Source: an uncultured Gemmatimonadales bacterium (GTDB lineage Bacteria; Gemmatimonadota; Gemmatimonadetes; Longimicrobiales; RSA9). Taken from it: a stretch of 64,000 nt of DNA. The notes under the pieces are model-generated. The model did no database searches. It worked only from the letters and a program-made list of their open reading frames with translations, and was not told the origin of the DNA. A program made the translations under genes and the position numbers. Position 1 is the stretch's first letter. The number at the start of each line of letters is the position of its first letter. The DNA is taken from assembly GCA_963798845.1 (NCBI GenBank), contig CAWCUS010000002.1, forward strand, positions 800,001 through 864,000. Direction: 5' to 3'. Positions 1 through 64,000 of the stretch are shown here, piece after piece.

Positions 1-1948
<1,948 letters not shown>

Positions 1949-2021
1949 CGCGGGATCCACGGAAACGTCCACTTCCGGACAGGGCACGTGAACGCGCTAC
2001 GGCCCACGTGACGAGGCGGCC

Positions 2022-2597
2022 ATGAAGGTTGGCGTCTTCGGCGGCACGTTCGACCCGCCGCACCTGGGGCACCTGGTCGCCGCGCAGGAGATCCACGCGC
2101 AGCTGCGCCTCGACCGGCTGCTGCTGGTGCCCGCGGCCGTGCCACCCCACAAGCAGGACCGGGAGGTTTCTCCGGGCGACGTGCGGCTCGAGATGCTGCG
2201 CGCTGCCGTGGGCGACGACCGCCGTTTCGAGGTCAGCAACGTGGAGCTGCGGCGGGGGGGCGCTTCGTACACGGTGGACACGCTCCGGACGCTGCGGGAG
2301 CGCCACGGCGCCACCGTGAGGCTGTTCCTCGCCATGGGCGCCGACCAGGCCGGCGAGTTCGATACCTGGCGGGAGCCCGACGCCGTCGCGGAGCTGGCCA
2401 CGCTCGCGCTGTTCGCCCGCGAAGGTCAGGCGGTGCCGGATCTCCCCGGCCGCCGCGTCGCCCACGTCACCGTTCCCACCCTCGAGGTCTCCTCCACCGA
2501 CATCCGCCGGCGCGTCCGTTCCGGCGAGCCGATCCGGTTCCTGGTCCCGGACCCGGTCGCCGCGATCATCCGCAGGGAAGGGTTGTACACCGCGTAG
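2022..2597 (+). CDS. nadD: Nicotinate-nucleotide adenylyltransferase
   Basis: GVFGGTFDPPHLGH, SYTVDTL, MGAD and VSSTDIRRR motifs; GAGG RBS. Confidence 0.95.
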   Translation: MKVGVFGGTFDPPHLGHLVAAQEIHAQLRLDRLLLVPAAVPPHKQDREVSPGDVRLEMLRAAVGDDRRFEVSNVELRRGGASYTVDTLRTLRERHGATVRLFLAMGADQAGEFDTWREPDAVAELATLALFAREGQAVPDLPGRRVAHVTVPTLEVSSTDIRRRVRSGEPIRFLVPDPVAAIIRREGLYTA

Positions 2598-2655
2598 GCG
2601 CTCCCCCCAGCCACGGCTTGGCTCGTCCGGTCCGGCTATGGACGCGCCCCGCTGA

Positions 2656-3147
2656 CTACCGCACGATCCAGGCGGTGCCGCCGACCACCAGGATGACCAG
2701 GGCAGCGGCGATCTTGACGAAAGCGGCGACGGCGCGGGCCAGCACGACGCCCCAGCCGACCCGGGACGCGGCGGCCACGTCCCGGGACTCGTACAGGGCC
2801 ACCGCGGCGGCGCCGACGAATGAGCCGAGCACGCCGGCCACGACCGGGCCGACGACGGGGACGGGCACGCCCACGAAGACGCCGGCGGTGCCGCCGGCGA
2901 TGGCGCCCCAGAAGGCCGCGGGGGAGCCGCCGTACCGGGCGCTCATGTTCCGGACAATGAGGAACTCGAGGAGCTCGGCGGCGGCGGCGAGCAGGACGAC
3001 GGCGAGGATGACGGCCCAGCCCACGGCACCGAGGAGGCCGCCGAGGGCGACGATCCCGACCATGATCCAGAGGCCGGGCCAGCCGAGAGGGATGAGCAGG
3101 ATGCAGAGGAACATCAGCGCGGCGGCAGCGATGCCCACGATGCTCAA
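2656..3147 (-). CDS. DUF456-family membrane protein
   Basis: Hydrophobic 163-aa protein with PLGWPG, 'ARYGGS..AFWGAIAGG' and 'G.FVGA...LYE' patterns. Confidence 0.75.
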   Translation of the reverse strand: MSIVGIAAAALMFLCILLIPLGWPGLWIMVGIVALGGLLGAVGWAVILAVVLLAAAAELLEFLIVRNMSARYGGSPAAFWGAIAGGTAGVFVGVPVPVVGPVVAGVLGSFVGAAAVALYESRDVAAASRVGWGVVLARAVAAFVKIAAALVILVVGGTAWIVR

Positions 3148-3159
3148 GCGGTCCTCCCC

Positions 3160-3891
3160 GTGGCGGTGATCCGCGAGTGGCCGGCCCCGGAACGTCCGCG
3201 GGAGCGGCTGCGGTCGGCGGGACCCGGTGCATTATCCGTGCGTGAGCTCCTGGCCATCCTGGTGGGGAGCGGGACGGGCGGCAAGCGAGGGACCGTCGGG
3301 GCGGGGGGTGGCGGCGGGGCACGGACGGCGGTGGATGTGGCCGCCGAGCTGGTGCGCGTGGCGGACGGGTCGCTCCGCCGCCTGGCGTCGCTGGCGCCAG
3401 CGACGCTGGAGCGGGTGCCGGGGGTGGGCGGGGCGGTGTCGGCCAGGCTGTCGGCCGCGCTGGAGCTGGGACGTCGCCTGGCTCAGGAGGGGCCGGCGGA
3501 GCGAGGGCGCATCTCGGGTCCGCGCGACGTGTACGAGCGGTGCGCGCCGACCATGCGCGACCTCTCGCACGAGGAGTTCCGGGTTCTGCTGCTGAACACG
3601 CAGCACGCGGTGGTGCGGGAAGTCACGGTGTCGCGGGGGGTGCTGGACGGGTCGGTGGTGCACCCGCGGGAGGTGTTCCGGGAAGCGATCGTCGAGACGG
3701 CCGCGGCGGTGGTGCTGGTTCACAACCACCCGTCGGGGGACCCGGGACCGTCGGCGGAGGACCGGCAGGTGACGGCGCAGCTGGCGGAGGCGGGGCGGCT
3801 GGTCGGCATCCCCGTGCTGGACCACGTGATCATCGGCGATGGCCGCTACCTCTCGTTCGTGGAAGCAGGGCTCCTGTCGGCGGCGGCCTGA
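3160..3891 (+). CDS. radC: RadC/UPF0758 family protein (HhH plus JAB/MPN domain)
   Basis: ERPRERL, ELLAILVGSG, VHPREVF, HNHPSGDP.PS.ED and LDHVIIG motifs. Confidence 0.95.
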   Translation: MAVIREWPAPERPRERLRSAGPGALSVRELLAILVGSGTGGKRGTVGAGGGGGARTAVDVAAELVRVADGSLRRLASLAPATLERVPGVGGAVSARLSAALELGRRLAQEGPAERGRISGPRDVYERCAPTMRDLSHEEFRVLLLNTQHAVVREVTVSRGVLDGSVVHPREVFREAIVETAAAVVLVHNHPSGDPGPSAEDRQVTAQLAEAGRLVGIPVLDHVIIGDGRYLSFVEAGLLSAAA

Positions 3892-3939
3892 TCGGGTGCC
3901 CATCCGCCTCCCGCTGCCCGACCTCGGACCGGGACGGCG

Positions 3940-6630
3940 TCAAAGCCGCGAGATCAGCAGCAGGAGCGTTCCGACGCTGGTGGCGATCTGGATCACATCG
4001 CCCACCAGGCCGCGGACATCGGGGCGGTCGTCCTCGGGAACCAGCGGCACGGTCACCGTGCTGCCGGGCGCGGGGACGGGTCGTCGCTTGAACACCAGGA
4101 TCCGCTCGCGAACGGAGCCCTGCCCGTTGGCGTAGCGGACGTACACGTTGTCGCGGTCGGCGTGGCGCGCGTATCCCCCCGCGCTGGAGACGTAGTAGTC
4201 CAGCCCGGCGCCCTCGCGGTAGAGCACGGAGGCGGGCGAGTTCACGGCGCCCTGGACCACCACCACCGGGTTGTACTCGGCCACGTTCATGGAGTCGCCG
4301 GGGAGGATGATCAGGTCGGCGGGCGATCCGGGGTGCTCGAGCGCCTCCTCCAGGTCCACGTTGACCAGGCTGCTGTCCCTGTAGAGCTGAAAGCCCCGGG
4401 GGAACGCCGTGCGCGTGAGCCCGCCCGCGCGCTGCACCAGCTCCGACAGCCGCTCGTCCTTCGAGCGCAGCGCATAACTGCCCGGGTAGCGCACTTCGCC
4501 CTGCAGCGAGACCGTCCGCTCCGGCTCCAGGTTCGCCATCCGGCGCACGAACACGTGGTCGTGGGGCTCGAGCCGGACGGTGTCCGCGGAACGCAGTGCT
4601 CCCGTTTCGGCACCGGGCTGGGCTCCGCCATGGGCGCGGATCGCCGGTTCGGAGACGATCGCGGAGGGGCCGAGCTGAACGGTGACGGTCTCGGCGAGCT
4701 TCCCGGCGGCGCGCTCGGCGGGGTCGGGACGACGCGAGATCTCGACCGTCAGGTCCGCGTCGGGGGTGAGCCCGCCCGCCTGCAGGACGAGGTCGGCGAG
4801 CGTCATGCCCTCGTGATAGGGGACCTGGAGCCGCGGTCCCCGCCGCACCTCGCCCGTGATCTGGACCGCCAGCGAGTCGCGGAAGTCCGTGCGCGAGAAT
4901 ACCCGGATGGCGTCGTGCTCCTCCAGCTGCGGGTTCTCCACGGGCACGCCATCGCGGGTGGCGAGGGAGAACGGGACCACGTGGAGCGTGGAGTCGGAGG
5001 GGTCGAGGCGCACGATCTGGCCGCGCGGGCGGTACGCGTCCGGGCGCAGCCCCTCCACGGCCTCGATGGCGTCCCACGCCCGCATGCCGGGCCGGAACGC
5101 CACTGTGCAGAGCTGGCGCGTGGCCGAGTCGGGCATCACGGGCGGGAAGCCCGCACTGTCCGGGCGCGCCGAGGGCGCCGTGGGTGGCGCGGTGTCGGGC
5201 GGCTCGGCAGGCAGTCGCGGAGCGCAGTCCTTCCAGACCGCACCGGCCACCGTGACCACGTTCCTCACCTCGGAGCGGACGCGGAAGATCCTCAGCTCAT
5301 CGCCGTCTTCCAGCACGGGCGCGGGGGCCTTCCCGCCCAGGACCGCCGCCAGGTCGACCTCCACCACTGTCCGATCGATGCCCGGCTGCGTGCGCTGCGA
5401 CGGCGGCAGGATCCGGGTGACCGTGGCCCGGCCCGTCGCGGCCGGGGCGGTGAGGCCGCCCGCGAACTGGAGGACATCCAGCAGCGTCTCGCCAGGGATC
5501 AGCTCGTACAGGGCCGGGCGCACCACCTCGCCCTTCACCGCCACCTGCGGACCGTGGACGGGAACGAAGATGACATCGCCCGGCTGGAGCACCGCGCGGC
5601 TCACGTCCTCCCCTCGGGTGAGATAGCCGTACAGGTCGACCTGCCCGACCAGCTTCCCGCCACGCATGACGCGCACGGACCGGAAGCTCCCTTCCGGCCG
5701 CGGGCCGCCGGCGAGGTAGAGGGCGTTGAGAACGGAAGCGACAGGGCTCCCCATGTAGGACCCGGGACGCATCACCTCGCCGGTGAGAAAGAGCTGGTTC
5801 GACCGCAGCCGGCCGAGCGCCACTTCGACGTGCGCGGTGGGCTGCGGCTCCGCGGTGATGCCGGAGTACGAGCGGGCGAGCGCAGAGCGGAGGCGTTCGC
5901 GCAGGTCGGCCAGCGTGAGGCCGTTCACCCACACCTGCCCGACCTGCGGGATGACGACGAGCCCCTCGCGGCTCACTGGAAGCGTGTAGGACCTCTCCAC
6001 ATCACCGGTCAGGATCACCACCAGCTCGTCGCCGGGGCCCACGCGGTAGTCCGGAGGCACGGGCCCCATCGAGAGCGGCTCGAACTCGTTGCCCTCTCGC
6101 GCGAACGTGCGCAGCCCGAACACCCGGACACCGTACTCCCTCTCCATCGGCAATGAGTCCGGCATGAGGAGGTCCGTGCGCCGTGGCGGCGGCGCGGCGG
6201 TGTCCGGGGCCGGCTTCGGAGTCGGCGCGGGCGCCGTGGTGTCGGCGGCAGGACGGATGTTCAGTGCCCGGAGCGCGGCGAGGACGTCCGCCCCGGGCGT
6301 GGGCGGGGCAGGGATGTCCGGGTCCAGGTACGGATCGAGGATCGAGGGATCGTAACCCCTGGACGCGAGCTGCTGCCGGAGCTGGTCCGGCGTTCGCCCG
6401 GACCCGAGGAGCTGCTGCCGCAGGCGAGCGCCCTCGCCGCCCTGCAGCGCCGGCGGCGGGTTGGTCAGGCCCGTGGGCTCCTGCGCCCGCACGCCTCCGG
6501 CGGACACTGCGAGCGCGCAAAGGGAGAGCACGATGGGCGTGGCGCGGCCCGGTGCGCGGCGGGCAGCCCGCAGGAGCATGCGGAAGCGCGCCAGGTGCAG
6601 CTCTTCGATCGCGACGTTCGGGATCGACAT
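3940..6630 (-). CDS. Polysaccharide export protein with multiple SLBB domains (Wza/KpsD-like); start uncertain (6630 or 6579)
   Basis: Signal peptide ending VRA-QEP; DYRVGPGDELVV Poly_export motif; repeated GEV..PG.Y...AGG SLBB units; C-terminal amphipathic helix. Confidence 0.88.
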   Translation of the reverse strand: MSIPNVAIEELHLARFRMLLRAARRAPGRATPIVLSLCALAVSAGGVRAQEPTGLTNPPPALQGGEGARLRQQLLGSGRTPDQLRQQLASRGYDPSILDPYLDPDIPAPPTPGADVLAALRALNIRPAADTTAPAPTPKPAPDTAAPPPRRTDLLMPDSLPMEREYGVRVFGLRTFAREGNEFEPLSMGPVPPDYRVGPGDELVVILTGDVERSYTLPVSREGLVVIPQVGQVWVNGLTLADLRERLRSALARSYSGITAEPQPTAHVEVALGRLRSNQLFLTGEVMRPGSYMGSPVASVLNALYLAGGPRPEGSFRSVRVMRGGKLVGQVDLYGYLTRGEDVSRAVLQPGDVIFVPVHGPQVAVKGEVVRPALYELIPGETLLDVLQFAGGLTAPAATGRATVTRILPPSQRTQPGIDRTVVEVDLAAVLGGKAPAPVLEDGDELRIFRVRSEVRNVVTVAGAVWKDCAPRLPAEPPDTAPPTAPSARPDSAGFPPVMPDSATRQLCTVAFRPGMRAWDAIEAVEGLRPDAYRPRGQIVRLDPSDSTLHVVPFSLATRDGVPVENPQLEEHDAIRVFSRTDFRDSLAVQITGEVRRGPRLQVPYHEGMTLADLVLQAGGLTPDADLTVEISRRPDPAERAAGKLAETVTVQLGPSAIVSEPAIRAHGGAQPGAETGALRSADTVRLEPHDHVFVRRMANLEPERTVSLQGEVRYPGSYALRSKDERLSELVQRAGGLTRTAFPRGFQLYRDSSLVNVDLEEALEHPGSPADLIILPGDSMNVAEYNPVVVVQGAVNSPASVLYREGAGLDYYVSSAGGYARHADRDNVYVRYANGQGSVRERILVFKRRPVPAPGSTVTVPLVPEDDRPDVRGLVGDVIQIATSVGTLLLLISRL

Positions 6631-6828
6631 ACGCGGGCGTCCAGTCGTTTCGCATAGGGGTTGACCACAGCGGGGCTCCCCCGAGCAGGGGTCGGCCCGC
6701 TGGCGGCCCGGGGAGTGCATCCGTAGCTTCACAGCAGGGCCCCGAACCGGCATCGAAATCCGGTGTAGCAAAGTTCGGCCCACCGCCGGTCGGAAGGCGC
6801 CCGGCGGGAATCACTGTCCGGAGGACCC

Positions 6829-9111
6829 ATGAATCCCACGGCATCGGCGGAGAGCCGACGCACGCCCGCGAGCGGAGACGGCGAGGGCGGTGTCGCTTCA
6901 CCCGACGGGGACGCCGAGGCGCGCGTGGCGGAGGCACTGGAGCGCCTTCCGCAGCGGCTGCGGGACGCCGTGGAGCCGTTCCGGGAGCGTCTGGACATCC
7001 CGCTGATCGCCGACGCCTACGTGTTCGCGGAGGACGCGCACCGGGGCCAGAAGCGGGCGAGCGGCGAGTCGTTCATCGTCCACACGACGGAGGTCTCCCG
7101 CATCCTGGCGGAGCTGCACCTGGACACGGTCTCGGTGGCCGCCGGGCTTATCCACGACACGGTGGAGGACACATCGCGCACGCTCGACGACGTGCGCTCG
7201 AAGTTCGGCGACGAGATCGCCCGCGTGGTGGATGGGGTCACGAAGATCGGGAAGGTGGAGTTCCGCTCGTCGACCGAGCAGCAGGTGGAGAACTACCGGA
7301 AGCTGCTGCTCAGCATGGCGAGCGACGCGCGCGTGATCCTCATCAAGCTGGTCGACCGGCTGCACAACATGCGGACGCTGGACCACCTGCGTCCGGACAA
7401 GCGCCGCCGGATCGCGCTGGAGACGCGCGAGATCTACGCTCCGCTCGCCCACCGCCTGGGGATGGCGCAGATCAAGTGGGAGCTGGAGGACCTGGCCTTC
7501 AAGCACCTGGAAACGGAAGGGTACCGGGACCTGGTGAAGAAGGTGAAGGACCGTCGTGCGGAGCGGGAGCAGTGGGTGGAAGCGCTGCGTCGCCCGCTCG
7601 CGGATGAGCTGCGCAAGGCGGGCATCCCGTGCGAGGTCTATGGTCGCCCGAAGCACCTCTGGTCGATCTACCGGAAGATGGAGCACCGGGACCGGCCGTA
7701 CGAGGAGATCTACGACCTCATGGCGATCCGGGTGATCACGGACAGCGTGGCCAACTGCTATCACGCGCTTGGGATCATCCACAACCAGTGGACGCCGCTC
7801 CAGGAGCGCTTCCACGACTACATCGCCACGCCCAAGTCGAACATGTACCGCTCGCTCCACACCACCATCTTCGGGCCCGGCGGGCGCCTGTACGAGATCC
7901 AGATCCGGACCGGCGAGATGCACCGCACCGCGGAGTACGGGATCGCGGCGCACTGGAAGTACAAGGAAGGGCGGGCCACGCCCACCCAGGGTGACGAGGT
8001 GGACGACACCCTGACCTGGTTCCGCCAGGTGCTGGAGTGGCAGCAGGACACGCGCGAGCCGGACGAGTTCATGGAGTTCCTCCGGATCGACCTGTTCCAG
8101 GACGAGATCTTCGTCTTCACGCCCAAGGGCGACGTGAAGCAGCTGCCCAAGGGGGCAACGCCCATCGACTTCGCCTTCGCGGTCCACACCGAAGTGGGGC
8201 TCCGCTGCTCGGGCGCACGCCTGAACGGGCGCATCACCCCGCTCAGCCGCGAGCTGAAGAACGGCGACACGGTGGAGATCATGACGGACGAGCGGCAGCG
8301 TCCGTCGCGCGACTGGCTAGGCTTCGTCAAGACCGCGCGCGCCCGGCAGAAGATCCGGCAGTGGATCCGGCAGGAGGAGTTCGACAGCTCGCTGAAGCTG
8401 GGGCGCGAGATCCTGGACCGGGAGCTCAAGAAGCGGCGAACGGGCAAGCCGGACGAGGCGGCGCGCACGAGCACGGCCGACGCGCTCGGGCTGCCCAGCT
8501 TCGAGCACGTGCTGGCGGGACTCGGTCGGGGCGACGTGGGGCTGAGCGCGATCCTGAAGGAAATGTTCCCGGAAGAGGACGTCACCGTCACCGAGCGGCA
8601 GCCCAGCGCTTTCGAGCGGCTGGTGGACCGGGTCCGGGGCGCCAGCAACGCCGTGCGGATCCAGGGGCTCGAGAACCTCATGGTCCGCTACTCACAGTGC
8701 TGCCAGCCCGTTCCGGGCGACAACGTGATCGGCTACATCACCCGCGGCCGGGGCATCAGCATCCACCGCAAGGACTGCCCGAACGTCCTCAACCTGTCCG
8801 AGCACCCCGAGCGGCGGGTCGAGATCGAGTGGAAAGCCGAGGCGGGTGACCGCTTCTTCGTTCGCCTCATCGTCGAAGGCGACGACCGCCGCGGCCTCCT
8901 CGGCGACATCGCCACCGCCGTCACCAACACCGCCACCAACATCTCGAGTGCCGAGATCCACGGCGTCGAGGGCGGCATGAACGGCTCTTTCGTGGTGGAG
9001 GTCGAGAACCTGGCCCACCTGAAGAAGGTGGTGCGCGCCATCCGCGGCGTGAAGGGCGTGCTCAGCGTCGAGCGGCGGGAGCATTTCGCGGAGAGCGACC
9101 TGGAGGCGTAG
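6829..9111 (+). CDS. rel: Bifunctional (p)ppGpp synthetase/hydrolase Rel
   Basis: Intact HD motif (LIHDTVEDT), DRLHNMRTL, KSNMYRSLHTT, TGS domain (TPIDFAFAVHT), CC.PVPGD and a C-terminal ACT domain. Confidence 0.96.
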   Translation: MNPTASAESRRTPASGDGEGGVASPDGDAEARVAEALERLPQRLRDAVEPFRERLDIPLIADAYVFAEDAHRGQKRASGESFIVHTTEVSRILAELHLDTVSVAAGLIHDTVEDTSRTLDDVRSKFGDEIARVVDGVTKIGKVEFRSSTEQQVENYRKLLLSMASDARVILIKLVDRLHNMRTLDHLRPDKRRRIALETREIYAPLAHRLGMAQIKWELEDLAFKHLETEGYRDLVKKVKDRRAEREQWVEALRRPLADELRKAGIPCEVYGRPKHLWSIYRKMEHRDRPYEEIYDLMAIRVITDSVANCYHALGIIHNQWTPLQERFHDYIATPKSNMYRSLHTTIFGPGGRLYEIQIRTGEMHRTAEYGIAAHWKYKEGRATPTQGDEVDDTLTWFRQVLEWQQDTREPDEFMEFLRIDLFQDEIFVFTPKGDVKQLPKGATPIDFAFAVHTEVGLRCSGARLNGRITPLSRELKNGDTVEIMTDERQRPSRDWLGFVKTARARQKIRQWIRQEEFDSSLKLGREILDRELKKRRTGKPDEAARTSTADALGLPSFEHVLAGLGRGDVGLSAILKEMFPEEDVTVTERQPSAFERLVDRVRGASNAVRIQGLENLMVRYSQCCQPVPGDNVIGYITRGRGISIHRKDCPNVLNLSEHPERRVEIEWKAEAGDRFFVRLIVEGDDRRGLLGDIATAVTNTATNISSAEIHGVEGGMNGSFVVEVENLAHLKKVVRAIRGVKGVLSVERREHFAESDLEA

Positions 9112-9194
9112 GCAGGTCGCGGGTCGATACCCGGCGCCGCTGCGCGGGGCGGGGCACCCCGCTGCCGCGCGAGCCACCTGCCGCGGTGCCGCGC

Positions 9195-10340
9195 CTACTC
9201 GCCGAACGCCTCGACGAGCACGTCCGCCACTTCGGGGCGCGTGAACTCCTTCGGCGGGCGCTCCCCCCGCGCCAGCATCTCGCGGACTTTCGTCCCGGAC
9301 AGGAAGACGTGCGCGTCCCTGCCGTGCGGGCACGTCTTGCGCGAGACCATCTGCTCGCAGCGCGTGCAGTACATGGCGTGCTCGAACTTGAGCGGCTGGA
9401 TTCCCAGCTTCTCCGTGTCCACCCGGTCGAAGATCGCCTGCGCGTCGTACGTGCCGTAGTAATTACCCACGCCCGCGTGGTCGCGGCCGACGATGAAGTG
9501 CGTACAGCCGTAGTTGCGGCGCATGATGGCGTGGAAGATGGCTTCGCGCGGCCCGGCGTAGCGCATTGCCGCGGGGAGCACGCTCAGCACCACGCGGTCC
9601 CGCGGATAGTAGTGCTCCAGGAGGGTGTCGTAGCACGCCATGCGGACGTCGGCCGGGATGTCGTCCTTCTTGGTGTCGCCCACCAGCGGGTGGAGCAGCA
9701 GGCCGTCCACCATCTCCAGCGCCGACTTCTGCAGGTACTCGTGCGCACGGTGCACCGGGTTCCGGGTCTGGAAAGCGACCACGGTCTTCCAACCCCGCCG
9801 GTCGAACTCGGCGCGCGTCTCGGCGGGTGTGAGGTTGCGCGCGGGGAAACCCGTGATGTCGCGCTCGTGGAAGTAGGTGATCGGCCCGGCCACGAGGTGG
9901 TCGCCGCGCGCGTCCAGCCGGGCGACGCCGGGGTGCTCCCGGTCCGTCGTCCCGTAAACCGCCGCGGCCTCCCGCTCACGGTCCCAGCCGTAGACATCCT
10001 CGACGCTCATCACCGCGGCCAGCTCGCCGTCCGGGGCGACGAGCGCGACCTCGTCGCCCGGTCCGAAGCCGGACGGATCCTCCACCGACAGCGTGACGGG
10101 AATGGACCAGGGGAGGCCGTTCTGAAGCGTCATGTCGTCGAGGACGCGTTCGTACGCGGCCTGCCCCATGAATCCCGTCAGCGGACTGAAGCCGCCTACG
10201 GCGACGAGGTAGAGGTCGGAGAGGGCAACGTCCGAAAGGCGGACGCGGGGAAGCGTCGTGGCGCGGTCGCGAAGGGCTGCGGCGTCGTCGCCGGAAAGAC
10301 GGCGGTCGACGAGGGTCCCACCATACGGCTCAATGGTCAT
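9195..10340 (-). CDS. sat: Sulfate adenylyltransferase (Sat type)
   Basis: Starts [44 protein letters not shown] and [10 protein letters not shown] motifs. Confidence 0.96.
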
Positions 10341-10381
10341 GGGCTTCGATGACGAGGAACGGTTCCGGAGAGGGGCGCAAC

Positions 10382-12151
10382 CTAGGGGAGGTAGAGCGCC
10401 GAGACCAGCCAGACGACCAGGGCCACCACCATCGCCGTGAGCGGCGCGCCCAGGCGCGCGTAGTCGGAGAAGCGGTAGCCGCCGGCGCCGTACACCATGG
10501 TGTTGGTCTGGTAGCCGATCGGCGTGAGGAAGGAGGCGGATGCTGCCAGCGCGACGGCGATGGCGAAGCCGCGCGGGTCGGCGCCCACGTCCACGGCCGC
10601 CGTGTACCCGATCGGGAACAGGACCACCGCGGCCGCGTTGTTCGTGATCAGCTCCGTCAGGAGCACCGTCGCCAGCACGACGCCGAGCAGCGCTCCCGTG
10701 GGGCCGGCGGCGCCAAGCGAGGAGACGATCCCGCGGGCCAGGATGTCGGCGAGTCCGGACCCGTCCATGGCGGCGGCGAGGCCGAACGCGGCGGCGATGA
10801 CGAAGATGACGTCGAGGTCCACCGCGTCTCTCGCCTCCGCCGGGGTGAGGACGCGCAGCGCGAGCAGGGCGAGGGCGCCGAGGAGGGCCGCGTTGAGCAC
10901 GGGCATCACGCCGGTTGCGGCCGCCACCACGATGGCTGCCGCCACCGCGCCCACGATCCACGCCTGCCGGCTGGTGATGGGAGGGGAGCCGCCCAGCCGT
11001 GAGACGAGGAGGAAGTCGCTTCGGTTCCGCCAGCGATCCCGGAACCCGGGGTCCGCCAGGAGGAGGAGTGTGTCGCCGACTTTCAGCGGGACCCGGCCCA
11101 GCTTGTCGCGGACGCGGTGCCCGGCGCGGTGGATGGCAAGGACCGCCGCCTGGTAGCGACCCCGGAACTCGGATTCCTTCAGCGTGTGTCCGACCAGCGG
11201 GGAGGCTTCGCCCAGCACCACCTCGAAGAAGGTGTGGTCGGGACTGTCGAACAGCTCCAGGTGGTCCTGCTCGGCGGACACCAGCCCGCGACTGCGCTGC
11301 AGCTCCACCACGTCCTCCGCCTGCCCCACGAACGTGAGCCGGTCACCGCCGTGCAGGACGGTCTGCGGCGTCACCGGGGAGATCAGCTCGCGCTCCCTGC
11401 GGATCTCCACAAGGAACAGCCCGCGCAGGTTGCGGAGCGCGGCGGCCTCCACGGTGCGGCCGTCCACGGACCCGCCGTCCACCACGTCCATGTTGACGGC
11501 GAACTCGCGCACTTCCTCCGCTGCCTGCGCCATGGGCGAGCGGCGCGGCGGGAGGAGCGCAGGCGCCAGGAGGACGATGAGCCCGAGGCCGATGAGCGCC
11601 ACCGGCAGCCCGATCGGGGTGAGCTCGAACATGCCGAGCGGGGCCTGTCCCCGGGCCTGCAGGAGACCGGAGACCACGAGGTTCGTGGAGGTTCCGATCA
11701 GGGTGACCATCCCCCCGAGGATCGACGCGAAGGAGAGCGGCATCAGGAACCGGGACGCCGACTCCCGATGCCGCTCCGCCCACCCGGCGATCTGGGGCGC
11801 GAACATGGCCACCAGCGGGGTGTTGTTCAGGAACGCCGACGCCGCCGCCGCGGGCCCGACGATGCGGCCGAGCACCCGCCGCTCGCCGTCGGACTGACCC
11901 AGCACGGCGTTCACCAGCGGCTGGAGCGCCCCCGTCTTCTCCACCGCGGCCGCCAGGATGAAGAGGGCGGCGACCGTGATCGGGGCGGGGTTGGCGAAGC
12001 CGCTGAACGCTTGCTGCGGCGTCACCACTCCGGTGATCAGCAGCGCCACCACGCCGCTCAGCAGCGTCAACGACGGGGCGAACAGGTCACGGGCCAGCAC
12101 CACGACCACGGCGGCGACCACGGCGAGCGTGATCCAGGCGTCGCCGCTCAT
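10382..12151 (-). CDS. SLC13/DASS-family permease with TrkA-C domains (probable sulfate transporter)
   Basis: [18 protein letters not shown], two RCK-C repeats, [10 protein letters not shown] and [19 protein letters not shown] motifs; lies between sat and cysC. Confidence 0.9.
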
Positions 12152-12166
12152 CGGCAGCCGGCGGGC

Positions 12167-12793
12167 TCAGCCCGCCGCAGGCTCGGGCTCCGGGACCAGG
12201 TAGCCGTTGGACTCCAGGTAGCCCACGATCTGCTCCACGCACTCCTCCACAGACAGGTCCGTGGTGTGAACGGCCACCTCCGGGCTCGCCGGCTCCTCGT
12301 ACGGCGCCGAGATGCCCGTGAACTCCGCGATCTCGCCCGCCCGCGCCTTCCTGTAGAGGCCCTTGGGATCCCTCTCCTCGCACACCTCCAGCGGGGCTTC
12401 CACGTAGACCTCGATGAAGTCCCCCTCCGCCATGATCGCCCGAACGTTGTCCCGGTCCTCGCGATAGGGCGAGATGAACGCCGTCAGCACCACGGTCCCC
12501 GAGTCCGCGAACAGCTTCGCCACCTCGCCGATCCGGCGGATGTTTTCCGTCCGGTCCGCCGGGCTGAAGCCGAGGTCGCGGTTCAGGCCGTGCCGGATGT
12601 TGTCCCCATCCAGCACGTACGTCCGGCACCCGCGGCGGAACAGCTGCTCCTCCAGCGCCATGGCCAGCGTGCTCTTCCCCGACCCGCTCAGACCTGTCAG
12701 CCACAGCGTGACGCCGCGATGTCCCTGCACCGCTTCCCGCTGGTCCCGCGTCACGCGGCCTTTCGTCCAGTAGATGTGCTTCGATTTAGGCAT
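12167..12793 (-). CDS. cysC: Adenylyl-sulfate kinase
   Basis: [13 protein letters not shown]-loop, [17 protein letters not shown] and FTGISAPYE motifs. Confidence 0.97.
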
Positions 12794-12814
12794 GTGCCCG
12801 CTATTTCCCGTCGT

Positions 12815-13651
12815 TCAGAGGTTCAATTTCTCGTTCGATCCACGGTACAGCGGAGCCACCACCGCCAGCACCGCGGCGTGGATCCCCGGCGCAGTGGCCA
12901 GGATGCCGTCCGGCTGGTTCGGGTCCGGCTTGTTGTAGTGCAGCCGCTCGCCCAGACAGTCCGTCACCGCGCCGCCGGCCTCCCGCAGGATGACTTCCGG
13001 CGCGCACGTGTCCCACTCCTTGAGGTACGGCACGGGATGCACGTAGACGTCCTGGCGGTCGTCGGCGATGAGGGCGCACTTGATCCCCACCGAGCCGCTC
13101 TGGGCGACGTCGCGTACCCCGAGCCGCTCCCGGATCTCCTCCACCACGGGGTCCGCGTGGGAGCGCGAGCCCACCATCCGAAGCGAACCCAGGTGGGCCG
13201 CCGCCCGACCCAGCGTACGACGCTCCCCCTGCCGCTCCACCCAGGCCCCCTGCCCCCGCGCGGCCGCGAAGAGCGCGTCGCCATCCGGCTGGTACACCAC
13301 GCCCAGCACCGCTTCGCCCGACTCCACCAGCCCGATCATGATGGAGAACTCCCCGTTCTGCGCCAGGAACTCCTTCGTGCCGTCCAGCGGGTCCACCACC
13401 CACACCCGGTCCGCGCTCAGCCGGCTCCGATCGTCCCGCGACTCCTCGGACAGGATCGCGTCCTTGGGAAATGCCGCCCTGAGACCGCCCACGATCACCG
13501 CGTTCGCCGCGTGGTCCGCTTCCGTTACCGGCGAGCCGCCAGGCTTCGAACGCGCTTTCACGTCGCCATAGAGCCTCATCGCCGCAGCGCCAGCCGCGCG
13601 CGCCAGACGGGTGGACACGCGAAGCTCGCGGGAAAGATAGGGAGTGGTCAC
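12815..13651 (-). CDS. cysQ: 3'(2'),5'-bisphosphate nucleotidase (PAP phosphatase)
   Basis: SPVTEAD, ILSEE, WVVDPLDGTKEF, SRSH and EWDTCA motifs; GTG start at 13651 inferred. Confidence 0.93.
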   Translation of the reverse strand: MTTPYLSRELRVSTRLARAAGAAAMRLYGDVKARSKPGGSPVTEADHAANAVIVGGLRAAFPKDAILSEESRDDRSRLSADRVWVVDPLDGTKEFLAQNGEFSIMIGLVESGEAVLGVVYQPDGDALFAAARGQGAWVERQGERRTLGRAAAHLGSLRMVGSRSHADPVVEEIRERLGVRDVAQSGSVGIKCALIADDRQDVYVHPVPYLKEWDTCAPEVILREAGGAVTDCLGERLHYNKPDPNQPDGILATAPGIHAAVLAVVAPLYRGSNEKLNL

Positions 13652-14082
13652 GGTCTGGAGGGGAAGTGGCGTGAAAGCGATGAACGGGAGACCCGCGACG
13701 CGCGCCCGCCCATCGGGCGAAACGAGCGTTGATGCCAACCAAGAGGGGATGGTACGGCACACACTCTCGGCGGGCAACGCCCCGACCGGGTGTGGCACGC
13801 CTGCATCATTGGAAGAGACAAGAATACGACAGCGGGAGCCCGGCGACGCCCGCTCCAGGCCCCCCGCCGGCGTTGATGGGTGGTGCTTTTCCCCGGAAAA
13901 TCGGGCTGTCCCTTTCCGCTGACTGCTCTGGAATCGCCGGGCTCCGCCGCCGCTGAACCCCATTGTAGTGCAACGTCCGGGCCGCGCCGATAGCGGGGCG
14001 GGACGACCTTCTTCGCCAGCGGGAAGGGCCGGAAACGCCCGCACTAGAACTCGCGGGTGCCTTCGGTGTATCTTCGCTCCTC

Positions 14083-16074
<1,992 letters not shown>

Positions 16075-16090
16075 GGCGGCCGCCGCCTCC

Positions 16091-16875
16091 CCGGGTCCCC
16101 GTCCCCGTCCTCCTCCCCGTTCGCCGTCCGGGTTTTCCCGCAGATGAAAGGAAAGCGCCTGAAACTGCCGTGACGTAGTCCCGTCATCGCGCGGAAGCGC
16201 CCGCCGCACTGGCCTTACCTACGGGAACTGCCGGACGCGGACGTGGAGGCGGACCGGGACGAGGAAACTACGGTGCGGCTTCCGGGCGGTTGGTTCACTC
16301 CACCGGGTCCCACCGGCGGAGGAGAGCAGTGAGCATGGCGCACACCCTGTCCGCCATGACCAGCGCCTCGTCCACTTTCTTCCGGTCCGCCAGATCGAAA
16401 AGCCGGATCTCCGTCAGGGCTGCGGCGCATTCGTTCGCGGAGGCTCGGGCGGTCACGTACCGTTCCGCTTTCGCGCCCGGCCGGTACTTGCCGGCGCCTT
16501 CCGCGATGTTGAGGTGCACGGAGCGGGCGGAGCGGAGCGCCTGGTCGCGCAGGTCCGCGCAGCCACGGGGGAGCTGAGCGCAGACCTCCCGCACGAGCCC
16601 GAGCAGATCCAGGGAGCGCGCGTGCACCTGCAGCTTCTCGAACTCGAACCGGGTCGCGGGCATGGCAGCGTGCCGGTGAGGAAGCGACGGTGTGGGCAGG
16701 GCGAGAATGCCGCTGAATCCGGGGCACGGCCATGGCTTGGCGGGCCACTTTCCATGGGCCACCCCCATCATCCTCCTCCGCGTCCCCGCCCGGCCGTTCC
16801 CGTCGGCTGCATCGGTGCGCCAGGCGCCTCGTCGCGGCGTCCGGGAAAACCAGGATGGAGACGACGCGGACCCGG
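16091..16875. repeat. Four hexamer-periodic tracts forming two nested imperfect inverted-repeat pairs around the four-helix-bundle gene
   Basis: A 16091-16140 (CCGGGTCCCCGTC...TCCGGGTTTTCCCG) matches the reverse complement of D 16842-16875 (CCGGGTCCGCGTC...TCCTGGTTTTCCCG); reverse complement of B 16222-16248 matches C 16776-16802 at 23/27. Confidence 0.7.
16295..16663 (-). CDS. Four-helix-bundle protein (23S rRNA IVS protein / Avd-like fold)
   Basis: FEKLQVHARS, DLRDQALRSARSVHLNIAEG and ARASANECAA match the family signature F..L.V...A / DQ..RA..S...NIAEG / A.GS..E. Confidence 0.9.
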   Translation of the reverse strand: MPATRFEFEKLQVHARSLDLLGLVREVCAQLPRGCADLRDQALRSARSVHLNIAEGAGKYRPGAKAERYVTARASANECAAALTEIRLFDLADRKKVDEALVMADRVCAMLTALLRRWDPVE

Positions 16876-16901
16876 AGCTACCCTTCAGGGACCGCGATCG
16901 C

Positions 16902-18731
16902 TCAGCCCCCCGCCGCCACCTCCCTCCACCTGGGGTGGCCCCTGAGCTTCGTCCACCAGCCCTGCTCCCCGAAGTCCGTGCCGGGGTTGGCCGCGGCGTA
17001 GTGCTTCAGGAGGTCGATGGCGTGGTCGTCGTCGCCGAGGCGGCTCCACATCTCGCCCTCCAGCAGGAGCAGGTCCCGGGTCGGGTCCACCTGCTCGGTG
17101 ATCCGCGCGTGGGCCCGGGCGAGGACGGCGCGGGCGCTGTCGGGCAGGTCGGCGCGGGCGAGAATGCCGCCGATGGCGAGGCGCGCGCGGGCGACCTCCC
17201 AGTCCCGCTGGTTCACGGGGGCGAGGGAGTCGAGGGCGGCCAGGAGGTCCCAGGCGGCGGGGACGTCGGGCTCCACGGCGTCGGTGTTCATGGCGAGGAG
17301 CTGGCAGGCGACGAACCGGTAGTTGCCGGGGAAGCGCTCGCGCCCGGTGTCGCACCAGCGGGCCATCTCCCGGTACTGCCCGAGGTTGAGCGACGCGCTG
17401 GCGATGCGCCAGATCACCAGGTCCGCATCGGCCAGGTAGGCGTCCTCCTCGTACGCCTTGCGGCCGGCCAGGACGGCGGCGGTGAGGTCCGGGGCGTTCA
17501 GGTAGAGGTGGCTGAGGCAGGCGTACGCGCTGGCCAGGCGATCGTCGATGTCCACGGCGCGCTCCAGGTCCGCGCGGGCGCTGCGGAACAGCGCGTCGCT
17601 CTCGTCGCGCTCGGGGACGACCCCCATGAGCCAGTGCCAGTACTTCAGCGTGCCGCGCACTTCCAGCGCGCGGGCGTCGTTCGGGTCCAGGTCGAGCGCC
17701 ACCTGCACGCGCTCGAGGCCGCGATCCACCCACGCCTCCATGTCGTCCAGGTCCGTGCCGAGCCGGGAGCGCCGGAACGCGACGAGGCCCCGCAGCACCG
17801 CGGGCTCCGGCCAGGCGGGGTCGAGCAGCTGAGCCTGCACGAGGAGCGAGTCGGCGCGGCCGAACGCGGTGGCCATGGCCCCGGCGTCGCCCTCGAGCAG
17901 GGCGTCCTCCGCCTGCTTCCGCTCGAACTCCGCGCGCTGGTACAGCGTCCACGCGGCCAGGCTCTCCGTCTGCCGCTTGGTGTGCCGCAGCTGCACCTGG
18001 TGGCCGAGCAGCCCGCGCAGCAGCCGCGCCGTCTCCTCCGCCACCGCATCCCTCGCCGCCAGCAGCTCGGCGGCCGGCCGCTCCAGCACCGCGCGGTCGA
18101 ACTCCACGCCGCTCTGGCCGTCCACCAGCCGGACGACGACGCGCACGTCGTCGCCCACCTTCTCCACCGCGCCGTCCACCACCGTCCCCGCCTTCAGCGC
18201 ACGCCCGACGCTGTCCAGCGGCACACGGGCCTCGCGGTACGGCGCTACGGCGTTGCGGGAGAGCACGTCCAGACCGGAGACCTCCGAGAGCTCGTCGATG
18301 AGCGACTCCGTCAGCCCATCGGCCACCGGGCGCAGCTCACCGGCGGCCGACAGGTCGACGAAGTAAGGGACGGCGACGCGGCCCAGGTCCAGCGCCGACG
18401 CCTCCGCGGCCGCGAGCGCCCGACGCTGCGACCAGTAGTCGTAAGCCGACGAGCCGCTGAACCCGAGAACCGCCAGCGCCACCACCGCGATGGTGACGAT
18501 CTCCTGCACCGGCGCCTTCTGCTTCCCCTTCTCCCCGTGGTACCACCCCACCAGGACCGCCACCACGATCCCGGCCGCAAACCAGGCCAGGGCGATCGTG
18601 TAGACCACCCGCGGCAGCACCTCGCGGTCCACGAGCTGGTCGAACACCTCCAGGCCGATCCAGCCGGCCGCCAGGTACGCCGCCACGATCTGGAAGAGAC
18701 GCCGCTCCTTCATGCGCTCGAACATGCCCAT
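16902..18731 (-). CDS. Membrane-anchored TolB-N/FlgO-like plus TPR protein (putative sensor, no catalytic domain seen)
   Basis: N-terminal 'KERRLFQIVAAYLAAGW...GWYHGEKG' three-TM module, then 'RVAVPYFVDLS...ADGLTESLIDELS...VLSRNAV' domain and TPR-like helices. Confidence 0.75.
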   Translation of the reverse strand: MGMFERMKERRLFQIVAAYLAAGWIGLEVFDQLVDREVLPRVVYTIALAWFAAGIVVAVLVGWYHGEKGKQKAPVQEIVTIAVVALAVLGFSGSSAYDYWSQRRALAAAEASALDLGRVAVPYFVDLSAAGELRPVADGLTESLIDELSEVSGLDVLSRNAVAPYREARVPLDSVGRALKAGTVVDGAVEKVGDDVRVVVRLVDGQSGVEFDRAVLERPAAELLAARDAVAEETARLLRGLLGHQVQLRHTKRQTESLAAWTLYQRAEFERKQAEDALLEGDAGAMATAFGRADSLLVQAQLLDPAWPEPAVLRGLVAFRRSRLGTDLDDMEAWVDRGLERVQVALDLDPNDARALEVRGTLKYWHWLMGVVPERDESDALFRSARADLERAVDIDDRLASAYACLSHLYLNAPDLTAAVLAGRKAYEEDAYLADADLVIWRIASASLNLGQYREMARWCDTGRERFPGNYRFVACQLLAMNTDAVEPDVPAAWDLLAALDSLAPVNQRDWEVARARLAIGGILARADLPDSARAVLARAHARITEQVDPTRDLLLLEGEMWSRLGDDDHAIDLLKHYAAANPGTDFGEQGWWTKLRGHPRWREVAAGG

Positions 18732-18769
18732 GGTGGTCCCGGGGTGAAGGGGAAGCCGGTTCTAGATGG

Positions 18770-20971
18770 TCATTGCAGCCCCGTTGGCGCGGGAATCCAG
18801 TCCGTGGGGCGCGGGAGGACTGCCTCGTCCGTCACCAGCACCCAGGACTCCGGCTCCGACAACGAAGCTGCCCTCCGCACCCACCACCTGCGCCCAGCTC
18901 GCCAGGTCCGGAACCTCGAACGCCCAGATCGCTCGGCCGGCGCCCTGGATGTATGCGAACGCGATCCAGTTGCCGTCCGGCGAGACCACCGGGTCGGAAA
19001 CCTCGACGGACGTGTCGGAGGCAGGCGTGAGCGGCGTGTATGACCCGTCCGACACGTCCATTACGTAGAGGTGGAAGTTCGCCTCGTACACGATGTGGCC
19101 GTTTCCGAGCCAGGCGAGCGACCTGGGTTCGTGGGCGCCGACGATGTACTCGGTGGGCGTCTGGAACTCCGTGCTGAAGTATTCGAGGATCACGATCTTC
19201 CAGGAGCCGCCGCAGTCGGTGGTGTACGCCAGCGCGGACCCGTCCGGAGACCACGCCGGGCTGAGGCTGGTGCAGGGGTTCGTGGTCAGCTCGGCCCCAT
19301 CAGTGACCCGCACGTCGGACTCCGACTGGTCGTACCCGAACACCGGAACCGTGTAGATGTCGAAGTTCAGCGGTGAAACGATGTAGGGCGGCGCAGCATA
19401 GGCGATGAGACCGCCCGACGGACGCCAGTCGGGCTCGATGGGGACGACCCCGTTCGTATTCAGGGTGGACGTCTCCTTCGATGCGAGACTCATCACGCCC
19501 AGAGTCGCCGAGGGCTCCGCGCCGGTCACGTAGGCGGCGTGAGCGCTCCACGCGAGCGAACCGTCCAAGACCACTCCGTCCCGATCGTCCGTGGCGTCCG
19601 ACACCAGCAATTCCGCCGTTCCGCCCGGCGTCAGGGCGAACAGGTCGACGCTGCGCTGTTGTCCGGGTTCTCCGCCTCGAAGATGATCGTGCCGGGCAGG
19701 TCGGACCCGACCTCTTCGTACGGCGTCAGGAAGAGGTCGCTGAAGTCGTTGGCCATGCCGCCGACCACGCGCGTGGTGCGTTGCGCGTAGGCGGGCGGGA
19801 CCAGCCAGTCGAAGGCGAGGCGGAGGGTGGAGCGGAACGAGGTCAGGGCACCGACCGCCGCCGGCGCGCAGCTGAGCAGATCGGTGGCATCGACTGGTGT
19901 GAGAAGCGTCAGGATGGACGGCGCCCCGACCACGTAGTCCGCCTTGCCGATCTGCAGGCTCTCCGGGCTGTCGTTCAGGAGCGCGCTGTAGTCGCAGATG
20001 CCGACGAGGACCGGGTTGGTGAACTGCCCGGGATCCGGGAATAGCAGGTAGCGGTAGCAGTCCCACTGGGCGAGATCGGCGTCGTAGTAGCAGGTGTAGC
20101 CGTCGTCGATCTCGTCGTCCGTGAACCGCTGGTCGATGACGAGCGTGTACTCCGCGCCCTCGCCGAGCCCGGGCAGGTCGCCGGGCTGGAACCGCACGCC
20201 GGTGGTGTTGAAGCCGGCCCGCGGGTCGAAGAGGAAGAAGTCGCCGCCCGTCCCGGGGTCCACCTGTTCCACCGCGCAGTTGGTCAAACACAGATCGGGG
20301 TCGGGATAGCCGCCGTTGCCGTGGAACGCGAGGAGCCCGTTGGCGACGTCGTACTCGTATGCCGCGACGTCGATGCGGAACTTGATGGGCAGCATCCGGC
20401 CGTCCTTCAGGCCGATCATGTCGTCGCTGGACAGGTTCTTGATGTCCTTGCCGCTCTCGGCCAGCTGGAAGTCGGCGTAGCCCAGCTCGAACGCCCCGTC
20501 GTCGCCATCGAGGGTGATGATGATCCGGTAGGTGACCTGGGCGCCGTCCGCGACGGAGGTCCGGAGCGTATACGGCGCCTCGGCGGTACCGAATACCGCC
20601 TTGGTGTCGAACTGGAGATGGTACTGGCCGTCCTGGACGAGGATGCCATTCCCGACCGTGTACGTGGCGATCGGGCTCGGGGCGCCTTCGCATGTCTCGC
20701 CGCCGGTTGCCGCCTGGCAGATGATCGTCAACCTCGGATCCGCGTCGGGATCGAACAGCCCGAAGGACGCGGCCGGATCGACGGACACCATGGGCGCGAG
20801 CCAGAAGAAGTGGGGGTTGCCGGTCACGCCGGCATCCTGGTGCAGGGCGTCGGTGATGCCGGCGCGCGCGCCATCGGGGTAGAGTGCGGGTTCGGGGCCG
20901 GTGGCATCGGAGCAGGCGGTGCCGAGTCCGAACGAGGCTGCCAGGACAAGGAGCAATGCGGGTCGTCGCAT
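18770..20971 (-). CDS. Lipoprotein with unknown N-terminal beta-rich region and C-terminal TolB-like (PD40) beta-propeller; split by indels at ~19655 and ~18872
   Basis: MRRPALLLVLAASFGLGTAC lipobox; the next frame continues VDLFALTPGG with PDWRPSG, PAWSPDG and PVVSPDG repeats; the alternative final frame ends ...PRPTDWIPAPTGLQ* at 18770. Confidence 0.72.
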
Positions 20972-21050
20972 GAGGAGATTCCTCTTCGAAGTGGTCTGTG
21001 GGTCGTCGGTGTCGGGGCCCGGCGGACAGCGCCGCCGGGCCGGCATCGCC

Positions 21051-22199
21051 CTAGATCTCGGTGCCCTCGCTGATCCAGGGGCTGCGGGTGACGGCGAGCT
21101 CCAGGACGTAGTCGCCGTCGCCATCGGAGAAGCGCTGGCGGAAGCGGGCCTCGCCGTCGCCGGCCTTCACGGCGTGCTCGAGGACGCTCCGTCCCAGGAT
21201 GAAGGTGTGGTCGGCGATGTAGTCCTCGTTGAGGAAGGTGCCGAGCCACGTGATGAGCGAGCCGGCACCGGCGACCACGGCGATGGGGGCGCCGGCGCGC
21301 CGGAGGGCGGAGAGGTAGCGGGCGGTGGCGGCGAAAACGCCCTGCGCGACCGCGTCCATCTCCTCCAGCGTGCCGCCGACGTGCTCCCAGAGCGAGACGA
21401 CGACGGCGAGGGTGGGCGGCAGCTCCATGGGCGCACCGCCCGGGCCCCAGATGCGCCCTTCGCCCGGGGTGAAGCGGCGGAACTCGCCCGTGTCCACGTC
21501 GGGGAAGACGCGGCTCCGGAGCGTGGATGGGTGTTTCCCGCCGACGTCCACGGCACCGAACACCCAGTACGGCTCGTCCGCGCCCGCCAGGTCCCACCCG
21601 GTCTCGTCGTCGCACTTGAAGCAGGTGGCCTTGACCACGCACTTCATGGTCGGACGCGAGTGGCGGCCGTGGTCGGCGGCGACCGTGAGGCCGCACCCGA
21701 AGCCTGCCAGGACGGAGGGCGGGAGCACGGGCCGGTCGGAGAGCGTGAGCGGGCCGGCCAGAATCGCGCCGGCGTCCAGGATCAGCGTGTTCTCCTTTGC
21801 CAGGAGCCCCTCCTGGACGGGCTGGAGCCACTCCGCCATCTCCTTGAACGTCACCGCCTCATCCGACTTCAGAACCCCGAACATGCCGGGGAAGAACGTC
21901 TCCCGGACGTCCCGGTCCATCTCGGCGTACAGGCGACCCTGGTCCTTCAGCTTCGCCTCGCCAAGCCCGCTCGCCATCAGCGCGTCGACGATCACTTCCT
22001 CCGCCTGCGACAGCGGCGCGCCGATGCGCAGCTTCTCGCACCCGTGCAGCGTCAGCGCCAGCAGCCAGTTCCGCTCCCGGTTCGCGGCCAGCTTCTGGTG
22101 CAGGATATGACCCCGGCCGGTGTCGGCCGCGAGGTCGCTCAGGATCCGGTCCGATGGCTGGACCGCGCGGCGTCCGATAAAGCCGGACAGTCTGGTCAC
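21051..22199 (-). CDS. Hypothetical protein (acidic beta-strand motifs with an inserted hydrophobic helical segment)
   Basis: GTG start with AGGAGG RBS; 382 aa with normal composition; FKCDDETGWD..GADEPYWVFG, FPDVDTG and SLWEH motifs. Confidence 0.8.
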   Translation of the reverse strand: MTRLSGFIGRRAVQPSDRILSDLAADTGRGHILHQKLAANRERNWLLALTLHGCEKLRIGAPLSQAEEVIVDALMASGLGEAKLKDQGRLYAEMDRDVRETFFPGMFGVLKSDEAVTFKEMAEWLQPVQEGLLAKENTLILDAGAILAGPLTLSDRPVLPPSVLAGFGCGLTVAADHGRHSRPTMKCVVKATCFKCDDETGWDLAGADEPYWVFGAVDVGGKHPSTLRSRVFPDVDTGEFRRFTPGEGRIWGPGGAPMELPPTLAVVVSLWEHVGGTLEEMDAVAQGVFAATARYLSALRRAGAPIAVVAGAGSLITWLGTFLNEDYIADHTFILGRSVLEHAVKAGDGEARFRQRFSDGDGDYVLELAVTRSPWISEGTEI

Positions 22200-22285
22200 A
22201 ACGCCTCCTGATCTGGGAATGGGAGGTCAGGCGGTTCCGGGGCTGTCCCGCACGGCTCGCTTCCCCGGAACGGGGGAATGGGCGC

Positions 22286-22320
22286 AATGTATTCCGGGGC
22301 CGTCACGCGGCCGTCACGCG
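22286..22320 (-). promoter_or_regulatory. Putative SARP-dependent promoter: two direct repeats with 11-bp period, then a -10 box
   Basis: Minus strand reads GCGTGACG-gcc-GCGTGACG-gccccggaa-TACATT, upstream of the 22199 gene. Confidence 0.55.
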
Positions 22321-22364
22321 CCGACGGGCCGCCGGAGCTGGCTGGCCGGGAGGGCTGGCCGGGG

Positions 22365-22544
22365 GGGCTGGCCGGGCGGGCGGACCGGGCGAGCTGACTT
22401 GGCGGGCGGCCGGGGCGGCGGGCCGGGTGAGCGGACCGGGCGGGAGATCGGGCGGGCAGACGCGGGCGGGTGGACGCGGGCGGGCTGGCCGGGCGGGCGG
22501 ACCGGGCGAGCTGACTTGGCGGGCGGCCGGGGCGGCGGGCCGGG
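22365..22544 (+). repeat. Perfect 63-bp G-rich direct repeat, 2 copies, 117-bp period
   Basis: 22365-22427 is identical to 22482-22544 (GGGCTGGCCGGGCGGGCGGACCGGGCGAGCTGACTTGGCGGGCGGCCGGGGCGGCGGGCCGGG). Confidence 0.92.
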
Positions 22545-22622
22545 GGGTGGCGGGGGGTGGCACGGGGTGGCGGGGGGCTGCGGAGGCGGGTTGGAGGGCC
22601 GGGGTGTCGTGGTCGAGAATGT

Positions 22623-22728
22623 CTCCAGGTGGAGCGAACCAGGGCGGGCAAAATGTACCGCTAAGATGTTGTGTCGCAATGGTTTGTGAGGATTACGCGG
22701 GAGTGGTGATTCTCTCCAGCTGGAGAGA
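22623..22728. promoter_or_regulatory. Symmetric site: CTCCAGSTGGAG palindrome, N27, inverted IHF-like pair, N27, CTCCAGSTGGAG palindrome
   Basis: CTCCAGGTGGAG 22623-34; TAAGATGTTG-N5-CAATGGTTTG 22662-86; perfect 18-bp palindrome TCTCTCCAGCTGGAGAGA 22711-28. Confidence 0.45.
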
Positions 22729-22745
22729 GATCCGCGGGAGGAGGG

Positions 22746-24488
22746 TCAGGCGAGGGCGCCGGGGCGATCGAGGAAGAGGGAAGCGGCGAGGTCGGGGAAC
22801 CAGGGCTGGGCCTGGAGGCAGCGTGTGAAGGGCCAGGGTCGGAGGAAGGCGACGAGGCCATCGTGCTCGGCGAGGGCGCGCTGGAGCGCGGCGCGGGCGT
22901 CATCGATCTCGCCGCGGCCGGCGTGGACCATGGCGAGGGCGAAGGGTGGGACGTAGTGTCCACGCTGCGTGGCGTTGAGGAGGCGGTGGAGGATCCTGAG
23001 GCTGCCGTGGTCGTCGCCGGCGCGGGCGAGGACGTGCCCGAGCGAAGCCAGCATGAAGGGGTTGGCGGGGGAGACGTCGAGGGCGCGGCGGAGGTGGACG
23101 GCGGCCTCGGCGGGGTTGCCCTGGAGCTCGCGGAGCATGCCGAGCTGCCAGAGTGCCTGGGGGGCGTCGGGGTCGAGCTCGAGAGTATCCCAGACGTGGC
23201 GTTCGGCGCGGTCGATGTCGCCGGCGCCGATGTGGACCCAGGCCTCGCCGGTGCCGATGGGAATCGAGACCGGGTCGAGGAGGCGGGCGCGCCGGATGGA
23301 AGCGCGGGCCTCGTCGTGCTGCTGGAGGCTGGCGTGGACGAGGCCGATGCCCCAGTGGGCGAAGGGGAGGTGCGGCGCGACGTCGCGGGCGTGGTGGAGC
23401 CGTTCGAGCGCGTCGTCCACTCGGCGGTCGTACACGTGGGCTTTCATGCCGAGGGCCACGTGGGCCTCGGGGAGGTCCGGCTCCAGGGCGAGCGCCCGGC
23501 GCGCGGCGGCTTCCCCGCGCGGAAACGCGATCTCCGGCGGGAGGTGTGCGAAGTGGCCGAGGACGCAGTAGGCCAGGGCGGTGCCGGCGTGCGCCGAGGG
23601 GGAGTCCGGGTCGAGGGCGGTGGCCCGGGTGAAGTGGGCGAGGGCGCGCTCAATGGCCTCGACGCGCCAGCGCCGGAAGTGGTAGAGCCCGCGCCGCACC
23701 TCCTCGCCGGCGGTGAGCGGGCCGGGAGGCGTGCCGCGGGCTCCACTGCCCCGGCCCGTGCCCGGGAAGAGGCCGGCCCCGGGCTCGGGCGGGATCGGCT
23801 CGACCTGGAGTGTAAGCCCGAGGTCGCCCTCCACACGACGACGCAGCCGGTCCCGTTCCGCAAGCGCTCGTCCGCGCTCGCCCGTCTCCAGGAGCAGCGC
23901 CACCAGCCGCTCGCTGCGGGGCTCGCTGAACGGATCGATCTCGAGCAATCGCCCCAGCCACCGCGCCTCCGCGTGGCGGTCCCCGTCGGCGCGGGCGTCG
24001 GCGATCAGGCGGCCGACGGCGTCCAGCACCGCACGCTCGTACCGCTGCCGGGTCTCGTCGGTCCAGCGCTCGAACTCCGGCGACTCGGATAGGTGGAACC
24101 CGTCGAGGAAAGGCCCGGTGTAGAATCCGACCACATCCCCGGGGCGGTCACCCGCCAGCGCTTCCTCCAGGGCGGACGTGTCCGCCCAGCAGCCGGCGGG
24201 CGAAAGGCACAGCGTCTCCTCCGTGTCGCACGCCAGCACGTCGCTGCCGGCCGCGTGACGAACACGGGTGAGGAGCTGGCGCAGGGCGTGCCGCGCGTGG
24301 TGGCGGTTCCGCTCGGGCCACAGCAGCGCCGTGATGAGCTCGCGACGTCGGGGCGTGCCCGGGGGCGCCGTGGCCAGGTACGCGAACAGCGCCATGATCT
24401 TCGCGCTGCCGAGGATGCCGGGGATCTCCCGGCCCCCGTCCGCCAGGACGCGTGGCGAGCCCAGCAGCCGAAGGATCAGCGTCTGCAC
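22746..24488 (-). CDS. SARP-family (OmpR-like wHTH plus BTAD) transcriptional regulator with C-terminal TPR repeats
   Basis: LRLLGSP, ALFAYLA, RELITALLWPE, ARHALRQLL, YTGPFLDGF...EFERW and IDPFSE motifs; TPR repeats follow. Confidence 0.88.
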   Translation of the reverse strand: MQTLILRLLGSPRVLADGGREIPGILGSAKIMALFAYLATAPPGTPRRRELITALLWPERNRHHARHALRQLLTRVRHAAGSDVLACDTEETLCLSPAGCWADTSALEEALAGDRPGDVVGFYTGPFLDGFHLSESPEFERWTDETRQRYERAVLDAVGRLIADARADGDRHAEARWLGRLLEIDPFSEPRSERLVALLLETGERGRALAERDRLRRRVEGDLGLTLQVEPIPPEPGAGLFPGTGRGSGARGTPPGPLTAGEEVRRGLYHFRRWRVEAIERALAHFTRATALDPDSPSAHAGTALAYCVLGHFAHLPPEIAFPRGEAAARRALALEPDLPEAHVALGMKAHVYDRRVDDALERLHHARDVAPHLPFAHWGIGLVHASLQQHDEARASIRRARLLDPVSIPIGTGEAWVHIGAGDIDRAERHVWDTLELDPDAPQALWQLGMLRELQGNPAEAAVHLRRALDVSPANPFMLASLGHVLARAGDDHGSLRILHRLLNATQRGHYVPPFALAMVHAGRGEIDDARAALQRALAEHDGLVAFLRPWPFTRCLQAQPWFPDLAASLFLDRPGALA

Positions 24489-24562
24489 ACCGCCACCTCT
24501 GCGGCGAGGGACATCTTGCGACCCGCGGAAAAGGGCGGGACGTCAGAGCGGGCGGGGCGATG

Positions 24563-24581
24563 GTGTGACGATCGTGTGACG
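24563..24581 (+). promoter_or_regulatory. Direct repeat with 11-bp period upstream of the SARP gene (candidate autoregulatory site)
   Basis: GTGTGACG-atc-GTGTGACG; same GTGACG core and period as the repeat at 22301-22319. Confidence 0.5.
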
Positions 24582-24702
24582 CCGGTTGAAATTAAACTCG
24601 CGCACGGGTTGCGCGGACGCAACACCGCTCCCGTCGGGGGCGAGGATGAGAAGGCGGTCGTGAGATCTCCATCTGGCGGCCGCCGTCGGCTATGTTGGAG
24701 GC

Positions 24703-25422
24703 GTGGGCGGTCCGAGGGATCAGCAGTTCCGGAGAATCGGATGGGAGAACGCAGGCGACGCACCGAACGGATCGGGCCCCGGGGACGCGGTCGTGGCTGA
24801 GCGCCATCCGGAGGGGGTGCGATCCGACATCCTCGACGAAGCGGGGGTGGAGGGCTGGGGTCGTCGCATCGGGGAAGCGGCGGTGGCCGGGGAGATCCGC
24901 CTGCCACTGGTGGTGGCGCTGCGCGGGCCGCTGGGCGCGGGGAAGTCGGTGCTGGCGCGCGCGGTGGCACGCGGGGCGGGCGTCGCGCAGCCAATGCCGT
25001 CGCCCACGTACAACCTCCTTTTCAGCTACGAGGCGAGCGGGGGGTTGAGGGTGCATCACCTGGACCTGTACCGGCTGGAGGACCCGGAGGACGTGTGGGA
25101 GCTGGGCTGGCAGGAGCTGGGTGACGGCGGAGAGATCGTGCTGATCGAGTGGCCGGACCGGGCGGAGTCGCTGCTGGCGCCGGACCGCTGGGAGGTGAGT
25201 CTGAGCTTCGCGCGGGCGTCGGAATCGGGAGCGGGCCCGTGGCCGGGCACGGACGCGGGCACGGACGCGGGCACGGACGCGGGCACGCACGGGCCCCGGG
25301 GCGCGAAGCCTGGCGGTCTGCGGCGGATCACGGTGGAGCGGGTGGGGGATGCGGCGGACGTGGTGCCCCTTCCGGGACCGGACCCGGGCTCGTCGGGTGG
25401 GGCCGGCGAGGAGGAGGCGGGG
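24703..25422 (+). CDS. tsaE: tRNA t6A ATPase TsaE (in frame with TsaB as read; start 24703 or 24793)
   Basis: LRGPLGAGKS, SPTYNL, HLDLYRL and LIEWPDR motifs. Confidence 0.93.
25244..25287 (+). repeat. In-frame 12-bp tandem repeat (CGGGCACGGACG x3 plus partial; GTDA repeats) in tsaE
   Basis: Directly visible in the sequence. Confidence 0.85.
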
Positions 25423-26100
25423 ATGATCAGTGTGGCGATCGAGACGGCCACGGCGGTGGGAAGCGTGGCGGTGGGGCGGGACGAGCGGGTGCTCGCGGAA
25501 GTGGCGATCGGGATCCAGTCCCGGCACGCGGAGAAGGTGCTGCCGGCGCTGGAGGCGGCGCTGGGGCTGGCCGGTGTATCGCGCGCCGAGATCGGCGAGG
25601 TGGTCGTGGGCGCGGGACCCGGTTCGTTCACGGGAGTGAGGGTGGCCGGGGCCACGGCCAAGGGGCTCGCGACGGCGCTGGATGTCCCGCTGGTCGCCTA
25701 CTCGAGCCTGCTGGCGCTGGCGGCGGGCGTGCCGTGGAACGGGCCGGTCTGCGCGCTGCTCGACGCGCGCCGGGGCGAGTGCTATGCGGGCGCGTGGCGC
25801 GTCGGCGAAGAAGAGCTGACGGTGCTGCTCGAGCCCGCCGTCGGGCCCGCGCAGCGCTTCGGCCCGGCGGCGCTGGGCAGGGGCGGCGAGGTCCTGTACG
25901 TGGGCGACGGGGCGGTGAAGTACGCAGCGGCGCTGCGGTCCGTGGGCGCTCGCGTCGGCTTGCCGGCGGCATTCCCGCGGGCGTCGGCGCTGCTCTGGCT
26001 GGCGGCATCGCATCGGTCCGCCGGCGAAGTGGACGACGTCGCCGCATGGGAGCCGGACTACGTGCGGAGGTCGAGCGCGGAGAGGGGGGTGCGCGGCTAG
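25423..26100 (+). CDS. tsaB: tRNA t6A modification protein TsaB
   Basis: AIETAT, HAE.VLP, VGAGPGSFTGVRV, DARRGE and EPDYVR motifs; own GAGGAGG RBS. Confidence 0.93.
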   Translation: MISVAIETATAVGSVAVGRDERVLAEVAIGIQSRHAEKVLPALEAALGLAGVSRAEIGEVVVGAGPGSFTGVRVAGATAKGLATALDVPLVAYSSLLALAAGVPWNGPVCALLDARRGECYAGAWRVGEEELTVLLEPAVGPAQRFGPAALGRGGEVLYVGDGAVKYAAALRSVGARVGLPAAFPRASALLWLAASHRSAGEVDDVAAWEPDYVRRSSAERGVRG

Positions 26101-26556
26101 ATGGCCAGCGTCGGGGAGATCGTGGTCCGTCGCATGACGGAGCGGGACCTGGGGGACGTCATGAGCATCGAGCGGGCGTCCTTCACGGTGCCGTGGACGC
26201 TCGGTACGTTCCTCGCGCTCCTGCGTCGCGAGGACGCCCACCTGTTCGTGGCGGAGCGGGGAGACGACATCGTGGGGTACGCGGCGCTGTGGATCGTGCT
26301 GGACCAGGCCGAGCTCGGGGACATCGCGGTGGCGGAAGGGAACCGTCGGCAGGGGATCGGCGCGCGCCTGCTGGCGGCCGTGTTCGAGTGCGTGGCCGAG
26401 CGCGGGGTGCGGGAGGTCTTCCTGGAAGTGCGGGTGTCGAATGCAAATGCGCGCAGCCTCTACACACGGCACGGCTTCGAGGAGGTCGGGCGGCGGCGGA
26501 ACTACTACACGTGGCCGCGGGAGGACGCGCTCGTCCTGAAGCGGGCGATGCGGTGA
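26101..26556 (+). CDS. rimI: Ribosomal protein S18 alanine N-acetyltransferase
   Basis: IERASFTVPW, RRQGIG, LEVRVSN, GRRRNYY and EDA motifs; follows tsaB. Confidence 0.92.
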   Translation: MASVGEIVVRRMTERDLGDVMSIERASFTVPWTLGTFLALLRREDAHLFVAERGDDIVGYAALWIVLDQAELGDIAVAEGNRRQGIGARLLAAVFECVAERGVREVFLEVRVSNANARSLYTRHGFEEVGRRRNYYTWPREDALVLKRAMR

Positions 26557-26641
26557 GGCCGGGCAGCCCGGCCGGTGAGGCCCGGGTCGAATGTGGCTGC
26601 ATTTCAATGGCTTCCCCGTCAGCCCGCGCCATTCATGTGCG

Positions 26642-26670
26642 TTGACACCGTCCCCGCGCTCGCCTAGCTT
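26642..26670 (+). promoter_or_regulatory. Sigma70-type promoter of the LysM-epimerase-tol-pal region
   Basis: TTGACA-N17-TAGCTT. Confidence 0.7.
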
Positions 26671-26790
26671 TGCCCTGTTCTCCCCACCGTAGAGGATGCC
26701 GCCCGGGGCGATCCGGTCACAGCCGTATCCCCAGGGAGACATCTGTGCGGCCCGCACGCGAAGAGGACCTGCTCTGGAAGGAGGGCCACC

Positions 26791-27933
26791 ATGAAACTGG
26801 TGACCGTGAGCCTCGTCGGGCTGCTGGTCGTGCTCCCGCTGAAGGCACAGGAACCGTCGGGAGCGCCGGTGCGGCCGGACACGGCGCCGGAGAAGCTGGC
26901 GCGGGAGCACGTGGTGAAGAAGGGGGACACGCTCTGGGACCTCGCGGGATTCTATTTCCACGACGCGTTCCGGTGGCCGATCATCTACCGGGCGAACACG
27001 TCGGTGGTGGAGGATCCGCACTGGATCTACCCGCGCGAGGTGCTGGTCATCCCGGGGCTGTACGAGTCGGTGGCGCGGGACGCCACCGTGGCCGAGGTTC
27101 GGCCGGTGGCGAGGGTTCGCGAGCAGCCGCTGCGGACCGTGTTCTACCGGCTTCCGCCGCCGCCCATGCAGCGGTCGAATCCGACGGTCCTGGGCGATCC
27201 GACGATGCGCCGGATCCCCGTGACCCCGGCGGAGTACGCCACCGCGCCCTTCGTGGCGGACCCGGAGGCGCTGACCCCGTATGGCCAGGTGATCCGGCCG
27301 CAGCGTCAGATGGGGGACGTCTCCGGGATCATCTCGACGGCGCATCCGAAGGACCTGCTCTACGTCTCGTACGCCTCGTCGGCGCGCCCGCGGATGGGCG
27401 ACCGGCTGCTGGTGGTGAACGTGGGCGAGCAGGTGCTCGGGGGCCGGGCGATGATCCCGGCGGGGATCGTGCAGGTGCTCCGGCTGGATGACGAAGTCAT
27501 GGAGACGCGCCTGGACGCGCAGTTCGACCCGGTGGAGCGGGGTCAGCTGGTGATTCCCCTCGAGATGTTCCCGGACTTCCTCGCCGAGGCGCCGGAGCCC
27601 GTGGAAGGGGGCGGCGACCTGGAAGGCCACCTGGTCCGGTTCGTGGACCGACAGGTGCTGTACGGCCCGACCGACCTCGGCTTCATCGACCTCGGCTCGC
27701 GCGACGGGGTCAGCGTCGGCGACGAGTTCGTGGCGTACGTCCCCTCGCGGGCGTCGCGCGCAGGCGGCGTCGGGGTATACGGGCACGACAGCGAGACGCT
27801 GCCGGCGCAGACGGTCGGCGTGCTGCGCGTGGTCCACGTCTCCGAGGCGTCGGCCACGGTGAAGGTGGACCAGGTGGTGGTCCCGGAGCTGGAGGACGGC
27901 ATGCAGGTCCGCCGGGTCCGCAAGATGCCATGA
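26791..27933 (+). CDS. Secreted LysM peptidoglycan-binding protein (TsaP-like)
   Basis: Signal peptide ending LKA-Q; HVVKKGDTLWDLA...WP.IY.AN...DPHWIYP LysM motif; beta-rich C-terminus. Confidence 0.85.
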   Translation: MKLVTVSLVGLLVVLPLKAQEPSGAPVRPDTAPEKLAREHVVKKGDTLWDLAGFYFHDAFRWPIIYRANTSVVEDPHWIYPREVLVIPGLYESVARDATVAEVRPVARVREQPLRTVFYRLPPPPMQRSNPTVLGDPTMRRIPVTPAEYATAPFVADPEALTPYGQVIRPQRQMGDVSGIISTAHPKDLLYVSYASSARPRMGDRLLVVNVGEQVLGGRAMIPAGIVQVLRLDDEVMETRLDAQFDPVERGQLVIPLEMFPDFLAEAPEPVEGGGDLEGHLVRFVDRQVLYGPTDLGFIDLGSRDGVSVGDEFVAYVPSRASRAGGVGVYGHDSETLPAQTVGVLRVVHVSEASATVKVDQVVVPELEDGMQVRRVRKMP

Positions 27934-27959
27934 GGATTTGAAGGACCGGGGCAGGCTGC

Positions 27960-27997
27960 ACGGCGGCCGCCGCTTCCCGGAGGCGGTGGGCCGCCGT
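27960..27997 (+). other. Strong GC hairpin downstream of the LysM gene (stabiliser or terminator)
   Basis: ACGGCGGCC-GCCGCTTCC pairs with GGAGGCGGT-g-GGCCGCCGT; no U-tract. Confidence 0.5.
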
Positions 27998-28091
27998 CGC
28001 ACATTCGAGATCCGGACACCTCGTCGCCGCGCCGGACCGCGCCCGGGAGGGTCGCGGCGGACGGGCGCAGACCATCCGAGAGAGGAGTGGC

Positions 28092-29045
28092 ATGGGTCGT
28101 AACGTGCTGGTGACAGGCGGGGCGGGATTCATCGGTAGCCACGTGGCGGACGCGTTCCTGGCGGAGGGAGACCGGGTCTGGATCGTGGACGACCTGTCCA
28201 GCGGTCGGGAGTCGAATCTCCCCGGCGGTGCGGAGTTCCACCGCATGGCGATCGGCGACGAGGGGCTGAGCGAGCTCTTCGACCGGATCCGCTTCGACGT
28301 GGTGGCCCACCACGCGGCCCAGATCGACGTTCGCGTCAGCGTGGCCGATCCGCGCCGGGACGCGCGCACGAACGTGGATGGGCTCCTGAACGTGCTGGAG
28401 AACGCTCGCCGGCACCGCAGCCGCGTGGTCTACATCAGCTCGGGCGGCGTGGTGTACGGGGAGCCCGACGTCCGGCCGACACCGGAAACCGCGCCGAAGC
28501 TGCCTGCGTCCCCGTACGGCGTGACGAAGCTGGCGGGGGAGCAGTATCTGTACTACTACGCCCGGGTCCACAGCCTGGAGTATGTGGCGCTCCGCTACTC
28601 GAACGTGTACGGTCCCCGTCAGGACCCGCACGGGGAGGCCGGAGTGGTGGCGATCTTCGGGACTCGGATCCTGGGCGGGCGCCCGCTCACCGTCTTCGGA
28701 GACGGGGAGCAGACGCGCGACTACGTGTTCGTGGGCGACGTCGTGGCCGCCAACCTGGTCGCGGCCTCACTGCCGGTCGGGCCGGTGGGAACCGATCTGG
28801 ACACGCGCGCCTACAACGTGGGGACCGGGATCGAGACGTCCGTGAACACGCTGGCGGCCGAGATCATGGCCGCGGGTGAACGGGATGTGGATGTGGAGCA
28901 CGCGGCGGCGCGCCCGGGCGAGCTGCTGCACTCGTCGCTGGACATTTCGAAGCTGGAGGCGGCCGGGTGGTCGCCCCGGACGGAACTCCGCGACGGGCTG
29001 CGTCGAACGCTGGAATACCTCGAACGGGAGACGGTGAGCCGGTGA
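28092..29045 (+). CDS. NAD-dependent epimerase/dehydratase (UDP-glucose 4-epimerase-like)
   Basis: VTGGAGFIGSH, YGVTK (YxxxK), RYSNVYGPRQ and GDGEQTRDYV motifs. Confidence 0.92.
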   Translation: MGRNVLVTGGAGFIGSHVADAFLAEGDRVWIVDDLSSGRESNLPGGAEFHRMAIGDEGLSELFDRIRFDVVAHHAAQIDVRVSVADPRRDARTNVDGLLNVLENARRHRSRVVYISSGGVVYGEPDVRPTPETAPKLPASPYGVTKLAGEQYLYYYARVHSLEYVALRYSNVYGPRQDPHGEAGVVAIFGTRILGGRPLTVFGDGEQTRDYVFVGDVVAANLVAASLPVGPVGTDLDTRAYNVGTGIETSVNTLAAEIMAAGERDVDVEHAAARPGELLHSSLDISKLEAAGWSPRTELRDGLRRTLEYLERETVSR

Positions 29046-29756
29046 ACCTGATGGCACAGGCGAGGCCCGGCATGCAAGGGCCCCTGGAGATGATCCTGGG
29101 CGGGACGATCTCGACGCAGATCATCCTCGTGGTGCTGGCGGTGTTCTCCCTAGCGAGCTGGGCGGTCATGTTCTGGAAGTGGGGGCAGTTCCGGAAGCTG
29201 CGGCGCCAGGGAGTGCGCTTCCTCGCCGTCATCGAGAAGACGCAGCGGCTGCGCGACGCGTACCGGACGCTCACCCGCCTCCCGGAGTCCCCGTACACGA
29301 GCGTGTTCCGGCAGGGCCTCACCTTCTTCGACGAGCTTCGGCCTGGCACGCTGACCGGTGAAGAGAAGGCGAGCGAAGGCCTGAGCGAGTCGCAGCTGCA
29401 GGCGCTCTGGCTGGTGCTGGAGAAATCCCAGGCCGACGAGCGCGACACCCTCGCCGCCGGCCTGCCCTGGCTGGCCGTGGTCGGCTCGGTCTCCCCTCTC
29501 CTCGGCCTGCTCGGCACCGTGATCGGCGTCATGAACGCCTTTCTCGGCATCAGCGCCGTCGGGAGCGCAAACATTGGCGCCGTCGCGCCGGGCGTGGCCG
29601 AAGCGCTCGTGACCACGGTAGCCGGCCTCACCGCCGCCATTCCGGCCGTGATCGGCTACAACCTGTTCGTGAGCCGGCTCAACGCGTTCGGCGGCGAGCT
29701 CGAAGGCTTCGCGTCGGAGTTCATTCGGGACTCTCGCGAAGGAGCGACTGCTTTGA
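29042..29756 (+). CDS. tolQ: TolQ/ExbB proton channel; apparent 1-nt insertion at ~29725 (as read, the ORF runs on to 30343)
   Basis: SPLLGLLGTVIGVM and VAPGVAEALVTTVAGL.AAIPA motifs; removing one base gives ...EFIGTLAKERLL* ending at 29756. Confidence 0.9.
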
Positions 29757-30340
29757 GGGGGGCTCGGCCGCTTCGCGGCCTCGCAGAGGGGCTCGGCCTG
29801 CGGCCTCGCAGAGGGGCTCGGCCTGCGGCCTCGCAGAGGGGCTCGGCCTGCGGCCTCGCAGAGGGGCTCGGCCTGCGGCCTCGCAGAGGGGCTCGGCTTT
29901 CGGCCTCGCAGAGGGGCTCGGCCTTCGGCCTCGCAGAGGGGCTCGGCCGCCTTGCGGCCTCGCAGGCAGGCTCGGCCTTGCGGCCTCGCAGGGCGAGCGC
30001 AGCGAGCCCCACCGCGAGGCGCAGCCGAGCGCCCCTGCGAGCGCAGCGAGCCCCTCTGCGAGGCGCAGCCGAGCCCCTCTGCGAGCGAAGCGAGCCCCTC
30101 TGCGAGCGCAGCGAGCCCCTCTGCGAGCGCAGCGAGCCCCTCTGCGAGCGCAGCGAGCCCCTCTGCGAGCGAAGCGAGCCCCTCTGCGAGCGCAGCGAGC
30201 CCCTCTGCGAGCGCAGCGAGCCCCTCTGCGAGCGCAGCGAGCCCCTCTGCGAACGCCGCGAGCCCCTCTGCGCGGCCGCGACGCGGCCGCGCCCCCCTGC
30301 GGCGCCGCAACGCGCCTGGCCCGCCGCCGGAGGCGCCCCC
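29757..30340. repeat. Fold-back element: 25-bp tandem array facing a 21-bp tandem array with the same core inverted; possible MITE
   Basis: TCGCAGAGGGGCTCG x7 perfect (starts 29781-29931, 25-bp period); CGAGCCCCTCTGCGA x10 perfect (starts 30047-30238, mostly 21-bp period); degenerate units near the axis ~29992; bounded by TGA-GGGGGG and CCCCC-TGA. Confidence 0.92.
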
Positions 30341-30342
30341 TG

Positions 30343-30783
30343 ATGTGGCGTGCCTCGAGCTCGAGCGGCCGGGCGTCGCTGCCGCTCACCGCGGACATCA
30401 ACGTCACGAGCCTGGTGGACGTGGCGTTCACGCTGCTGGTGATCTTCATCATCACGGCGCCGATCCTCCAGGGCGGGGTGGAGGTGGAGCTGCCGCGGGC
30501 GGAAGCGGGGCCGATCACGCAGGGCGAGGGGGTGATCGTGAGCATGGCGGCGGACGGCAAGATCTACCTCGACGACGCGCCCATGGCGTCGCGCGAGGAG
30601 TTCCTCCAGTTCTTCCCCCAGTACATGCAGGACAACGCGGGAGAGCCGGTGTTCGTGCGGGCGGACCGGAGCGTGGCGTACGGCGAGGTGATGCAGCTGT
30701 TCTCGCTGCTGCGGCAGCTGGACGTCGCGGAAGTGAACCTCGTGCTGGAGAGCCCGCCGCGGGAGCGGCGCGGCGGCGAGTGA
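30343..30783 (+). CDS. tolR: TolR/ExbD
   Basis: INVTSLVDVAFTLLVIFIITAP and VRADRSVAYG motifs. Confidence 0.92.
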   Translation: MWRASSSSGRASLPLTADINVTSLVDVAFTLLVIFIITAPILQGGVEVELPRAEAGPITQGEGVIVSMAADGKIYLDDAPMASREEFLQFFPQYMQDNAGEPVFVRADRSVAYGEVMQLFSLLRQLDVAEVNLVLESPPRERRGGE

Positions 30784-30802
30784 GCGGGAGGGAGTCGGCG
30801 CG

Positions 30803-31489
30803 GTGAGCGACCGTCGTCCGGGGGCGAAGCCGGTAGGGATCTCGGTGCTGCTGCACGTGGCGGTGCTGGTACCGGTGCTCGTCGTGGCTCGGCTACCGGA
30901 GCCGATCGAGTTCGAGACCGTGAAGATCCACCTGGTCTCGGCTCCGCCCGCCGCGGTGGCGAAGCCGGCGCCGGCGGTGGTCGAGACCGAGCCCGAGCCG
31001 GAGCCGGAAAAGCCGCCGCCGAAGGTGGAGCCGAAGCCGGAAGCGACGCCGGAGAAGAAGCCGCCGCCGGAGCCGGCGAAGAAAAGGGAAGAGCCGAAGC
31101 CGAAGGTCGAGAAGCGGCCGGAGACGGAGACGTCGGAGCCGAAGCCGGAGGCGCCGCCTGCCGACGTGAGTGGCCAGGGGCTGAACGTGGCCACGGAAGG
31201 GAAGGATTTCCCCTTCCCGGATTACCTGGAGAATGTGATCATCCAGATTCACCGCTATCTCCGGTGGGACGATCCAACCCAGCCGCAGATGCTGATCTAC
31301 TTCGAGATCACGTCGGACGGGTCGGTGCGGAACGTCCGCCCGTTGCGGCGCTCGGGGAACCCGGTGTTCGACTTCCGGGTGATGGGCGCGATCGAGGCGG
31401 CTTCGAACCGGAAGGCGTTCGGACCCCTCCCGGACGGGTACGCGGCGGACGTGCTGCCGATCCAGCTGGAGGTCGAGCCAGCGCATTGA
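30803..31489 (+). CDS. tolA: TolA/TonB-like energy transducer
   Basis: TM helix with S..LH motif, Pro/Glu/Lys-rich linker, C-terminal domain with SGN..FD and FGPLP. Confidence 0.8.
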   Translation: MSDRRPGAKPVGISVLLHVAVLVPVLVVARLPEPIEFETVKIHLVSAPPAAVAKPAPAVVETEPEPEPEKPPPKVEPKPEATPEKKPPPEPAKKREEPKPKVEKRPETETSEPKPEAPPADVSGQGLNVATEGKDFPFPDYLENVIIQIHRYLRWDDPTQPQMLIYFEITSDGSVRNVRPLRRSGNPVFDFRVMGAIEAASNRKAFGPLPDGYAADVLPIQLEVEPAH

Positions 31490-32934
31490 TGAGGAACACA
31501 GAAACCCGGGACGCGGGCGAGGCAGTGATCGAACGAAACGAGCGGGGCGCGGGACGGCGGGGCCAGGCGGCGGGACTCGTGCGATGGCTGGCGGCGGGGC
31601 TCCTCGCCCTTGCCGCGTGGCCGCTGGCCGCGGCGGCGCAGCGGCCGGACACGGCCATGCCGAAGGGCGTGCAGCTGAAGCTGACCTACGAGACGCGCTA
31701 CCGGCCCCGGCTCGCGGTGCCGGCGTTCACCGGACAGGACGTCGGCCCGGCGCTGGAAGAGGTGCACCGGATCGTGCAGCGGGACCTGGACTATTCCGAC
31801 CGGTTCCAGATGATGTTCACGATCCCCGAGCAGCTCCAGGACAACCCGGGGAACTACCCGGCGTGGAATTCCCTGAACGTGGTCTACCTCGTCACGGGGA
31901 CGATGGAGCGGGACGAGGCGGGCGGCTACGGCGTGCGACTGGCGCTGCACGACGTCGTTTACGGGGCCGTGAAGGAGATCCGGATGTTCCACCTGCCGGC
32001 CATGGACGCGGCGGGCTTCCGGATGGCCGTGCACGCGGCGAGCGATGAGGTGGTGCGCTGGGCCACGGGGGAGCCGGGGGACGCGGCGAGTCGCATCGCG
32101 CTCACGTACCAGCTGTCCGACCAGACGTACGAGCTCCTGCTCGTGGACTCGGACGGCGAGAACCTGCAGCGGCTCCAGTCGGCCCCGATGCTCTACTCCC
32201 CGGACTGGTCGGCGGACGGAAAGCGGCTGGCGTACAGCGCCGGCGACTACGCGGGTCATTATCGGATCGTGGAGCGGAACCTGGCGACGGGGGCCACGCG
32301 CACGGTCACGGAACGCGGCAGCCTGGCGCAGACGCCGGCCTATTCCCCCGATGGGACCCACATGGCCATGGCGTTGTGGATCGATCGCGGCATGGAGATC
32401 GAGGACTACGACGTCCGGCGGAACTGCTGCCTGCGTCGGCTCAGCCGGCGATCCAAGATCGACATGCACCCGTCGTACTCGCCGGACGGGCGCCAGATCG
32501 TTTTCCAGAGCGACCGGCTGGGCGCCCCGCACATCTTCACCATGCCGGCGGACGGAGGCGACGCCGTCCTCATCACGCCTTTCGAGAGCGGCGGGTCGGG
32601 CTACTACACGTCGCCCGAGTGGTCGCCGAAGAGCTCGCAGCTCGTCTTCCACGGTCGTTCCCGGGGCGGCGTCTTCCAGATCATGGTGGCGGACGCGCGG
32701 CGGCCGGGGGGCGCGGTGCAGCAGATCACGAGCGAGGGTCGCAGCGAGGACCCGAGCTGGGGGCCGGACGGCCGCCACATCGTGTTCAGCGGGGTGCGCG
32801 AGGATGGCATGGGCTTGTATGTTATAGACCTTGTCACCGGGAGGATCCGCCCCCTGGTGACGGGCGGACGTTACCGGATGCCCTCGTGGTCTCCGGTACT
32901 GGAGCAGGCGTCGGCGCTGACGGCGGCTCCCTGA
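31489..32934 (+). CDS. tolB: Tol-Pal beta-propeller protein TolB
   Basis: RDLDYSDRF N-domain; PDWSADG, PAYSPDG, PSYSPDG, PEWSP and PSWGPDG repeats; operon context. Confidence 0.88.
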   Translation: MRNTETRDAGEAVIERNERGAGRRGQAAGLVRWLAAGLLALAAWPLAAAAQRPDTAMPKGVQLKLTYETRYRPRLAVPAFTGQDVGPALEEVHRIVQRDLDYSDRFQMMFTIPEQLQDNPGNYPAWNSLNVVYLVTGTMERDEAGGYGVRLALHDVVYGAVKEIRMFHLPAMDAAGFRMAVHAASDEVVRWATGEPGDAASRIALTYQLSDQTYELLLVDSDGENLQRLQSAPMLYSPDWSADGKRLAYSAGDYAGHYRIVERNLATGATRTVTERGSLAQTPAYSPDGTHMAMALWIDRGMEIEDYDVRRNCCLRRLSRRSKIDMHPSYSPDGRQIVFQSDRLGAPHIFTMPADGGDAVLITPFESGGSGYYTSPEWSPKSSQLVFHGRSRGGVFQIMVADARRPGGAVQQITSEGRSEDPSWGPDGRHIVFSGVREDGMGLYVIDLVTGRIRPLVTGGRYRMPSWSPVLEQASALTAAP

Positions 32935-32986
32935 TCGAAGCGGTAGCGACAATCACCCGAGTGGAACCCGAACAGAGAGGAATGCG

Positions 32987-33595
32987 ATGAAGCACCGTCT
33001 GACGATTGCCATGACGCTCGCCGCGATGACGCTGGCTGGCGTGGCGACCGGCTGCTCGAAGAAGGGTCCGGAAGGGCCGACGCCGGAGGAGATCGCCCGT
33101 CAGGACAGCATCGACGCGGCGCGGCGCGCGCAGGCGAGGGCCGACAGCCTCGAGGCGGCGCGTCGCGCGGCAGAGGATGCCGCGGCGGCGGAGCGGGCGC
33201 GGACGGAACGCGCGACGGCGGCTGCGCGCGACATCCTGCAGCAGATGATCCACTTCGACTACGACAAGTCGGCGATCCGCTCGGACGCGCAGCAGACGCT
33301 GATGCAGAAGCTGGCGGTGATGCGGGCGAACCCCGAGGTGCGGCTGCGGATCGCAGGGCACGCGGACGAGCGCGGCTCGATCGAGTACAACCTCGCGCTG
33401 GGGCAACGTCGCGCCGAGGCGGCCAAGGACTTCCTGGTGGGCTACGGGATCGACGCGAATCGGCTCGAGACGGTGAGCTTCGGCGAAGACCGGCCGCTGG
33501 TGAACGAGTCGAACGAGCAGGCGTGGGCGCAGAATCGGCGTGACGAGTTCACCATCGTCGCCGGCGGCGACCAGCTGCAGAACCCGGGTATGTGA
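32987..33595 (+). CDS. pal: Peptidoglycan-associated lipoprotein (OmpA-like)
   Basis: Lipobox ATGC; IHFDYDK, GHADERGS.EYNLALGQRRA and NRR motifs. Confidence 0.95.
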   Translation: MKHRLTIAMTLAAMTLAGVATGCSKKGPEGPTPEEIARQDSIDAARRAQARADSLEAARRAAEDAAAAERARTERATAAARDILQQMIHFDYDKSAIRSDAQQTLMQKLAVMRANPEVRLRIAGHADERGSIEYNLALGQRRAEAAKDFLVGYGIDANRLETVSFGEDRPLVNESNEQAWAQNRRDEFTIVAGGDQLQNPGM

Positions 33596-34443
33596 GGGCG
33601 ATGATGCGACTTCGAGCGGCGGGCGGACGCGGGGCACCCCGCGTCCGCCTCCGTCTCCTCGCGCGGGCGGTGCCGGTGCTTGCGCTGGCCGCGCTCGCCG
33701 GCGGGTGCGCGACCAAGCGGGACGTGCGGGACATGCGGACCGACATGGCGCGAGTGGAGGCGAGGCAGGATTCGATCTTCCGTCTGCTCCAGATGCAGAA
33801 CCGGGAGATCCTGGACTCGCTGACGCTCACCACCGAGCGGCTGCTGAACGTGCGGGGCGAGCTGGCGAGCCAGCTCCAGGGATTGAACGACCAGCTCGTG
33901 CAGGTGGGCGAGCTGACGAGCCAGGTGCAGATCCGGCTCAATCAGCTGGACCAGCAGCTGACCTCCGCCGTCAACCAGGTCGGCCAGGCCGGGATCGTCC
34001 CCGAAGGCGGAGCCGCAAGCCCAGGCTCGGCGGATGGGCAGGCCGCGGGCGGCAGCGCTGCGGCGGCCGGGATGGCCCGGCAGTTCTACGAGATCGGCCT
34101 CGAGCAGATCGACCGCGGAAACGCCAAGACGGCAAGGAACGCGTTCCAGATGGTCGTGGACAGCTTCCCGACCGATCCAGTGGCGGCGGACGCCCAGCGG
34201 CAGATTGGGGAGACGTACGTGATGGAGAAGTCGTACGACCAGGCGCTGAAGGCGTTCGAGCGCGTGGTCGAGCGCTACCAGAGCTCCGACGCGGCGCCGC
34301 GGGCGCTTTACCGCGCCGGGGTGGTGGCGGAGGAGCGGGGCAGCACGTCCAAGGCCCGTCAATACTACCAGCGCGTGATCTCCGGCTATCCCGGCTCGGA
34401 TGCGCGAAGGATGGCCGAGGAGGCGCTGGCCAGGCTGCAGTAG
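33592..34443 (+). CDS. cpoB: Cell division coordinator CpoB/YbgF (lipoprotein, coiled coil plus TPR)
   Basis: LAGGC lipobox, coiled coil, TPRs ending in YPGSD; follows pal. Confidence 0.85.
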   Translation: MRAMMRLRAAGGRGAPRVRLRLLARAVPVLALAALAGGCATKRDVRDMRTDMARVEARQDSIFRLLQMQNREILDSLTLTTERLLNVRGELASQLQGLNDQLVQVGELTSQVQIRLNQLDQQLTSAVNQVGQAGIVPEGGAASPGSADGQAAGGSAAAAGMARQFYEIGLEQIDRGNAKTARNAFQMVVDSFPTDPVAADAQRQIGETYVMEKSYDQALKAFERVVERYQSSDAAPRALYRAGVVAEERGSTSKARQYYQRVISGYPGSDARRMAEEALARLQ

Positions 34444-34648
34444 CGGAGGAAGCAGCGCTCCGCGCTCTTCGCGCCTGCGCGTGAGAGGCAGCTCTCTGCA
34501 GCCTCCGCGCCTTGCAGATGGAACAGGGCCGCGCGCCGGGGCGTAGGAAAGCGGGAAAATCGAATCGGAGCGGGACGAGCCAGATCGGGGCGCCCGGCGG
34601 AGTCGCTCTCCCGCCGGGCGCCGTCGTCATGAAAGCGGACGGAGAAGC

Positions 34649-35140
34649 ATGCGCTGTCCATACTGCCACGAGACGGAGGACCGGGTCGTGGACTCGCGGA
34701 CGAGCCGCGAGGGTCGGGCGGTCCGGCGTCGCCGGGAGTGCCTGGCGTGCAGCGGCCGCTTCACCACGTACGAAGTGGTGGAGGAGCGGCCGCTGCAGGT
34801 GATCAAACGGGACGGGACGGTGGAGGAGTTCGACCGGGAGAAGCTGCTGCGCTCGATCCGGCTGCCGTGCGTGAAGCGGCCGATCACGGAGGCGGAGGTG
34901 GAGGCGATGGTGGACGCCGCCGAAGACGCGCTGGGGGAGCGGGACCAGGTGTCTACGGGGGAGCTGGGGGAGATGGTGATGGGGCAGTTGAGAGAGAAGG
35001 ATTACGTCGCCTACGTCCGCTTCGCGTCGGTGTACCGGAACTTCCAGGACATCGATGAGTTCGTGGAGGAGCTCGAGGACCTGACCGAGGCGAGAGCGCG
35101 GCTGGAGCGTCAGAAGACGCAGGAGGAGCTGCCGCTCTGA
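34649..35140 (+). CDS. nrdR: Transcriptional repressor NrdR
   Basis: MRCPYC...RRRRECLAC..RFTTYE zinc ribbon; ATP-cone with VAYVRFASVY. Confidence 0.97.
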   Translation: MRCPYCHETEDRVVDSRTSREGRAVRRRRECLACSGRFTTYEVVEERPLQVIKRDGTVEEFDREKLLRSIRLPCVKRPITEAEVEAMVDAAEDALGERDQVSTGELGEMVMGQLREKDYVAYVRFASVYRNFQDIDEFVEELEDLTEARARLERQKTQEELPL

Positions 35141-35187
35141 GCGACGCGAGCTTCGGATTCGTCCGGCGTCCCGGCGTCTCGGACGAG

Positions 35188-35964
35188 ATGCCGTTCCTGT
35201 CGCACCTCGAGGAGCTGCGCTGGCGCATCCTGTGGAGTCTCCTGGCGGTGGCCATCTGCACGGTGATCGGCTGGTTCCTGGTGACGCGCCTGGACGTCCT
35301 GGGCCTCCTCATCCGCCCGGTTCGGCCGCTTCTCGGCAACGGCAAGCTGGCGTACCTGTCGCCGGCCGATCCGTTCATGGTCACGCTCAAGCTCACGCTC
35401 GCCGTCGGCGTGGTGCTGGCGTCTCCCGCCGTGGTCTACCAGTTCTGGATCTTCCTCGCCCCGGCGCTCCACCCCCACGAGAAGCGCGCGCTCATCCCCG
35501 CGTTCGTCATGGGTTTCTTCCTCTTCGTGGGCGGGATGGCACTCGCGTACTTCGTGGCGCTGCCGCTCATGTTCGAGTTCTTCGCCGGGTTCCAGCAGCA
35601 GAGCCTGGAGCAGAACATCACCATCGGGCCGTACATGACCGTGGTGGTGCGGACGGTGCTGGCGTTCGGCATCGTGTTCGAGCTGCCCGTGGTCATCCTG
35701 GTGCTCTCGGTGCTGGGCATCGTGCACTCGAGCATGCTGAGGCGCGGACGGCGCTGGGCGGTGGTGATCATCACGGTGGTCGCCAGCGTCGTCACGCCCG
35801 GCGACGTCATCGTCCTCACCCTCTTCATGATGATCCCGCTCATCCTCCTCTACGAGGTCAGCATCGTGCTGGCGAAGGAGGTGGAGCGCCGGCGGGCGAA
35901 GCGGCGGGCCCGCGAAGAAGCGGAGCGGTCGGAAGACGAGGCGGAGACGTGGCCCGGCGTCTGA
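35188..35964 (+). CDS. tatC: Twin-arginine translocase subunit TatC
   Basis: MPFLSHLEELRWR, YQFW.F.APAL, FGIVFELP, TPGD and LYE motifs. Confidence 0.96.
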   Translation: MPFLSHLEELRWRILWSLLAVAICTVIGWFLVTRLDVLGLLIRPVRPLLGNGKLAYLSPADPFMVTLKLTLAVGVVLASPAVVYQFWIFLAPALHPHEKRALIPAFVMGFFLFVGGMALAYFVALPLMFEFFAGFQQQSLEQNITIGPYMTVVVRTVLAFGIVFELPVVILVLSVLGIVHSSMLRRGRRWAVVIITVVASVVTPGDVIVLTLFMMIPLILLYEVSIVLAKEVERRRAKRRAREEAERSEDEAETWPGV

Positions 35965-38919
35965 CGCCTCGGTGGGTGCGCAGCCGCGGCGCGCTGCCGG
36001 CGCTGCTGCTGGGCGTCGCGGCGACGGCGCTCGGACCGCTGCCGCTCCGGGCTCAGCAGCCGGACACCGCCAGGACGGACACGGTCCTCACCGTCCGTGA
36101 GCGGGCGCTCGCAAGGCTCCGTGCGCTGCCCACGACGCCGATCCAGCCGGACACGGCCGCCGCGGACACGCTGGCCGTCGACACGGTGGGCGCCGACACG
36201 CTGGCCCCGCCCGGTGCGCGCCCGACGGCGGTCCGGCCCTCGCCCGTGGACACCCTGGCCGGCGACACGGTCGTGGTCTTCCCCGCCGGCAATGCGGAGC
36301 CCCGAACCGCCGTCGTCCCGGCCGACTCGGTGCTCGGCGCGCTGGCGGCGCTCCCGGGGTACGTGACGACGGAGTACACGGGGGAGGCCGCGGTCTTCCA
36401 GGCAGACAGCAATCGGCTGCGCCTGACCGGGAAATCGAACGTGGCACGGGAGGGGAGCTCGCTTTCCACGGACTCCGTGCTGGTCTACGCGGGGGACACG
36501 GGGATCGTGTGCGGCTACGGAAAGCCGGTGCTGCAGGGGGAGGGGGAGGCCGAACCGGTGGAGAGCAACCGGGTGTGCTACGACATCAACCGCGACATCG
36601 GGATGGCCTCGGGGGCGACGACGAAGTTCGAACAGGGCGCGACCTGGTATGTCCGGGGTGCGGAGAACCGGGTGTACGTGCTGACGGGCGGCCCGGAAAA
36701 GGAGCTGTACGGACGAAAGGCGGAGTTCACTTCGTGCGACCTGCCGCAGCCGCACTACGTCTTCGAAGCGCGCTCCCTGAAGATGGTGCAGGACCAGGTG
36801 ATGGTGGCCCGCAACGTCACGCTGAAGTTCGAGGACGTGCCCGTGTTCTGGCTGCCCTGGATGGTCCAGAGCATGAAGCGGGACCGGAAGAGCGGGCTCC
36901 TCGTGCCGCAGTTCGGTGTGAACGACATCGTGCGCAACGGCCAGGGGTACAACCGCCACATATCGAATCTAGGCTTCTACTGGGCGATCAACGACTACCT
37001 GAGCGCCCAGACCACGTTCGACTGGTTCGCCAGCAACTACACCGCCCTTCAGGCCGGCGTCAGCTACAAGGTGCTCCGACAGTTTCTCGACGGGAACCTG
37101 CAGGGCAAGGAGTTCTGGCGGCAGGGCGAGACAGGTGGGGGCGGGCGCGAGTTCACGCTCCACACGAACAACAGCTGGCAGCCGGACGAGCGGACCAACG
37201 TCACGGTGGCGGGCGACTACGCGAGCAGCACGCAGTTCGTCCGCCAGAACTCCTTCGACCCGACGGAGCTGAACCGGCAGATCAAGCTCAACGCGGGCGT
37301 GCGCCGCAGCTTCTCCTGGGGCTCCAGCTCGCTGGGCTACCAGAACGCGAAGGACCTGAACACGGAAAAGCAGACCACCACCCTGCCGTCGTTCTCGGTC
37401 TCGGTGAACCCGAAGACGCTGTACAGCAACGCGGATGGCACGCTCAGCCTGTCGTGGAACGGGAGCGCGAGCGCCACTCGCCAGCTGGTGGACGTGCTGG
37501 AAGCCACGCTGCCGGGGCGGAACATCCGCGACCAGGAGACGGTGAGCGCGCGGGCCAACCAGAGCTTCTCCTTCGGCAACCTGTCGGTGAGTCAGAGCAT
37601 CGACTACCAGGACGCGTCGGTGGGGGTGAAGCCGCCCGTGTTCACCGAGACGGACACGCTCGGCAACCCGTCGGATACGCTGCCGGCGTTCTCGTCTCAG
37701 CGCCTCCAGTGGCAGAGCAGCATCGGGTACCAGCAGAAGCTGTGGACCGGGACCCAGATCACACCCTCGCTGTCGCTCTCCGGTGAGCAGGTGCGCGACA
37801 CGCTCACCGCGGCCGGTTTCGTGTCCCGGCCGATGCAGATCTCGACCGGAGCGACGCTGCGCACGGACCTGTACGGCTTCTGGCCGGGCTTCGCGGGCTT
37901 CAGCCGGATCCGGCACAAGATCTCGCCCTCCCTGACCTGGCAGTACCGGCCCGCCCTCAACTCCACCCAGCAGCAGGACTCGGTGTTCGGGGTGTCCAAC
38001 CTGAGGGAGGCGAACACGCTCACGCTCTCCTTCAACCAGACGTTCGAAGCCAAGGTGGCGGAGAGCGACACCATGGCCGCCGATACGGCCGCCGCGGACA
38101 GCACGGGCGCGGCGGGCGAGCCGCGGCGGCTGCCATCGGCGAGCAAGGTCATGCTCCTGGCGCTGAACACGAGCGGGCCGTTCACGTACGATTTCGTCGC
38201 GGCGAGGGAGGGGCGCCCCGCGTTCGTCACGGACCAGGTGACGAACTCGCTGCACTCCGACCTGCTGAAGAACCTCACGGTCAGCTTCACCCACGACCTG
38301 TTCGAAGGCGGCGAGACGCTGACCGACGGGACCACGGCAACGCGGCACTTCAGCCCGTTCCTCACCGCCATGAACGCATCGTTTTCCATCGACGACAATT
38401 TCTGGCTATTCCGCTTCCTCGGTCTGGCCGGCGGGTCGGCGGCCGTGCAGGAGAAGGGGGAGGAGGAGCCGGTGGAGGAGGAGTCTCCGGCGGCGGAAGA
38501 CCTGGGCGGGAGCGTGGGCGCGATCATGCCGGGCGGCACCAGTGGAAGGGCCGGGTTCCAGGGCGGCGGGCCCGTCGGCGGCTGGCGTGCACAGCTCAAC
38601 TACTCGCTCAGCCGGACGCGTCCCAGCCTCCTGGGTTTTTCGCAGGAAAGCCAGAATGCTCCAGGGGAACGTGTCGTTCCAGCCCACCGAGCACTGGAGC
38701 GTGAGCTGGCGCACCAGCTACTCGTTCACCGACCACGGCTTCGCCGACCACATCCTCACACTGACCCGAGACCTCCACCGCTGGCAGGCGAACTTCGACT
38801 TCACCAAGGCGCAGAACGGCAACTTCTCCATGACCTTCCGCGTCCAGCTCCGGGACAACCCGGACCTGAAGGTGGACTACAACCAGCACACCGACGTCAC
38901 CCGGCAGACACCGCAATAG
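35949..38919 (+). CDS. lptD: Putative LPS assembly outer-membrane barrel LptD; 1-nt insertion at ~38655; start uncertain
   Basis: Signal peptide, FTSCD..PHY, DVPVFWLP and RKSGLL.P motifs; C-terminus RDLHRWQANF..AQNGNF...PDLKVDY lies in the shifted frame. Confidence 0.85.
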
Positions 38920-39031
38920 CGCCGGCAGCCGAGTCCGACGTGCTCGCGGCCGGTCACGGACACGGGAAGGCGCCACGGCCGGGGCCTGGCGACTGGCCGG
39001 GCCAAGGGCCGGTCCCTTACCTTCGCCCCCC

Positions 39032-40546
39032 ATGGACACACTCGAATTGCAGGGAGGCGGTCTCCGCCTCGAGGACGTCGAGCGAGTGGCGCGCGAAGAC
39101 ACGGTCGAGGTCCGTCTGTCGGAAAACGCTCGCGCGGCCATCCGGGCGGCCAGGGGTGTGGTGGAGCGGGCGCTGGAGGAGAACCGGGTGGTCTATGGCC
39201 TGACCACCGGCTTCGGCGCGCTGGCCGAGGTGGTGATCCCGCCGGACCGCATCGTCGAGCTGCAGCGCAACCTGATCCGGAGCCATGCCGCGGGCGTGGG
39301 GCCTCCGCTCCCGGAGCCGGAGGTCCGCGCGATCATGCTGCTGCGGGCGAACGTGCTGGCGCTGGGCCACTCCGGGGTCCGGGAAGTGGTCGTCGAGCGG
39401 CTGCTGGACCTCCTGAACGCCCGCATCCACCCGGTGGTTCCCAGCCGCGGCAGCGTGGGGGCGTCGGGCGACCTGGCTCCGCTCTCCCACATCGCCCTCG
39501 CGCTCATGGGGGAGGGGGAGGTGGTGGTGGAAGGCCGGAGGCGGGCGGCCGGCGAGGCCATGTCCCGCGCCGGGATCGAGCCGCTCCAGCTGCAGGCGAA
39601 GGAAGGGCTGGCGCTCAACAACGGCACGCAGGCGATGACGGGCGTGGGAGCGCTGGCGCTGCTCGCCGCCGAGCGGGCTGTGGAAGCCGCGGAAGTGGCG
39701 GGGGCGATGACGCTGGAAGCGCTCCGGGGCACGCCGACCCCGTTCGACGAAGCGATCCAGCGGGCGCGGCCCCAGCCCGGTCAGGCGGAGAGCGCGGCCC
39801 GGCTGCGGGGGCTGCTCCGGGACTCGGAGATCCGGGAGTCGCACCGGGACAATGATCCCCGTGTCCAGGACGCGTACTCGCTGCGCTGCATGCCTCAGGT
39901 GCACGGAGCCGCGAGGCAGGCGTTCACGTACGCCAGGCAGGTGCTGGAGGTGGAGGCGAACAGCGCGACGGACAACCCGCTCATCTTCCCGGAAGACGGC
40001 CGTATCCTGAGCGGCGGGAACTTCCACGGCCAGCCGGTTGCGCAGGTCTTGGACCTGGTGGCCATGGCGTGCGCGGACCTGGCGTCCATCAGCGAGCGGC
40101 GCCTGGCGCGCCTGGTGGACCCCGACCGCTCCGGTCTGCCGGCGTTCCTGGTCCGCGAGCCGGGAACCAACTCCGGGTTCATGATGCCGCAGATCGTGGC
40201 GGCCAGCCTGGTGAGCGAGATGAAGCAGCTCGCGTCGCCCGCCTCGGTGGACTCGATCCCGACCGACGCGGACAAGGAGGACCATGTCTCCATGGGCATG
40301 ACTGCCGCGCGCCAGGCACGCGACGCCGTGGCCCTGCTCGAGACCGTGGTGGCGCTCGAGCTCCTCGCCGCGGCGCAGGGGCTGGAGTTCCTCAAGCCCC
40401 TGCGCCCGGGAAGGGGCGTGGATGCCGCGTACCGGAAGCTGCGCCAGCGTGTTCCGCCGCTGGACCGGGACCGGGTGATGGGCCCGGACATCGAAGCCGC
40501 GGAGTCGCTGGTGAGGGGTGGCGAGCTGGTGGGGCTGTGGCGATGA
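39032..40546 (+). CDS. hutH: Histidine ammonia-lyase
   Basis: VYGLTTGFG, LQRNLIRSHAAG, GSVGASGDLAPL (MIO-forming ASG), QDAYSLRC and SGGNFHG motifs. Confidence 0.96.
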   Translation: MDTLELQGGGLRLEDVERVAREDTVEVRLSENARAAIRAARGVVERALEENRVVYGLTTGFGALAEVVIPPDRIVELQRNLIRSHAAGVGPPLPEPEVRAIMLLRANVLALGHSGVREVVVERLLDLLNARIHPVVPSRGSVGASGDLAPLSHIALALMGEGEVVVEGRRRAAGEAMSRAGIEPLQLQAKEGLALNNGTQAMTGVGALALLAAERAVEAAEVAGAMTLEALRGTPTPFDEAIQRARPQPGQAESAARLRGLLRDSEIRESHRDNDPRVQDAYSLRCMPQVHGAARQAFTYARQVLEVEANSATDNPLIFPEDGRILSGGNFHGQPVAQVLDLVAMACADLASISERRLARLVDPDRSGLPAFLVREPGTNSGFMMPQIVAASLVSEMKQLASPASVDSIPTDADKEDHVSMGMTAARQARDAVALLETVVALELLAAAQGLEFLKPLRPGRGVDAAYRKLRQRVPPLDRDRVMGPDIEAAESLVRGGELVGLWR

Positions 40547-41772
40547 CCGACGCGGGGGCCGCGACGAAGCTGTTCGTGAACGCGGCGCAGGTGGTGACCT
40601 GCCGCGCCGCGGCGGAAACCGAGGTGCTGGCGCGCGCGAGCGTCGCCGTGGCCGGCAACGCGATCGTGGCCGTGGGGCCGGAAGCCGAGCTGGCGTCCTC
40701 GAACCCTCACGCGGAGCGGGTGGACTGCGAAAACGGCGTGCTCACGCCCGGCCTCGTGGACTCACACAGCCACGCCGTCTTCGGCCGGTGGCGCGCGGAC
40801 GAGTACGCGCTCCGATGCAGAGGCGTGCCATACATGGAGATCGCGCGGCGCGGCGGCGGGATCAACGCGTCGGTGCGGGACCTTCGCGAACGAAGCGAGG
40901 ACGAGCTGGTGGCGCTGACGCGCGAGCGGCTGCGGGACGTGCTCGCCCTGGGCACCACCACGCTGGAAGTGAAGAGCGGCTACGGCCTCACGGTGGAGGA
41001 CGAGCTGAAGATGCTGCGCGTGATCCGCCGGCTGGACGAGGAGGGGCCGCTGGACCTCGTCGCCACCTTCCTCGGCGGCCACGAGGCTCCGCCCGAGTAC
41101 CGGGACAGAAAGGACGACTATGTCGAGCTCGTCGCCACCGAGATGATCCCGGAAGTGGCGAGCGCGGGGCTGGCCCGCTTCTGCGACGTGTTCATGGAGC
41201 CCGGCGTGTTCGACGCCCGCCAGAGTCGGCGGATCCTGGAAGCCGGCCTCGATCACGGTCTCACGCCGAAGGTCCACGCCGACGAGCTGGAAGCGTCCGG
41301 CGGCGCCGAGCTGGCCGTCGAGCTGGGCGCCGCCTCCGCCGACCACCTGGGCCGGGTCAGCGACGCGGGCATCGAGGCGCTGGCCGGCTCCGACACCGTC
41401 GCCACGCTGCTCCCGGGAACGCTCTTCTTCCTCGGCAGGAAACACTACGCTCCCGCCCGAAAGCTGCTGGATGCCGGCGCCACCCTGGCGCTGGCGACGG
41501 ACTTCAATCCCGGATCCTCGCCTTCGCCCGGTCTTCCCCTGGTCACCACCGTCGCCTGCTCGCAGATGGGCATGGACCCCCTGGAGGCGCTCGTCGCGGC
41601 CACGCACGGCGGCGCTCGCGCGCTCCGGCTCCCGCCAGGGGCGGGCACCGTGGACGTCGGCGCTCCCGCCGACCTGGTGCTCTGGGACGCGTCCGACTAC
41701 CGGGAGATCCCGTACCGCTACGGAATCCGCCTGGCGCGACGGCTCTGGAAGCGCGGCCGGGAGGTGGCTTGA
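40543..41772 (+). CDS. hutI: Imidazolonepropionase
   Basis: PGLVDSHSH, YMEIARRGGGI, EVKSGYGL, HADEL and ATDFNPGSS motifs. Confidence 0.96.
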   Translation: MTDAGAATKLFVNAAQVVTCRAAAETEVLARASVAVAGNAIVAVGPEAELASSNPHAERVDCENGVLTPGLVDSHSHAVFGRWRADEYALRCRGVPYMEIARRGGGINASVRDLRERSEDELVALTRERLRDVLALGTTTLEVKSGYGLTVEDELKMLRVIRRLDEEGPLDLVATFLGGHEAPPEYRDRKDDYVELVATEMIPEVASAGLARFCDVFMEPGVFDARQSRRILEAGLDHGLTPKVHADELEASGGAELAVELGAASADHLGRVSDAGIEALAGSDTVATLLPGTLFFLGRKHYAPARKLLDAGATLALATDFNPGSSPSPGLPLVTTVACSQMGMDPLEALVAATHGGARALRLPPGAGTVDVGAPADLVLWDASDYREIPYRYGIRLARRLWKRGREVA

Positions 41773-41776
41773 GCGC

Positions 41777-41805
41777 TTGTTCCACGTCGCGCGCGGGAGT
41801 ATCTT
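41777..41805 (+). promoter_or_regulatory. Sigma70-type promoter
   Basis: TTGTTC-N17-TATCTT, 7 nt before ATG 41813. Confidence 0.55.
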
Positions 41806-42075
41806 CCGTGCCATGATGACGCGGCTGTCCGACACGGTCCAGTGCGTGCGCGAGGGCCGGGCCCGGCAGCCGTGAAGCGCTCGCCCGGCTCCTCCCCGGT
41901 TCACCGGGAGTCCCTCTTGCGACGACGACGCGCGCTGGGCCGGATCGTGGGAGTTCCCCGGTCCGGGTGGGCGGACAACGGGCTTCCCCCGGTTGCTCGT
42001 TCGGAGGCAGAGCCATTGACCCGGCAGGCCGCAAGGCTGGTCGGCGTTTCGAGTGCATCCTACGATCGAGATTGA

Positions 42076-44337
42076 ATGACATCGGTCGCCAAGCTGAAGG
42101 AGCGGGCTCGGAAGCTCGAGCAGAAGGAGGACTGGAAGGCCGCCATCGAGGCCTACCGGACAGCGCTCGATTCCGAGGAGCGGGCCGACGACGCGGAAGT
42201 GGAGCTCGCTCTCTACAACCGCGTGGGCGATCTGTACCTGCGTATCGGGCAGACCGATGAGGCGGTGACGTACTACGAGGAAGCGGCGGACAAGTACGCC
42301 GACTCCGGGTTCTACAACAACGCCATAGCCCTCTGCAACAAGGCGCTGCGCCACAGGCCCAACCGCGCCCACATCTACCTCAAGCTCAGCCGCCTCTCCG
42401 CCGAGCAGGGATTCCTCCCCGACGCCCGCCGCTGGGTCCTCGAGTATTCGAATCGGCAGCTCCAGGCCGGGAACGAGGAAGCGGCCTTCACCGGCCTCGA
42501 GGAGTTCGCCGACATGTCCGACGACCCGGACGTGCGCGAGATCCTCGCCCGCCAGCTGGCCGGTCGCGGCCGACGCGATGACGCGCTGGACCAGCTGCGG
42601 AAAGCCCACGCCACGTGGTCCGCGCGCGGGGATCGCTCGGCCGCGGAGCGCGTCGCCGGCGAGGCCAGGGACCTCGATCCATCGTTCGCCCTGCGCGATG
42701 GCGCGAGCGGCGCGGCAGCGGGGGCCGATGCTCCCGCCGATTTCGAACAGCCTTACGTTCCGCCCGCGCGCGCTCCCGGGGGCCTCGATGGTCTGGAGAC
42801 GCACCGGAGGGGACCCGGCGCCGACTGGCCGGGAATGCGGCCCGAGCCGCTGCCCGGGCTCGAGACCACGGGCCCCGATGTGGAGGAGGAGGAGGAGGAG
42901 GAGGAGCCGGAGCCGCTCCCGCTCCTGGACACCGGCTACGAAGCCATCGTGGAGGAGCCGGAGCAAGGCGAGGAGGAGGAGGAGGAGGAGGAGCCGGAAG
43001 AGCCGGAAGAGCTGGAGGAGCCGGAACAGCCGCTCCCGCTCATGGACACGGGCTACGAAGCCACGAGCCCGGAGCCGGAGGAAGAGGAAGCGGAAGCGCC
43101 AGAGGAGCCCGCCGAGCCGCTCCCGCTCTCTTCGGGAGCGCCGGGGGACATGCTGGAGGCCGAGTCCGTCGAGGAGCCGGAAGCGCCGCAAGCGACCGGG
43201 GAGGCGGAGCCGCGCGAGCATGCGGGCGAGCCGTTCGTCGCCGGCCCACCGGAGCATCGGGTGGAGGCCGTGCGGGAGGAACCGGTCGGAGACGCGGGGG
43301 CGGGCGAGCCGGCTGATGACGAGCTGCTGGACCTGGCCGACGTGCTGGAGGAGCCGGAGCCCGGCGACGAGGAGCCGCTCCTGGACGTCGGGATGCTGGA
43401 CCTCAGCTTCGGCGAGGTGACGGGGCAGGGGGAGCCGTCGTACTGGGAAGCGGAGGTAGACCTGGACGCGGTGCTGGACCGGGCCCGTGAGCTGGTGGGC
43501 CGGGGGCTGGCGCCGGAGGCGTTGAAGGAGCTCAACATCGTGCTGGCCGCGAACCCGGGCTCCGAAGCGTTGCAGGCGGCGCTGCAGGTGGTCGCGGAGA
43601 TCATCCGACACGACCCCAACGACGTGGCCGCGCTGCAGCAGCGGGTGGAGCTGGCGTCGAAGCTGGGAGAGCCGGACGTGATGGTGTCGGCGTTCCTCGA
43701 GCTGGGGGACGCGCTGGCGAGGCTGGGATCGGAGACGAAGGCGAGGGCCATGTACGAGCGTGTCCTCGACCTGGACCCCGACAATGCGGCGGCGCTGGAC
43801 GCGCTGGGCGACGGCGGCGATGCCGGCGACGACGAGACCGTGGACCTGTCCGCGGTGCTGCGGGAAATGGGTCCCGAGGAGCGGGCGGCGGCGCTGGCGG
43901 GGGAAGCGGCCGGCGGAGACCCGAACGTGGCGGCGATGCTGTCGCAGTTCCGCGAGCGGTCGAGCGACGGCGCGGGCGGGGACGATGCGGGTGACCATTA
44001 CGACCTGGGGCTGGCGTTCAAGGAGATGGGGCTGGTGGACGAGGCCATCGCCGAGTTCCAGACGGCGTTGACGGGGGGCGAGGAGCGGCTGAAGGTGTAC
44101 GAAGAGCTGGGCCAGTGCTTCATGTTGAAGCGCCAGTTCAACATCGCGCTGAACGTGTTCGACCGGGCACTGCAGGTGCCGAGGAGCGACGAGCGGGAGC
44201 TGCTAGGCGTCTACTACCACCTCGGCCAGTGCCACGAGGAGCTGGGACAGCGTGCCGAGGCGCGCGAGGCGTACGGCCGGATCCTCGACATCGACGACGG
44301 GTTCGCCGACGTGCCCGACCGCGTGGCGCGGCTGTGA
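42076..44337 (+). CDS. Large TPR protein with acidic linker (SgmX/FimV-like architecture)
   Basis: N-terminal TPRs, Glu/Pro-rich linker, C-terminal HYDLGLAFKEMGLVDEAIAEFQ TPR block. Confidence 0.8.
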   Translation: MTSVAKLKERARKLEQKEDWKAAIEAYRTALDSEERADDAEVELALYNRVGDLYLRIGQTDEAVTYYEEAADKYADSGFYNNAIALCNKALRHRPNRAHIYLKLSRLSAEQGFLPDARRWVLEYSNRQLQAGNEEAAFTGLEEFADMSDDPDVREILARQLAGRGRRDDALDQLRKAHATWSARGDRSAAERVAGEARDLDPSFALRDGASGAAAGADAPADFEQPYVPPARAPGGLDGLETHRRGPGADWPGMRPEPLPGLETTGPDVEEEEEEEEPEPLPLLDTGYEAIVEEPEQGEEEEEEEEPEEPEELEEPEQPLPLMDTGYEATSPEPEEEEAEAPEEPAEPLPLSSGAPGDMLEAESVEEPEAPQATGEAEPREHAGEPFVAGPPEHRVEAVREEPVGDAGAGEPADDELLDLADVLEEPEPGDEEPLLDVGMLDLSFGEVTGQGEPSYWEAEVDLDAVLDRARELVGRGLAPEALKELNIVLAANPGSEALQAALQVVAEIIRHDPNDVAALQQRVELASKLGEPDVMVSAFLELGDALARLGSETKARAMYERVLDLDPDNAAALDALGDGGDAGDDETVDLSAVLREMGPEERAAALAGEAAGGDPNVAAMLSQFRERSSDGAGGDDAGDHYDLGLAFKEMGLVDEAIAEFQTALTGGEERLKVYEELGQCFMLKRQFNIALNVFDRALQVPRSDERELLGVYYHLGQCHEELGQRAEAREAYGRILDIDDGFADVPDRVARL

Positions 44338-45338
44338 GCGGCGAAGCGGCGACTGCCGGAACCGTGCGGCCGCGACTCCCGCAGATCCAGGCGCCGGTCG
44401 CCCCCGCGCTGGACGTGGTGAGCGACGAGATCCGCCGCATCGTGCTCTCCGACTTCCCGCCCATCCAGGAGGTCAGCGACTACCTGGCGCTGGCGCGCGG
44501 AAAGCTGTTCCGCCCCACGCTCCTGCTTCTGGCGAACCGGGTCGGGGACGGTGGACACGAGCGTGCCCCCACGCTGGGGGCGGTCGTGGAGCTGGTCCAC
44601 CTCGCCACTCTCGTGCACGACGACGCCGTGGACCATTCGGTGCTGCGGCGCGGGATGCCCACGGTGAACGCGCTGTGGAACCACCAGTCGGCCATCATCA
44701 TGGGCGACTACCTCTACAGCCGCGCCGTCAGCGAGCTGGCCGCGTTCGGACGCACGGAGCTCATCGTGGTGCTGGCGGGGGCCGCCAACGAGATGAGCGT
44801 GGGGGAGATGCGGCAGCTGGTGTCCGCGGACGCGCTCGGCTTCACCGAAGAGGACTATTTCCGGCTCATCCGCTCCAAGACGGCCTCACTCATGTCCGCG
44901 GCATGCGAGCTGGGCGCCATGGCCGGCGACCAGCGGTACCGCGAGCCGCTCGCCCGCTACGGCCACTTCGTGGGCATGGCTTTCCAGATCGCCGACGACC
45001 TCCTCGACTACACCGCCACGGAGGAAGCCACGGGAAAGCCCACGGGGCACGATCTACGGGAGCACAAGATGACCCTCCCGCTCATCGCTGCCATGCGCGA
45101 GATGGATGCCGGCGCACGGCACGAGGTCCAGGCCTTCTTCGCCGACCCCGTTCCGGGCGATGACGGCATCCGCCGCGTCATCGACCTCGCCGGTCGGCAC
45201 GGCGGCCTCGACGTCGCCCGCGCCCGCGCCGATGAGTTCGGCGACCGGGCGGCCGAGGCGCTGGAAGAGGTGCCGGATTCCGCCAGCGCCGCCGCGCTGA
45301 GAGCGGCCATCACCTACGTCGTGGAGCGGAGGCGTTGA
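44334..45338 (+). CDS. Long-chain polyprenyl diphosphate synthase (IspB/HepT-like)
   Basis: GKLFRP, HDDAVD..LRRG, KTASL and FQIADDLLD motifs. Confidence 0.94.
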   Translation: MSGEAATAGTVRPRLPQIQAPVAPALDVVSDEIRRIVLSDFPPIQEVSDYLALARGKLFRPTLLLLANRVGDGGHERAPTLGAVVELVHLATLVHDDAVDHSVLRRGMPTVNALWNHQSAIIMGDYLYSRAVSELAAFGRTELIVVLAGAANEMSVGEMRQLVSADALGFTEEDYFRLIRSKTASLMSAACELGAMAGDQRYREPLARYGHFVGMAFQIADDLLDYTATEEATGKPTGHDLREHKMTLPLIAAMREMDAGARHEVQAFFADPVPGDDGIRRVIDLAGRHGGLDVARARADEFGDRAAEALEEVPDSASAAALRAAITYVVERRR

Positions 45339-45391
45339 ATGCCTTCGGCGATCGACGGGCCGTACCCCGTTCCGGGCTCGAGAAAGAGGGC

Positions 45392-45676
45392 ATGATGCTG
45401 GGTGGAGCGCGACGCAGGGCCGTCCCCCGACTCGTGTGGGCGATTCTCATCGGGCTGTTCCTCGGTGCGCTGTTCACGAAGCTGGCGATCCGCTACCTTC
45501 CAGACAGTGCCGGCCGGGAGTTCCTGACTACCTCGGTGTCCGCTTCCATCGGCCCTCTCGGGGTCGACCTGGTCGCCATCGCCTTCGTGATCGGGCCGCT
45601 GGTGCTGAATGTGAACGCATTGAGCGTGATCGGTGTACTGGTCATCTGGTTGGTGATGCGTTCGTGGTGGTTCTAG
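45392..45676 (+). CDS. DUF4321-like small membrane protein
   Basis: Two TM segments around 'FLTTSVSASIGP..VDL'; RBS upstream of ATG 45392. Confidence 0.65.
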   Translation: MMLGGARRRAVPRLVWAILIGLFLGALFTKLAIRYLPDSAGREFLTTSVSASIGPLGVDLVAIAFVIGPLVLNVNALSVIGVLVIWLVMRSWWF

Positions 45677-45693
45677 TAGAAAGGTGAGCAGCC

Positions 45694-45981
45694 ATGCCCT
45701 TCGGTGGTAGCGTCGGCATCTGGGAAGTGATCCTGATCCTGGCCGTCCTCCTCTTGGTCTTCGGGGCCCGCAGGCTACCGGAGATCGGCGGCGCCCTCGG
45801 GAAGGGGATCCGGGAGTTCAAGAGCTCGGTTCGGGACATGGAGGGGGAGTTCACCCGCTCCGCCATGAACACGAACCGTGAGCTGCCGCGCTCCGAAGCG
45901 CCGCGCCGGCCGGAAGAGCCAGCGCAGGCGCGCGAGGTCGAGAGCACGAAGGCCGACCCCGCCCAGACCAAGACCGAGTAG
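45694..45981 (+). CDS. tatA: Twin-arginine translocase TatA/E
   Basis: GIWE...LLVFGARRLPEIGGALGKGIREFK. Confidence 0.95.
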   Translation: MPFGGSVGIWEVILILAVLLLVFGARRLPEIGGALGKGIREFKSSVRDMEGEFTRSAMNTNRELPRSEAPRRPEEPAQAREVESTKADPAQTKTE

Positions 45982-46177
45982 CGGGTCGGCCCCCGAGGGG
46001 CATGGAACGGCTGCCACCGCCCGAAAGGCGGGTGGGAGCCACCCCTCGAAGGAGTCGATCGCAGGACCCAGCCCTCCCCGGGCAGCCGGCCGCCCGGGGA
46101 GGGCTTCCGTACGTCACGGGGGTCCGGGTCGATCGCCCGCGCGGCCGGCGGCCCTGGAGCGCTAGCCGCGCCGGAGG

Positions 46178-48001
46178 TCAGGCGGCCGCGTCGTCGGCCG
46201 CATTGAGGACCTTCTCGCGGTTGTCCACGACGGTGGCGTTGTCGCGGAGCGCACTGAGGAACTCGTCGAGGCGCTGGCTCCGGATGGTGCTGACCACCTG
46301 CTGCCGCTGCTGGGGCAGCTGCTCCTGCCATGCAGCGCGGTCCGCCGCCGTGCGGCTCGTCACCTGGATGACGTAGAATGCCTGTTCGGTCTCCAGGAGC
46401 CCGCTCGTCTGGCCGGTCTCCAGTCCGAAGGCGGCGCCGATGACGGCGTTGCTCGAGCCGATTCCGGGCACGTAGTCGTCGCGGGTGAAAGGCCCGGCCG
46501 TCCTCGCCTCCGCGCCCACGCTGGCGGCAGCGTCCTCGAGGGAAGCGCCGCCGGTGAGGCGGTCCACGACCTGGCGGCCGATGTCGCGGGTTCGCTCATG
46601 GCGCGCCTGCCGAAGGAGAATGCCGCGGATCGACGGGGTTGCCTCCTCGAGGGTGAGGGGGCGCTTGTCCTGGCGGTCCACCAGCTCCATGACGTAGAAC
46701 CGGCTCTGGTTCTCGAAAATCGGGCTGACGTCGCCGACCGGCGGCGCGTCATCGAAGACCCAGTTCACACCCTCGCTCACGTCGCCGACGCCGGGCAGCG
46801 TGGGGAGGACCGGGGTGAGCTCGGTGGTCCGGAGCTGGAGCCCGAGCTCCTGCGCGGCGGACTCGAGTGTCATGCGGCCGACCGTGGACTCGAGGGAGTC
46901 GACGCGGGCGAGGAGGGAGTCCTCGCTGTCCGGCGTGCGCTCGATCGGGATGAGGATGTGATCGACCTTGGCCGAATCGGCGCTCCGGCTGTCCACGCGG
47001 ATCAGGTGGTAGCCGAACGGCGAGAGCACGGGCTCCGTGATCTTGCCGACCGGGGCGCTCCACACGGCCTCGTCGAACGGGGGCACCGTCTGCCCCTTCT
47101 GGATCGTGCCGAGGGCGCCGCCCTGCGCGGCCGACCCCTGGTCCTGGCTCTCCCGGCTCGCCACCTGCGCGAAGTCGCCGCCGTTCTCGATCTCCTGGCG
47201 CACTTCCCGGGCGTGGGCCAGCGCCGCCGCGGTGTCCGCCGGAGTCGGCGTCTTGCTGATCGACGCAACCTTGACCTGCGCCCGCGCGGGCCGCTCGAAA
47301 TCGCTCCGGTGCGCATTGTAGTAGCTGGCGATGTCCCCGTCGTCGACCGTCACGGCCGAAGCCGGGACGAGCGCCTGCGGGTCCAGGGCGATGTAGCGGA
47401 CGGAGGCCGTCTCGTGCTCCTCCCGGTAGCGACGCCAGAGCTCGCCGTCCGTCACCACCACCGAGCCGGTGATCTCCTGGAACAGCTTGCTGCGCGGGAT
47501 CACGCGCCGATAGTACGACTCGAGATCGCGCAGCAGCTGCGGGTCCGCCTGGCCGGAGCCGAGGAAGCGGTGGTACTTCTCCAGATCGAACTGGCCATTG
47601 GTCTGGAAGGCTTCCGCGTTGTAGAAGTCCGGCGGCGGCGCGTAGCGTGCGGCTTCCTGAACCTCGCGGTCCGTCACGGTGATCCCGCGCCGCTCCATCT
47701 CGTGGGCGAGCAGCCGATCCATCACGATCTGGTTCCACGCCTGGTCTTCCAGCTGTTTGTTCTGGACCGACGTGATGGGCGTGTTCTGCTGCTGCTGGCG
47801 CTGGTCGTACAGCGTGCGGTACGCCTCGTTGAACTCCACGTACGTGATGGCGTCGCCGTCGACCTGACCCAGGTCCCCCTGGGCGTTCGCGCTGCGACCA
47901 CTCACGTCCATCCCCCACTGGAAGACCATGAGACCCACGAAGGCCAGTGCTGTCACCAGCATGATCCACTTCGTGTTCTCACGCATCTGCTTCATGACCA
48001 T
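46178..48001 (-). CDS. PpiD/SurA-like membrane-anchored parvulin chaperone
   Basis: N-terminal TM helix, SurA-N-like domain, parvulin motif DFAQVA...SQD.GSA.QGG.LG...SPFGYHLI. Confidence 0.9.
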   Translation of the reverse strand: MVMKQMRENTKWIMLVTALAFVGLMVFQWGMDVSGRSANAQGDLGQVDGDAITYVEFNEAYRTLYDQRQQQQNTPITSVQNKQLEDQAWNQIVMDRLLAHEMERRGITVTDREVQEAARYAPPPDFYNAEAFQTNGQFDLEKYHRFLGSGQADPQLLRDLESYYRRVIPRSKLFQEITGSVVVTDGELWRRYREEHETASVRYIALDPQALVPASAVTVDDGDIASYYNAHRSDFERPARAQVKVASISKTPTPADTAAALAHAREVRQEIENGGDFAQVASRESQDQGSAAQGGALGTIQKGQTVPPFDEAVWSAPVGKITEPVLSPFGYHLIRVDSRSADSAKVDHILIPIERTPDSEDSLLARVDSLESTVGRMTLESAAQELGLQLRTTELTPVLPTLPGVGDVSEGVNWVFDDAPPVGDVSPIFENQSRFYVMELVDRQDKRPLTLEEATPSIRGILLRQARHERTRDIGRQVVDRLTGGASLEDAAASVGAEARTAGPFTRDDYVPGIGSSNAVIGAAFGLETGQTSGLLETEQAFYVIQVTSRTAADRAAWQEQLPQQRQQVVSTIRSQRLDEFLSALRDNATVVDNREKVLNAADDAAA

Positions 48002-48050
48002 ACGACGACGACTCCTCGGATGAGCCAGACACTTGCGGCACAAGCTGCAT

Positions 48051-48079
48051 AAGATACCGCCGCGAGCGCCGCCCTTCAA
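48051..48079 (-). promoter_or_regulatory. Sigma70-type promoter of the PpiD/SurA-like gene
   Basis: TTGAAG-N17-TATCTT on the minus strand. Confidence 0.65.
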
Positions 48080-48135
48080 CGGGCGGTCGCGCCGGAACAG
48101 CTTCGCGCAACCCCGTACGGGTGCCGGGGTTCACG

Positions 48136-48165
48136 TTGACATGGTCGAGCGACGACCTCTATCTT
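48136..48165 (+). promoter_or_regulatory. Sigma70-type promoter of the TPR-aroQ-acc operon
   Basis: TTGACA-N18-TATCTT. Confidence 0.7.
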
Positions 48166-48213
48166 CCTCACCTCACCCGAGTTTTTTGCCTGCCGCGTCC
48201 CCAGGAGCCGTTG

Positions 48214-49713
48214 ATGTCCGACGCGCATCGCGAAGAGATCGCCAAGCTGGAAGCCCTCTACGCCGAGCATCCGGAGGGCCGGATCTTCACGCATCTGGCC
48301 GAGGCCTACCGGAAGTCCGGCCTGCTCGACCGGGCCCGGGCGGTACTCGAGGAGGGGCTGGCCCGGCACCCGTCGTACGCGAGCGCGCACGTCGTGCTGG
48401 GGCGAGTGCTGATGGACGAGGAGCGCTCGGAGGAGGCCGAGGCCGAGTTCCGTCGCGTGCTCGAGCTGGACTCCCACAACCTCGTCGCGTTGCGCTCGCT
48501 GGGCGACCTGGCCCGCGCCCGCGGCGACGAGGGAGCGGCGCTCGACTTCTACCGTCGGCTGCTGGACGTGGAGCCAGCGGACGCAGACGTGCGGGGGCTC
48601 GTCGAGTCCCTCGCTGCCGACCGCCCCGACGCGGCGGAGACGGGCGCCCCGCAGGAAGCCACGCCGTTCGAGGAGGGGGCGTGGTCGTTCAGCGAACCGG
48701 GCGCCGCGAGCGAATCGGGTGCCGGGTCCGGGGTCGAGCCGGGCACCGGGCTGGAAGGCGGGGCCGCTGCCAACGGCGCGCCCGAAGGATTCGAGGAGCC
48801 CGAGATGGGATCCGGGCCAGAACCGGAGTCGGAGCCCGAGCTGGCGACGCAGCCGCTGACCGGCTTCGAGCCGGGCCCTTCCTTCGAGGCCGTCGATACG
48901 GAGCCGTTCGAAGCGCTCGAGATCGACAGGCTGAACGCCGGCGGAAGCGGCGGCGACCCGGGCGCCGCGGACCTGGACACGCGCCTCGACACCGGGGAGG
49001 GCGAGCCCGGGGAGTCCGACGGCACGGAGGCGAAGCCGGGCGGGATCGAGCCCGCGCCCGAGTCGGAGCCGTGGTCGCTCGGAGGGTCGGACGACGAGGC
49101 TGCGGAGGACGCGCAAGCGCCGAGCGAGTCACCACCCGGGTTGATGACGGAAACGATCGCGGAGGTCTACGCGCGGCAGGGGCTGTACGACAGGGCGGCG
49201 GAGGTGTACCGGGAGCTGGTGCGCTCGCGTCCTGGGGAGGAGCGCCTGCACGAGCGGCTGGACGAGATGGAGCGACTGGCGCAGGAGACGCGGAAGTTCG
49301 CGCCGCCGCCGGACCCCGGCGCGTGGTCACCGTGGTCTCGCGAGGTCGACGAGGGGCAGGAGCGGACCGGGGCGGGGGCGGGAGGCAACCCGGAGGACAC
49401 GTCCGTCTGGACGGGCGCGGAATGGGGCGAGAGCCGTTCGGAGTCGCCATACTCGTGGGGCGAGGAGGCGGGGGAGGCCGACACGTCGCCGCCGATCCGG
49501 AGCTACGTTCGGTCGCTCGTGGAGTGGACCGGTGCCGAGACCCCGGGCCCCGGGGCGGCGGCCGCGGAGGATTCTTCGGAGACGGCCGGTCTCGAGGGCG
49601 GCGGGGAGGGCGGGGAGGGTGAGATGGATGCGTCGGCGGCGGACAGCGGCAGGGACGGCGGCGACGATGGCCTGGACACCTTCCGGGCCTGGCTCGAGAG
49701 TCTGAAGCAGTGA
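48214..49713 (+). CDS. TPR protein with acidic linker
   Basis: [10 protein letters not shown] TPRs, [12 protein letters not shown] motif, C-terminal [17 protein letters not shown]. Confidence 0.82.
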
Positions 49714-50150
49714 AGGTCGAGGTCCTGCACGGGCCCAACCTGAACCTGCTCGGGCGCCGCGAGCCCGGCGTGTATGGTCGTCGGACGCTCGAGCAGATCG
49801 ACGCGGCGATCCGCGGGGAAGCGGAATCGTTGGGCGTGGACGTGGACACGTACCAGTCGAACCACGAAGGTGCGCTGATCGACCGGATCCAGGGGTCGTC
49901 GGCGGACGGATTCGTGGTGAATGCGGGCGGGTACAGCCATACCAGCGTGGCCCTGCGGGATGCGCTGGCTGCGGTGGCCCGCCCGTTCGTGGAAGTGCAC
50001 ATCAGCAACGTGCACGCGCGGGAGTCGTTCCGCCGGGAGTCGATGCTGGCTCCGGTGGCGCTGGCGGTGGTGGCCGGATTCGGCGCGGACAGCTACACGT
50101 TGGCGCTGCGGGGCCTGGTCGGGCACCTTCGGAACTCGAGAGGGGAGTAA
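49710..50150 (+). CDS. aroQ: Type II 3-dehydroquinate dehydratase
   Basis: [22 protein letters not shown] and EVHISN..ARE.FR motifs. Confidence 0.97.
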
Positions 50151-50154
50151 ATAC

Positions 50155-50835
50155 GTGGCGAGAGCACGAGCAGCGGCGACGGAGCCGGAGCCGGGCGAGG
50201 AGCAGCGGGAGCAGGAGGCGCAGGAGGCGCAAGAGGCGCCCAGGGCGCCCGCCCGCGAGCCGGCGCCGGGAGGGGCGACGCAGCCAATGGTGGATCTCGA
50301 ATTCGTGAAGGGCCTGATCGAGGCGGTGGACGCCAGCGGGATCGACTCGCTGGAGATCACGCGGGCGGGGACCCGCGTGAAGATCTCGAAGACGCCTCCT
50401 GGCGCTCCGCCTGCGCCCACGTACTTCTCGGCGGCACCAATGGCAGCCGCGCCGGCGCCGCACGCGATGGGGAACGCCGGGTCGGCGTCGGTGACCGCGG
50501 GCGGGAGCGGCAGCGGGGCGGGGGGCGAACGCGGGGGTGGAGAGGCGATGGGGGGCGGCGCGGTCGCGGAGCAGGCGGGCGGGAAGAGTGGTCTGAGCGA
50601 GGTGCCGTCGCCGATGGTAGGGACGTTCTACCGTGCGCCGGCGCCCGACGCGCCGCCGTACGTGGAGGTGGGGTCGCGAGTGAGCAAGGGCCAGACGCTG
50701 TGCATCCTCGAGGCGATGAAGCTCATGAACGAGCTGGAGTCCGAGGTGGAGGGCCTGGTGCGGGAGATCCTGGTGGACAACGCCGAGCCCGTGGAGTACG
50801 GGCAGGTGCTGTTCCGCATTGACCCGAACGGCTGA
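50155..50835 (+). CDS. accB: Acetyl-CoA carboxylase biotin carboxyl carrier protein (start 50155 or 50287)
   Basis: [16 protein letters not shown] biotinylation motif and VEYGQ. Confidence 0.96.
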
Positions 50836-50844
50836 CGGCGGCGG

Positions 50845-52206
50845 ATGTTTCGGAAGGTTCTGGTCGCGAACCGCGGCGAGATCGCGCTGCGGGTGATCCG
50901 GGCGTGTCAGGAGCTCGGGATCCGGACGGTGGCGGTGTACAGCGAGGCGGACCGGGAGTCGCTGCACGTGCGCTTCGCGGACGAGGACGTGTGCATCGGG
51001 CCACCGCCCGCCCGTGAGAGCTACCTGAAGATCCCGCGCATCATGGCGGCGGCGGAAGTGACGGGCGCCGACGCCATCCATCCCGGCTACGGCTTCCTCG
51101 CCGAGAACGCGGACTTCGCGGAAATCTGCGAGCGGAGCGACATCGCCTTCATCGGCCCCACGGCGGAGCAGATCCGTCTCATGGGCGACAAGGCGGCGGC
51201 GCGCGATACGATGGTGCGGGAGAACATCCCTGTGGTCCCGGGCAGCCCCGGCCCTGTGGATGACCCGGAGATGGCGTTGCGGGCGGCCAGGAAGATCGGC
51301 TTTCCGGTGCTCATCAAGGCGGCCGCGGGTGGGGGCGGGAAGGGGATGCGGGTGGCGCCGGACGAAGCCACGTTCGCGAAGTCGCTGCAGGCTGCACAGA
51401 CGGAGGCTGCGGCGGCGTTCGGAGACAGCAAGGTCTACCTGGAGAAATACCTGGAGCGTCCCCGGCACGTAGAGATCCAGGTCTTCGGGGACACGCACGG
51501 CCGGGTGATGCACCTGGGCGAGCGTGAATGCTCGATCCAGCGTCGGCACCAGAAGCTGATGGAGGAGTCCCCGTCGCCTGCAGTGACGCCGAAGCTGCGG
51601 GAGAAGATGGGCGCGGCGGCCGTGCGGGCGGCCAGGGCGATCAACTACCGGGGTGCCGGCACCATCGAGTTCCTGCTGGACCAGGACGGCAGCTTCTACT
51701 TCATGGAGATGAACACGCGGATCCAGGTGGAGCACCCGGTGACCGAGCTGGTGACCGGATACGACCTGGTGAAGGAGCAGATCCGGATCGCCGCCGGCGA
51801 GAAGCTGTCGTTCCCGCCCAGGGGGCCTCTGAAGCTGAACGGTCACGCGCTGGAATGCCGGATCAACGCGGAGGACCCGGCGCGCAACTTCCAGCCCAGC
51901 CCTGGCCAGATCACGATCTGGCACGTCCCGGGTGGGCCCGGCGTGCGCGTGGACTCGCACGCGTACCAGGGATACCACGTGCCACCGTACTACGATTCGC
52001 TGCTGGCCAAGGTGATCGTCCACGGCAAGGACCGGCAGGAGTCGATCGTCCGCATGCGGCTCGCGCTCGAGTCGCTCATCGTCGAAGGAGTGAAGACGAC
52101 GATTCCGTTCCTGCTGAAGCTGCTGGAAGACCCGGCGATCATCGCCGGGAAGATGGACACGCGCTACCTCGAGCGGAGGATGGCGGCCGAGTCAGAGGGC
52201 GCGTGA
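50845..52206 (+). CDS. accC: Biotin carboxylase
   Basis: [35 protein letters not shown] and [10 protein letters not shown] motifs. Confidence 0.98.
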
Positions 52207-52946
52207 AGCTCGACGTCTTCTTCACCCCGGGCGAGCTGGTCGGCTCGGAGCTCCCGAGGTGGGTCGTGGTGGTGGACGTGCTGCGCGCCACGAGCACCAT
52301 TGTCGAGGCGCTCGCCAACGGCGCGAAAGCCGTGTTCCCCGTGGACACGGCGGACGCGGCTGCGCGACTGGCGCAGAACGTGGGGCGCGACTCGGTGCTG
52401 CTGTGCGGCGAGCGGAAGGCGCTCCCGATCGAGGGGTTCGACCTCGGAAACGCGCCGCCCGAGTTCACCGCCGAGCGCGTGGCCGACCTGTCCCTGGTCA
52501 TGACCACCACGAACGGCACGCGGGCCTTCCTCGCCGTGGTGGAGCGGCGGGGCGGGTTGGTCGACACGGAAGCCACGGCCGTGCTGGCGGGCTCGTTCCT
52601 GAACCTGCGCGCCGTCACCCGCCGTCTCGCGGAGGACGGAGAAGCGGCCGCGGTGGTGTGCGCGGGGCGGGAGGGGCGGTTCGCGCTCGAGGACGCCGTA
52701 TGCGCCGGGGCTCTGGCCGAGGGCGTGGCCGCACTCGCGGGGGGGGTGACCACGAATGACGCGGCCGCGGCCGCGCGGGACCTGGCCAGCCGATACATGG
52801 ACGACCTGCCGCAGATGCTGGAACGGACGGCCGCGGGGCGCCATCTTGTGGAGGTCGGACATGGCGCCGACCTGGAGTTCTGCGCGCGGGTCGACCGCAC
52901 CGCCGTGGTTCCGCGTTTCCGCGACCGCAAGATCACGCTGGAGTAG
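52203..52946 (+). CDS. comB: 2-phosphosulfolactate phosphatase-family protein
   Basis: [26 protein letters not shown] and EDAVCAG motifs; GTGA overlap with accC. Confidence 0.9.
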
Positions 52947-52947
52947 C

Positions 52948-55353
52948 ATGGCGTCCAAAGGCGATGAAGGGCTGCTGACGGAGGCGCAGCGGCGCGACCT
53001 CCTCGGGCTGGGGCTCGCGCTGCTGGCCCTGTTCGCCGCCCTGAGCCTGATCCCAACGACCGCCGTCGGGGGCGCATCCTGGGCTCCATCGGGCAACTTC
53101 ATGGGGGTGGTCGGGGCCGGCTTCCGCAGAGGCGGGGAGGCCGCGCTGGGCGCGGGCGTCTACCTCGTCCCGCTGATCCCGGCGCTGGGCGCCGTGGCCG
53201 CGTTCGACTTCCACCCCGGCGCCGCCCTGCAATGGACCATCCTGCTGGTGGTGGCGACGCTCCTCCTCCCGATCGCCGTGGCCGTCCTCACGCTCGGCCG
53301 CGACGACGTTCTCGCCCTCGCGGGCATCTGGGGCGTCTTCGTGGGGGCCCCCATGCTTTCCGCCCTCGGCGCCGTGGGGGCCATTCTCCTTCTCCTCTTT
53401 CTGGCCGCGGCCGCCAGTGTCGCCACGATCGGCTGGAACCCCGCCCGCTCCGCCGTGGGCGGCGCTTCGGCCGGGGCGCGCGTGCTGCGCGGGGCGGCGG
53501 CGTCCATCGACTCGGCCAGGATCACGGCCCCGATCCGCGGGCTGATGCGCCGGAGCGGCCGGTCGGCCGCGGCGCAGGCGGAGCTCCCGCCTGCGGCGGA
53601 GCTCACCGCGGCGGCGTCCGCGGAAGCCGCAGAGGCGGGCTCGGACACGCCGGCATCCGCTGCGTCGGCCGTGGAATCCCGAAGATCGCGGGGCAGGGGG
53701 CGGAAGACGGAGCCCGAGCAGGGGAGCGTCGCCCACGGGTTCCAGGGTCCGATGACCGCGGGTCCTCCCGCGTCGGCGCCGCCCATCCCGTTGCTGGAGG
53801 CGAAGCCGGAGCGGGATCCGACGCTGACGGAGCGGGAGCTGGATCGCCTCGCCACGGTGCTCGTGGAGACGCTGGAGACGTTCAAGGTCCAGGGCCAGAT
53901 CATCGGGCGAACCACCGGGCCGGTGGTGACGCAGTACGAGTTCGCGCCGGCGCCCGGGATCAAGGTGAGCCGTGTGGAGGCGCTGGACGCGGACCTGGCG
54001 CTGGCGCTCAAGGCGCCGAGCGTGCGCATCGTGGCGCCGATTCCCGGGAAGGCGGCCGTCGGCGTCGAGGTTCCGAACCCCGAGCCGGAGATGGTCTACC
54101 TTCGCGAGATCGTGGACGCGCCCGCGTTCCAGCGCAGCCGGGGTCAGCTGCCGCTGGCGCTCGGAAAGGACCTGGAAGGGCGGCCCCACGTGGCCGACCT
54201 GTCCAAGATGCCGCACCTGCTCATCGCCGGGGCCACGGGTTCGGGCAAGAGCGTGTGCATCAACACCATCATCACCAGCCTGGTCTTCCGGCACACCCCC
54301 GAGACGCTCCGCCTCCTGCTCGTCGACCCGAAGATGGTGGAGCTCAGCGTCTATGGAGACCTCCCCCACCTGCGCCACCCGGTCGTCACCGACCCGGAGG
54401 ACGCCGCGCTCGCGCTGCGCTGGGCGGTCTACGAGATGGAGCGTCGCTACGAGCTCCTGTCGCAGAACAGCGTGCGCTCGATCAAGGAGTTCAACGACCG
54501 CCTGCGGGAGGGGAAGCTGCTGCGACGCTCCGAGCCCGTGGGACCCGAAGGCGATCCGGACCGGTGGATCTACTCCGACGGTCCGCTCCCCTACGTCGTC
54601 GTGATCGTCGACGAGCTCGCGGACCTCATGTTGTCCGTGCAGTCCGAGGTCGAGCGGCCGCTCGCGCAGCTCGCGCAGAAGGCGCGCGCGATCGGCATCC
54701 ACCTCATCGTCGCCACCCAGCGCCCCAGCGTGAACGTGATCACCGGCCTGATCAAGGCCAACTTCTCGTGCCGGATCGCGTTCCGCGTGAGCTCGAAGGT
54801 AGACTCCCGCACCATCATCGACCAGAACGGCGCCGACGCGCTGCTCGGCAACGGCGACATGCTCTTCCTTCCGCCCGGCACCTCGGACCCGGTGCGCATT
54901 CAGGGCGCGTTCATCTCCACGGCCGAGACCGAGCGGCTCATGGGCTGGTACCGCGATCGGGAGGATGCTGGGGAGGGTCTCGGCGGCGGCACGGAGCGCG
55001 ACATCCTCGAGGTCGTCCGCGAGAAGGAGTACGAGGCCGCCGGCAACGTGGTCGAGGACGCGCTGGAGGACCGCGACGAGCTGTTCCGACAGGCCGCCGA
55101 GGTCTGCATCCAGCACGAGCAGGGTTCCACTTCGCTGCTCCAGCGACGACTCCGGATCGGCTACGGTCGCGCCGCCCGCATCGTCGACCAGCTCGAGCAC
55201 GCCGGTGTGCTCGGTCCCCCGGACGGCTCCAAGCCCCGCGAGGTCCTGGTCGGCCTCGCCGGCCTCGACCTGCTCTTCGCCGGCGAGTCCGACGACCCCC
55301 ACCACCCCGTCCCCGCCGGAGACCCCGACGCCCCGGCGGACCCGGAGCCATAG
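52948..55353 (+). CDS. ftsK: DNA translocase FtsK
   Basis: N-terminal TM domain, PHLLIAGATGSGKS, DELADLM, ATQRPSV and gamma-domain STSLLQRRLRIGY motifs. Confidence 0.97.
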   Translation: MASKGDEGLLTEAQRRDLLGLGLALLALFAALSLIPTTAVGGASWAPSGNFMGVVGAGFRRGGEAALGAGVYLVPLIPALGAVAAFDFHPGAALQWTILLVVATLLLPIAVAVLTLGRDDVLALAGIWGVFVGAPMLSALGAVGAILLLLFLAAAASVATIGWNPARSAVGGASAGARVLRGAAASIDSARITAPIRGLMRRSGRSAAAQAELPPAAELTAAASAEAAEAGSDTPASAASAVESRRSRGRGRKTEPEQGSVAHGFQGPMTAGPPASAPPIPLLEAKPERDPTLTERELDRLATVLVETLETFKVQGQIIGRTTGPVVTQYEFAPAPGIKVSRVEALDADLALALKAPSVRIVAPIPGKAAVGVEVPNPEPEMVYLREIVDAPAFQRSRGQLPLALGKDLEGRPHVADLSKMPHLLIAGATGSGKSVCINTIITSLVFRHTPETLRLLLVDPKMVELSVYGDLPHLRHPVVTDPEDAALALRWAVYEMERRYELLSQNSVRSIKEFNDRLREGKLLRRSEPVGPEGDPDRWIYSDGPLPYVVVIVDELADLMLSVQSEVERPLAQLAQKARAIGIHLIVATQRPSVNVITGLIKANFSCRIAFRVSSKVDSRTIIDQNGADALLGNGDMLFLPPGTSDPVRIQGAFISTAETERLMGWYRDREDAGEGLGGGTERDILEVVREKEYEAAGNVVEDALEDRDELFRQAAEVCIQHEQGSTSLLQRRLRIGYGRAARIVDQLEHAGVLGPPDGSKPREVLVGLAGLDLLFAGESDDPHHPVPAGDPDAPADPEP

Positions 55354-55500
55354 CCCCGTGTGACGGCCGCGGCGGAGCGAGAGATCGAAGCGCGGCGGGG
55401 GGCGGGCCGTCCGGAACGGCGGGCGGTGTGGCAGGGTAAGCGGGGGGGGCGGGGCCGAACGAGGGCCGACGGCACACCGGGAACGGGCTTACGGGGGCGC

Positions 55501-56460
55501 ATGAGCGGAAGATGGAGCACGCTGGGGTGGGGGGCCGCGCTGGCCGCCGCGCTGGCGGTGGGGCAGGTGGGATGCGGCGCCGAGGCGCCGGACTCCGGCG
55601 CGGGCGGGAGCGCGGCTCGCCCCTCGAACGGGGCCCGGACCGCGAACGGAGCCGCTGCCGGCTCGCCGGCAGCCGCAGCCCGGCCGTACGGCGACACGGG
55701 GACCGCTGCCCCCGCAGCCACCTCGCCCCTCGCCACGACCTCGCCCCTCGCGACGACGTCGCCCCCGGCCACGGCCGAGCGGCCGACGACTCCGGCCTCC
55801 GAGAGGTCGTCCGCGGAGGCCGGCGTGGTGCGCGACCAGGCTTCCCCGGCGGCGGCACCGGGCCCAGGCGAGGCGGTCGACAGCACGGCGGCGATCCTGC
55901 GGGCGACGGCGCGCCGGTACGAAGGAGTGACGTCCATGCAGGCGGACTTCGTCCAGGTGCTGAACAACACGCTGCTCGGCCAGGCCACACGCTCGCGCGG
56001 GACGATGTTCCAGAAGGAGCCCGGCTACTTCCTGATGCGCTTCAGCGAGCCTGCCGGTGACCTGATCCTGAGCGATGGCCGCTACTTCTGGCTGTACTTC
56101 CCAAGCAGCGATCCGAAGCAGGTGATCCGCACGCCCCGCGGCGCCCAGGGTCTGGATCTGCGCGCCCAGTTCATCGGCGACCCCGTACGACGCTTCGACG
56201 CCACCTACGGGGGGCGCGCCGAGGTGGACGGCCGGGAAGCGGACGTGCTGACGCTGGTGCCGAGGGTGGAAGCCGGCTACGAGCGCCTCAAGGTGTGGAT
56301 CGACGCCGGTGACCACCTGATCCGCCGCTTCGAGCTCACAGAGGCGAACGGCGTGGTCCGACACTTCGACCTCAGCGATGTCGTGGTCAACCCTTCGCTG
56401 CCCGACCGGCTGTTCCAGTTCACGCCGCCCGAGGGAGCGCAGGTGATCGAGCGTGGCTGA
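55501..56460 (+). CDS. lolA: LolA-like lipoprotein carrier with a long Ala/Pro/Thr N-terminal extension (start 55501 or 55360)
   Basis: ADFVQ, G.MFQK.PG.F.MRF..P, ILSDG..FW.Y.P and FQFTPPEGA motifs; directly follows ftsK. Confidence 0.85.
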   Translation: MSGRWSTLGWGAALAAALAVGQVGCGAEAPDSGAGGSAARPSNGARTANGAAAGSPAAAARPYGDTGTAAPAATSPLATTSPLATTSPPATAERPTTPASERSSAEAGVVRDQASPAAAPGPGEAVDSTAAILRATARRYEGVTSMQADFVQVLNNTLLGQATRSRGTMFQKEPGYFLMRFSEPAGDLILSDGRYFWLYFPSSDPKQVIRTPRGAQGLDLRAQFIGDPVRRFDATYGGRAEVDGREADVLTLVPRVEAGYERLKVWIDAGDHLIRRFELTEANGVVRHFDLSDVVVNPSLPDRLFQFTPPEGAQVIERG

Positions 56461-58057
56461 GAGGAAGCCGCTGCCGGTCCTCCCGTCTGGATCGCCGCTC
56501 TCCGGCGGAGCGACGGGAGGCGACGCCGACGGAGCGGAGCCGCTGACCGCGGCGCTGGACGCCGCCGGCGTGGTGGCGGGCACCCGCGTCGCCCTGGTGA
56601 CGCTCGGGTGCGACAAGAACACCGTGGACAGCGAGCGGGTGCTGAGCCGGCTGGTGGGCGCTGGTGTGGAGCTCGCGGCGTCGCCGGAGGAAGCGGACGT
56701 GGTGCTGGTGAACACGTGCGGCTTCATCGAGGTGGCGAAGCAGGAATCCATTGAGGCGCTCCTGTCGGCGGCGAGGCTGAAGGAGTCCGGACGCGTGCGG
56801 GCGGTGGTAGGCATGGGTTGTCTGGTGCAGCGCTACAAGGCGGAGCTCGAGGCCGAGATCCCGGAGGTGGACCTGTTCCTGGGACTCGCCGAGACCGACC
56901 GCCTGATCCCTGAGCTCGCGAGCCGCGGCTTCGTCGCCGTGGACGGGCCGGTGATGGAGCGCCCGCTGCGCGTCCTCAGCTCCGCCAATGCCGGGGTCCA
57001 TTCGGCGCACCTCAAGATCAGCGAGGGCTGCGATCACACGTGCGCGTTCTGCGCGATTCCCCTGATGCGGGGCAAGTTCCGCTCGACGCCGCTGGACGTG
57101 CTCGTGCGGGAAGCGCAGGCGCTGGAGGCCCGGGGCGCGGTCGAGCTGAACATCGTGAGCCAGGACACCACCTGGTACGGCCGTGACTGGGCCCGGGCGC
57201 TGGCGCGCGGGGATGCCTCGCCCTTCCGGGGAGACGAGGGCGACGGCTGGTTCCTCGGCCGCCCCTTCGAAGGCATGGCCAACGCCCCGCTCGCCGACCG
57301 GTTGGCGTCGCGCGACGCGGAAGGCCCCGTGCGGTCCGGCCCGCTGTCGCTGGAAGGCGTGACGCGCACGGGCGCGCTCCCGCTTCTCCTCGAAAGGCTC
57401 CTCGAGGAGACCGGCATCCCGTGGTACCGCCTGTTCTACATGTACCCGTCAGGCATCACGCCCGAGCTGGTGGCGCTCATGGCCAGGGAGCCGCGCATCC
57501 TGCCATACCTCGACATGCCGATCCAGCACGGCTCGGACGCGGTGCTGACACGCATGCGCCGGCCGGAGCGCAGGGCGACGATCCTGGAGCGGGTCCGCTG
57601 GCTGCGCGACGCGATCCCCGACCTCGCCCTCCGGACCACGTGCATCGTCGGCTTCCCGGGCGAGACGGAGGACGACTTCGAAGCGCTGCTGGCACTGCTC
57701 GAGGAAGTCGGCTTCGATCACGTGGGCGCGTTCGCATACTCCGAGGAGGAGGATACGCCGGCGGCCGAGATGGGCGACCAGGTCCCCGTCCCGGTGCGGA
57801 GAGAGCGGCTGGAGCGGCTGCTGGACGCGCAGCGGACCCTTTCGCTGGGGAGGAACGAGGTGCGCGTGGGACTGCGGACCGCGGTGCTGGTGGACGCGGT
57901 GGACACGGATGGCGCCGTCGCCCGGGCGCCGTGGCAGGCGCCGGAAGTGGACGGGGTCGTCATCGTGGAGGACGGCGCGGGACTCCGGCCCGGGGAGCTG
58001 GTGGACGTGGAGATCACGGAAGCGGACGAGTTCGACCTGAGCGCACGCCTGGCGTGA
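56453..58057 (+). CDS. rimO: Ribosomal protein S12 methylthiotransferase
   Basis: LGCDKN.VDSE, NTCGFI, KISEGCDHTCAFCAIP, QDTT.YG, YLDMPIQH and APEVDG motifs. Confidence 0.95.
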   Translation: MAERKPLPVLPSGSPLSGGATGGDADGAEPLTAALDAAGVVAGTRVALVTLGCDKNTVDSERVLSRLVGAGVELAASPEEADVVLVNTCGFIEVAKQESIEALLSAARLKESGRVRAVVGMGCLVQRYKAELEAEIPEVDLFLGLAETDRLIPELASRGFVAVDGPVMERPLRVLSSANAGVHSAHLKISEGCDHTCAFCAIPLMRGKFRSTPLDVLVREAQALEARGAVELNIVSQDTTWYGRDWARALARGDASPFRGDEGDGWFLGRPFEGMANAPLADRLASRDAEGPVRSGPLSLEGVTRTGALPLLLERLLEETGIPWYRLFYMYPSGITPELVALMAREPRILPYLDMPIQHGSDAVLTRMRRPERRATILERVRWLRDAIPDLALRTTCIVGFPGETEDDFEALLALLEEVGFDHVGAFAYSEEEDTPAAEMGDQVPVPVRRERLERLLDAQRTLSLGRNEVRVGLRTAVLVDAVDTDGAVARAPWQAPEVDGVVIVEDGAGLRPGELVDVEITEADEFDLSARLA

Positions 58058-59385
58058 GGGTGCGAACGCACGCGGGGACGGGGCACCGACTGGTCCGGTT
58101 GCTGGCGGCGACCGGCGTCCTGGCCTCCTGCACGGTGGCCGGACCGCGCCCGGAAGGCGCCGGCGGCCCCTCTCCCGTGCGTGTCCCCGCGGGCATCGAG
58201 GCCGGAGTGGAGCCGGGGGTCCGCGTGGGTGTGGCGGTGGCCGTGGATTCGGCCGTCTTGGGAGGGACCGGGGCGTTCGAGCTGGTGGACGCGGCGGGCG
58301 CCGTGGAGGCCAGGGGCGGCGCCGGTGACGTCTGGGTGGTACGGGCGGCTGCCGGGGGTCTCGAGGTCGTTCGCCGGCCCGCCGCAACGGGCGGTACCGG
58401 GCGCGCGGCGCCCATTGCCAGGTCCCGCCCGGGCGGGCTGCTCGTCCTTCGTCCTGCGGGCGACGGCCGGGTCACGCTCGGCGATCGGTCCTACCGTGGC
58501 TCGCTCCTGCTCCGGGCCGCCGATACCGGGGTCACGGTGGCCAACGCCCTGGACCTGGAGGCGTACCTTCTGGGCGTGGTGCCGCTGGAAATCGGGGCAG
58601 GGCGGCCGGCGGAGGAGATGGCGGCGGTCAAGGCGCAGGCGGTGGCGGCGAGGACCTACGCCGTCCGCAACCTGGGCCGGCGCGGCGACCTTGGCTTCGA
58701 CTTCTACGGTAGCGTCCTCGACCAGGCGTACGGCGGCGAGTCGGCGGAGGACCCGGTGGCGAGCGCGGCGGTACGGGAGACGCGAGGCGAGATCGTCGTC
58801 TACCAGGGCGAGCCGATCGAGGCGTACTACCACTCCACGTGCGGCGGACGGACGGCGGCTCTGGACGAAGTGTGGCCGGGTACGCCCCGGCCGTACCTCC
58901 GCTCGGTGTCGGACCGGCGCCCCGACGGGGGCTGGTACTGCGAGAGCTCGAGCCGCTTCCGCTGGACGGAGGAGTGGGACGCCGGCGAGCTGGCGGCGGC
59001 GCTCACGGCCGCGCTGCGGGCCACCGGCCGCGCCACCGGCCGGGTCACCCGGGTCGATGACATCGAGATCACGCGGCGGACGCCGTCCGGGCGGGTGGGG
59101 GAGCTGCGGATCCGGACCAATCTCGGCGAGACGGTGGTCCACGGGGACTCCGTTCGGTGGATCCTGCGGCCGGCGCCGGACCGGATCCTGAACAGCGCGT
59201 CCATCGAGCTGGAGCCGGAGGGGCGCGGCCAGGTGACGCACCTCACGGCGCGCGGCGCGGGGTGGGGGCACGGGATCGGCATGTGCCAGATCGGCGCTTT
59301 GGGACGCGCACGGGCGGGGGAGTCCTATCGCGAGATACTGGGGACGTACTATCCTGGGACCCGAATTGCCCGACTCTATCGGTGA
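58054..59385 (+). CDS. SpoIID/LytB-domain lipoprotein (lytic transglycosylase-like)
   Basis: LASC lipobox; LEAYL.GVVP.E, KAQAVAARTYA, YHSTCGG and GWGHGIGMCQ.GA motifs. Confidence 0.92.
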   Translation: MRVRTHAGTGHRLVRLLAATGVLASCTVAGPRPEGAGGPSPVRVPAGIEAGVEPGVRVGVAVAVDSAVLGGTGAFELVDAAGAVEARGGAGDVWVVRAAAGGLEVVRRPAATGGTGRAAPIARSRPGGLLVLRPAGDGRVTLGDRSYRGSLLLRAADTGVTVANALDLEAYLLGVVPLEIGAGRPAEEMAAVKAQAVAARTYAVRNLGRRGDLGFDFYGSVLDQAYGGESAEDPVASAAVRETRGEIVVYQGEPIEAYYHSTCGGRTAALDEVWPGTPRPYLRSVSDRRPDGGWYCESSSRFRWTEEWDAGELAAALTAALRATGRATGRVTRVDDIEITRRTPSGRVGELRIRTNLGETVVHGDSVRWILRPAPDRILNSASIELEPEGRGQVTHLTARGAGWGHGIGMCQIGALGRARAGESYREILGTYYPGTRIARLYR

Positions 59386-59390
59386 GCGCC

Positions 59391-60068
59391 ATGCGACGGA
59401 CCATCTTCGCCCTGCTGCTGCTCGCGACCGCCTCGCCCGCGGCCGCGCAGTCCCTGGCCGACTACGACTACGAGAACCTCGGCCTCCGCGGTGCCGGCGC
59501 CGCCCTGGGGTACATGTGGTCGAACCGCGTCCAGAACACGAACGTCTACAGCCTCCGCCTCGATCTCGGCTACCTCGGGCCCGGGGTGCGCATCATCCCG
59601 ACGCTCAGCTACTGGCAGTCCAAGTTCACGCAGAAGGAGCTCGACGCCCTGGCGGCAAGGATCAACGGCCGGGGCGGCGTTTCCTTCGTGGACGCCCGAG
59701 AGCTCGCCCCACTGAAGTGGAGCGACCTCTCCCTCTCCGTGGACGGGCAGTTCGTGTGGAAGACGCCGGCCGCGCTGCTGACGTACGTGGGCGCAGGATT
59801 CGGGCTGCACGCGCTCAACGGCCAGGGCGCCGCCATTGACAACACGTTCATCGAGGACCTGCTCGACTCCGTAACGGCCGGCATGTCCGTGCTGGGCGGG
59901 CTCGAGCTGGTGCCGGACCCTCGCCTGCGATTCTACGGCGAGGGCCGCTACACGGTCATGAACAGTATCCAGTATCTTTCAGCCGCCGGCGGCGTCCAGT
60001 TCATGTTCGGCTCGCCCGAACCCCAGGGCGGGACGGCCCGGCCGGCTCCCGCGCCGGAGGGGCAGTAA
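59391..60068 (+). CDS. Putative small outer-membrane beta-barrel protein
   Basis: Signal peptide ending AAA-Q; alternating amphipathic strands (YVGAGFGLH, GEGRY, GGVQF). Confidence 0.65.
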   Translation: MRRTIFALLLLATASPAAAQSLADYDYENLGLRGAGAALGYMWSNRVQNTNVYSLRLDLGYLGPGVRIIPTLSYWQSKFTQKELDALAARINGRGGVSFVDARELAPLKWSDLSLSVDGQFVWKTPAALLTYVGAGFGLHALNGQGAAIDNTFIEDLLDSVTAGMSVLGGLELVPDPRLRFYGEGRYTVMNSIQYLSAAGGVQFMFGSPEPQGGTARPAPAPEGQ

Positions 60069-61084
60069 TGGCGCAGGGCGGCGAGCTGCGGGTGGGCGTG
60101 GTGGGGACCGGGGCGATCGCGCAGATCGTCCATCTTCCGCTCCTCAAGCAGATCGACTCCGTGCGGGTGGAGGGGCTGTGCGACCTGGACCACTCGAAGG
60201 CCAGGGCGCTGGCCGAGCGGCTCGGCATCCCCAGGGTGTTCCGGAAAGCCGAGCAGCTGTTCGCCTGCGACGAGGTCGATGCGGTCGTCGTCTGCTCCCC
60301 CAGCCACCGGCACGAGGAGCACGCCATCGCCGCGCTGGCGGCGGGGAAGCATGTCCTGGTGGAGCGCCCGCTGGCGCTCACCGGGAAGGGTGCGATGGCG
60401 GTGTGTCGGGCTGCGGACCGCGCCGATCGGGTGCTCGTCGTCGCCTACAACAACCGCTACCGGCCGGAGGTCCGGGGCCTGCACTCGTTCATACAGGCGG
60501 GTGAGCTGGGCGACATCTTCAGCGTCCACGGCACCTGGTTCAACCGGAAGGTGCGTCCGAAGCGGCCCACCTGGCGGCACCGGAAGGACCTGGCGGGCGG
60601 CGGCGCCTTCATGGATCTCGGCGTCCAGGTGCTCGACCTCTGCCTCTGGCTCGTCGACTATCCGGACGTGGAGCGCGTCTTCTCCCACATGCACCCGGCC
60701 GAAGGCTTCGACGTGGAAGATTCGGCCTCGGCCCTGATGCAGCTGTCGGGCGGGTCGACCCTTTCGGTGCAGGTGACGTGGAGCATGCTCGGCGAGCGTG
60801 ACCGCCACCACGTGCGCGTGTTCGGCAGCGCCGGCACCGCCACGACGTACCCGCTCAAGGTGTACAAGGAAGTGGAGCACGGGACGCTGGACGTGACGCC
60901 TCAGATCACGCCCGGGCAGGAGAACTCCTACACGGCGTCCTACCGCGAGGAGCTGCGCGCCTTCGCAGCAGCCGCCCTCGGGCGCGCCGAGCGCCCGCCG
61001 CTGCCCCGTGAGCAGGTGAGCCTCATGCGCGCGGTGAACGCGGTCTACGCGTCCGCCGAGAAGGCGAGGGAAGTCCGGCTGTGA
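60068..61084 (+). CDS. Gfo/Idh/MocA family oxidoreductase
   Basis: VGVVGTGAIA, GKHVLVERP, GGGAFMDLGV and VEDSA motifs. Confidence 0.92.
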   Translation: MAQGGELRVGVVGTGAIAQIVHLPLLKQIDSVRVEGLCDLDHSKARALAERLGIPRVFRKAEQLFACDEVDAVVVCSPSHRHEEHAIAALAAGKHVLVERPLALTGKGAMAVCRAADRADRVLVVAYNNRYRPEVRGLHSFIQAGELGDIFSVHGTWFNRKVRPKRPTWRHRKDLAGGGAFMDLGVQVLDLCLWLVDYPDVERVFSHMHPAEGFDVEDSASALMQLSGGSTLSVQVTWSMLGERDRHHVRVFGSAGTATTYPLKVYKEVEHGTLDVTPQITPGQENSYTASYREELRAFAAAALGRAERPPLPREQVSLMRAVNAVYASAEKAREVRL

Positions 61085-62688
61085 AGGTCCTGCCGGCCCG
61101 GGGCGAGCGGGCCCTCCCGCTGCTCGCGGGGGCCCTCCTCGCCCTCTCGTACCCTCCGCTCCGGATCGTCGTCGCTCCCTTCATCGGACTCGTCCCCCTC
61201 CTCGTCTTCATCGCCGAGCGCCCGGACGGCGAGGGGGGGCGCTGGAGCGCCACGCGCGCGGGGCTCCTCACGGGGCTGGTCTACTTCGGGCTGCAGCTCT
61301 ACTGGCTGGTGATCGCCCTCATCTACTACTCGATGCTGGCAATCCCGGCCTACATCGGGACCGTCCTCGTGCTCGCCGGGTTCACGGGCGGCTTCGCGTG
61401 GGCCGTCCATTACACCCGCGAGCGACTGCGCCTCCCCCTCGCGCTCGGCGCCGCCCTCTTCTGGCCGACTCTCGAATGGCTACAGGGGCATCTCAGTGAC
61501 CTCTCCTTCCCCTGGCTCGGCCTCGGCACCGCCCTCGCCTACTTCCCACGCCTGGCCGGCGCCGCCGACCTGGTGGGCGCCCGCGGGCTCACCGTCTGGC
61601 TCGCCGCCGTCAACGGCGTCGTCGCCATGCTCGTGGTGCGCTATCGGGACGGGAAGCCAGTGCGCACCCTTGCCCTCGGGCTGCTCGTCCTCCTGGGCGC
61701 GCCGATCGCCTACGGCAGCTGGCGCGTGGCCACGCTGCCCATGAAGCCCGCGGCCCGTGTCGCCATCGTTCAGCCGGACATCCCGGAGGACCTGAAGATG
61801 GACCGGGAGCTGGCGCTCGACACGTCCATGACCATGCTCACCCGTCTCACCATGGCCGTGGCGGACTCCGGCGTGGACCTCGTGGCCTGGCCCGAGGTGG
61901 CCGTTCCCGACTTCGTCCCCTACCGGCCTCGCCTCATGCGCACCGTCGAGCGGCTCAGCGCGCGCGTCGGTGCGCCGATCGTCGTGGGCACGTACGGGCT
62001 CGACCGATACGGCGGCCGCGACGTCGTCTACAACTCCGCCATCGTGGTGGACTCCACGGGCGAGAGCGGGCCGCGCTACGACAAGCAGTTCCTCGTCCCG
62101 TTCGTCGAGCGCGTGCCGTTCATCGACCCGGCATTGCTGGAGAGCATCGTGGGAAGCGTCCAGTACTTCGGGGGCCTCGGCCGCGGTCGCGGCGCCCCCA
62201 CGTTCGCCGCGGCCAGTCGCTTCCGTTTCGGCGTCATGATCTGCTACGAGTCCATCTTCGCGCCCCTCGCCCGCCGCTACCGCCGCAACGGCGCCTCCTT
62301 CCTGGTGAACGTCACCAACGACGCCTGGTACGGACGACAGGAATGGTACGCACGCACCACCGCCCTCTGGCAGCACCCCGCCCACATGAGCATGCGCGCC
62401 ATCGAGACCCGCACCGGCGTGGCCCGCGCCGCGAACACCGGCATCTCCATGTTCATCGACCCCTTCGGCCGCAGCTACGAGCGCACTCCTCTGTTCCAGC
62501 CCGCCGTGCGCGTCGGCACCGTCTACACCACCGACGCCGTCACCCTGTTCGTCCGCTGGGGCGACTGGCTCGCCTCGCTCGCCGCCATCCTGGCGCTGGC
62601 CACCCTGATCGCCGCACGGGCCCGGCGCGGGATCGGGAGACGGGAGCCCTCGACCGCCGGGCGTCGACGGTCGACCGCAGACCGTTGA
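61081..62688 (+). CDS. lnt: Apolipoprotein N-acyltransferase
   Basis: FPW..LG, WPE, YDK..LVPF.E, ICYES, NVTNDAW and RAANTGIS (E-K-C triad). Confidence 0.96.
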   Translation: MKVLPARGERALPLLAGALLALSYPPLRIVVAPFIGLVPLLVFIAERPDGEGGRWSATRAGLLTGLVYFGLQLYWLVIALIYYSMLAIPAYIGTVLVLAGFTGGFAWAVHYTRERLRLPLALGAALFWPTLEWLQGHLSDLSFPWLGLGTALAYFPRLAGAADLVGARGLTVWLAAVNGVVAMLVVRYRDGKPVRTLALGLLVLLGAPIAYGSWRVATLPMKPAARVAIVQPDIPEDLKMDRELALDTSMTMLTRLTMAVADSGVDLVAWPEVAVPDFVPYRPRLMRTVERLSARVGAPIVVGTYGLDRYGGRDVVYNSAIVVDSTGESGPRYDKQFLVPFVERVPFIDPALLESIVGSVQYFGGLGRGRGAPTFAAASRFRFGVMICYESIFAPLARRYRRNGASFLVNVTNDAWYGRQEWYARTTALWQHPAHMSMRAIETRTGVARAANTGISMFIDPFGRSYERTPLFQPAVRVGTVYTTDAVTLFVRWGDWLASLAAILALATLIAARARRGIGRREPSTAGRRRSTADR

Positions 62689-62786
62689 GCCCCTGGCCGT
62701 CGAGCGTTCGCGTCCGGACCCTCCCTCTCACGCGTCGGCGAACGAATCTCCCGGGTCGGGGGGTAGCAGGAGGGGGCCGGGGCGTT

Positions 62787-62792
62787 TATAAT
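62787..62792 (+). promoter_or_regulatory. -10 box of the rpmE promoter
   Basis: Perfect TATAAT 35 nt upstream of rpmE in very GC-rich DNA. Confidence 0.6.
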
Positions 62793-62827
62793 CATCGGCT
62801 GGAACACAAAGGAACGGAGCAGCGACG

Positions 62828-63157
62828 ATGAAGCAGGGCATCCATCCGGAGTACAAGCAGGCGACTGTGCATTGCGCGTGCGGCAACTCCTTTGTCACGC
62901 GGAGCACCCAGGAGGACATCCACCTGGACGTGTGCTCGGTCTGCCACCCGTTCTTCACCGGCAAGCAGCGTCTGATGGACACTGCGGGCCGGGTGGAACG
63001 GTTCCGCCGCAAGTGGGGCAGTGGCGAGCAGGCGAAGGGGAAGAAGGCGCAGGGTACGGCCGCGGAGGGGGCGGAGGCGGAGGCGAAGCAGGATGCCGCT
63101 GCGAACGCCACGGCGGCCGCGGAGCCGAAGGGTGGCGCGGAAGCCGACGCGGTCTGA
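62828..63157 (+). CDS. rpmE: 50S ribosomal protein L31 (Zn-binding type) with Ala/Glu tail
   Basis: [25 protein letters not shown] and GRVERF motifs. Confidence 0.97.
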
Positions 63158-63214
63158 CGCGCGACGGCGGAAAGCCCCCGGGGTGTTCACCGGCGGGGGG
63201 AGCAGGCTCACGAG

Positions 63215-63239
63215 GAGCCGGGCGAGTCCCGGCTCTTTT
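63215..63239 (+). terminator. Intrinsic terminator-like hairpin between rpmE and prfA
   Basis: GAGCCGGG-cgagt-CCCGGCTC-TTTT. Confidence 0.6.
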
Positions 63240-63250
63240 CGCATGAGTGT

Positions 63251-64000
63251 ATGTCACTGGAAACGCGACTTGAACAGACAGTGGAGCGGCACCGTGAGCT
63301 GACGATGCGGCTGGCGGACCCGGACGTACTCGGCGACCCGCAGCGACTGCGGGCGGTGGCGCAGGAGCACGCGGATCTCGCGCCTGTGGCGGAGGCGGCG
63401 GAGGAGCTGGCGCGGGTGCGCAAGCAGCTGGGGGAGGCGAGGGAGCTGGCGACGTCGTCGGACGAGGAGATGGCGGAGCTTGCGGAGGCGGAAGCGGAGG
63501 CTCTGGCGGCACGGGAGGAAGCGCTGATGGACCGGGTCACCCGGCTGCTGGTGCCGAAGGACCCGCTGTCGGACCGTGCCGCGGTCGTGGAGGTGCGGGC
63601 GGGGACGGGCGGCGACGAAGCGGCGTTGTTCGCGGGGGATCTGGTGCGGATGTATCTGCGCTATGCGGAGTCGCGGGGCTGGCGGACCGAAACGGTGAAC
63701 GTGAGCGAAGGGGAGGTGGGCGGGTACCGGGAGGCGGTGTTCATCGTTCGCGGCAAGGACGCGTACGGCGACCTGCGCAGCGAGTCGGGAGTGCACCGCG
63801 TGCAGCGGGTGCCGGAGACGGAGAGCCAGGGCCGGATCCACACGTCGGCGGCCACGGTGGCGGTGCTGCCGGAGGCGGAGGACGTGGACGTGGACATCCG
63901 TGACGAGGAGCTGCGGGTGGACGTGTACCGGTCGTCGGGTCCTGGCGGGCAGAGTGTGAACACCACCGACTCGGCAGTGCGGATCACGCACATACCGACC
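63251..64000 (+). CDS. prfA: Peptide chain release factor 1 (3'-truncated by the window edge)
   Basis: [25 protein letters not shown] (PxT motif of RF1) and [18 protein letters not shown]; follows rpmE. Confidence 0.96.

Follow-up and report, generated by a model that had tools for sequence, protein, structure and literature searches.

A gene for a small four-helix-bundle (4HB) protein stands beside uvrB in the 64-kb stretch of DNA analysed here (the window), between short tracts that resemble one another in inverted order. This locus raises the question of whether gene and tracts form one unit and, if so, whether that unit is mobile. An earlier note on this DNA had taken them for a candidate small mobile or self-excising cassette, with the gene in the loop of a double stem. 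Its observation proved largely real and could be confirmed in part, and its interpretation is partly supported.

The four-helix-bundle gene and its surroundings

ORFs of the 4HB family were first met inside rRNA intervening sequences. The product of the window gene matched PF05635 in Pfam (E 1.1e-14; 54.9 bits, cut-off 33.8) and TIGR02436 in NCBIfam (E 7e-15; 55.1 bits, cut-off 24), resembled XCC0516, the protein of PDB 2GSC whose solved structure is a four-helix bundle, over residues 4-118 (E 1.3e-12), and contains the motif G-x2-R-x3-S-x3-N-x2-E that is quoted for the PF05635/TIGR02436 family (PMC3936711). These matches identify it as a PF05635/TIGR02436 four-helix-bundle gene. In alignment A1, 24 homologues back the ATG at 16663 as its start and hence a length of 122 aa; residues S48, N52, E55 and G56 show no variation there, and R44 and R47 almost none. 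The closest relative of the protein is 70% identical, and the gene shows native codon usage, with GC1/2/3 of 0.74/0.48/0.88.

Features of the uvrB-4HB region, in window coordinates
Feature	Position	Strand	Description
uvrB	14083..16074	+	Convergent with the 4HB gene; Pfam UvrB_inter, UvrB, Helicase_C, UVR
8-bp palindrome GAGGCGGC-c-GCCGCCTC	16073..16089		Overlaps the uvrB stop codon; self-inverted BLAST match
uvrB-4HB spacer	16075..16294		Folds as a single long imperfect hairpin, with arms A and B around an apical region
Tract A	16077..16143		C-rich (+ strand), roughly hexameric (GTCCCC), 3' end TTTTCCCG; the outer of the two arms in its long hairpin with B
Tract B	16188..16284		Pyrimidine-rich on the 4HB sense strand, directly past the stop; pairs locally with A, across the gene with C
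4HB protein gene	16295..16663	-	122 aa, pI 8.8; identified by PF05635, TIGR02436, PDB 2GSC, alignment A1
Promoter-like element	16704..16735	-	ATGGNNGTGCCCC (16721-16733), then -10-like hexamer CATTCT (16704-16709)
Tract C	16771..16836 (core 16771-16803)		Purine-rich on the 4HB sense strand, upstream of the gene; inverted partner of B
Tract D	16842..16875		Weak fourth copy, directly past the upstream gene's stop codon
Upstream neighbour ORF	16902..18731	-	609 aa; first gene of a ~7.7-kb stretch missing from relatives

The uvrB gene of the window is 86-88% identical to those that adjoin a 4HB gene in L003 and L005, two of the related loci described below. The palindrome over its stop codon, pointed out in the earlier note, can be read directly and forms a 7-bp hairpin in the fold of the + strand; no T-run follows it, and a terminator scan gave no terminator-like site. 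An Rfam search of positions 15500-17500 found no rRNA, its sole match being a chance one to a eukaryotic lncRNA (E 0.41). The upstream neighbour had no match in Pfam or NCBIfam and was not found in L002, L003 or L005. In relatives tsaE lies directly upstream of the 4HB gene, and the window carries about 7.7 kb (16.9-24.6 kb) between the two, so that the gene does mark the left edge of an accessory island, as had been claimed. Scans of 35 further window proteins, uvrB and cysQ being two of them, showed no recombinase, transposase or reverse transcriptase.

Tract C is separated from the ORF by about 107 nt that hold the promoter-like element. Its motif, ATGGNNGTGCCCC, has a single copy in each of the window, L001, L003 and L004, always 5' of the 4HB gene. 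In 6/6 Gemmatimonadota loci there is a -10-like yATnnT at a fixed spacing of 24 nt (23 in L001), which lies 31-41 nt ahead of the start codon in the loci where the start is clear. Window and L001 agree at 26/30 positions in this region. Because a scan for sigma-70 consensus promoters, like one for intrinsic terminators, found nothing, the motif is a putative promoter. An upstream in-frame 'PWxCP' reading was rejected, with motif-to-start distances of 70, 64, 61, 61 and 71 nt and intervening residues that are not conserved.

Short-period arrays with no 4HB gene were seen at 22331-22577 and 29775-30272 of the window and in the loci of L002 and L003; short tandem tracts are thus not exclusive to the 4HB gene. 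Positions 29750-30300 hold gene-less hairpin repeats whose unit differs from that of the cassette tracts.

The flanking tracts and their pairing

The word [GT]TTCCCG has 27 sites in the window, four of them inside about 800 nt around the 4HB gene, at 16134 (+), 16228 (-), 16796 (+) and 16848 (-). This gives the order A> <B gene C> <D, just as first described. The description of all four as hexamer tracts held in that four tracts with TTCCCG words stand in this order, but Tandem Repeats Finder called a hexamer array in tract A only (16095-16129, period 6, score 40). The window tracts are weak, only roughly periodic, degenerate and hexamer-like. Tract B matches the downstream tract of L003 at 18/20 positions, and the tract C motif CCGACGGGAA[CA]GGCCGG recurs in the downstream tracts of L001 (16/17) and L003 (14/14).

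Tracts B and C, on either side of the gene, show an inverted match of 66 nt at 73%, or 25/29, or 30/36, in different comparisons. Their arms (16771-16836 and 16188-16253) gave a flank alignment score of 45, against 21.4 +/- 2.9 and a maximum of 31 in 200 dinucleotide shuffles, none of which scored as high; among 421 sliding controls taken from the window, a single one scored higher. The B:C bracket is thereby shown to be above chance, and the comparison with shuffled sequence that the earlier note had proposed came out in its favour. Chance or low complexity as the source of the bracket was ruled out by the shuffles together with two kinds of empirical controls. A G-quadruplex was discarded as well, no G3+N1-7 x4 motif being present in 15900-17100.

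The claim that the best pairings are nested was not confirmed. Pairing is strongest in the local A:B hairpin, ahead of the nested A:D/B:C double stem. The A:B inverted match covers 48 nt at 71%, and its duplex (-91/-98 kcal/mol, z -4.9/-6.2) was reached by 0/300 shuffles; the B:C duplex follows at -60/-67.5 (z -3.2/-5.1), and for A:D (z -2.2) and C:D (z -2.0/-1.6) the gain over shuffles is marginal. The arms of tract B are I1 (16188-16253) and I2 (16237-16284), and those that tract D shares with A are I3 (24 nt at 75%) and I4 (20 nt at 85%). The uvrB-4HB spacer as a whole folds at -125.0, against -103.6 +/- 4.8 in shuffles (z -4.4, 0/200). Its equivalents in L002 (z -6.3) and L005 (z -3.9) form hairpins despite their different sequences, and that of L003 is without one. 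The region upstream of the gene folds no better than shuffles (z -0.1). In the minimum-energy fold of the mRNA sense, local hairpins replace the nested double stem that had been proposed, and nesting appears only in the fold of the + strand (z about -2.5, 20 shuffles). No long direct repeat was found near the 4HB gene, and no further copy of the tracts or of the upstream motif elsewhere in the 64-kb window.

The bracket in Gemmatimonadota and on plasmids

The 4HB gene adjoins uvrB in three further Gemmatimonadota genomes (L002, L003 and L005) and is thus present in 4/4 of the uvrB-site genomes seen. Among these four, uvrB is 83-88% identical and the 4HB proteins only 47-64%. A gene fixed after uvrB had been named in the earlier note as evidence against a cassette, and the copy is indeed fixed next to uvrB in the window lineage. 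Cassettes at the uvrB site and at a second site, between glpK and maf, have a common upstream motif and tract motif. In the tree the window protein groups with the glpK-maf-site clade (98/99), which suggested a replacement of the cassette at the uvrB site; this was not upheld by the AU test, in which a single uvrB-site clade was not rejected (p 0.285), so that neither replacement nor plain orthology is established.

Flank scores of L001 (51), L004 (157) and L005 (101) exceed the maximum of 37 among 391 pooled controls, and those of L003 and L006 (34 each) lie at about their 99th percentile. The L005 score belongs to a hairpin unit of about 100 nt present as a direct repeat on both sides. L001 and L004 have a tandem period of 7, and the two arrays of L004 differ in higher-order period (59 and 44 nt), which indicates that unit and orientation are kept and the exact register is not. 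No repeat common to both flanks was found in L002 (score 26, equalled by 11/40 controls), nor a flanking tract pair in L007 or L021.

Since a tblastn search of plasmids with the window protein gave no match, more distant PF05635 members were taken as queries. The resulting set comprised 18 PF05635 genes, mostly cyanobacterial and one (L015) inside 23S rRNA, and was compared with 47 control genes that do not adjoin a 4HB gene. A flank score of at least 35 was found for 15/18 of the former and 3/47 of the latter (Mann-Whitney p 1e-7), a comparison in which L012, L013, L017 and L018 represent one insertion and L023 and L024 another. The family median was 52.5, and the window's 45 falls inside the range. 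The bracket in this set consists of a purine-rich tandem tract 5' of the ORF and its complement 3', with a repeat period of 7 nt in 11/14 cassettes, 8 nt in two and none in one. Of the 17 plasmid-borne genes listed, 13 have an upstream arm with a purine share of 0.67-1.0, and the other four are without a real arm within 100 nt; in the window, L001, L004, L008 and L015 the share is 0.67-0.86. The order of purines and pyrimidines is reversed in L016, L022 and L006. Tract sequences vary between cassettes, and the two arms of any one cassette stay complementary. Cyanobacterial cassettes carry GGAG-like words in the upstream tract beside the start codon and their complement in the downstream tract.

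L015, on plasmid AZO_p2 of Azospirillum lipoferum 4B, is a true intervening sequence. Its ORF lies inside the 23S rRNA gene (LSU 1720-4918), its inverted arms match at 27/30 positions (score 45), and the minimum-energy fold closes a stem around the ORF. Some other plasmid cassettes sit inside operons, including between cas genes. In Nostoc plasmids an alignment of filled and empty sites, with L014 as the empty counterpart, shows the cassette set precisely between one gene's stop codon and the next gene's start codon, at two separate junctions in an otherwise conserved operon, and no target-site duplication was seen at these junctions. Between L010 and L012 a 416-nt similarity of 84% reaches from -38 to +12 relative to the ORF and stops there, and the likeness of L019 and L023 likewise ends at the tracts, their contexts being unrelated. 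Repeat-unit copy number differs between the near-identical cassettes L017 and L012.

The bracket is thus shown to recur around relatives in Gemmatimonadota, Cyanobacteriota and an Azospirillum 23S rRNA gene. Inverted tracts were expected around paralogues if gene and tracts are a unit, and this expectation was borne out by the Gemmatimonadota relatives, the plasmid set, L015 and the Nostoc junctions. A unit of gene plus tracts exists in several bacterial phyla and sometimes behaves as a movable insert; presence and absence in Nostoc, together with the unrelated contexts, are as expected of a transposase-less mobile unit. The proposal of a mobile element is supported for the related Nostoc cassettes and not for the window copy, which is syntenic, has a GC3 of 0.88 and lacks a second copy in the window.

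Origin of the cassette and likeness to known systems

Several explanations were weighed for the bracket. The tracts could be ordinary intergenic furniture, with A:B a bidirectional terminator between the convergent uvrB and 4HB genes, D the C-rich 3' portion of the gene upstream, and the likeness of the tracts a by-product of repeat-prone GC-rich genomes, unrelated to the gene. That A:B is by far the best pairing, that 3/4 uvrB-site loci have a long hairpin between uvrB and the 4HB gene, that every tract is C-rich just past the 3' end of a gene, strand by strand, and that arrays lacking a 4HB gene exist in the window and in the loci of relatives would all agree with this. However, the upstream tract lies between divergent genes in L001, L004 and L005, where a terminator is not needed; the bracket surrounds 15/18 distant family members against 3/47 controls and moves with the ORF between contexts, and composition-preserving shuffles fall short of the observed pairing. 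We hold this explanation to be quite unlikely. In an RNA model that follows the earlier note, B:C, perhaps joined by A:D, would form a long-range stem in the RNA with the ORF as its loop, and RNase III cutting would release or silence the 4HB message after the manner of rRNA intervening sequences. This model draws on the build of the true intervening sequence L015, on the published finding that RNase III excises one such sequence (PMC4990558), on the nearly constant purine-then-pyrimidine order around the ORF, on the GGAG-like words beside the start codon of cyanobacterial cassettes with their downstream complement, and on the nested fold of the window's + strand. It is unlikely in view of the promoter-like element between tract C and the ORF in 6/6 Gemmatimonadota loci, from which the gene's own transcript would miss the upstream arm, of the divergent genes around the upstream tract in L001 and L004, and of the local hairpins preferred in the mRNA-sense fold. 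Among arm mismatches, G-U (49) is not in excess over A-C (45), so that nothing in them indicates an RNA stem, and as a discriminator between RNA and DNA this count was set aside as uninformative.

That the window genome harbours an active mobile or self-excising DNA element, with the inverted tracts, or a hairpin unit in direct repeat like that of L005, as its ends or crossover sites, appears very unlikely. Related cyanobacterial plasmid cassettes are polymorphic for insertion and stand in unrelated contexts, L005 has its direct repeat on both sides as a single-crossover integration would leave it, and cassettes at two sites have upstream and tract motifs in common. Yet the gene keeps the same position in four genomes in which uvrB and the 4HB protein have diverged to the degrees given above, its codon usage is native, the protein nearest to its own is 70% identical, the 64 kb hold no second tract or motif copy, and none of the 35 other proteins scanned is a recombinase, transposase or reverse transcriptase. 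An integron cassette was considered and set aside; no integrase was seen. The tracts might instead be arrays of DNA binding sites for the 4HB protein, placed symmetrically around its own gene for self-regulation without mobility. Avd, the accessory protein of diversity-generating retroelements, binds nucleic acid. The 4HB proteins are relatives of Avd (PMC10053308) and basic (pI 8.8-10.3), the repeated units are short and vary in copy number between near-identical cassettes (L017 and L012), and the L004 arrays differ in higher-order period; but the unit sequences diverge widely though the proteins share invariant residues, and self-regulation alone leaves the joint travel of tracts and ORF unexplained, which makes this alternative improbable too.

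We lean instead towards reading the window copy as a resident, vertically inherited, old and now immobile cassette of the intervening-sequence type, lying outside rRNA. Cassettes of this type would occur throughout the PF05635 family, for which the bracket is typical. Each consists of a 4HB ORF between inverted short tandem tracts: on the coding strand a purine-rich one precedes the ORF and a complementary one follows it. Since ORF-bearing 23S rRNA intervening sequences share this build, the window unit would belong with them. It may have arrived as a unit in the uvrB-tsaE spacer long ago, with a sister cassette, bearing the same upstream and tract motifs, at the second conserved site, glpK-maf. 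The stretch from the upstream tract to the ORF probably contains a promoter for the gene. The tracts would evolve by slippage while staying alike within each locus, and the downstream tract with the extra arm A may now fold into the long hairpin at which both convergent transcripts terminate. Recognition of the repeat arms is probably the task of the basic, Avd-related 4HB protein.

More speculative, and possible rather than probable, is an extension to the whole family, in which PF05635 cassettes would be a widespread transposase-less mobile class of 'free-living intervening sequences'. The moving unit would be purine tract, 4HB ORF and complementary tract, and a pentameric Avd-like protein would recognise the 7-nt arms and promote insertion or upkeep; rRNA intervening sequences would be cassettes landed in rRNA helices, and gene-less arrays (Nostoc STRR, Xanthomonas GGGAATC, window tolQ-tolR) non-autonomous or decayed derivatives. 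If true, this could account for the linkage of the family to CRISPR loci in large surveys.

In the mainly open-access literature covered, no paper turned up that connects repeat tracts on either side with PF05635 genes lying elsewhere than in rRNA. The role of the intervening-sequence ORF, the origin of intervening sequences and the nature of the over-represented heptamer arrays of cyanobacteria and xanthomonads have been open for about three decades, and the present data connect these three questions. The ORF in its inverted tracts lies within a 23S rRNA gene, within operons on plasmids, also with cas genes on both sides, and at chromosomal positions where it is fixed, as in the window. The cassette edges are marked by naturally occurring filled and empty sites, and the bracket offers annotators a simple recognition rule. 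The worth of the window copy, as an old, decayed and immobile example, is that it leads to the cassette type.

Among known systems, the 23S rRNA intervening sequences of the Leptospira and Coxiella type, with L015, likewise have a PF05635 ORF within inverted short-tandem repeats, the purine-rich arm first, and heptamer repeats stand ahead of the ORF in a published one (PMC4990558). The window's B:C pair could form such a stem (score 45; duplex z -3.2/-5.1). Unlike them, the window copy lies outside rRNA, between uvrB and the 609-aa ORF, and has the ~107 nt with the promoter-like element and the extra outer arms A and D. The heptamer arrays of Nostoc and Xanthomonas (GGGAATC, GGGGA[CT]T) are also short intergenic G/A-rich tandem units, often in convergent pairs, and resemble the GGGAAC-like units of the window, AGGGAAC of L023 and CGGAAAG of L001. 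In Nostoc such heptamer repeats are named STRR. The window tracts differ in being degenerate and hexamer-like: in a test for a 7-nt unit tract A alone was called, with period 6, against period 7 in L001, L004 and 11/14 plasmid cassettes. For X. campestris pv. campestris, 70 convergent heptamer-array pairs have been reported (PMC4692102), and the supplement of that paper places a GGGAATC x4 tract over the start codon of XCC0516, the PF05635 protein of PDB 2GSC. The 4HB family is not mentioned there, in that 'four helix' and 'S23' are absent from its main text and 'S23' from its supplements.

Avd of diversity-generating retroelements shares the fold family (PMC10053308) and is likewise a small basic protein, whereas the window has no reverse transcriptase among the 35 other proteins scanned, and no template/variable repeat pair was seen. 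REP/BIME elements with RAYT, MITEs and foldback elements resemble the cassette in having a gene within inverted repeats and gene-less hairpin copies in the same genomes. The ends of foldback elements consist of tandem sub-repeats, as in the window cassette. In contrast to these systems, the cassette has no HUH or DDE enzyme, and the gene-less arrays of the window use another unit. Transposons, MITEs and IS elements are recognised by a transposase or recombinase or by near-identical copies, none of which was found among the window proteins scanned or in the 64 kb, and the filled and empty sites by which movement can be followed are seen for the related Nostoc plasmid cassettes.

The four-helix-bundle gene and its bracketing tracts

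The four-helix-bundle (4HB) gene of the window (G+C 70.8%) encodes a basic protein (pI 8.8) that matched the '23S rRNA-intervening sequence protein' family PF05635 (E 1.1e-14), the 'four helix bundle protein' model TIGR02436 and the solved protein XCC0516 (PDB 2GSC, E 1.3e-12). Placement of the window in the Gemmatimonadota follows from its proteins and the record titles of their nearest relatives, and the G+C content by codon position of the 4HB ORF (0.74/0.48/0.88) is comparable to that of the adjoining genes. A longer, 158-aa reading of the ORF found no support; 24 homologues begin at the position of ATG 16663.

The earlier note had placed four repeat tracts around this gene and a palindrome across the uvrB stop codon. 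Both were borne out, the tracts by [GT]TTCCCG sites that make up 4 of the 27 in the whole window. Aligned locally in the inverted sense, the two 300-nt flanks of the gene gave a best score of 45, against 21.4 +/- 2.9 (maximum 31) in 200 dinucleotide shuffles. With 421 sliding pseudo-genes from all over the window as controls, this score ranked second. The spacer between uvrB and the 4HB gene (220 nt) folds into one long hairpin (z -4.4 relative to shuffles, 0/200 as low), and the 238-nt region upstream of the gene folded no better than shuffles (z -0.1). Concerning the nested double stem that had been proposed, the 851-nt full fold (z about -2.5, from only 20 shuffles) was indeed nested on the + strand but gave local hairpins on the mRNA-sense strand, and the pairing energies favoured A:B as the strongest duplex.

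Features of the window (window coordinates) and of related loci; paired values refer to the + / - strands
Feature	Position	Strand	Properties
uvrB	14083-16074	+	converges with the 4HB gene
Palindrome	16073-16089		8 bp; overlaps uvrB stop codon
Tract A	16077-16143		[GT]TTCCCG site 16134 (+)
Tract B	16188-16284		[GT]TTCCCG site 16228 (-)
4HB ORF	16295-16663	-	122 aa; PF05635, TIGR02436 and 2GSC matches
Promoter-like element (putative)	16704-16735
Tract C	16771-16836		[GT]TTCCCG site 16796 (+)
Tract D	16842-16875		[GT]TTCCCG site 16848 (-)
Inverted pair B:C	16188-16253 with 16771-16836		66 nt at 73% (repeat search)
Inverted pair A:B			48 nt at 71% (repeat search)
Inverted pairs A:D			in two segments, 24 nt (75%) and 20 nt (85%) (repeat search)
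Duplex A:B		+ / -	-91 / -98 kcal/mol; z -4.9 / -6.2; 0/300 shuffles as low
Duplex B:C		+ / -	-60 / -67.5 kcal/mol; z -3.2 / -5.1; 1 and 0 of 300 as low
Duplex A:D		+ / -	-54 / -63 kcal/mol; z about -2.2; 5 and 3 of 300
Duplex C:D		+ / -	-45 / -48 kcal/mol; z -2.0 / -1.6; 6 and 18 of 300
Lineage-specific stretch	16902-24542	-	~7.7 kb; five ORFs: three without Pfam match, one unscanned, one TPR/BTAD
L001			flank score 51, inverted
L002			flank score 26, indistinguishable from controls; own hairpin towards uvrB, z -6.3
L003			flank score 34
L004			flank score 157, inverted; the arrays span about 340 and 270 nt
L005			flank score 101, direct repeat; hairpin unit of about 100 nt
L006 (Pirellulaceae genome)			flank score 34
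L007 (gene fragment)			flank score 21
L015 cassette (AZO_p2 rRNA operon)	L015:2873-3341		30-nt inverted arms of 7-nt units

Two chromosomal sites in the Gemmatimonadota

A protein search returned 33 relatives, of which the nearest, leaving aside the window's own record, is 70% identical, and a genome scan gave seven loci (L001 to L007), five of them in the Gemmatimonadota; L001 and L003 belong to one and the same assembly. The 4HB gene also converges on uvrB in L002, L003 and L005. With the uvrB genes of L003 and L005 (83% identical to each other) that of the window shares 86-88% identity; the 4HB proteins of the uvrB-site loci are only 47-64% identical. A second conserved site, glpK-maf, is common to L001 and L004 (neighbours 66-83% identical, 4HB proteins 57%).

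In L002, L003 and L005, tsaE lies directly upstream of the 4HB gene, whereas in the window it lies near 24.7 kb, separated from the gene by five ORFs (16.9-24.6 kb), of which most have no Pfam match. The gene therefore edges a lineage-specific insert, as the earlier note had held in calling the cassette (the 4HB ORF with its tracts) the left edge of an accessory island, but the 4HB gene itself is syntenic with uvrB. No marking repeat was found at the far end of the stretch.

Repeat tracts adjoin the 4HB gene in all of the loci just named, with flank scores to be read against pooled same-locus controls (n=391, maximum 37). The uvrB-site gene of L002 (L002:4962-5408) has neither the usual N-terminal FEFEKL segment nor a clear start codon and may be decaying. 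The window, L001, L003 and L004 each contain a single copy of the 13-nt motif ATGGNNGTGCCCC, in every case upstream of the 4HB gene, and in 6/6 loci a -10-like yATnnT follows the motif position with a constant spacing of 24 nt (23 nt in L001). Despite their different sites, the window and L001 match at 26/30 positions in the motif region, tract C has a tract motif in common with the downstream tract of L001 (16/17), and tract B matches the tract of L003 (18/20). On these sequence matches, tract, upstream element, ORF and tract are a homologous unit at the uvrB and glpK-maf sites. A tree of 37 proteins (P0015, identical to the L001 protein, was omitted) grouped the window's protein with those of the glpK-maf site (support 98/99). 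Because an AU test did not reject a single clade of uvrB-site proteins (p 0.285), we claim neither cassette replacement nor simple orthology.

Several other tandem arrays were seen. The top score of the sliding control, 105, came from two abutting inverted arrays at window 29750-30300 (25-nt unit, 8.5 copies; 21-nt unit, 13.1 copies), located in a Tol-Pal-like cluster with a MotA/TolQ/ExbB-family gene on one side and an ExbD/TolR gene on the other; together they make a gene-less giant hairpin at the operon junction, G-rich arm first. Further intergenic arrays lie apart from any 4HB gene at L003:1534-1624 and L002:1792-2135, the latter an inverted pair that occupies a different site from the window's tolQ-tolR unit but has a similar core. 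Within the lineage-specific stretch, the spacer of two minus-strand genes holds a G-rich array of about 250 nt (22331-22577; units of 13, 14 and 51 nt) with GGGC-type words like those of the L005 flanking unit. The window ORF at 24703-26097 joins TsaE and TsaB-like domains, with a 12-nt tandem repeat (4 copies, 25244-25299) between them, and tsaE of L003 contains an in-frame 21-nt tract (L003:4618-4707) of the same kind as the one downstream of the 4HB gene there, possibly through an assembly error in this MAG, which has a run of N nearby. The contig end of L004 (L004:1-53), 5 kb from the cassette, is a further TTTCCG-type array that probably broke the assembly; the tract family is thus dispersed in that genome.

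Plasmid-borne cassettes and their mobility

The window's protein matched nothing in the plasmid collection; two more distant family members did, giving 17 stretches with 18 PF05635 genes. With 200-nt flanks, 15 of the 18 scored at least 35 (median 52.5), against 3/47 controls not adjoining a 4HB gene (Mann-Whitney p 1e-7). Not every gene counts as an independent case: L012, L013, L017 and L018 represent one insertion and L023 and L024 another; among about 14 independent cases, 11 reached at least 35. The arms of L009 and L014 measure 17 nt (scores 29-30), and no arms were found in the flanks of L021. When flanks of 100 nt were used, an IS-like gene (37-nt ends) and a small ORF flanked by tracts of the same family were among the highest-scoring controls. 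The 66-aa ORF L018:678-878, which belongs to no recognised family, lies between AGTCAGG-type tracts like those of the nearby 4HB gene.

Among the 13 plasmid-borne genes with an arm within 100 nt, the distance from the end of a purine-rich tandem tract to the start codon is 1-27 nt in 12 and 45 nt in the remaining one; the complementary tract starts at the stop codon or shortly after it. Purine content of the upstream arm is 0.67-1.0 in these 13 of the 17 listed plasmid-borne genes and 0.67-0.86 in the window, L001, L004, L008 and L015; the order is reversed in L016, L022 and L006. Tandem Repeats Finder, applied to 14 cassettes (near-copies L013, L018 and L024, and L015, left out), gave a 7-nt unit in 11, 8 nt in two and none in L021. 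Units vary by cassette (AGTCAGG, GGGAAAA, AGGGAAC, AAGTCGG, GGGTGTG, AAAAGCT and others), yet both arms of any one cassette stay complementary. In L009 and L022 the 4HB gene lies between cas genes, in agreement with the 18 such genes in cas loci reported in the available part of PMC3936711. Long AAAAGCT and AAAAGCC arrays are direct repeats around the L022 gene (L022:2652-4100); the complementary array comes after cas4, the next gene, and the inverted pair thus spans two genes.

In other lineages the cassette has moved as a whole; in that of the window it is fixed. A three-gene operon of Nostoc plasmids exists in three states: without a cassette (L014); with one exactly between the gene 1 stop and the gene 2 start codon (L012, L013, L017, L018); and with a different cassette, of different repeat unit, exactly between genes 2 and 3 (L011). 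No target duplication was seen at these junctions, and the near-identical copies L017 and L012 differ in how many 7-nt units each of the two arms contains. L010 (Aulosira) and L012 are 84% identical over 416 nt, from 38 nt before the start to 12 nt past the stop, where similarity ends; that of L019 (Geminocystis) and L023 (Nostoc), 72% over 477 nt, is likewise confined to the cassette.

Possible working of the unit and its rRNA counterpart

The gene and its tracts form a unit, common to 4HB cassettes and rRNA intervening sequences. In the window, the promoter-like element would drive 4HB transcription and the transcript would end in the long B/A hairpin, which would also end uvrB; tract C may represent the second, retained arm of the bracket, with D and A as putative extra copies.

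The arms might act as an RNA stem or, alternatively, as DNA ends. Against the stem, the promoter-like element sits inside the bracket, the upstream tract of L001 and L004 lies between divergent genes, and mismatches show no excess of G-U over A-C (49 vs 45). Some strand-specific, expression-linked role is favoured by the almost constant purine-first order, by the GGAG-rich tracts adjoining start codons and by the like construction of the rRNA case.

Our literature search, thin on subscription journals, found no paper that connects PF05635 genes located outside rRNA with flanking repeats. In the available text of Rehm et al. (PMC4692102), X. campestris pv. campestris has 186 GGGAATC arrays, 70 as convergent pairs, of unknown function. 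A four-unit tract in its supplement overlaps the start codon of XCC0516, the PDB 2GSC protein; 'four helix' and 'S23' are absent from the main text, and 'S23' from the supplements, as available. TAACTGA heptamers are described without mention of the 4HB family in the accessible part of PMC4679880, and that of PMC10053308 notes the resemblance of PF05635 to Avd.

One rRNA intervening sequence is excised by RNase III and has tandem heptamers directly before the ORF, according to the available part of PMC4990558, which restates old ideas of such sequences as transposition remnants or mobile elements. One of the 18 plasmid-borne genes, L015 (Azospirillum lipoferum 4B plasmid AZO_p2), represents a genuine ORF-bearing intervening sequence: this 4HB ORF, without annotation in the PLSDB table, lies within a 23S rRNA gene (LSU match 1720-4918), and the arms (27/30, score 45) close around it in the fold. 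The rRNA intervening sequence and the cassettes outside rRNA thus have a common architecture.

Follow-up and report, generated by a model that had tools for sequence, protein, structure and literature searches.

REP-like repeats outside the Proteobacteria are poorly understood. In the Proteobacteria, the REP/BIME elements and REPINs are characterized, in the text available of two reports (PMC3733652, PMC3116915), as short imperfect palindromes found in high copy number at extragenic positions, often after genes; their sequences are genome-specific, stem variants keep the pairing, inverted partners give a larger hairpin, and RAYT-like genes are present in the genome. The REP palindrome is described as carrying a conserved GTAG or CGTC tetranucleotide at one end (PMC3733652), and head-tail dimers as rare (PMC3733652, in part). 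The repeat family described here, from the genome of a soil bacterium (G000), resembles these elements in the first set of properties but differs from them, as far as they are portrayed there, in possessing CGAG on both sides of its hairpin, a fixed 8-base linker and a polarity, in occurring only as head-to-tail arrays, and in having full-length copies which enclose a four-helix-bundle gene, not a transposase.

Intervening sequences of 23S rRNA with an S23p/PF05635 open reading frame (ORF) are found in Leptospira, among others. In the accessible portion of an account of Coxiella (PMC4990558) the PF05635 gene lies inside inverted repeats that form a long RNA stem, and the element is regarded as selfish. 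The cassettes reported below share this arrangement, but lie outside rRNA, have mini-hairpins in tandem array as their arms in place of simple inverted repeats, and are accompanied by numerous copies with no gene or with a single arm. The one 23S gene of G000 (C2:415146-418160), which over its 3015 nt matches the model end to end, contains none of the listed arrays. DNA mini-hairpins of extraordinary stability, with the consensus GCGNAGC or GCGNNAGC, are characterized in oligonucleotides in the excerpt available of PMC13037366; the G000 units GC-GAA-GC and GC-GCA-GC fit this consensus exactly, whereas in G000 the motif is known from sequence, sits in a longer hairpin based on tandem G.A pairs, and is arrayed. 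Dispersed short arrays near stop codons, variable copy number and repeat-pervaded genomes are also properties, according to the parts available of two further papers, of the G-rich heptamer repeats of Xanthomonas and Nostoc (PMC4692102) and of the Borg tandem repeats (PMC9879509); unlike 7-mers or the unstructured Borg units, those of G000 are 21-30 bp hairpins of conserved structure, with opposed arm pairs around a gene.

The window, which is the whole 64,000-nucleotide stretch of DNA analysed, contains a hairpin-repeat palindrome of 590 bases (29754..30343) between the envelope genes tolQ and tolR. The genome has a GC content of approximately 70% and contains an abundance of diverse tandem repeats (409 regions). 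The features of the locus are as follows.

28967..29756, plus strand: tolQ (MotA/ExbB family; Pfam PF01618, 100.7 bits)
29754..29756, plus strand: TGA taken from alignment as the ancestral tolQ stop (same position in G001, G005, G056, G071 and G021); the array begins at the next base
29757..29992, minus strand: left arm, about nine units of 25 bp (Tandem Repeats Finder, seven exact cores, unit parse)
29946..30046, no strand: centre, where both arms are at their most degenerate and the core strands meet by their 5′ ends (linker mismatch strings)
29993..30300, plus strand: right arm, about 14 units of 21-23 bp (Tandem Repeats Finder, nine exact and four near-exact cores, sequence)
29756..30297, no strand: predicted fold-back, an imperfect long stem in which arm pairs with arm in the single strand (folding)
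30301..30342, plus strand: remnant of the native tolQ-tolR spacer, homologous, as judged visually, with the 3′ portion of the 66-bp G001 spacer
30329-30333, plus strand: putative tolR ribosome-binding site GGAGG, within the spacer remnant
30343..30783, plus strand: tolR (ExbD/TolR family; Pfam PF02472, 88.5 bits; 90% identical to its G001 match)

With up to two mismatches the core CGAGCCCCTCTGCGAG is found 21 times in the window, where 0.27 matches are expected and none of 100 shuffles reached 21. Seven exact copies lie on the minus strand (29780-29945) and nine on the plus strand (30047-30232); the inexact matches comprise two with one mismatch, two with two mismatches, and one unrelated match at 23910. 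The seven perfect units of the first-pass annotation's left array were thus recovered; its right array is real, but of the ten perfect units claimed for it nine could be counted. Tandem Repeats Finder describes the arms as 8.5 copies of period 25 (29775-29991) and 13.1 copies of period 21 (29993-30272), each with 92% matches. On the plus strand the left arm reads as linker CAGAGGGG followed by hairpins GGCC-TGC/TTC-GGCC, the core being on the minus strand, while the right-arm unit is linker CCCCTCTG plus CGAG-C/GC-GNA-G/GC-CGAG; the right arm closes with variant long-stem units (30238-30300). The proposed hairpin types, including GGC-GCA-GCC in the 23-bp units, are all present, and a flanking motif does exist, although it is CGAG...CGAG, not CGA...GAG. 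Read 5′ to 3′ on the core strand, linker mismatches per unit are 30000000 in the left arm and 2200000000000 in the right. The element is bounded, as had been stated, by TGA-GGGGGG and CCCCC-TGATG, except that the assembled ORF does not have the TGA at 29754-29756 in its frame; the TGA at 30341-30343 overlaps the tolR ATG. No ORF is found between the arms of this copy.

Folding agrees with the core search that the arms, which carry a common core in opposite orientation, can pair with each other as proposed. The interval from approximately 29756 to 30297 gives -486.5 kcal/mol as RNA (z = -13.0) and -288.6 kcal/mol as DNA (z = -14.1), with none of 20 shuffles as good in either case, and local hairpins by themselves reach about half the stability of the global fold. 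All four tolQ/tolR spacers with opposed arrays, this one and the three from relatives mentioned below, fold back (z = -19.6, -15.5, -7.0 and -4.0). The element has no match in Rfam at E values up to 1, and neither a sigma-70 promoter nor an intrinsic-terminator pattern was found at it.

The search of the genome for other copies, which the first-pass annotation had called for, located approximately 24 loci with some 226 units of 21-30 bp and 59 distinct hairpins; with up to one mismatch the core occurs 192 times, against a single match for the reversed control, and the idea of a dispersed, structure-conserving REP/REPIN/MITE-like family is thereby borne out. Each unit consists of a constant 8-base linker and a hairpin, the base of which is C-G / G.A / A.G / G-C; above it the apical stem co-varies, and the loop is mostly G(N)NA. 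Among the 59 distinct hairpins the first pair is invariably C-G; at the second and third, 45 have tandem G.A and 11-12 have Watson-Crick pairs, and the fourth is Watson-Crick in 55 (G-C 46, C-G 6, A-T 3). The hairpin has CGAG to its left and right, or a variant (CGAA/TGAG, CGCG, CGCC/GGCG), and pairing is held by compensatory changes in other copies, as the annotation had expected. The G..A loop, closed by C-G, lies on the core strand in 150 of the 226 copies versus 12 with the mirror T..C; these loops match the mini-hairpin consensus as it appears in the available part of its description (PMC13037366), in line with the earlier recognition of GNA-loop hairpins.

All units are in head-to-tail arrays of 4-21 units. 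No exact singleton exists in G000, and with up to two mismatches there are 27 versus 50 in the control. The arrays are extragenic, standing between ORFs and adjoining stop codons (within 40 bp of an array edge at 17 or more of the 24 loci, by crude ORF calls). A REPIN replicates as one hairpin made of two inverted copies; here five loci are opposed arm pairs that fold back and 19 are single arms, and no excision or replication event was seen. Opposed loci always run minus then plus (5/5 in G000, 3/3 in G056), with the degenerate ends facing each other at the centre. A Hamming scan found 17 arrays more degenerate in the 5′ half, four in the 3′ half and seven ties, with linker mismatches averaging 0.70 in the 5′ third versus 0.18 in the 3′ third. 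Also seen are higher-order periods (44, 50, 76 and 88 bp) and stretches in which successive units are identical. The arrays are not of the CRISPR type, which has unique spacers of similar length: units are contiguous, and the variable 5-13 base hairpin top is common to units and loci. Across 185,579 species genomes, a set from which G000 is absent, the exact core has at least 115 loci, and among the matches listed all are single chance hits in unrelated taxa. A one-unit-plus-linker pattern matched one metagenome contig (L202, with the array at the contig edge) and no viral contig; a 10-base linker pattern in G056 and other genomes equalled its control.

The alignment that the annotation had proposed gave no empty TGATG site in the same-genus genome G001. 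There TGA closes tolQ and CCCTGATG stands where tolR begins, with 66 bp between them that include one unit-like hairpin; both TGAs thus flank a spacer already, which contradicts a 3-bp TGA target duplication, and the TGATG overlap that removal of the element would restore is not the ancestral state in the clade. At four other loci (A-D) an array stands in place of an unrelated spacer, not as a clean insertion, and no duplication is seen, so that a MITE-type target-site duplication is found neither there nor at tolQ/tolR. An ADYV...ADYV direct repeat around a family-2 array in a metH-like gene was considered as a target duplication and rejected as both motifs are native, being presumably parts of the MetH activation domain. 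The spacer is short and plain in eight of the 11 relatives examined. Three sister-genus genomes have opposed arrays there, each with its own genome's linker: CCTGTTG in G005, CCACCCTG/CCATACTG in G056, and mixed in G071. Within G000 the linker is identical across the approximately 24 dispersed loci, but it differs between genomes even at orthologous tolQ/tolR sites. G001 (96% complete, eight contigs) is without arrays at all four other G000 sites checked and has decayed ones only: the solo unit at tolQ/tolR, four mixed-linker units, and two units. Judged by these alignments, the tolQ/tolR copy has been kept since before the two genera split, its linker changing in step with each genome's family; and because the fold-back is kept through complete turnover of the repeat sequence, it appears to be structure rather than sequence that persists.

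Full-length relatives of the element have the form minus array, PF05635 four-helix-bundle gene, plus array, that is, a PF05635 ORF inside inverted repeats. Seven of these occur in five genomes of four genera, a raw count from genomes that are very repeat-rich, as the 409 regions of G000 illustrate.

C1:733796-734642: G000 cassette, enclosing a PF05635 gene (C1:733965-734372; 39.9 bits versus a cut-off of 33.8)
G056:C2: cassette homologous to the G000 one, in a non-orthologous position; G000 is empty at the corresponding place
G056:C15, G071:C5, G062:C204, G046:C21 and G046:C277: further cassettes

A four-helix-bundle gene, one of the candidate neighbours suggested beforehand, therefore does adjoin copies. 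In a tree the four array-flanked proteins included all fall on one side of a branch (support 87/84; 1/500 label shuffles as low), a grouping to be read with the reservations that the feature counted also defines the groups, that these proteins are related to one another, and that support for the branch is not strong. G001 has a single PF05635 gene, of another clade, and is without the cassette gene subclade; G046 has close homologues with no clear unit excess in its fragmented assembly. A PDB sequence search with the cassette protein returned only 2gsc_A (E = 0.019). We found no description in the literature of such a repeat family paired with an enclosed four-helix-bundle gene. PF05635 genes are widespread, and we know of no function assigned to them outside diversity-generating retroelements.

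The assembled ORF 28967-30343 (458 aa) is open across the whole element and could be taken for a TolQ whose C terminus is lengthened by 196 repetitive residues, up to the TGA overlapping the start of tolR. This coding reading is extremely improbable: the units lack stop codons on either strand, five frames have ORFs crossing the arrays, 25 bp is not a multiple of three, and in G005, G056 and G071 the tolQ stop lies before the arrays. The read-through arises because the assembly has one extra T at 29724/29725, which shifts the frame; a short-read contig (run X1) continues CGGGAC where the assembly has TCGGGAC. The one-base shift gives back the conserved GTLAKERLL and TGA exactly as in G001, relatives' TolQ proteins ending in GTLAKERLL* or GTLAREGRL*, and the true tolQ end is most likely ...EFIGTLAKERLL-TGA, with TGA 29754 as the stop. 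Arrays of this kind are open in all frames and, combined with one-base assembly errors, give rise to false long ORFs, such as this 458-aa "TolQ." The same probable error, together with short-read evidence that consists of low-depth contigs from three metagenome runs of one study, none spanning the array, might favour a long-read fold-back or chimeric artefact, which the first-pass annotation had itself named. We give this next to no weight, because the arms do not mirror each other (units of 25 versus 21 bp, with different hairpin types), the family recurs at five opposed and 19 single loci, and the same architecture stands at tolQ/tolR in three independent sister-genus assemblies, two of them fragmented (110 and 240 contigs).

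In a classical REP/BIME-REPIN system the units would be mobilized and homogenized on single-stranded DNA by the genome's RAYT-like Y1 (HUH) tyrosine transposases, four-helix-bundle genes being merely frequent landing sites. G000 does encode a Y1 protein of approximately 320 aa in three full-length paralogues and a further, partial copy, with whole-model matches to NCBIfam REP_Tyr_transpos:

C1:549772, C5:284702 and C5:399173: RAYT-like genes, 60.6-75.5 bits, no adjoining arrays

Two to four Y1 copies are present in all five g1 and g5 genomes, the loops agree with the stable mini-hairpin consensus, and array orientation shows a weak bias relative to the replication strand (14/19, Fisher p = 0.059). 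The CGAG by the hairpin recalls the REP tags in the part available of PMC3733652, yet is neither GTAG nor CGTC. The 226 units at some 24 loci do answer to the definition of an extragenic imperfect palindrome of 20-40 bp in high copy number; neither of these tags, a cognate RAYT flanked by repeats, nor a predominance of singlets and head-head or tail-tail dimers was found, head-to-tail arrays being the rule. The scores fall under the curated cut-off of 80, and the RAYT/HUH genes anticipated beside copies exist in G000 but none is flanked by arrays. Among 61 family genomes no pattern discriminates: 28 have RAYT-like genes, most without unit excess, G062 has unit excess and no RAYT-like gene, and G001 has two such genes yet decayed arrays. 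We therefore regard this explanation as unlikely. Improbable, too, is a protein-independent satellite, maintained by slippage and unequal recombination with ectopic spread, whose tolQ/tolR copy would be a neutral, functionless passenger. Slippage and unequal exchange typically produce higher-order periods and identical-unit runs such as these, tandem repeats are unusually abundant in the genome, and orthologous sites in relatives are without arrays; but unequal exchange should decay both array edges, whereas degeneracy is at one (17 versus 4), double changes preserve stem pairing, the linker is uniform within and different between genomes, even at tolQ/tolR, and the fold-back persists across two genera. 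Arrays of G-quadruplexes or i-motifs, in which the linker GGGG, present every 21-29 bases in G000, would form quadruplexes with hairpin-bearing loops, have a parallel in GGGNATC repeats similarly placed within 50 bp of stop codons (PMC4692102, available in part). The linkers of G056 (CAGTATGG, CAGTGTGG) and G005 (CAACAGG) have only GG, and because the G-run varies between genomes while the hairpin base stays, we reject this very improbable reading.

The explanation we prefer, with a probability of roughly 0.55, is that the tolQ/tolR element belongs, as an old palindromic copy without a gene, to a REP-like array family, that its arm pair came from, or is kept in trans by, a cassette, and that its transcript is cut in the manner of an intervening sequence. 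The arm pair would descend from, or be upheld in trans by, the four-helix-bundle cassette, in the relation that links a MITE with its parent and a REPIN with its RAYT. The cassette protein may recognize, in single-stranded nucleic acid, the linker together with the base of the hairpin, and arrays would grow at their outer (3′, core-strand) ends by gaining new units. Once transcribed with tolQ and tolR, the fold-back of approximately 540 nt would be a long imperfect duplex, cut like a 23S rRNA intervening sequence by an RNase III type of activity. After cutting, the tolQ mRNA would end in a 3′ structure and tolR would keep a ribosome-binding site of its own, on which account the element would be tolerated; it is possibly used to uncouple tolQ and tolR dosage. 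Several findings count against this reading. The tolQ/tolR copy is gene-less, and 19 of the 24 loci are single arms rather than fold-backs; presence/absence sites resemble spacer replacement, not clean insertion, which weakens the case for mobility of gene-less arrays; and G046 shows no clear unit excess. To our knowledge four-helix-bundle proteins have no nuclease or recombinase activity. Counted in its favour is the natural contrast of G001, which is without the gene subclade and has decayed arrays despite two RAYT-like genes.

A stronger version, which we offer tentatively and consider rather doubtful, is that PF05635 proteins are dedicated partners of an unnamed class of palindromic cassettes, acting by recognition of their own units, polar outward addition and homogenization, and that the tolQ/tolR copy has been domesticated as an RNase-III-type site setting the TolQ:TolR ratio. 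If this partnership holds, gene-less arm pairs and single arms would be leftovers of cassette activity. The locus offers a testable pairing, with the genome-specific linker-hairpin units as candidate ligands of a small protein, and G000 and G001 provide a natural with/without contrast for the cassette gene.

The tol-pal cluster of the window comprises tolQ (MotA_ExbB, 100.7 bits), tolR (ExbD, 88.5 bits), and a TonB_2-type gene (33.8 bits), followed by ORFs which, by eye only, were taken for tolB and pal. The source genome (G000) consists of 4.26 Mb in six contigs (given below as C plus a number) at approximately 70.5% GC, and the window corresponds to C2:800001-864000. The tolQ-tolR spacer carries two opposed arrays:

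29775-29991, core on minus strand: left array, period 25 bp, 8.5 copies
29993-30272, core on plus strand: right array, period 21 bp, 13.1 copies

The common 16-base core noted in the first-pass annotation is indeed present, in seven exact copies on the minus strand and nine exact plus four near-exact copies on the plus strand; the window holds 21 matches against 0.27 expected. The suggestion that this stretch can fold back on itself agrees with computed RNA and DNA folds, in which it pairs as a single strand from approximately 29756 to 30297 (RNA -486.5 kcal/mol, z -13.0; DNA -288.6 kcal/mol, z -14.1). The optimal set of local hairpins reaches about half that stability (DNA -146.9, RNA -276.5), probably an underestimate, since neither GNA mini-hairpins nor tandem G.A pairs earn a bonus in the energy model.

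The assembled tolQ ORF is 458 aa long and open through the whole element; the arrays are open in all frames, and ORFs in five frames cross them. In relatives the protein ends in ...EFIGTLAKERLL (the same-genus relative G001) or ...EFIGTLAREGRL, and deleting one base near 29724 yields exactly GTLAKERLL followed by TGA at 29754-29756. Beyond 29724, one short-read contig from run X1 (depth 4.2) reads CGGGAC and then adapter, against TCGGGAC in the assembly. Because removal of one base restores the end seen in relatives and the short-read contig lacks the T, the read-through ORF most likely reflects a homopolymer error in the assembly, with TGA 29754 as the real tolQ stop. The probable error is an extra T in the TT run at 29724-29725, which frameshifts tolQ; other long ORFs of this assembly may carry similar 1-base errors. 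The element had been proposed to have inserted with a 3-bp TGA target duplication into an ancestral TGATG overlap. In G001, 66 bp containing one unit-like hairpin and then TCGCAG separate the matching TGA from the matching CCCTGATG. This spacer already has both TGAs around it. Both therefore predate the array, there was no target duplication, and the overlap is not ancestral in this clade.

A search of the genome for the core, as recommended earlier, returned 192 matches at ≤1 mismatch versus one for the reversed control. Exact singletons are absent, and singletons at ≤2 mismatches number 27 versus 50 in the control. One isolated match at this threshold (C2:415033-415048) precedes the 23S rRNA gene (C2:415146-418160) by approximately 100 bp and, as singletons are at control level, is probably due to chance. 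The family occupies about 24 loci, 19 of them single arrays and five opposed pairs, all minus-then-plus, with periods of 21, 23, 25, 26, and 29 bp and higher-order periods of 44-88 bp. The longest array (C2:272858-273385; 26 bp x 20) follows an M24-peptidase-like ORF, which may run into it, there being by eye no stop codon before the first units. Tandem repeats with diverse, unrelated units are found throughout the genome (595 TRF rows, merged into 409 regions), and many of them combine a period of 12-100 bp with near-perfect copies.

Parsing by the linker CCCCTCTG gave 226 units, each a linker plus a hairpin, with 59 distinct hairpins; 18 more inter-linker stretches (17 distinct) were left out as not starting with CG and ending with G.

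Pairing in the 59 distinct hairpins
Pair 1: C-G in 59/59
Pairs 2-3: tandem G.A / A.G in 45/59, jointly replaced by G-C / C-G in 11-12
Pair 4: Watson-Crick in 55/59 (G-C 46, C-G 6, A-T 3)
Apical stem: fully Watson-Crick in 45/59, in a naive symmetric register that over-counts mismatches

Pairing is kept by covariation, as had been claimed, with pairs 2 and 3 switching together and pair 4 largely conserved as Watson-Crick. Tandem G.A pairs form a stable motif when C-G pairs flank them. The loops, described previously as nearly always G-N-A, are mostly G..A (150/226 copies on the core strand versus 12 of the mirror form), and C-G-closed GNA and GNNA loops are given in PMC13037366 as the consensus of very stable DNA mini-hairpins.

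Array edges lie directly at stop codons, for example TGA-CCCC... in the plus orientation and TAG-GGGG... in the minus orientation, and a crude ORF caller places a stop codon within 40 bp of the edge at no fewer than 17 of 24 loci. By eye, arrays of either orientation can follow co-directional genes; the G-rich-linker strand coincides with the locally G-rich strand in 14/19 single arrays, a weak trend only (Fisher p = 0.059). The arrays show polarity: along the core strand from 5' to 3', the linkers of the first third average 0.70 mismatches, those of the middle third 0.14, and those of the last third 0.18, and among 28 arrays or arms the more degenerate half is the 5' one in 17 and the 3' one in four, with seven ties. 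At the opposed loci, tolQ/tolR among them, the two degenerate 5' ends face each other in the middle, so that the pairs give the impression of outward growth.

In its exact form the core is specific to this genome; the other 40 genomes searched have 0-3 matches, which is the control level. The hairpin base alone exceeded its control in four genomes.

Hairpin-base matches, forward/reverse
G000 (source genome): 82/107; control 13/22
G056 (sister genus g5): 58/70; control 14/11
G062 (further relative): 30/9; control 4/1
G071 (sister genus g5): 12/23; control 3/7

These genomes keep GCGAG-hairpin-CGAGC but with linkers of their own (CCACCCTG/CCATACTG in G056, CCTGTTG in G005, mixed in G071). Among 11 relatives compared at the tolQ/tolR junction, minus-then-plus arrays of 548-767 bp are found in G005, G056, and G071, all of g5, each carrying its own genome's linker; the other eight have short spacers. 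Each of the four spacers with arrays folds back on itself (z -19.6, -15.5, -7.0, and -4.0 versus mononucleotide shuffles); at this junction the fold-back has persisted through complete linker turnover. Other arrays of the source genome occupy non-conserved sites: G001 lacks the arrays at sites A, B, C, and D, and G056 lacks those at C and D, with unrelated GC-rich spacer between the stop codon and the conserved downstream block, and a single hairpin at site D. G001 retains only remnants, namely a solo unit at tolQ/tolR, four mixed-linker units at a site corresponding by eye to C1:6440, and two units elsewhere. The multi-genome tallies (core, hairpin base, PF05635, RAYT-like) include the unpublished-flagged G016, G017, G020, G026, and G063, on which no specific claim rests.

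Four-helix-bundle genes were among the neighbours suggested for checking, and the opposed pair at C1:733796-734642 does enclose one. Its 136-aa product matches PF05635, the four-helix-bundle family "23S rRNA intervening sequence protein" (39.9 bits; cut-off 33.8); among solved structures, sequence comparison relates it to 2gsc_A alone, with a weak E of 0.019. At this site G001 has approximately 100 bp of unrelated sequence. The homologous cassette of G056 (67% nucleotide identity over the gene, own linker) has an ABC-transporter gene on one side and a response-regulator gene on the other. The equivalent site of G000 is empty; G046, a further relative, has a cassette after the same transporter gene. 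Tandem arrays flank both sides of eight, one side of seven, and neither side of eight of the 23 PF05635 loci examined in G000, G001, G005, G056, and G071 (raw counts; two weak matches without a locus were left out). Unit types differ by protein clade (6-13-mers, 29-34-mers, 45-mers, and linker-hairpin units). In a tree of 20 proteins, from which the partial matches G005:C107, C59b, and C64 were dropped, the four flanked by linker-hairpin arrays fall on one side of a branch (support 87/84); as few changes arose in 1/500 label shuffles, with groups defined by the counted feature and kin not independent. Close homologues (E ≤ 1e-20) of the cassette protein occurred in G056, G046, and G062 among 60 other genomes searched. 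Five further loci show linker-hairpin arms (G062:C204, G046:C21, G046:C277), other repeats (G075), or none (G022), bringing cassettes to seven in five genomes of four genera.

A second PF05635 gene in the window (16328-16639, minus strand, 54.6 bits) sits in an intergenic island of approximately 800 bp (~16075-16900), with GTCCCC hexamers in a run to one side of it and inverted repeats that are weak (16121-16140 / 16842-16861, 85% complementary); no linker-hairpin arrays were found there. The third PF05635 gene (C6:1185657-1185971) lies between inverted arrays of a second repeat family (C6:1183393-1186100; 44-52-bp double-hairpin units, GATTCGA-type linkers), which also occurs at two places within a metH-like (B12-dependent methionine synthase) reading frame, which is broken across the second array in the assembly; either the gene is split or the array contains indel errors. 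The two cassette genes of G056, one of them at G056:C15:137427, differ in their arm linkers. The linker of the second, CCCTCCG, is shared with at least one gene-less array (C15:272040-272240), which hints at cognate gene-repeat pairs.

RAYT-like proteins are the other candidates for a partner of the arrays. The source genome encodes three Y1/HUH paralogues of approximately 320 aa plus one partial copy, which cover the whole NCBIfam REP_Tyr_transpos model at scores below its cut-off of 80 (60.6 and 73 bits by hmmscan, ≤75.5 in the genome search); none has family arrays beside it. Of the family genomes, 28/61 have RAYT-like genes, whose presence bears no clear relation to unit excess. In G001, the lack of a cassette-clade gene (its single PF05635 gene belongs to another clade) coincides with decayed arrays, despite two RAYT-like genes. 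PMC3733652 describes REP families with a GTAG or CGTC tag, favoured head-head dimers, and rare head-tail arrays, and PMC3116915 describes REPINs as inverted REP doublets linked to RAYTs. By these sources the REP/REPIN comparison holds for behaviour, whereas the tag, the head-head dimers, and the RAYT link are lacking. The Coxiella intervening sequence is described in PMC4990558 as a selfish element with an S23p ORF. The literature searched, mostly outside subscription journals, yielded no description of this linker-hairpin family from Gemmatimonadota, nor of inverted hairpin arrays around PF05635 genes.

Within the four-helix-bundle cassette family, the tolQ/tolR element would be a non-autonomous arm pair. 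Linker identity within a genome is presumably maintained by a trans-acting factor, and as a candidate for this role the cassette protein is better supported than the RAYT-like proteins. Intercistronic REPs stabilise the mRNA upstream of them, and TolQ and TolR assemble in a 5:2 ratio. By analogy with 23S intervening sequences, the long imperfect duplex may be cut in the transcript, which would leave the tolQ mRNA with a structured 3' end and tolR with a free ribosome-binding site (GGAGG, 30329-30333).
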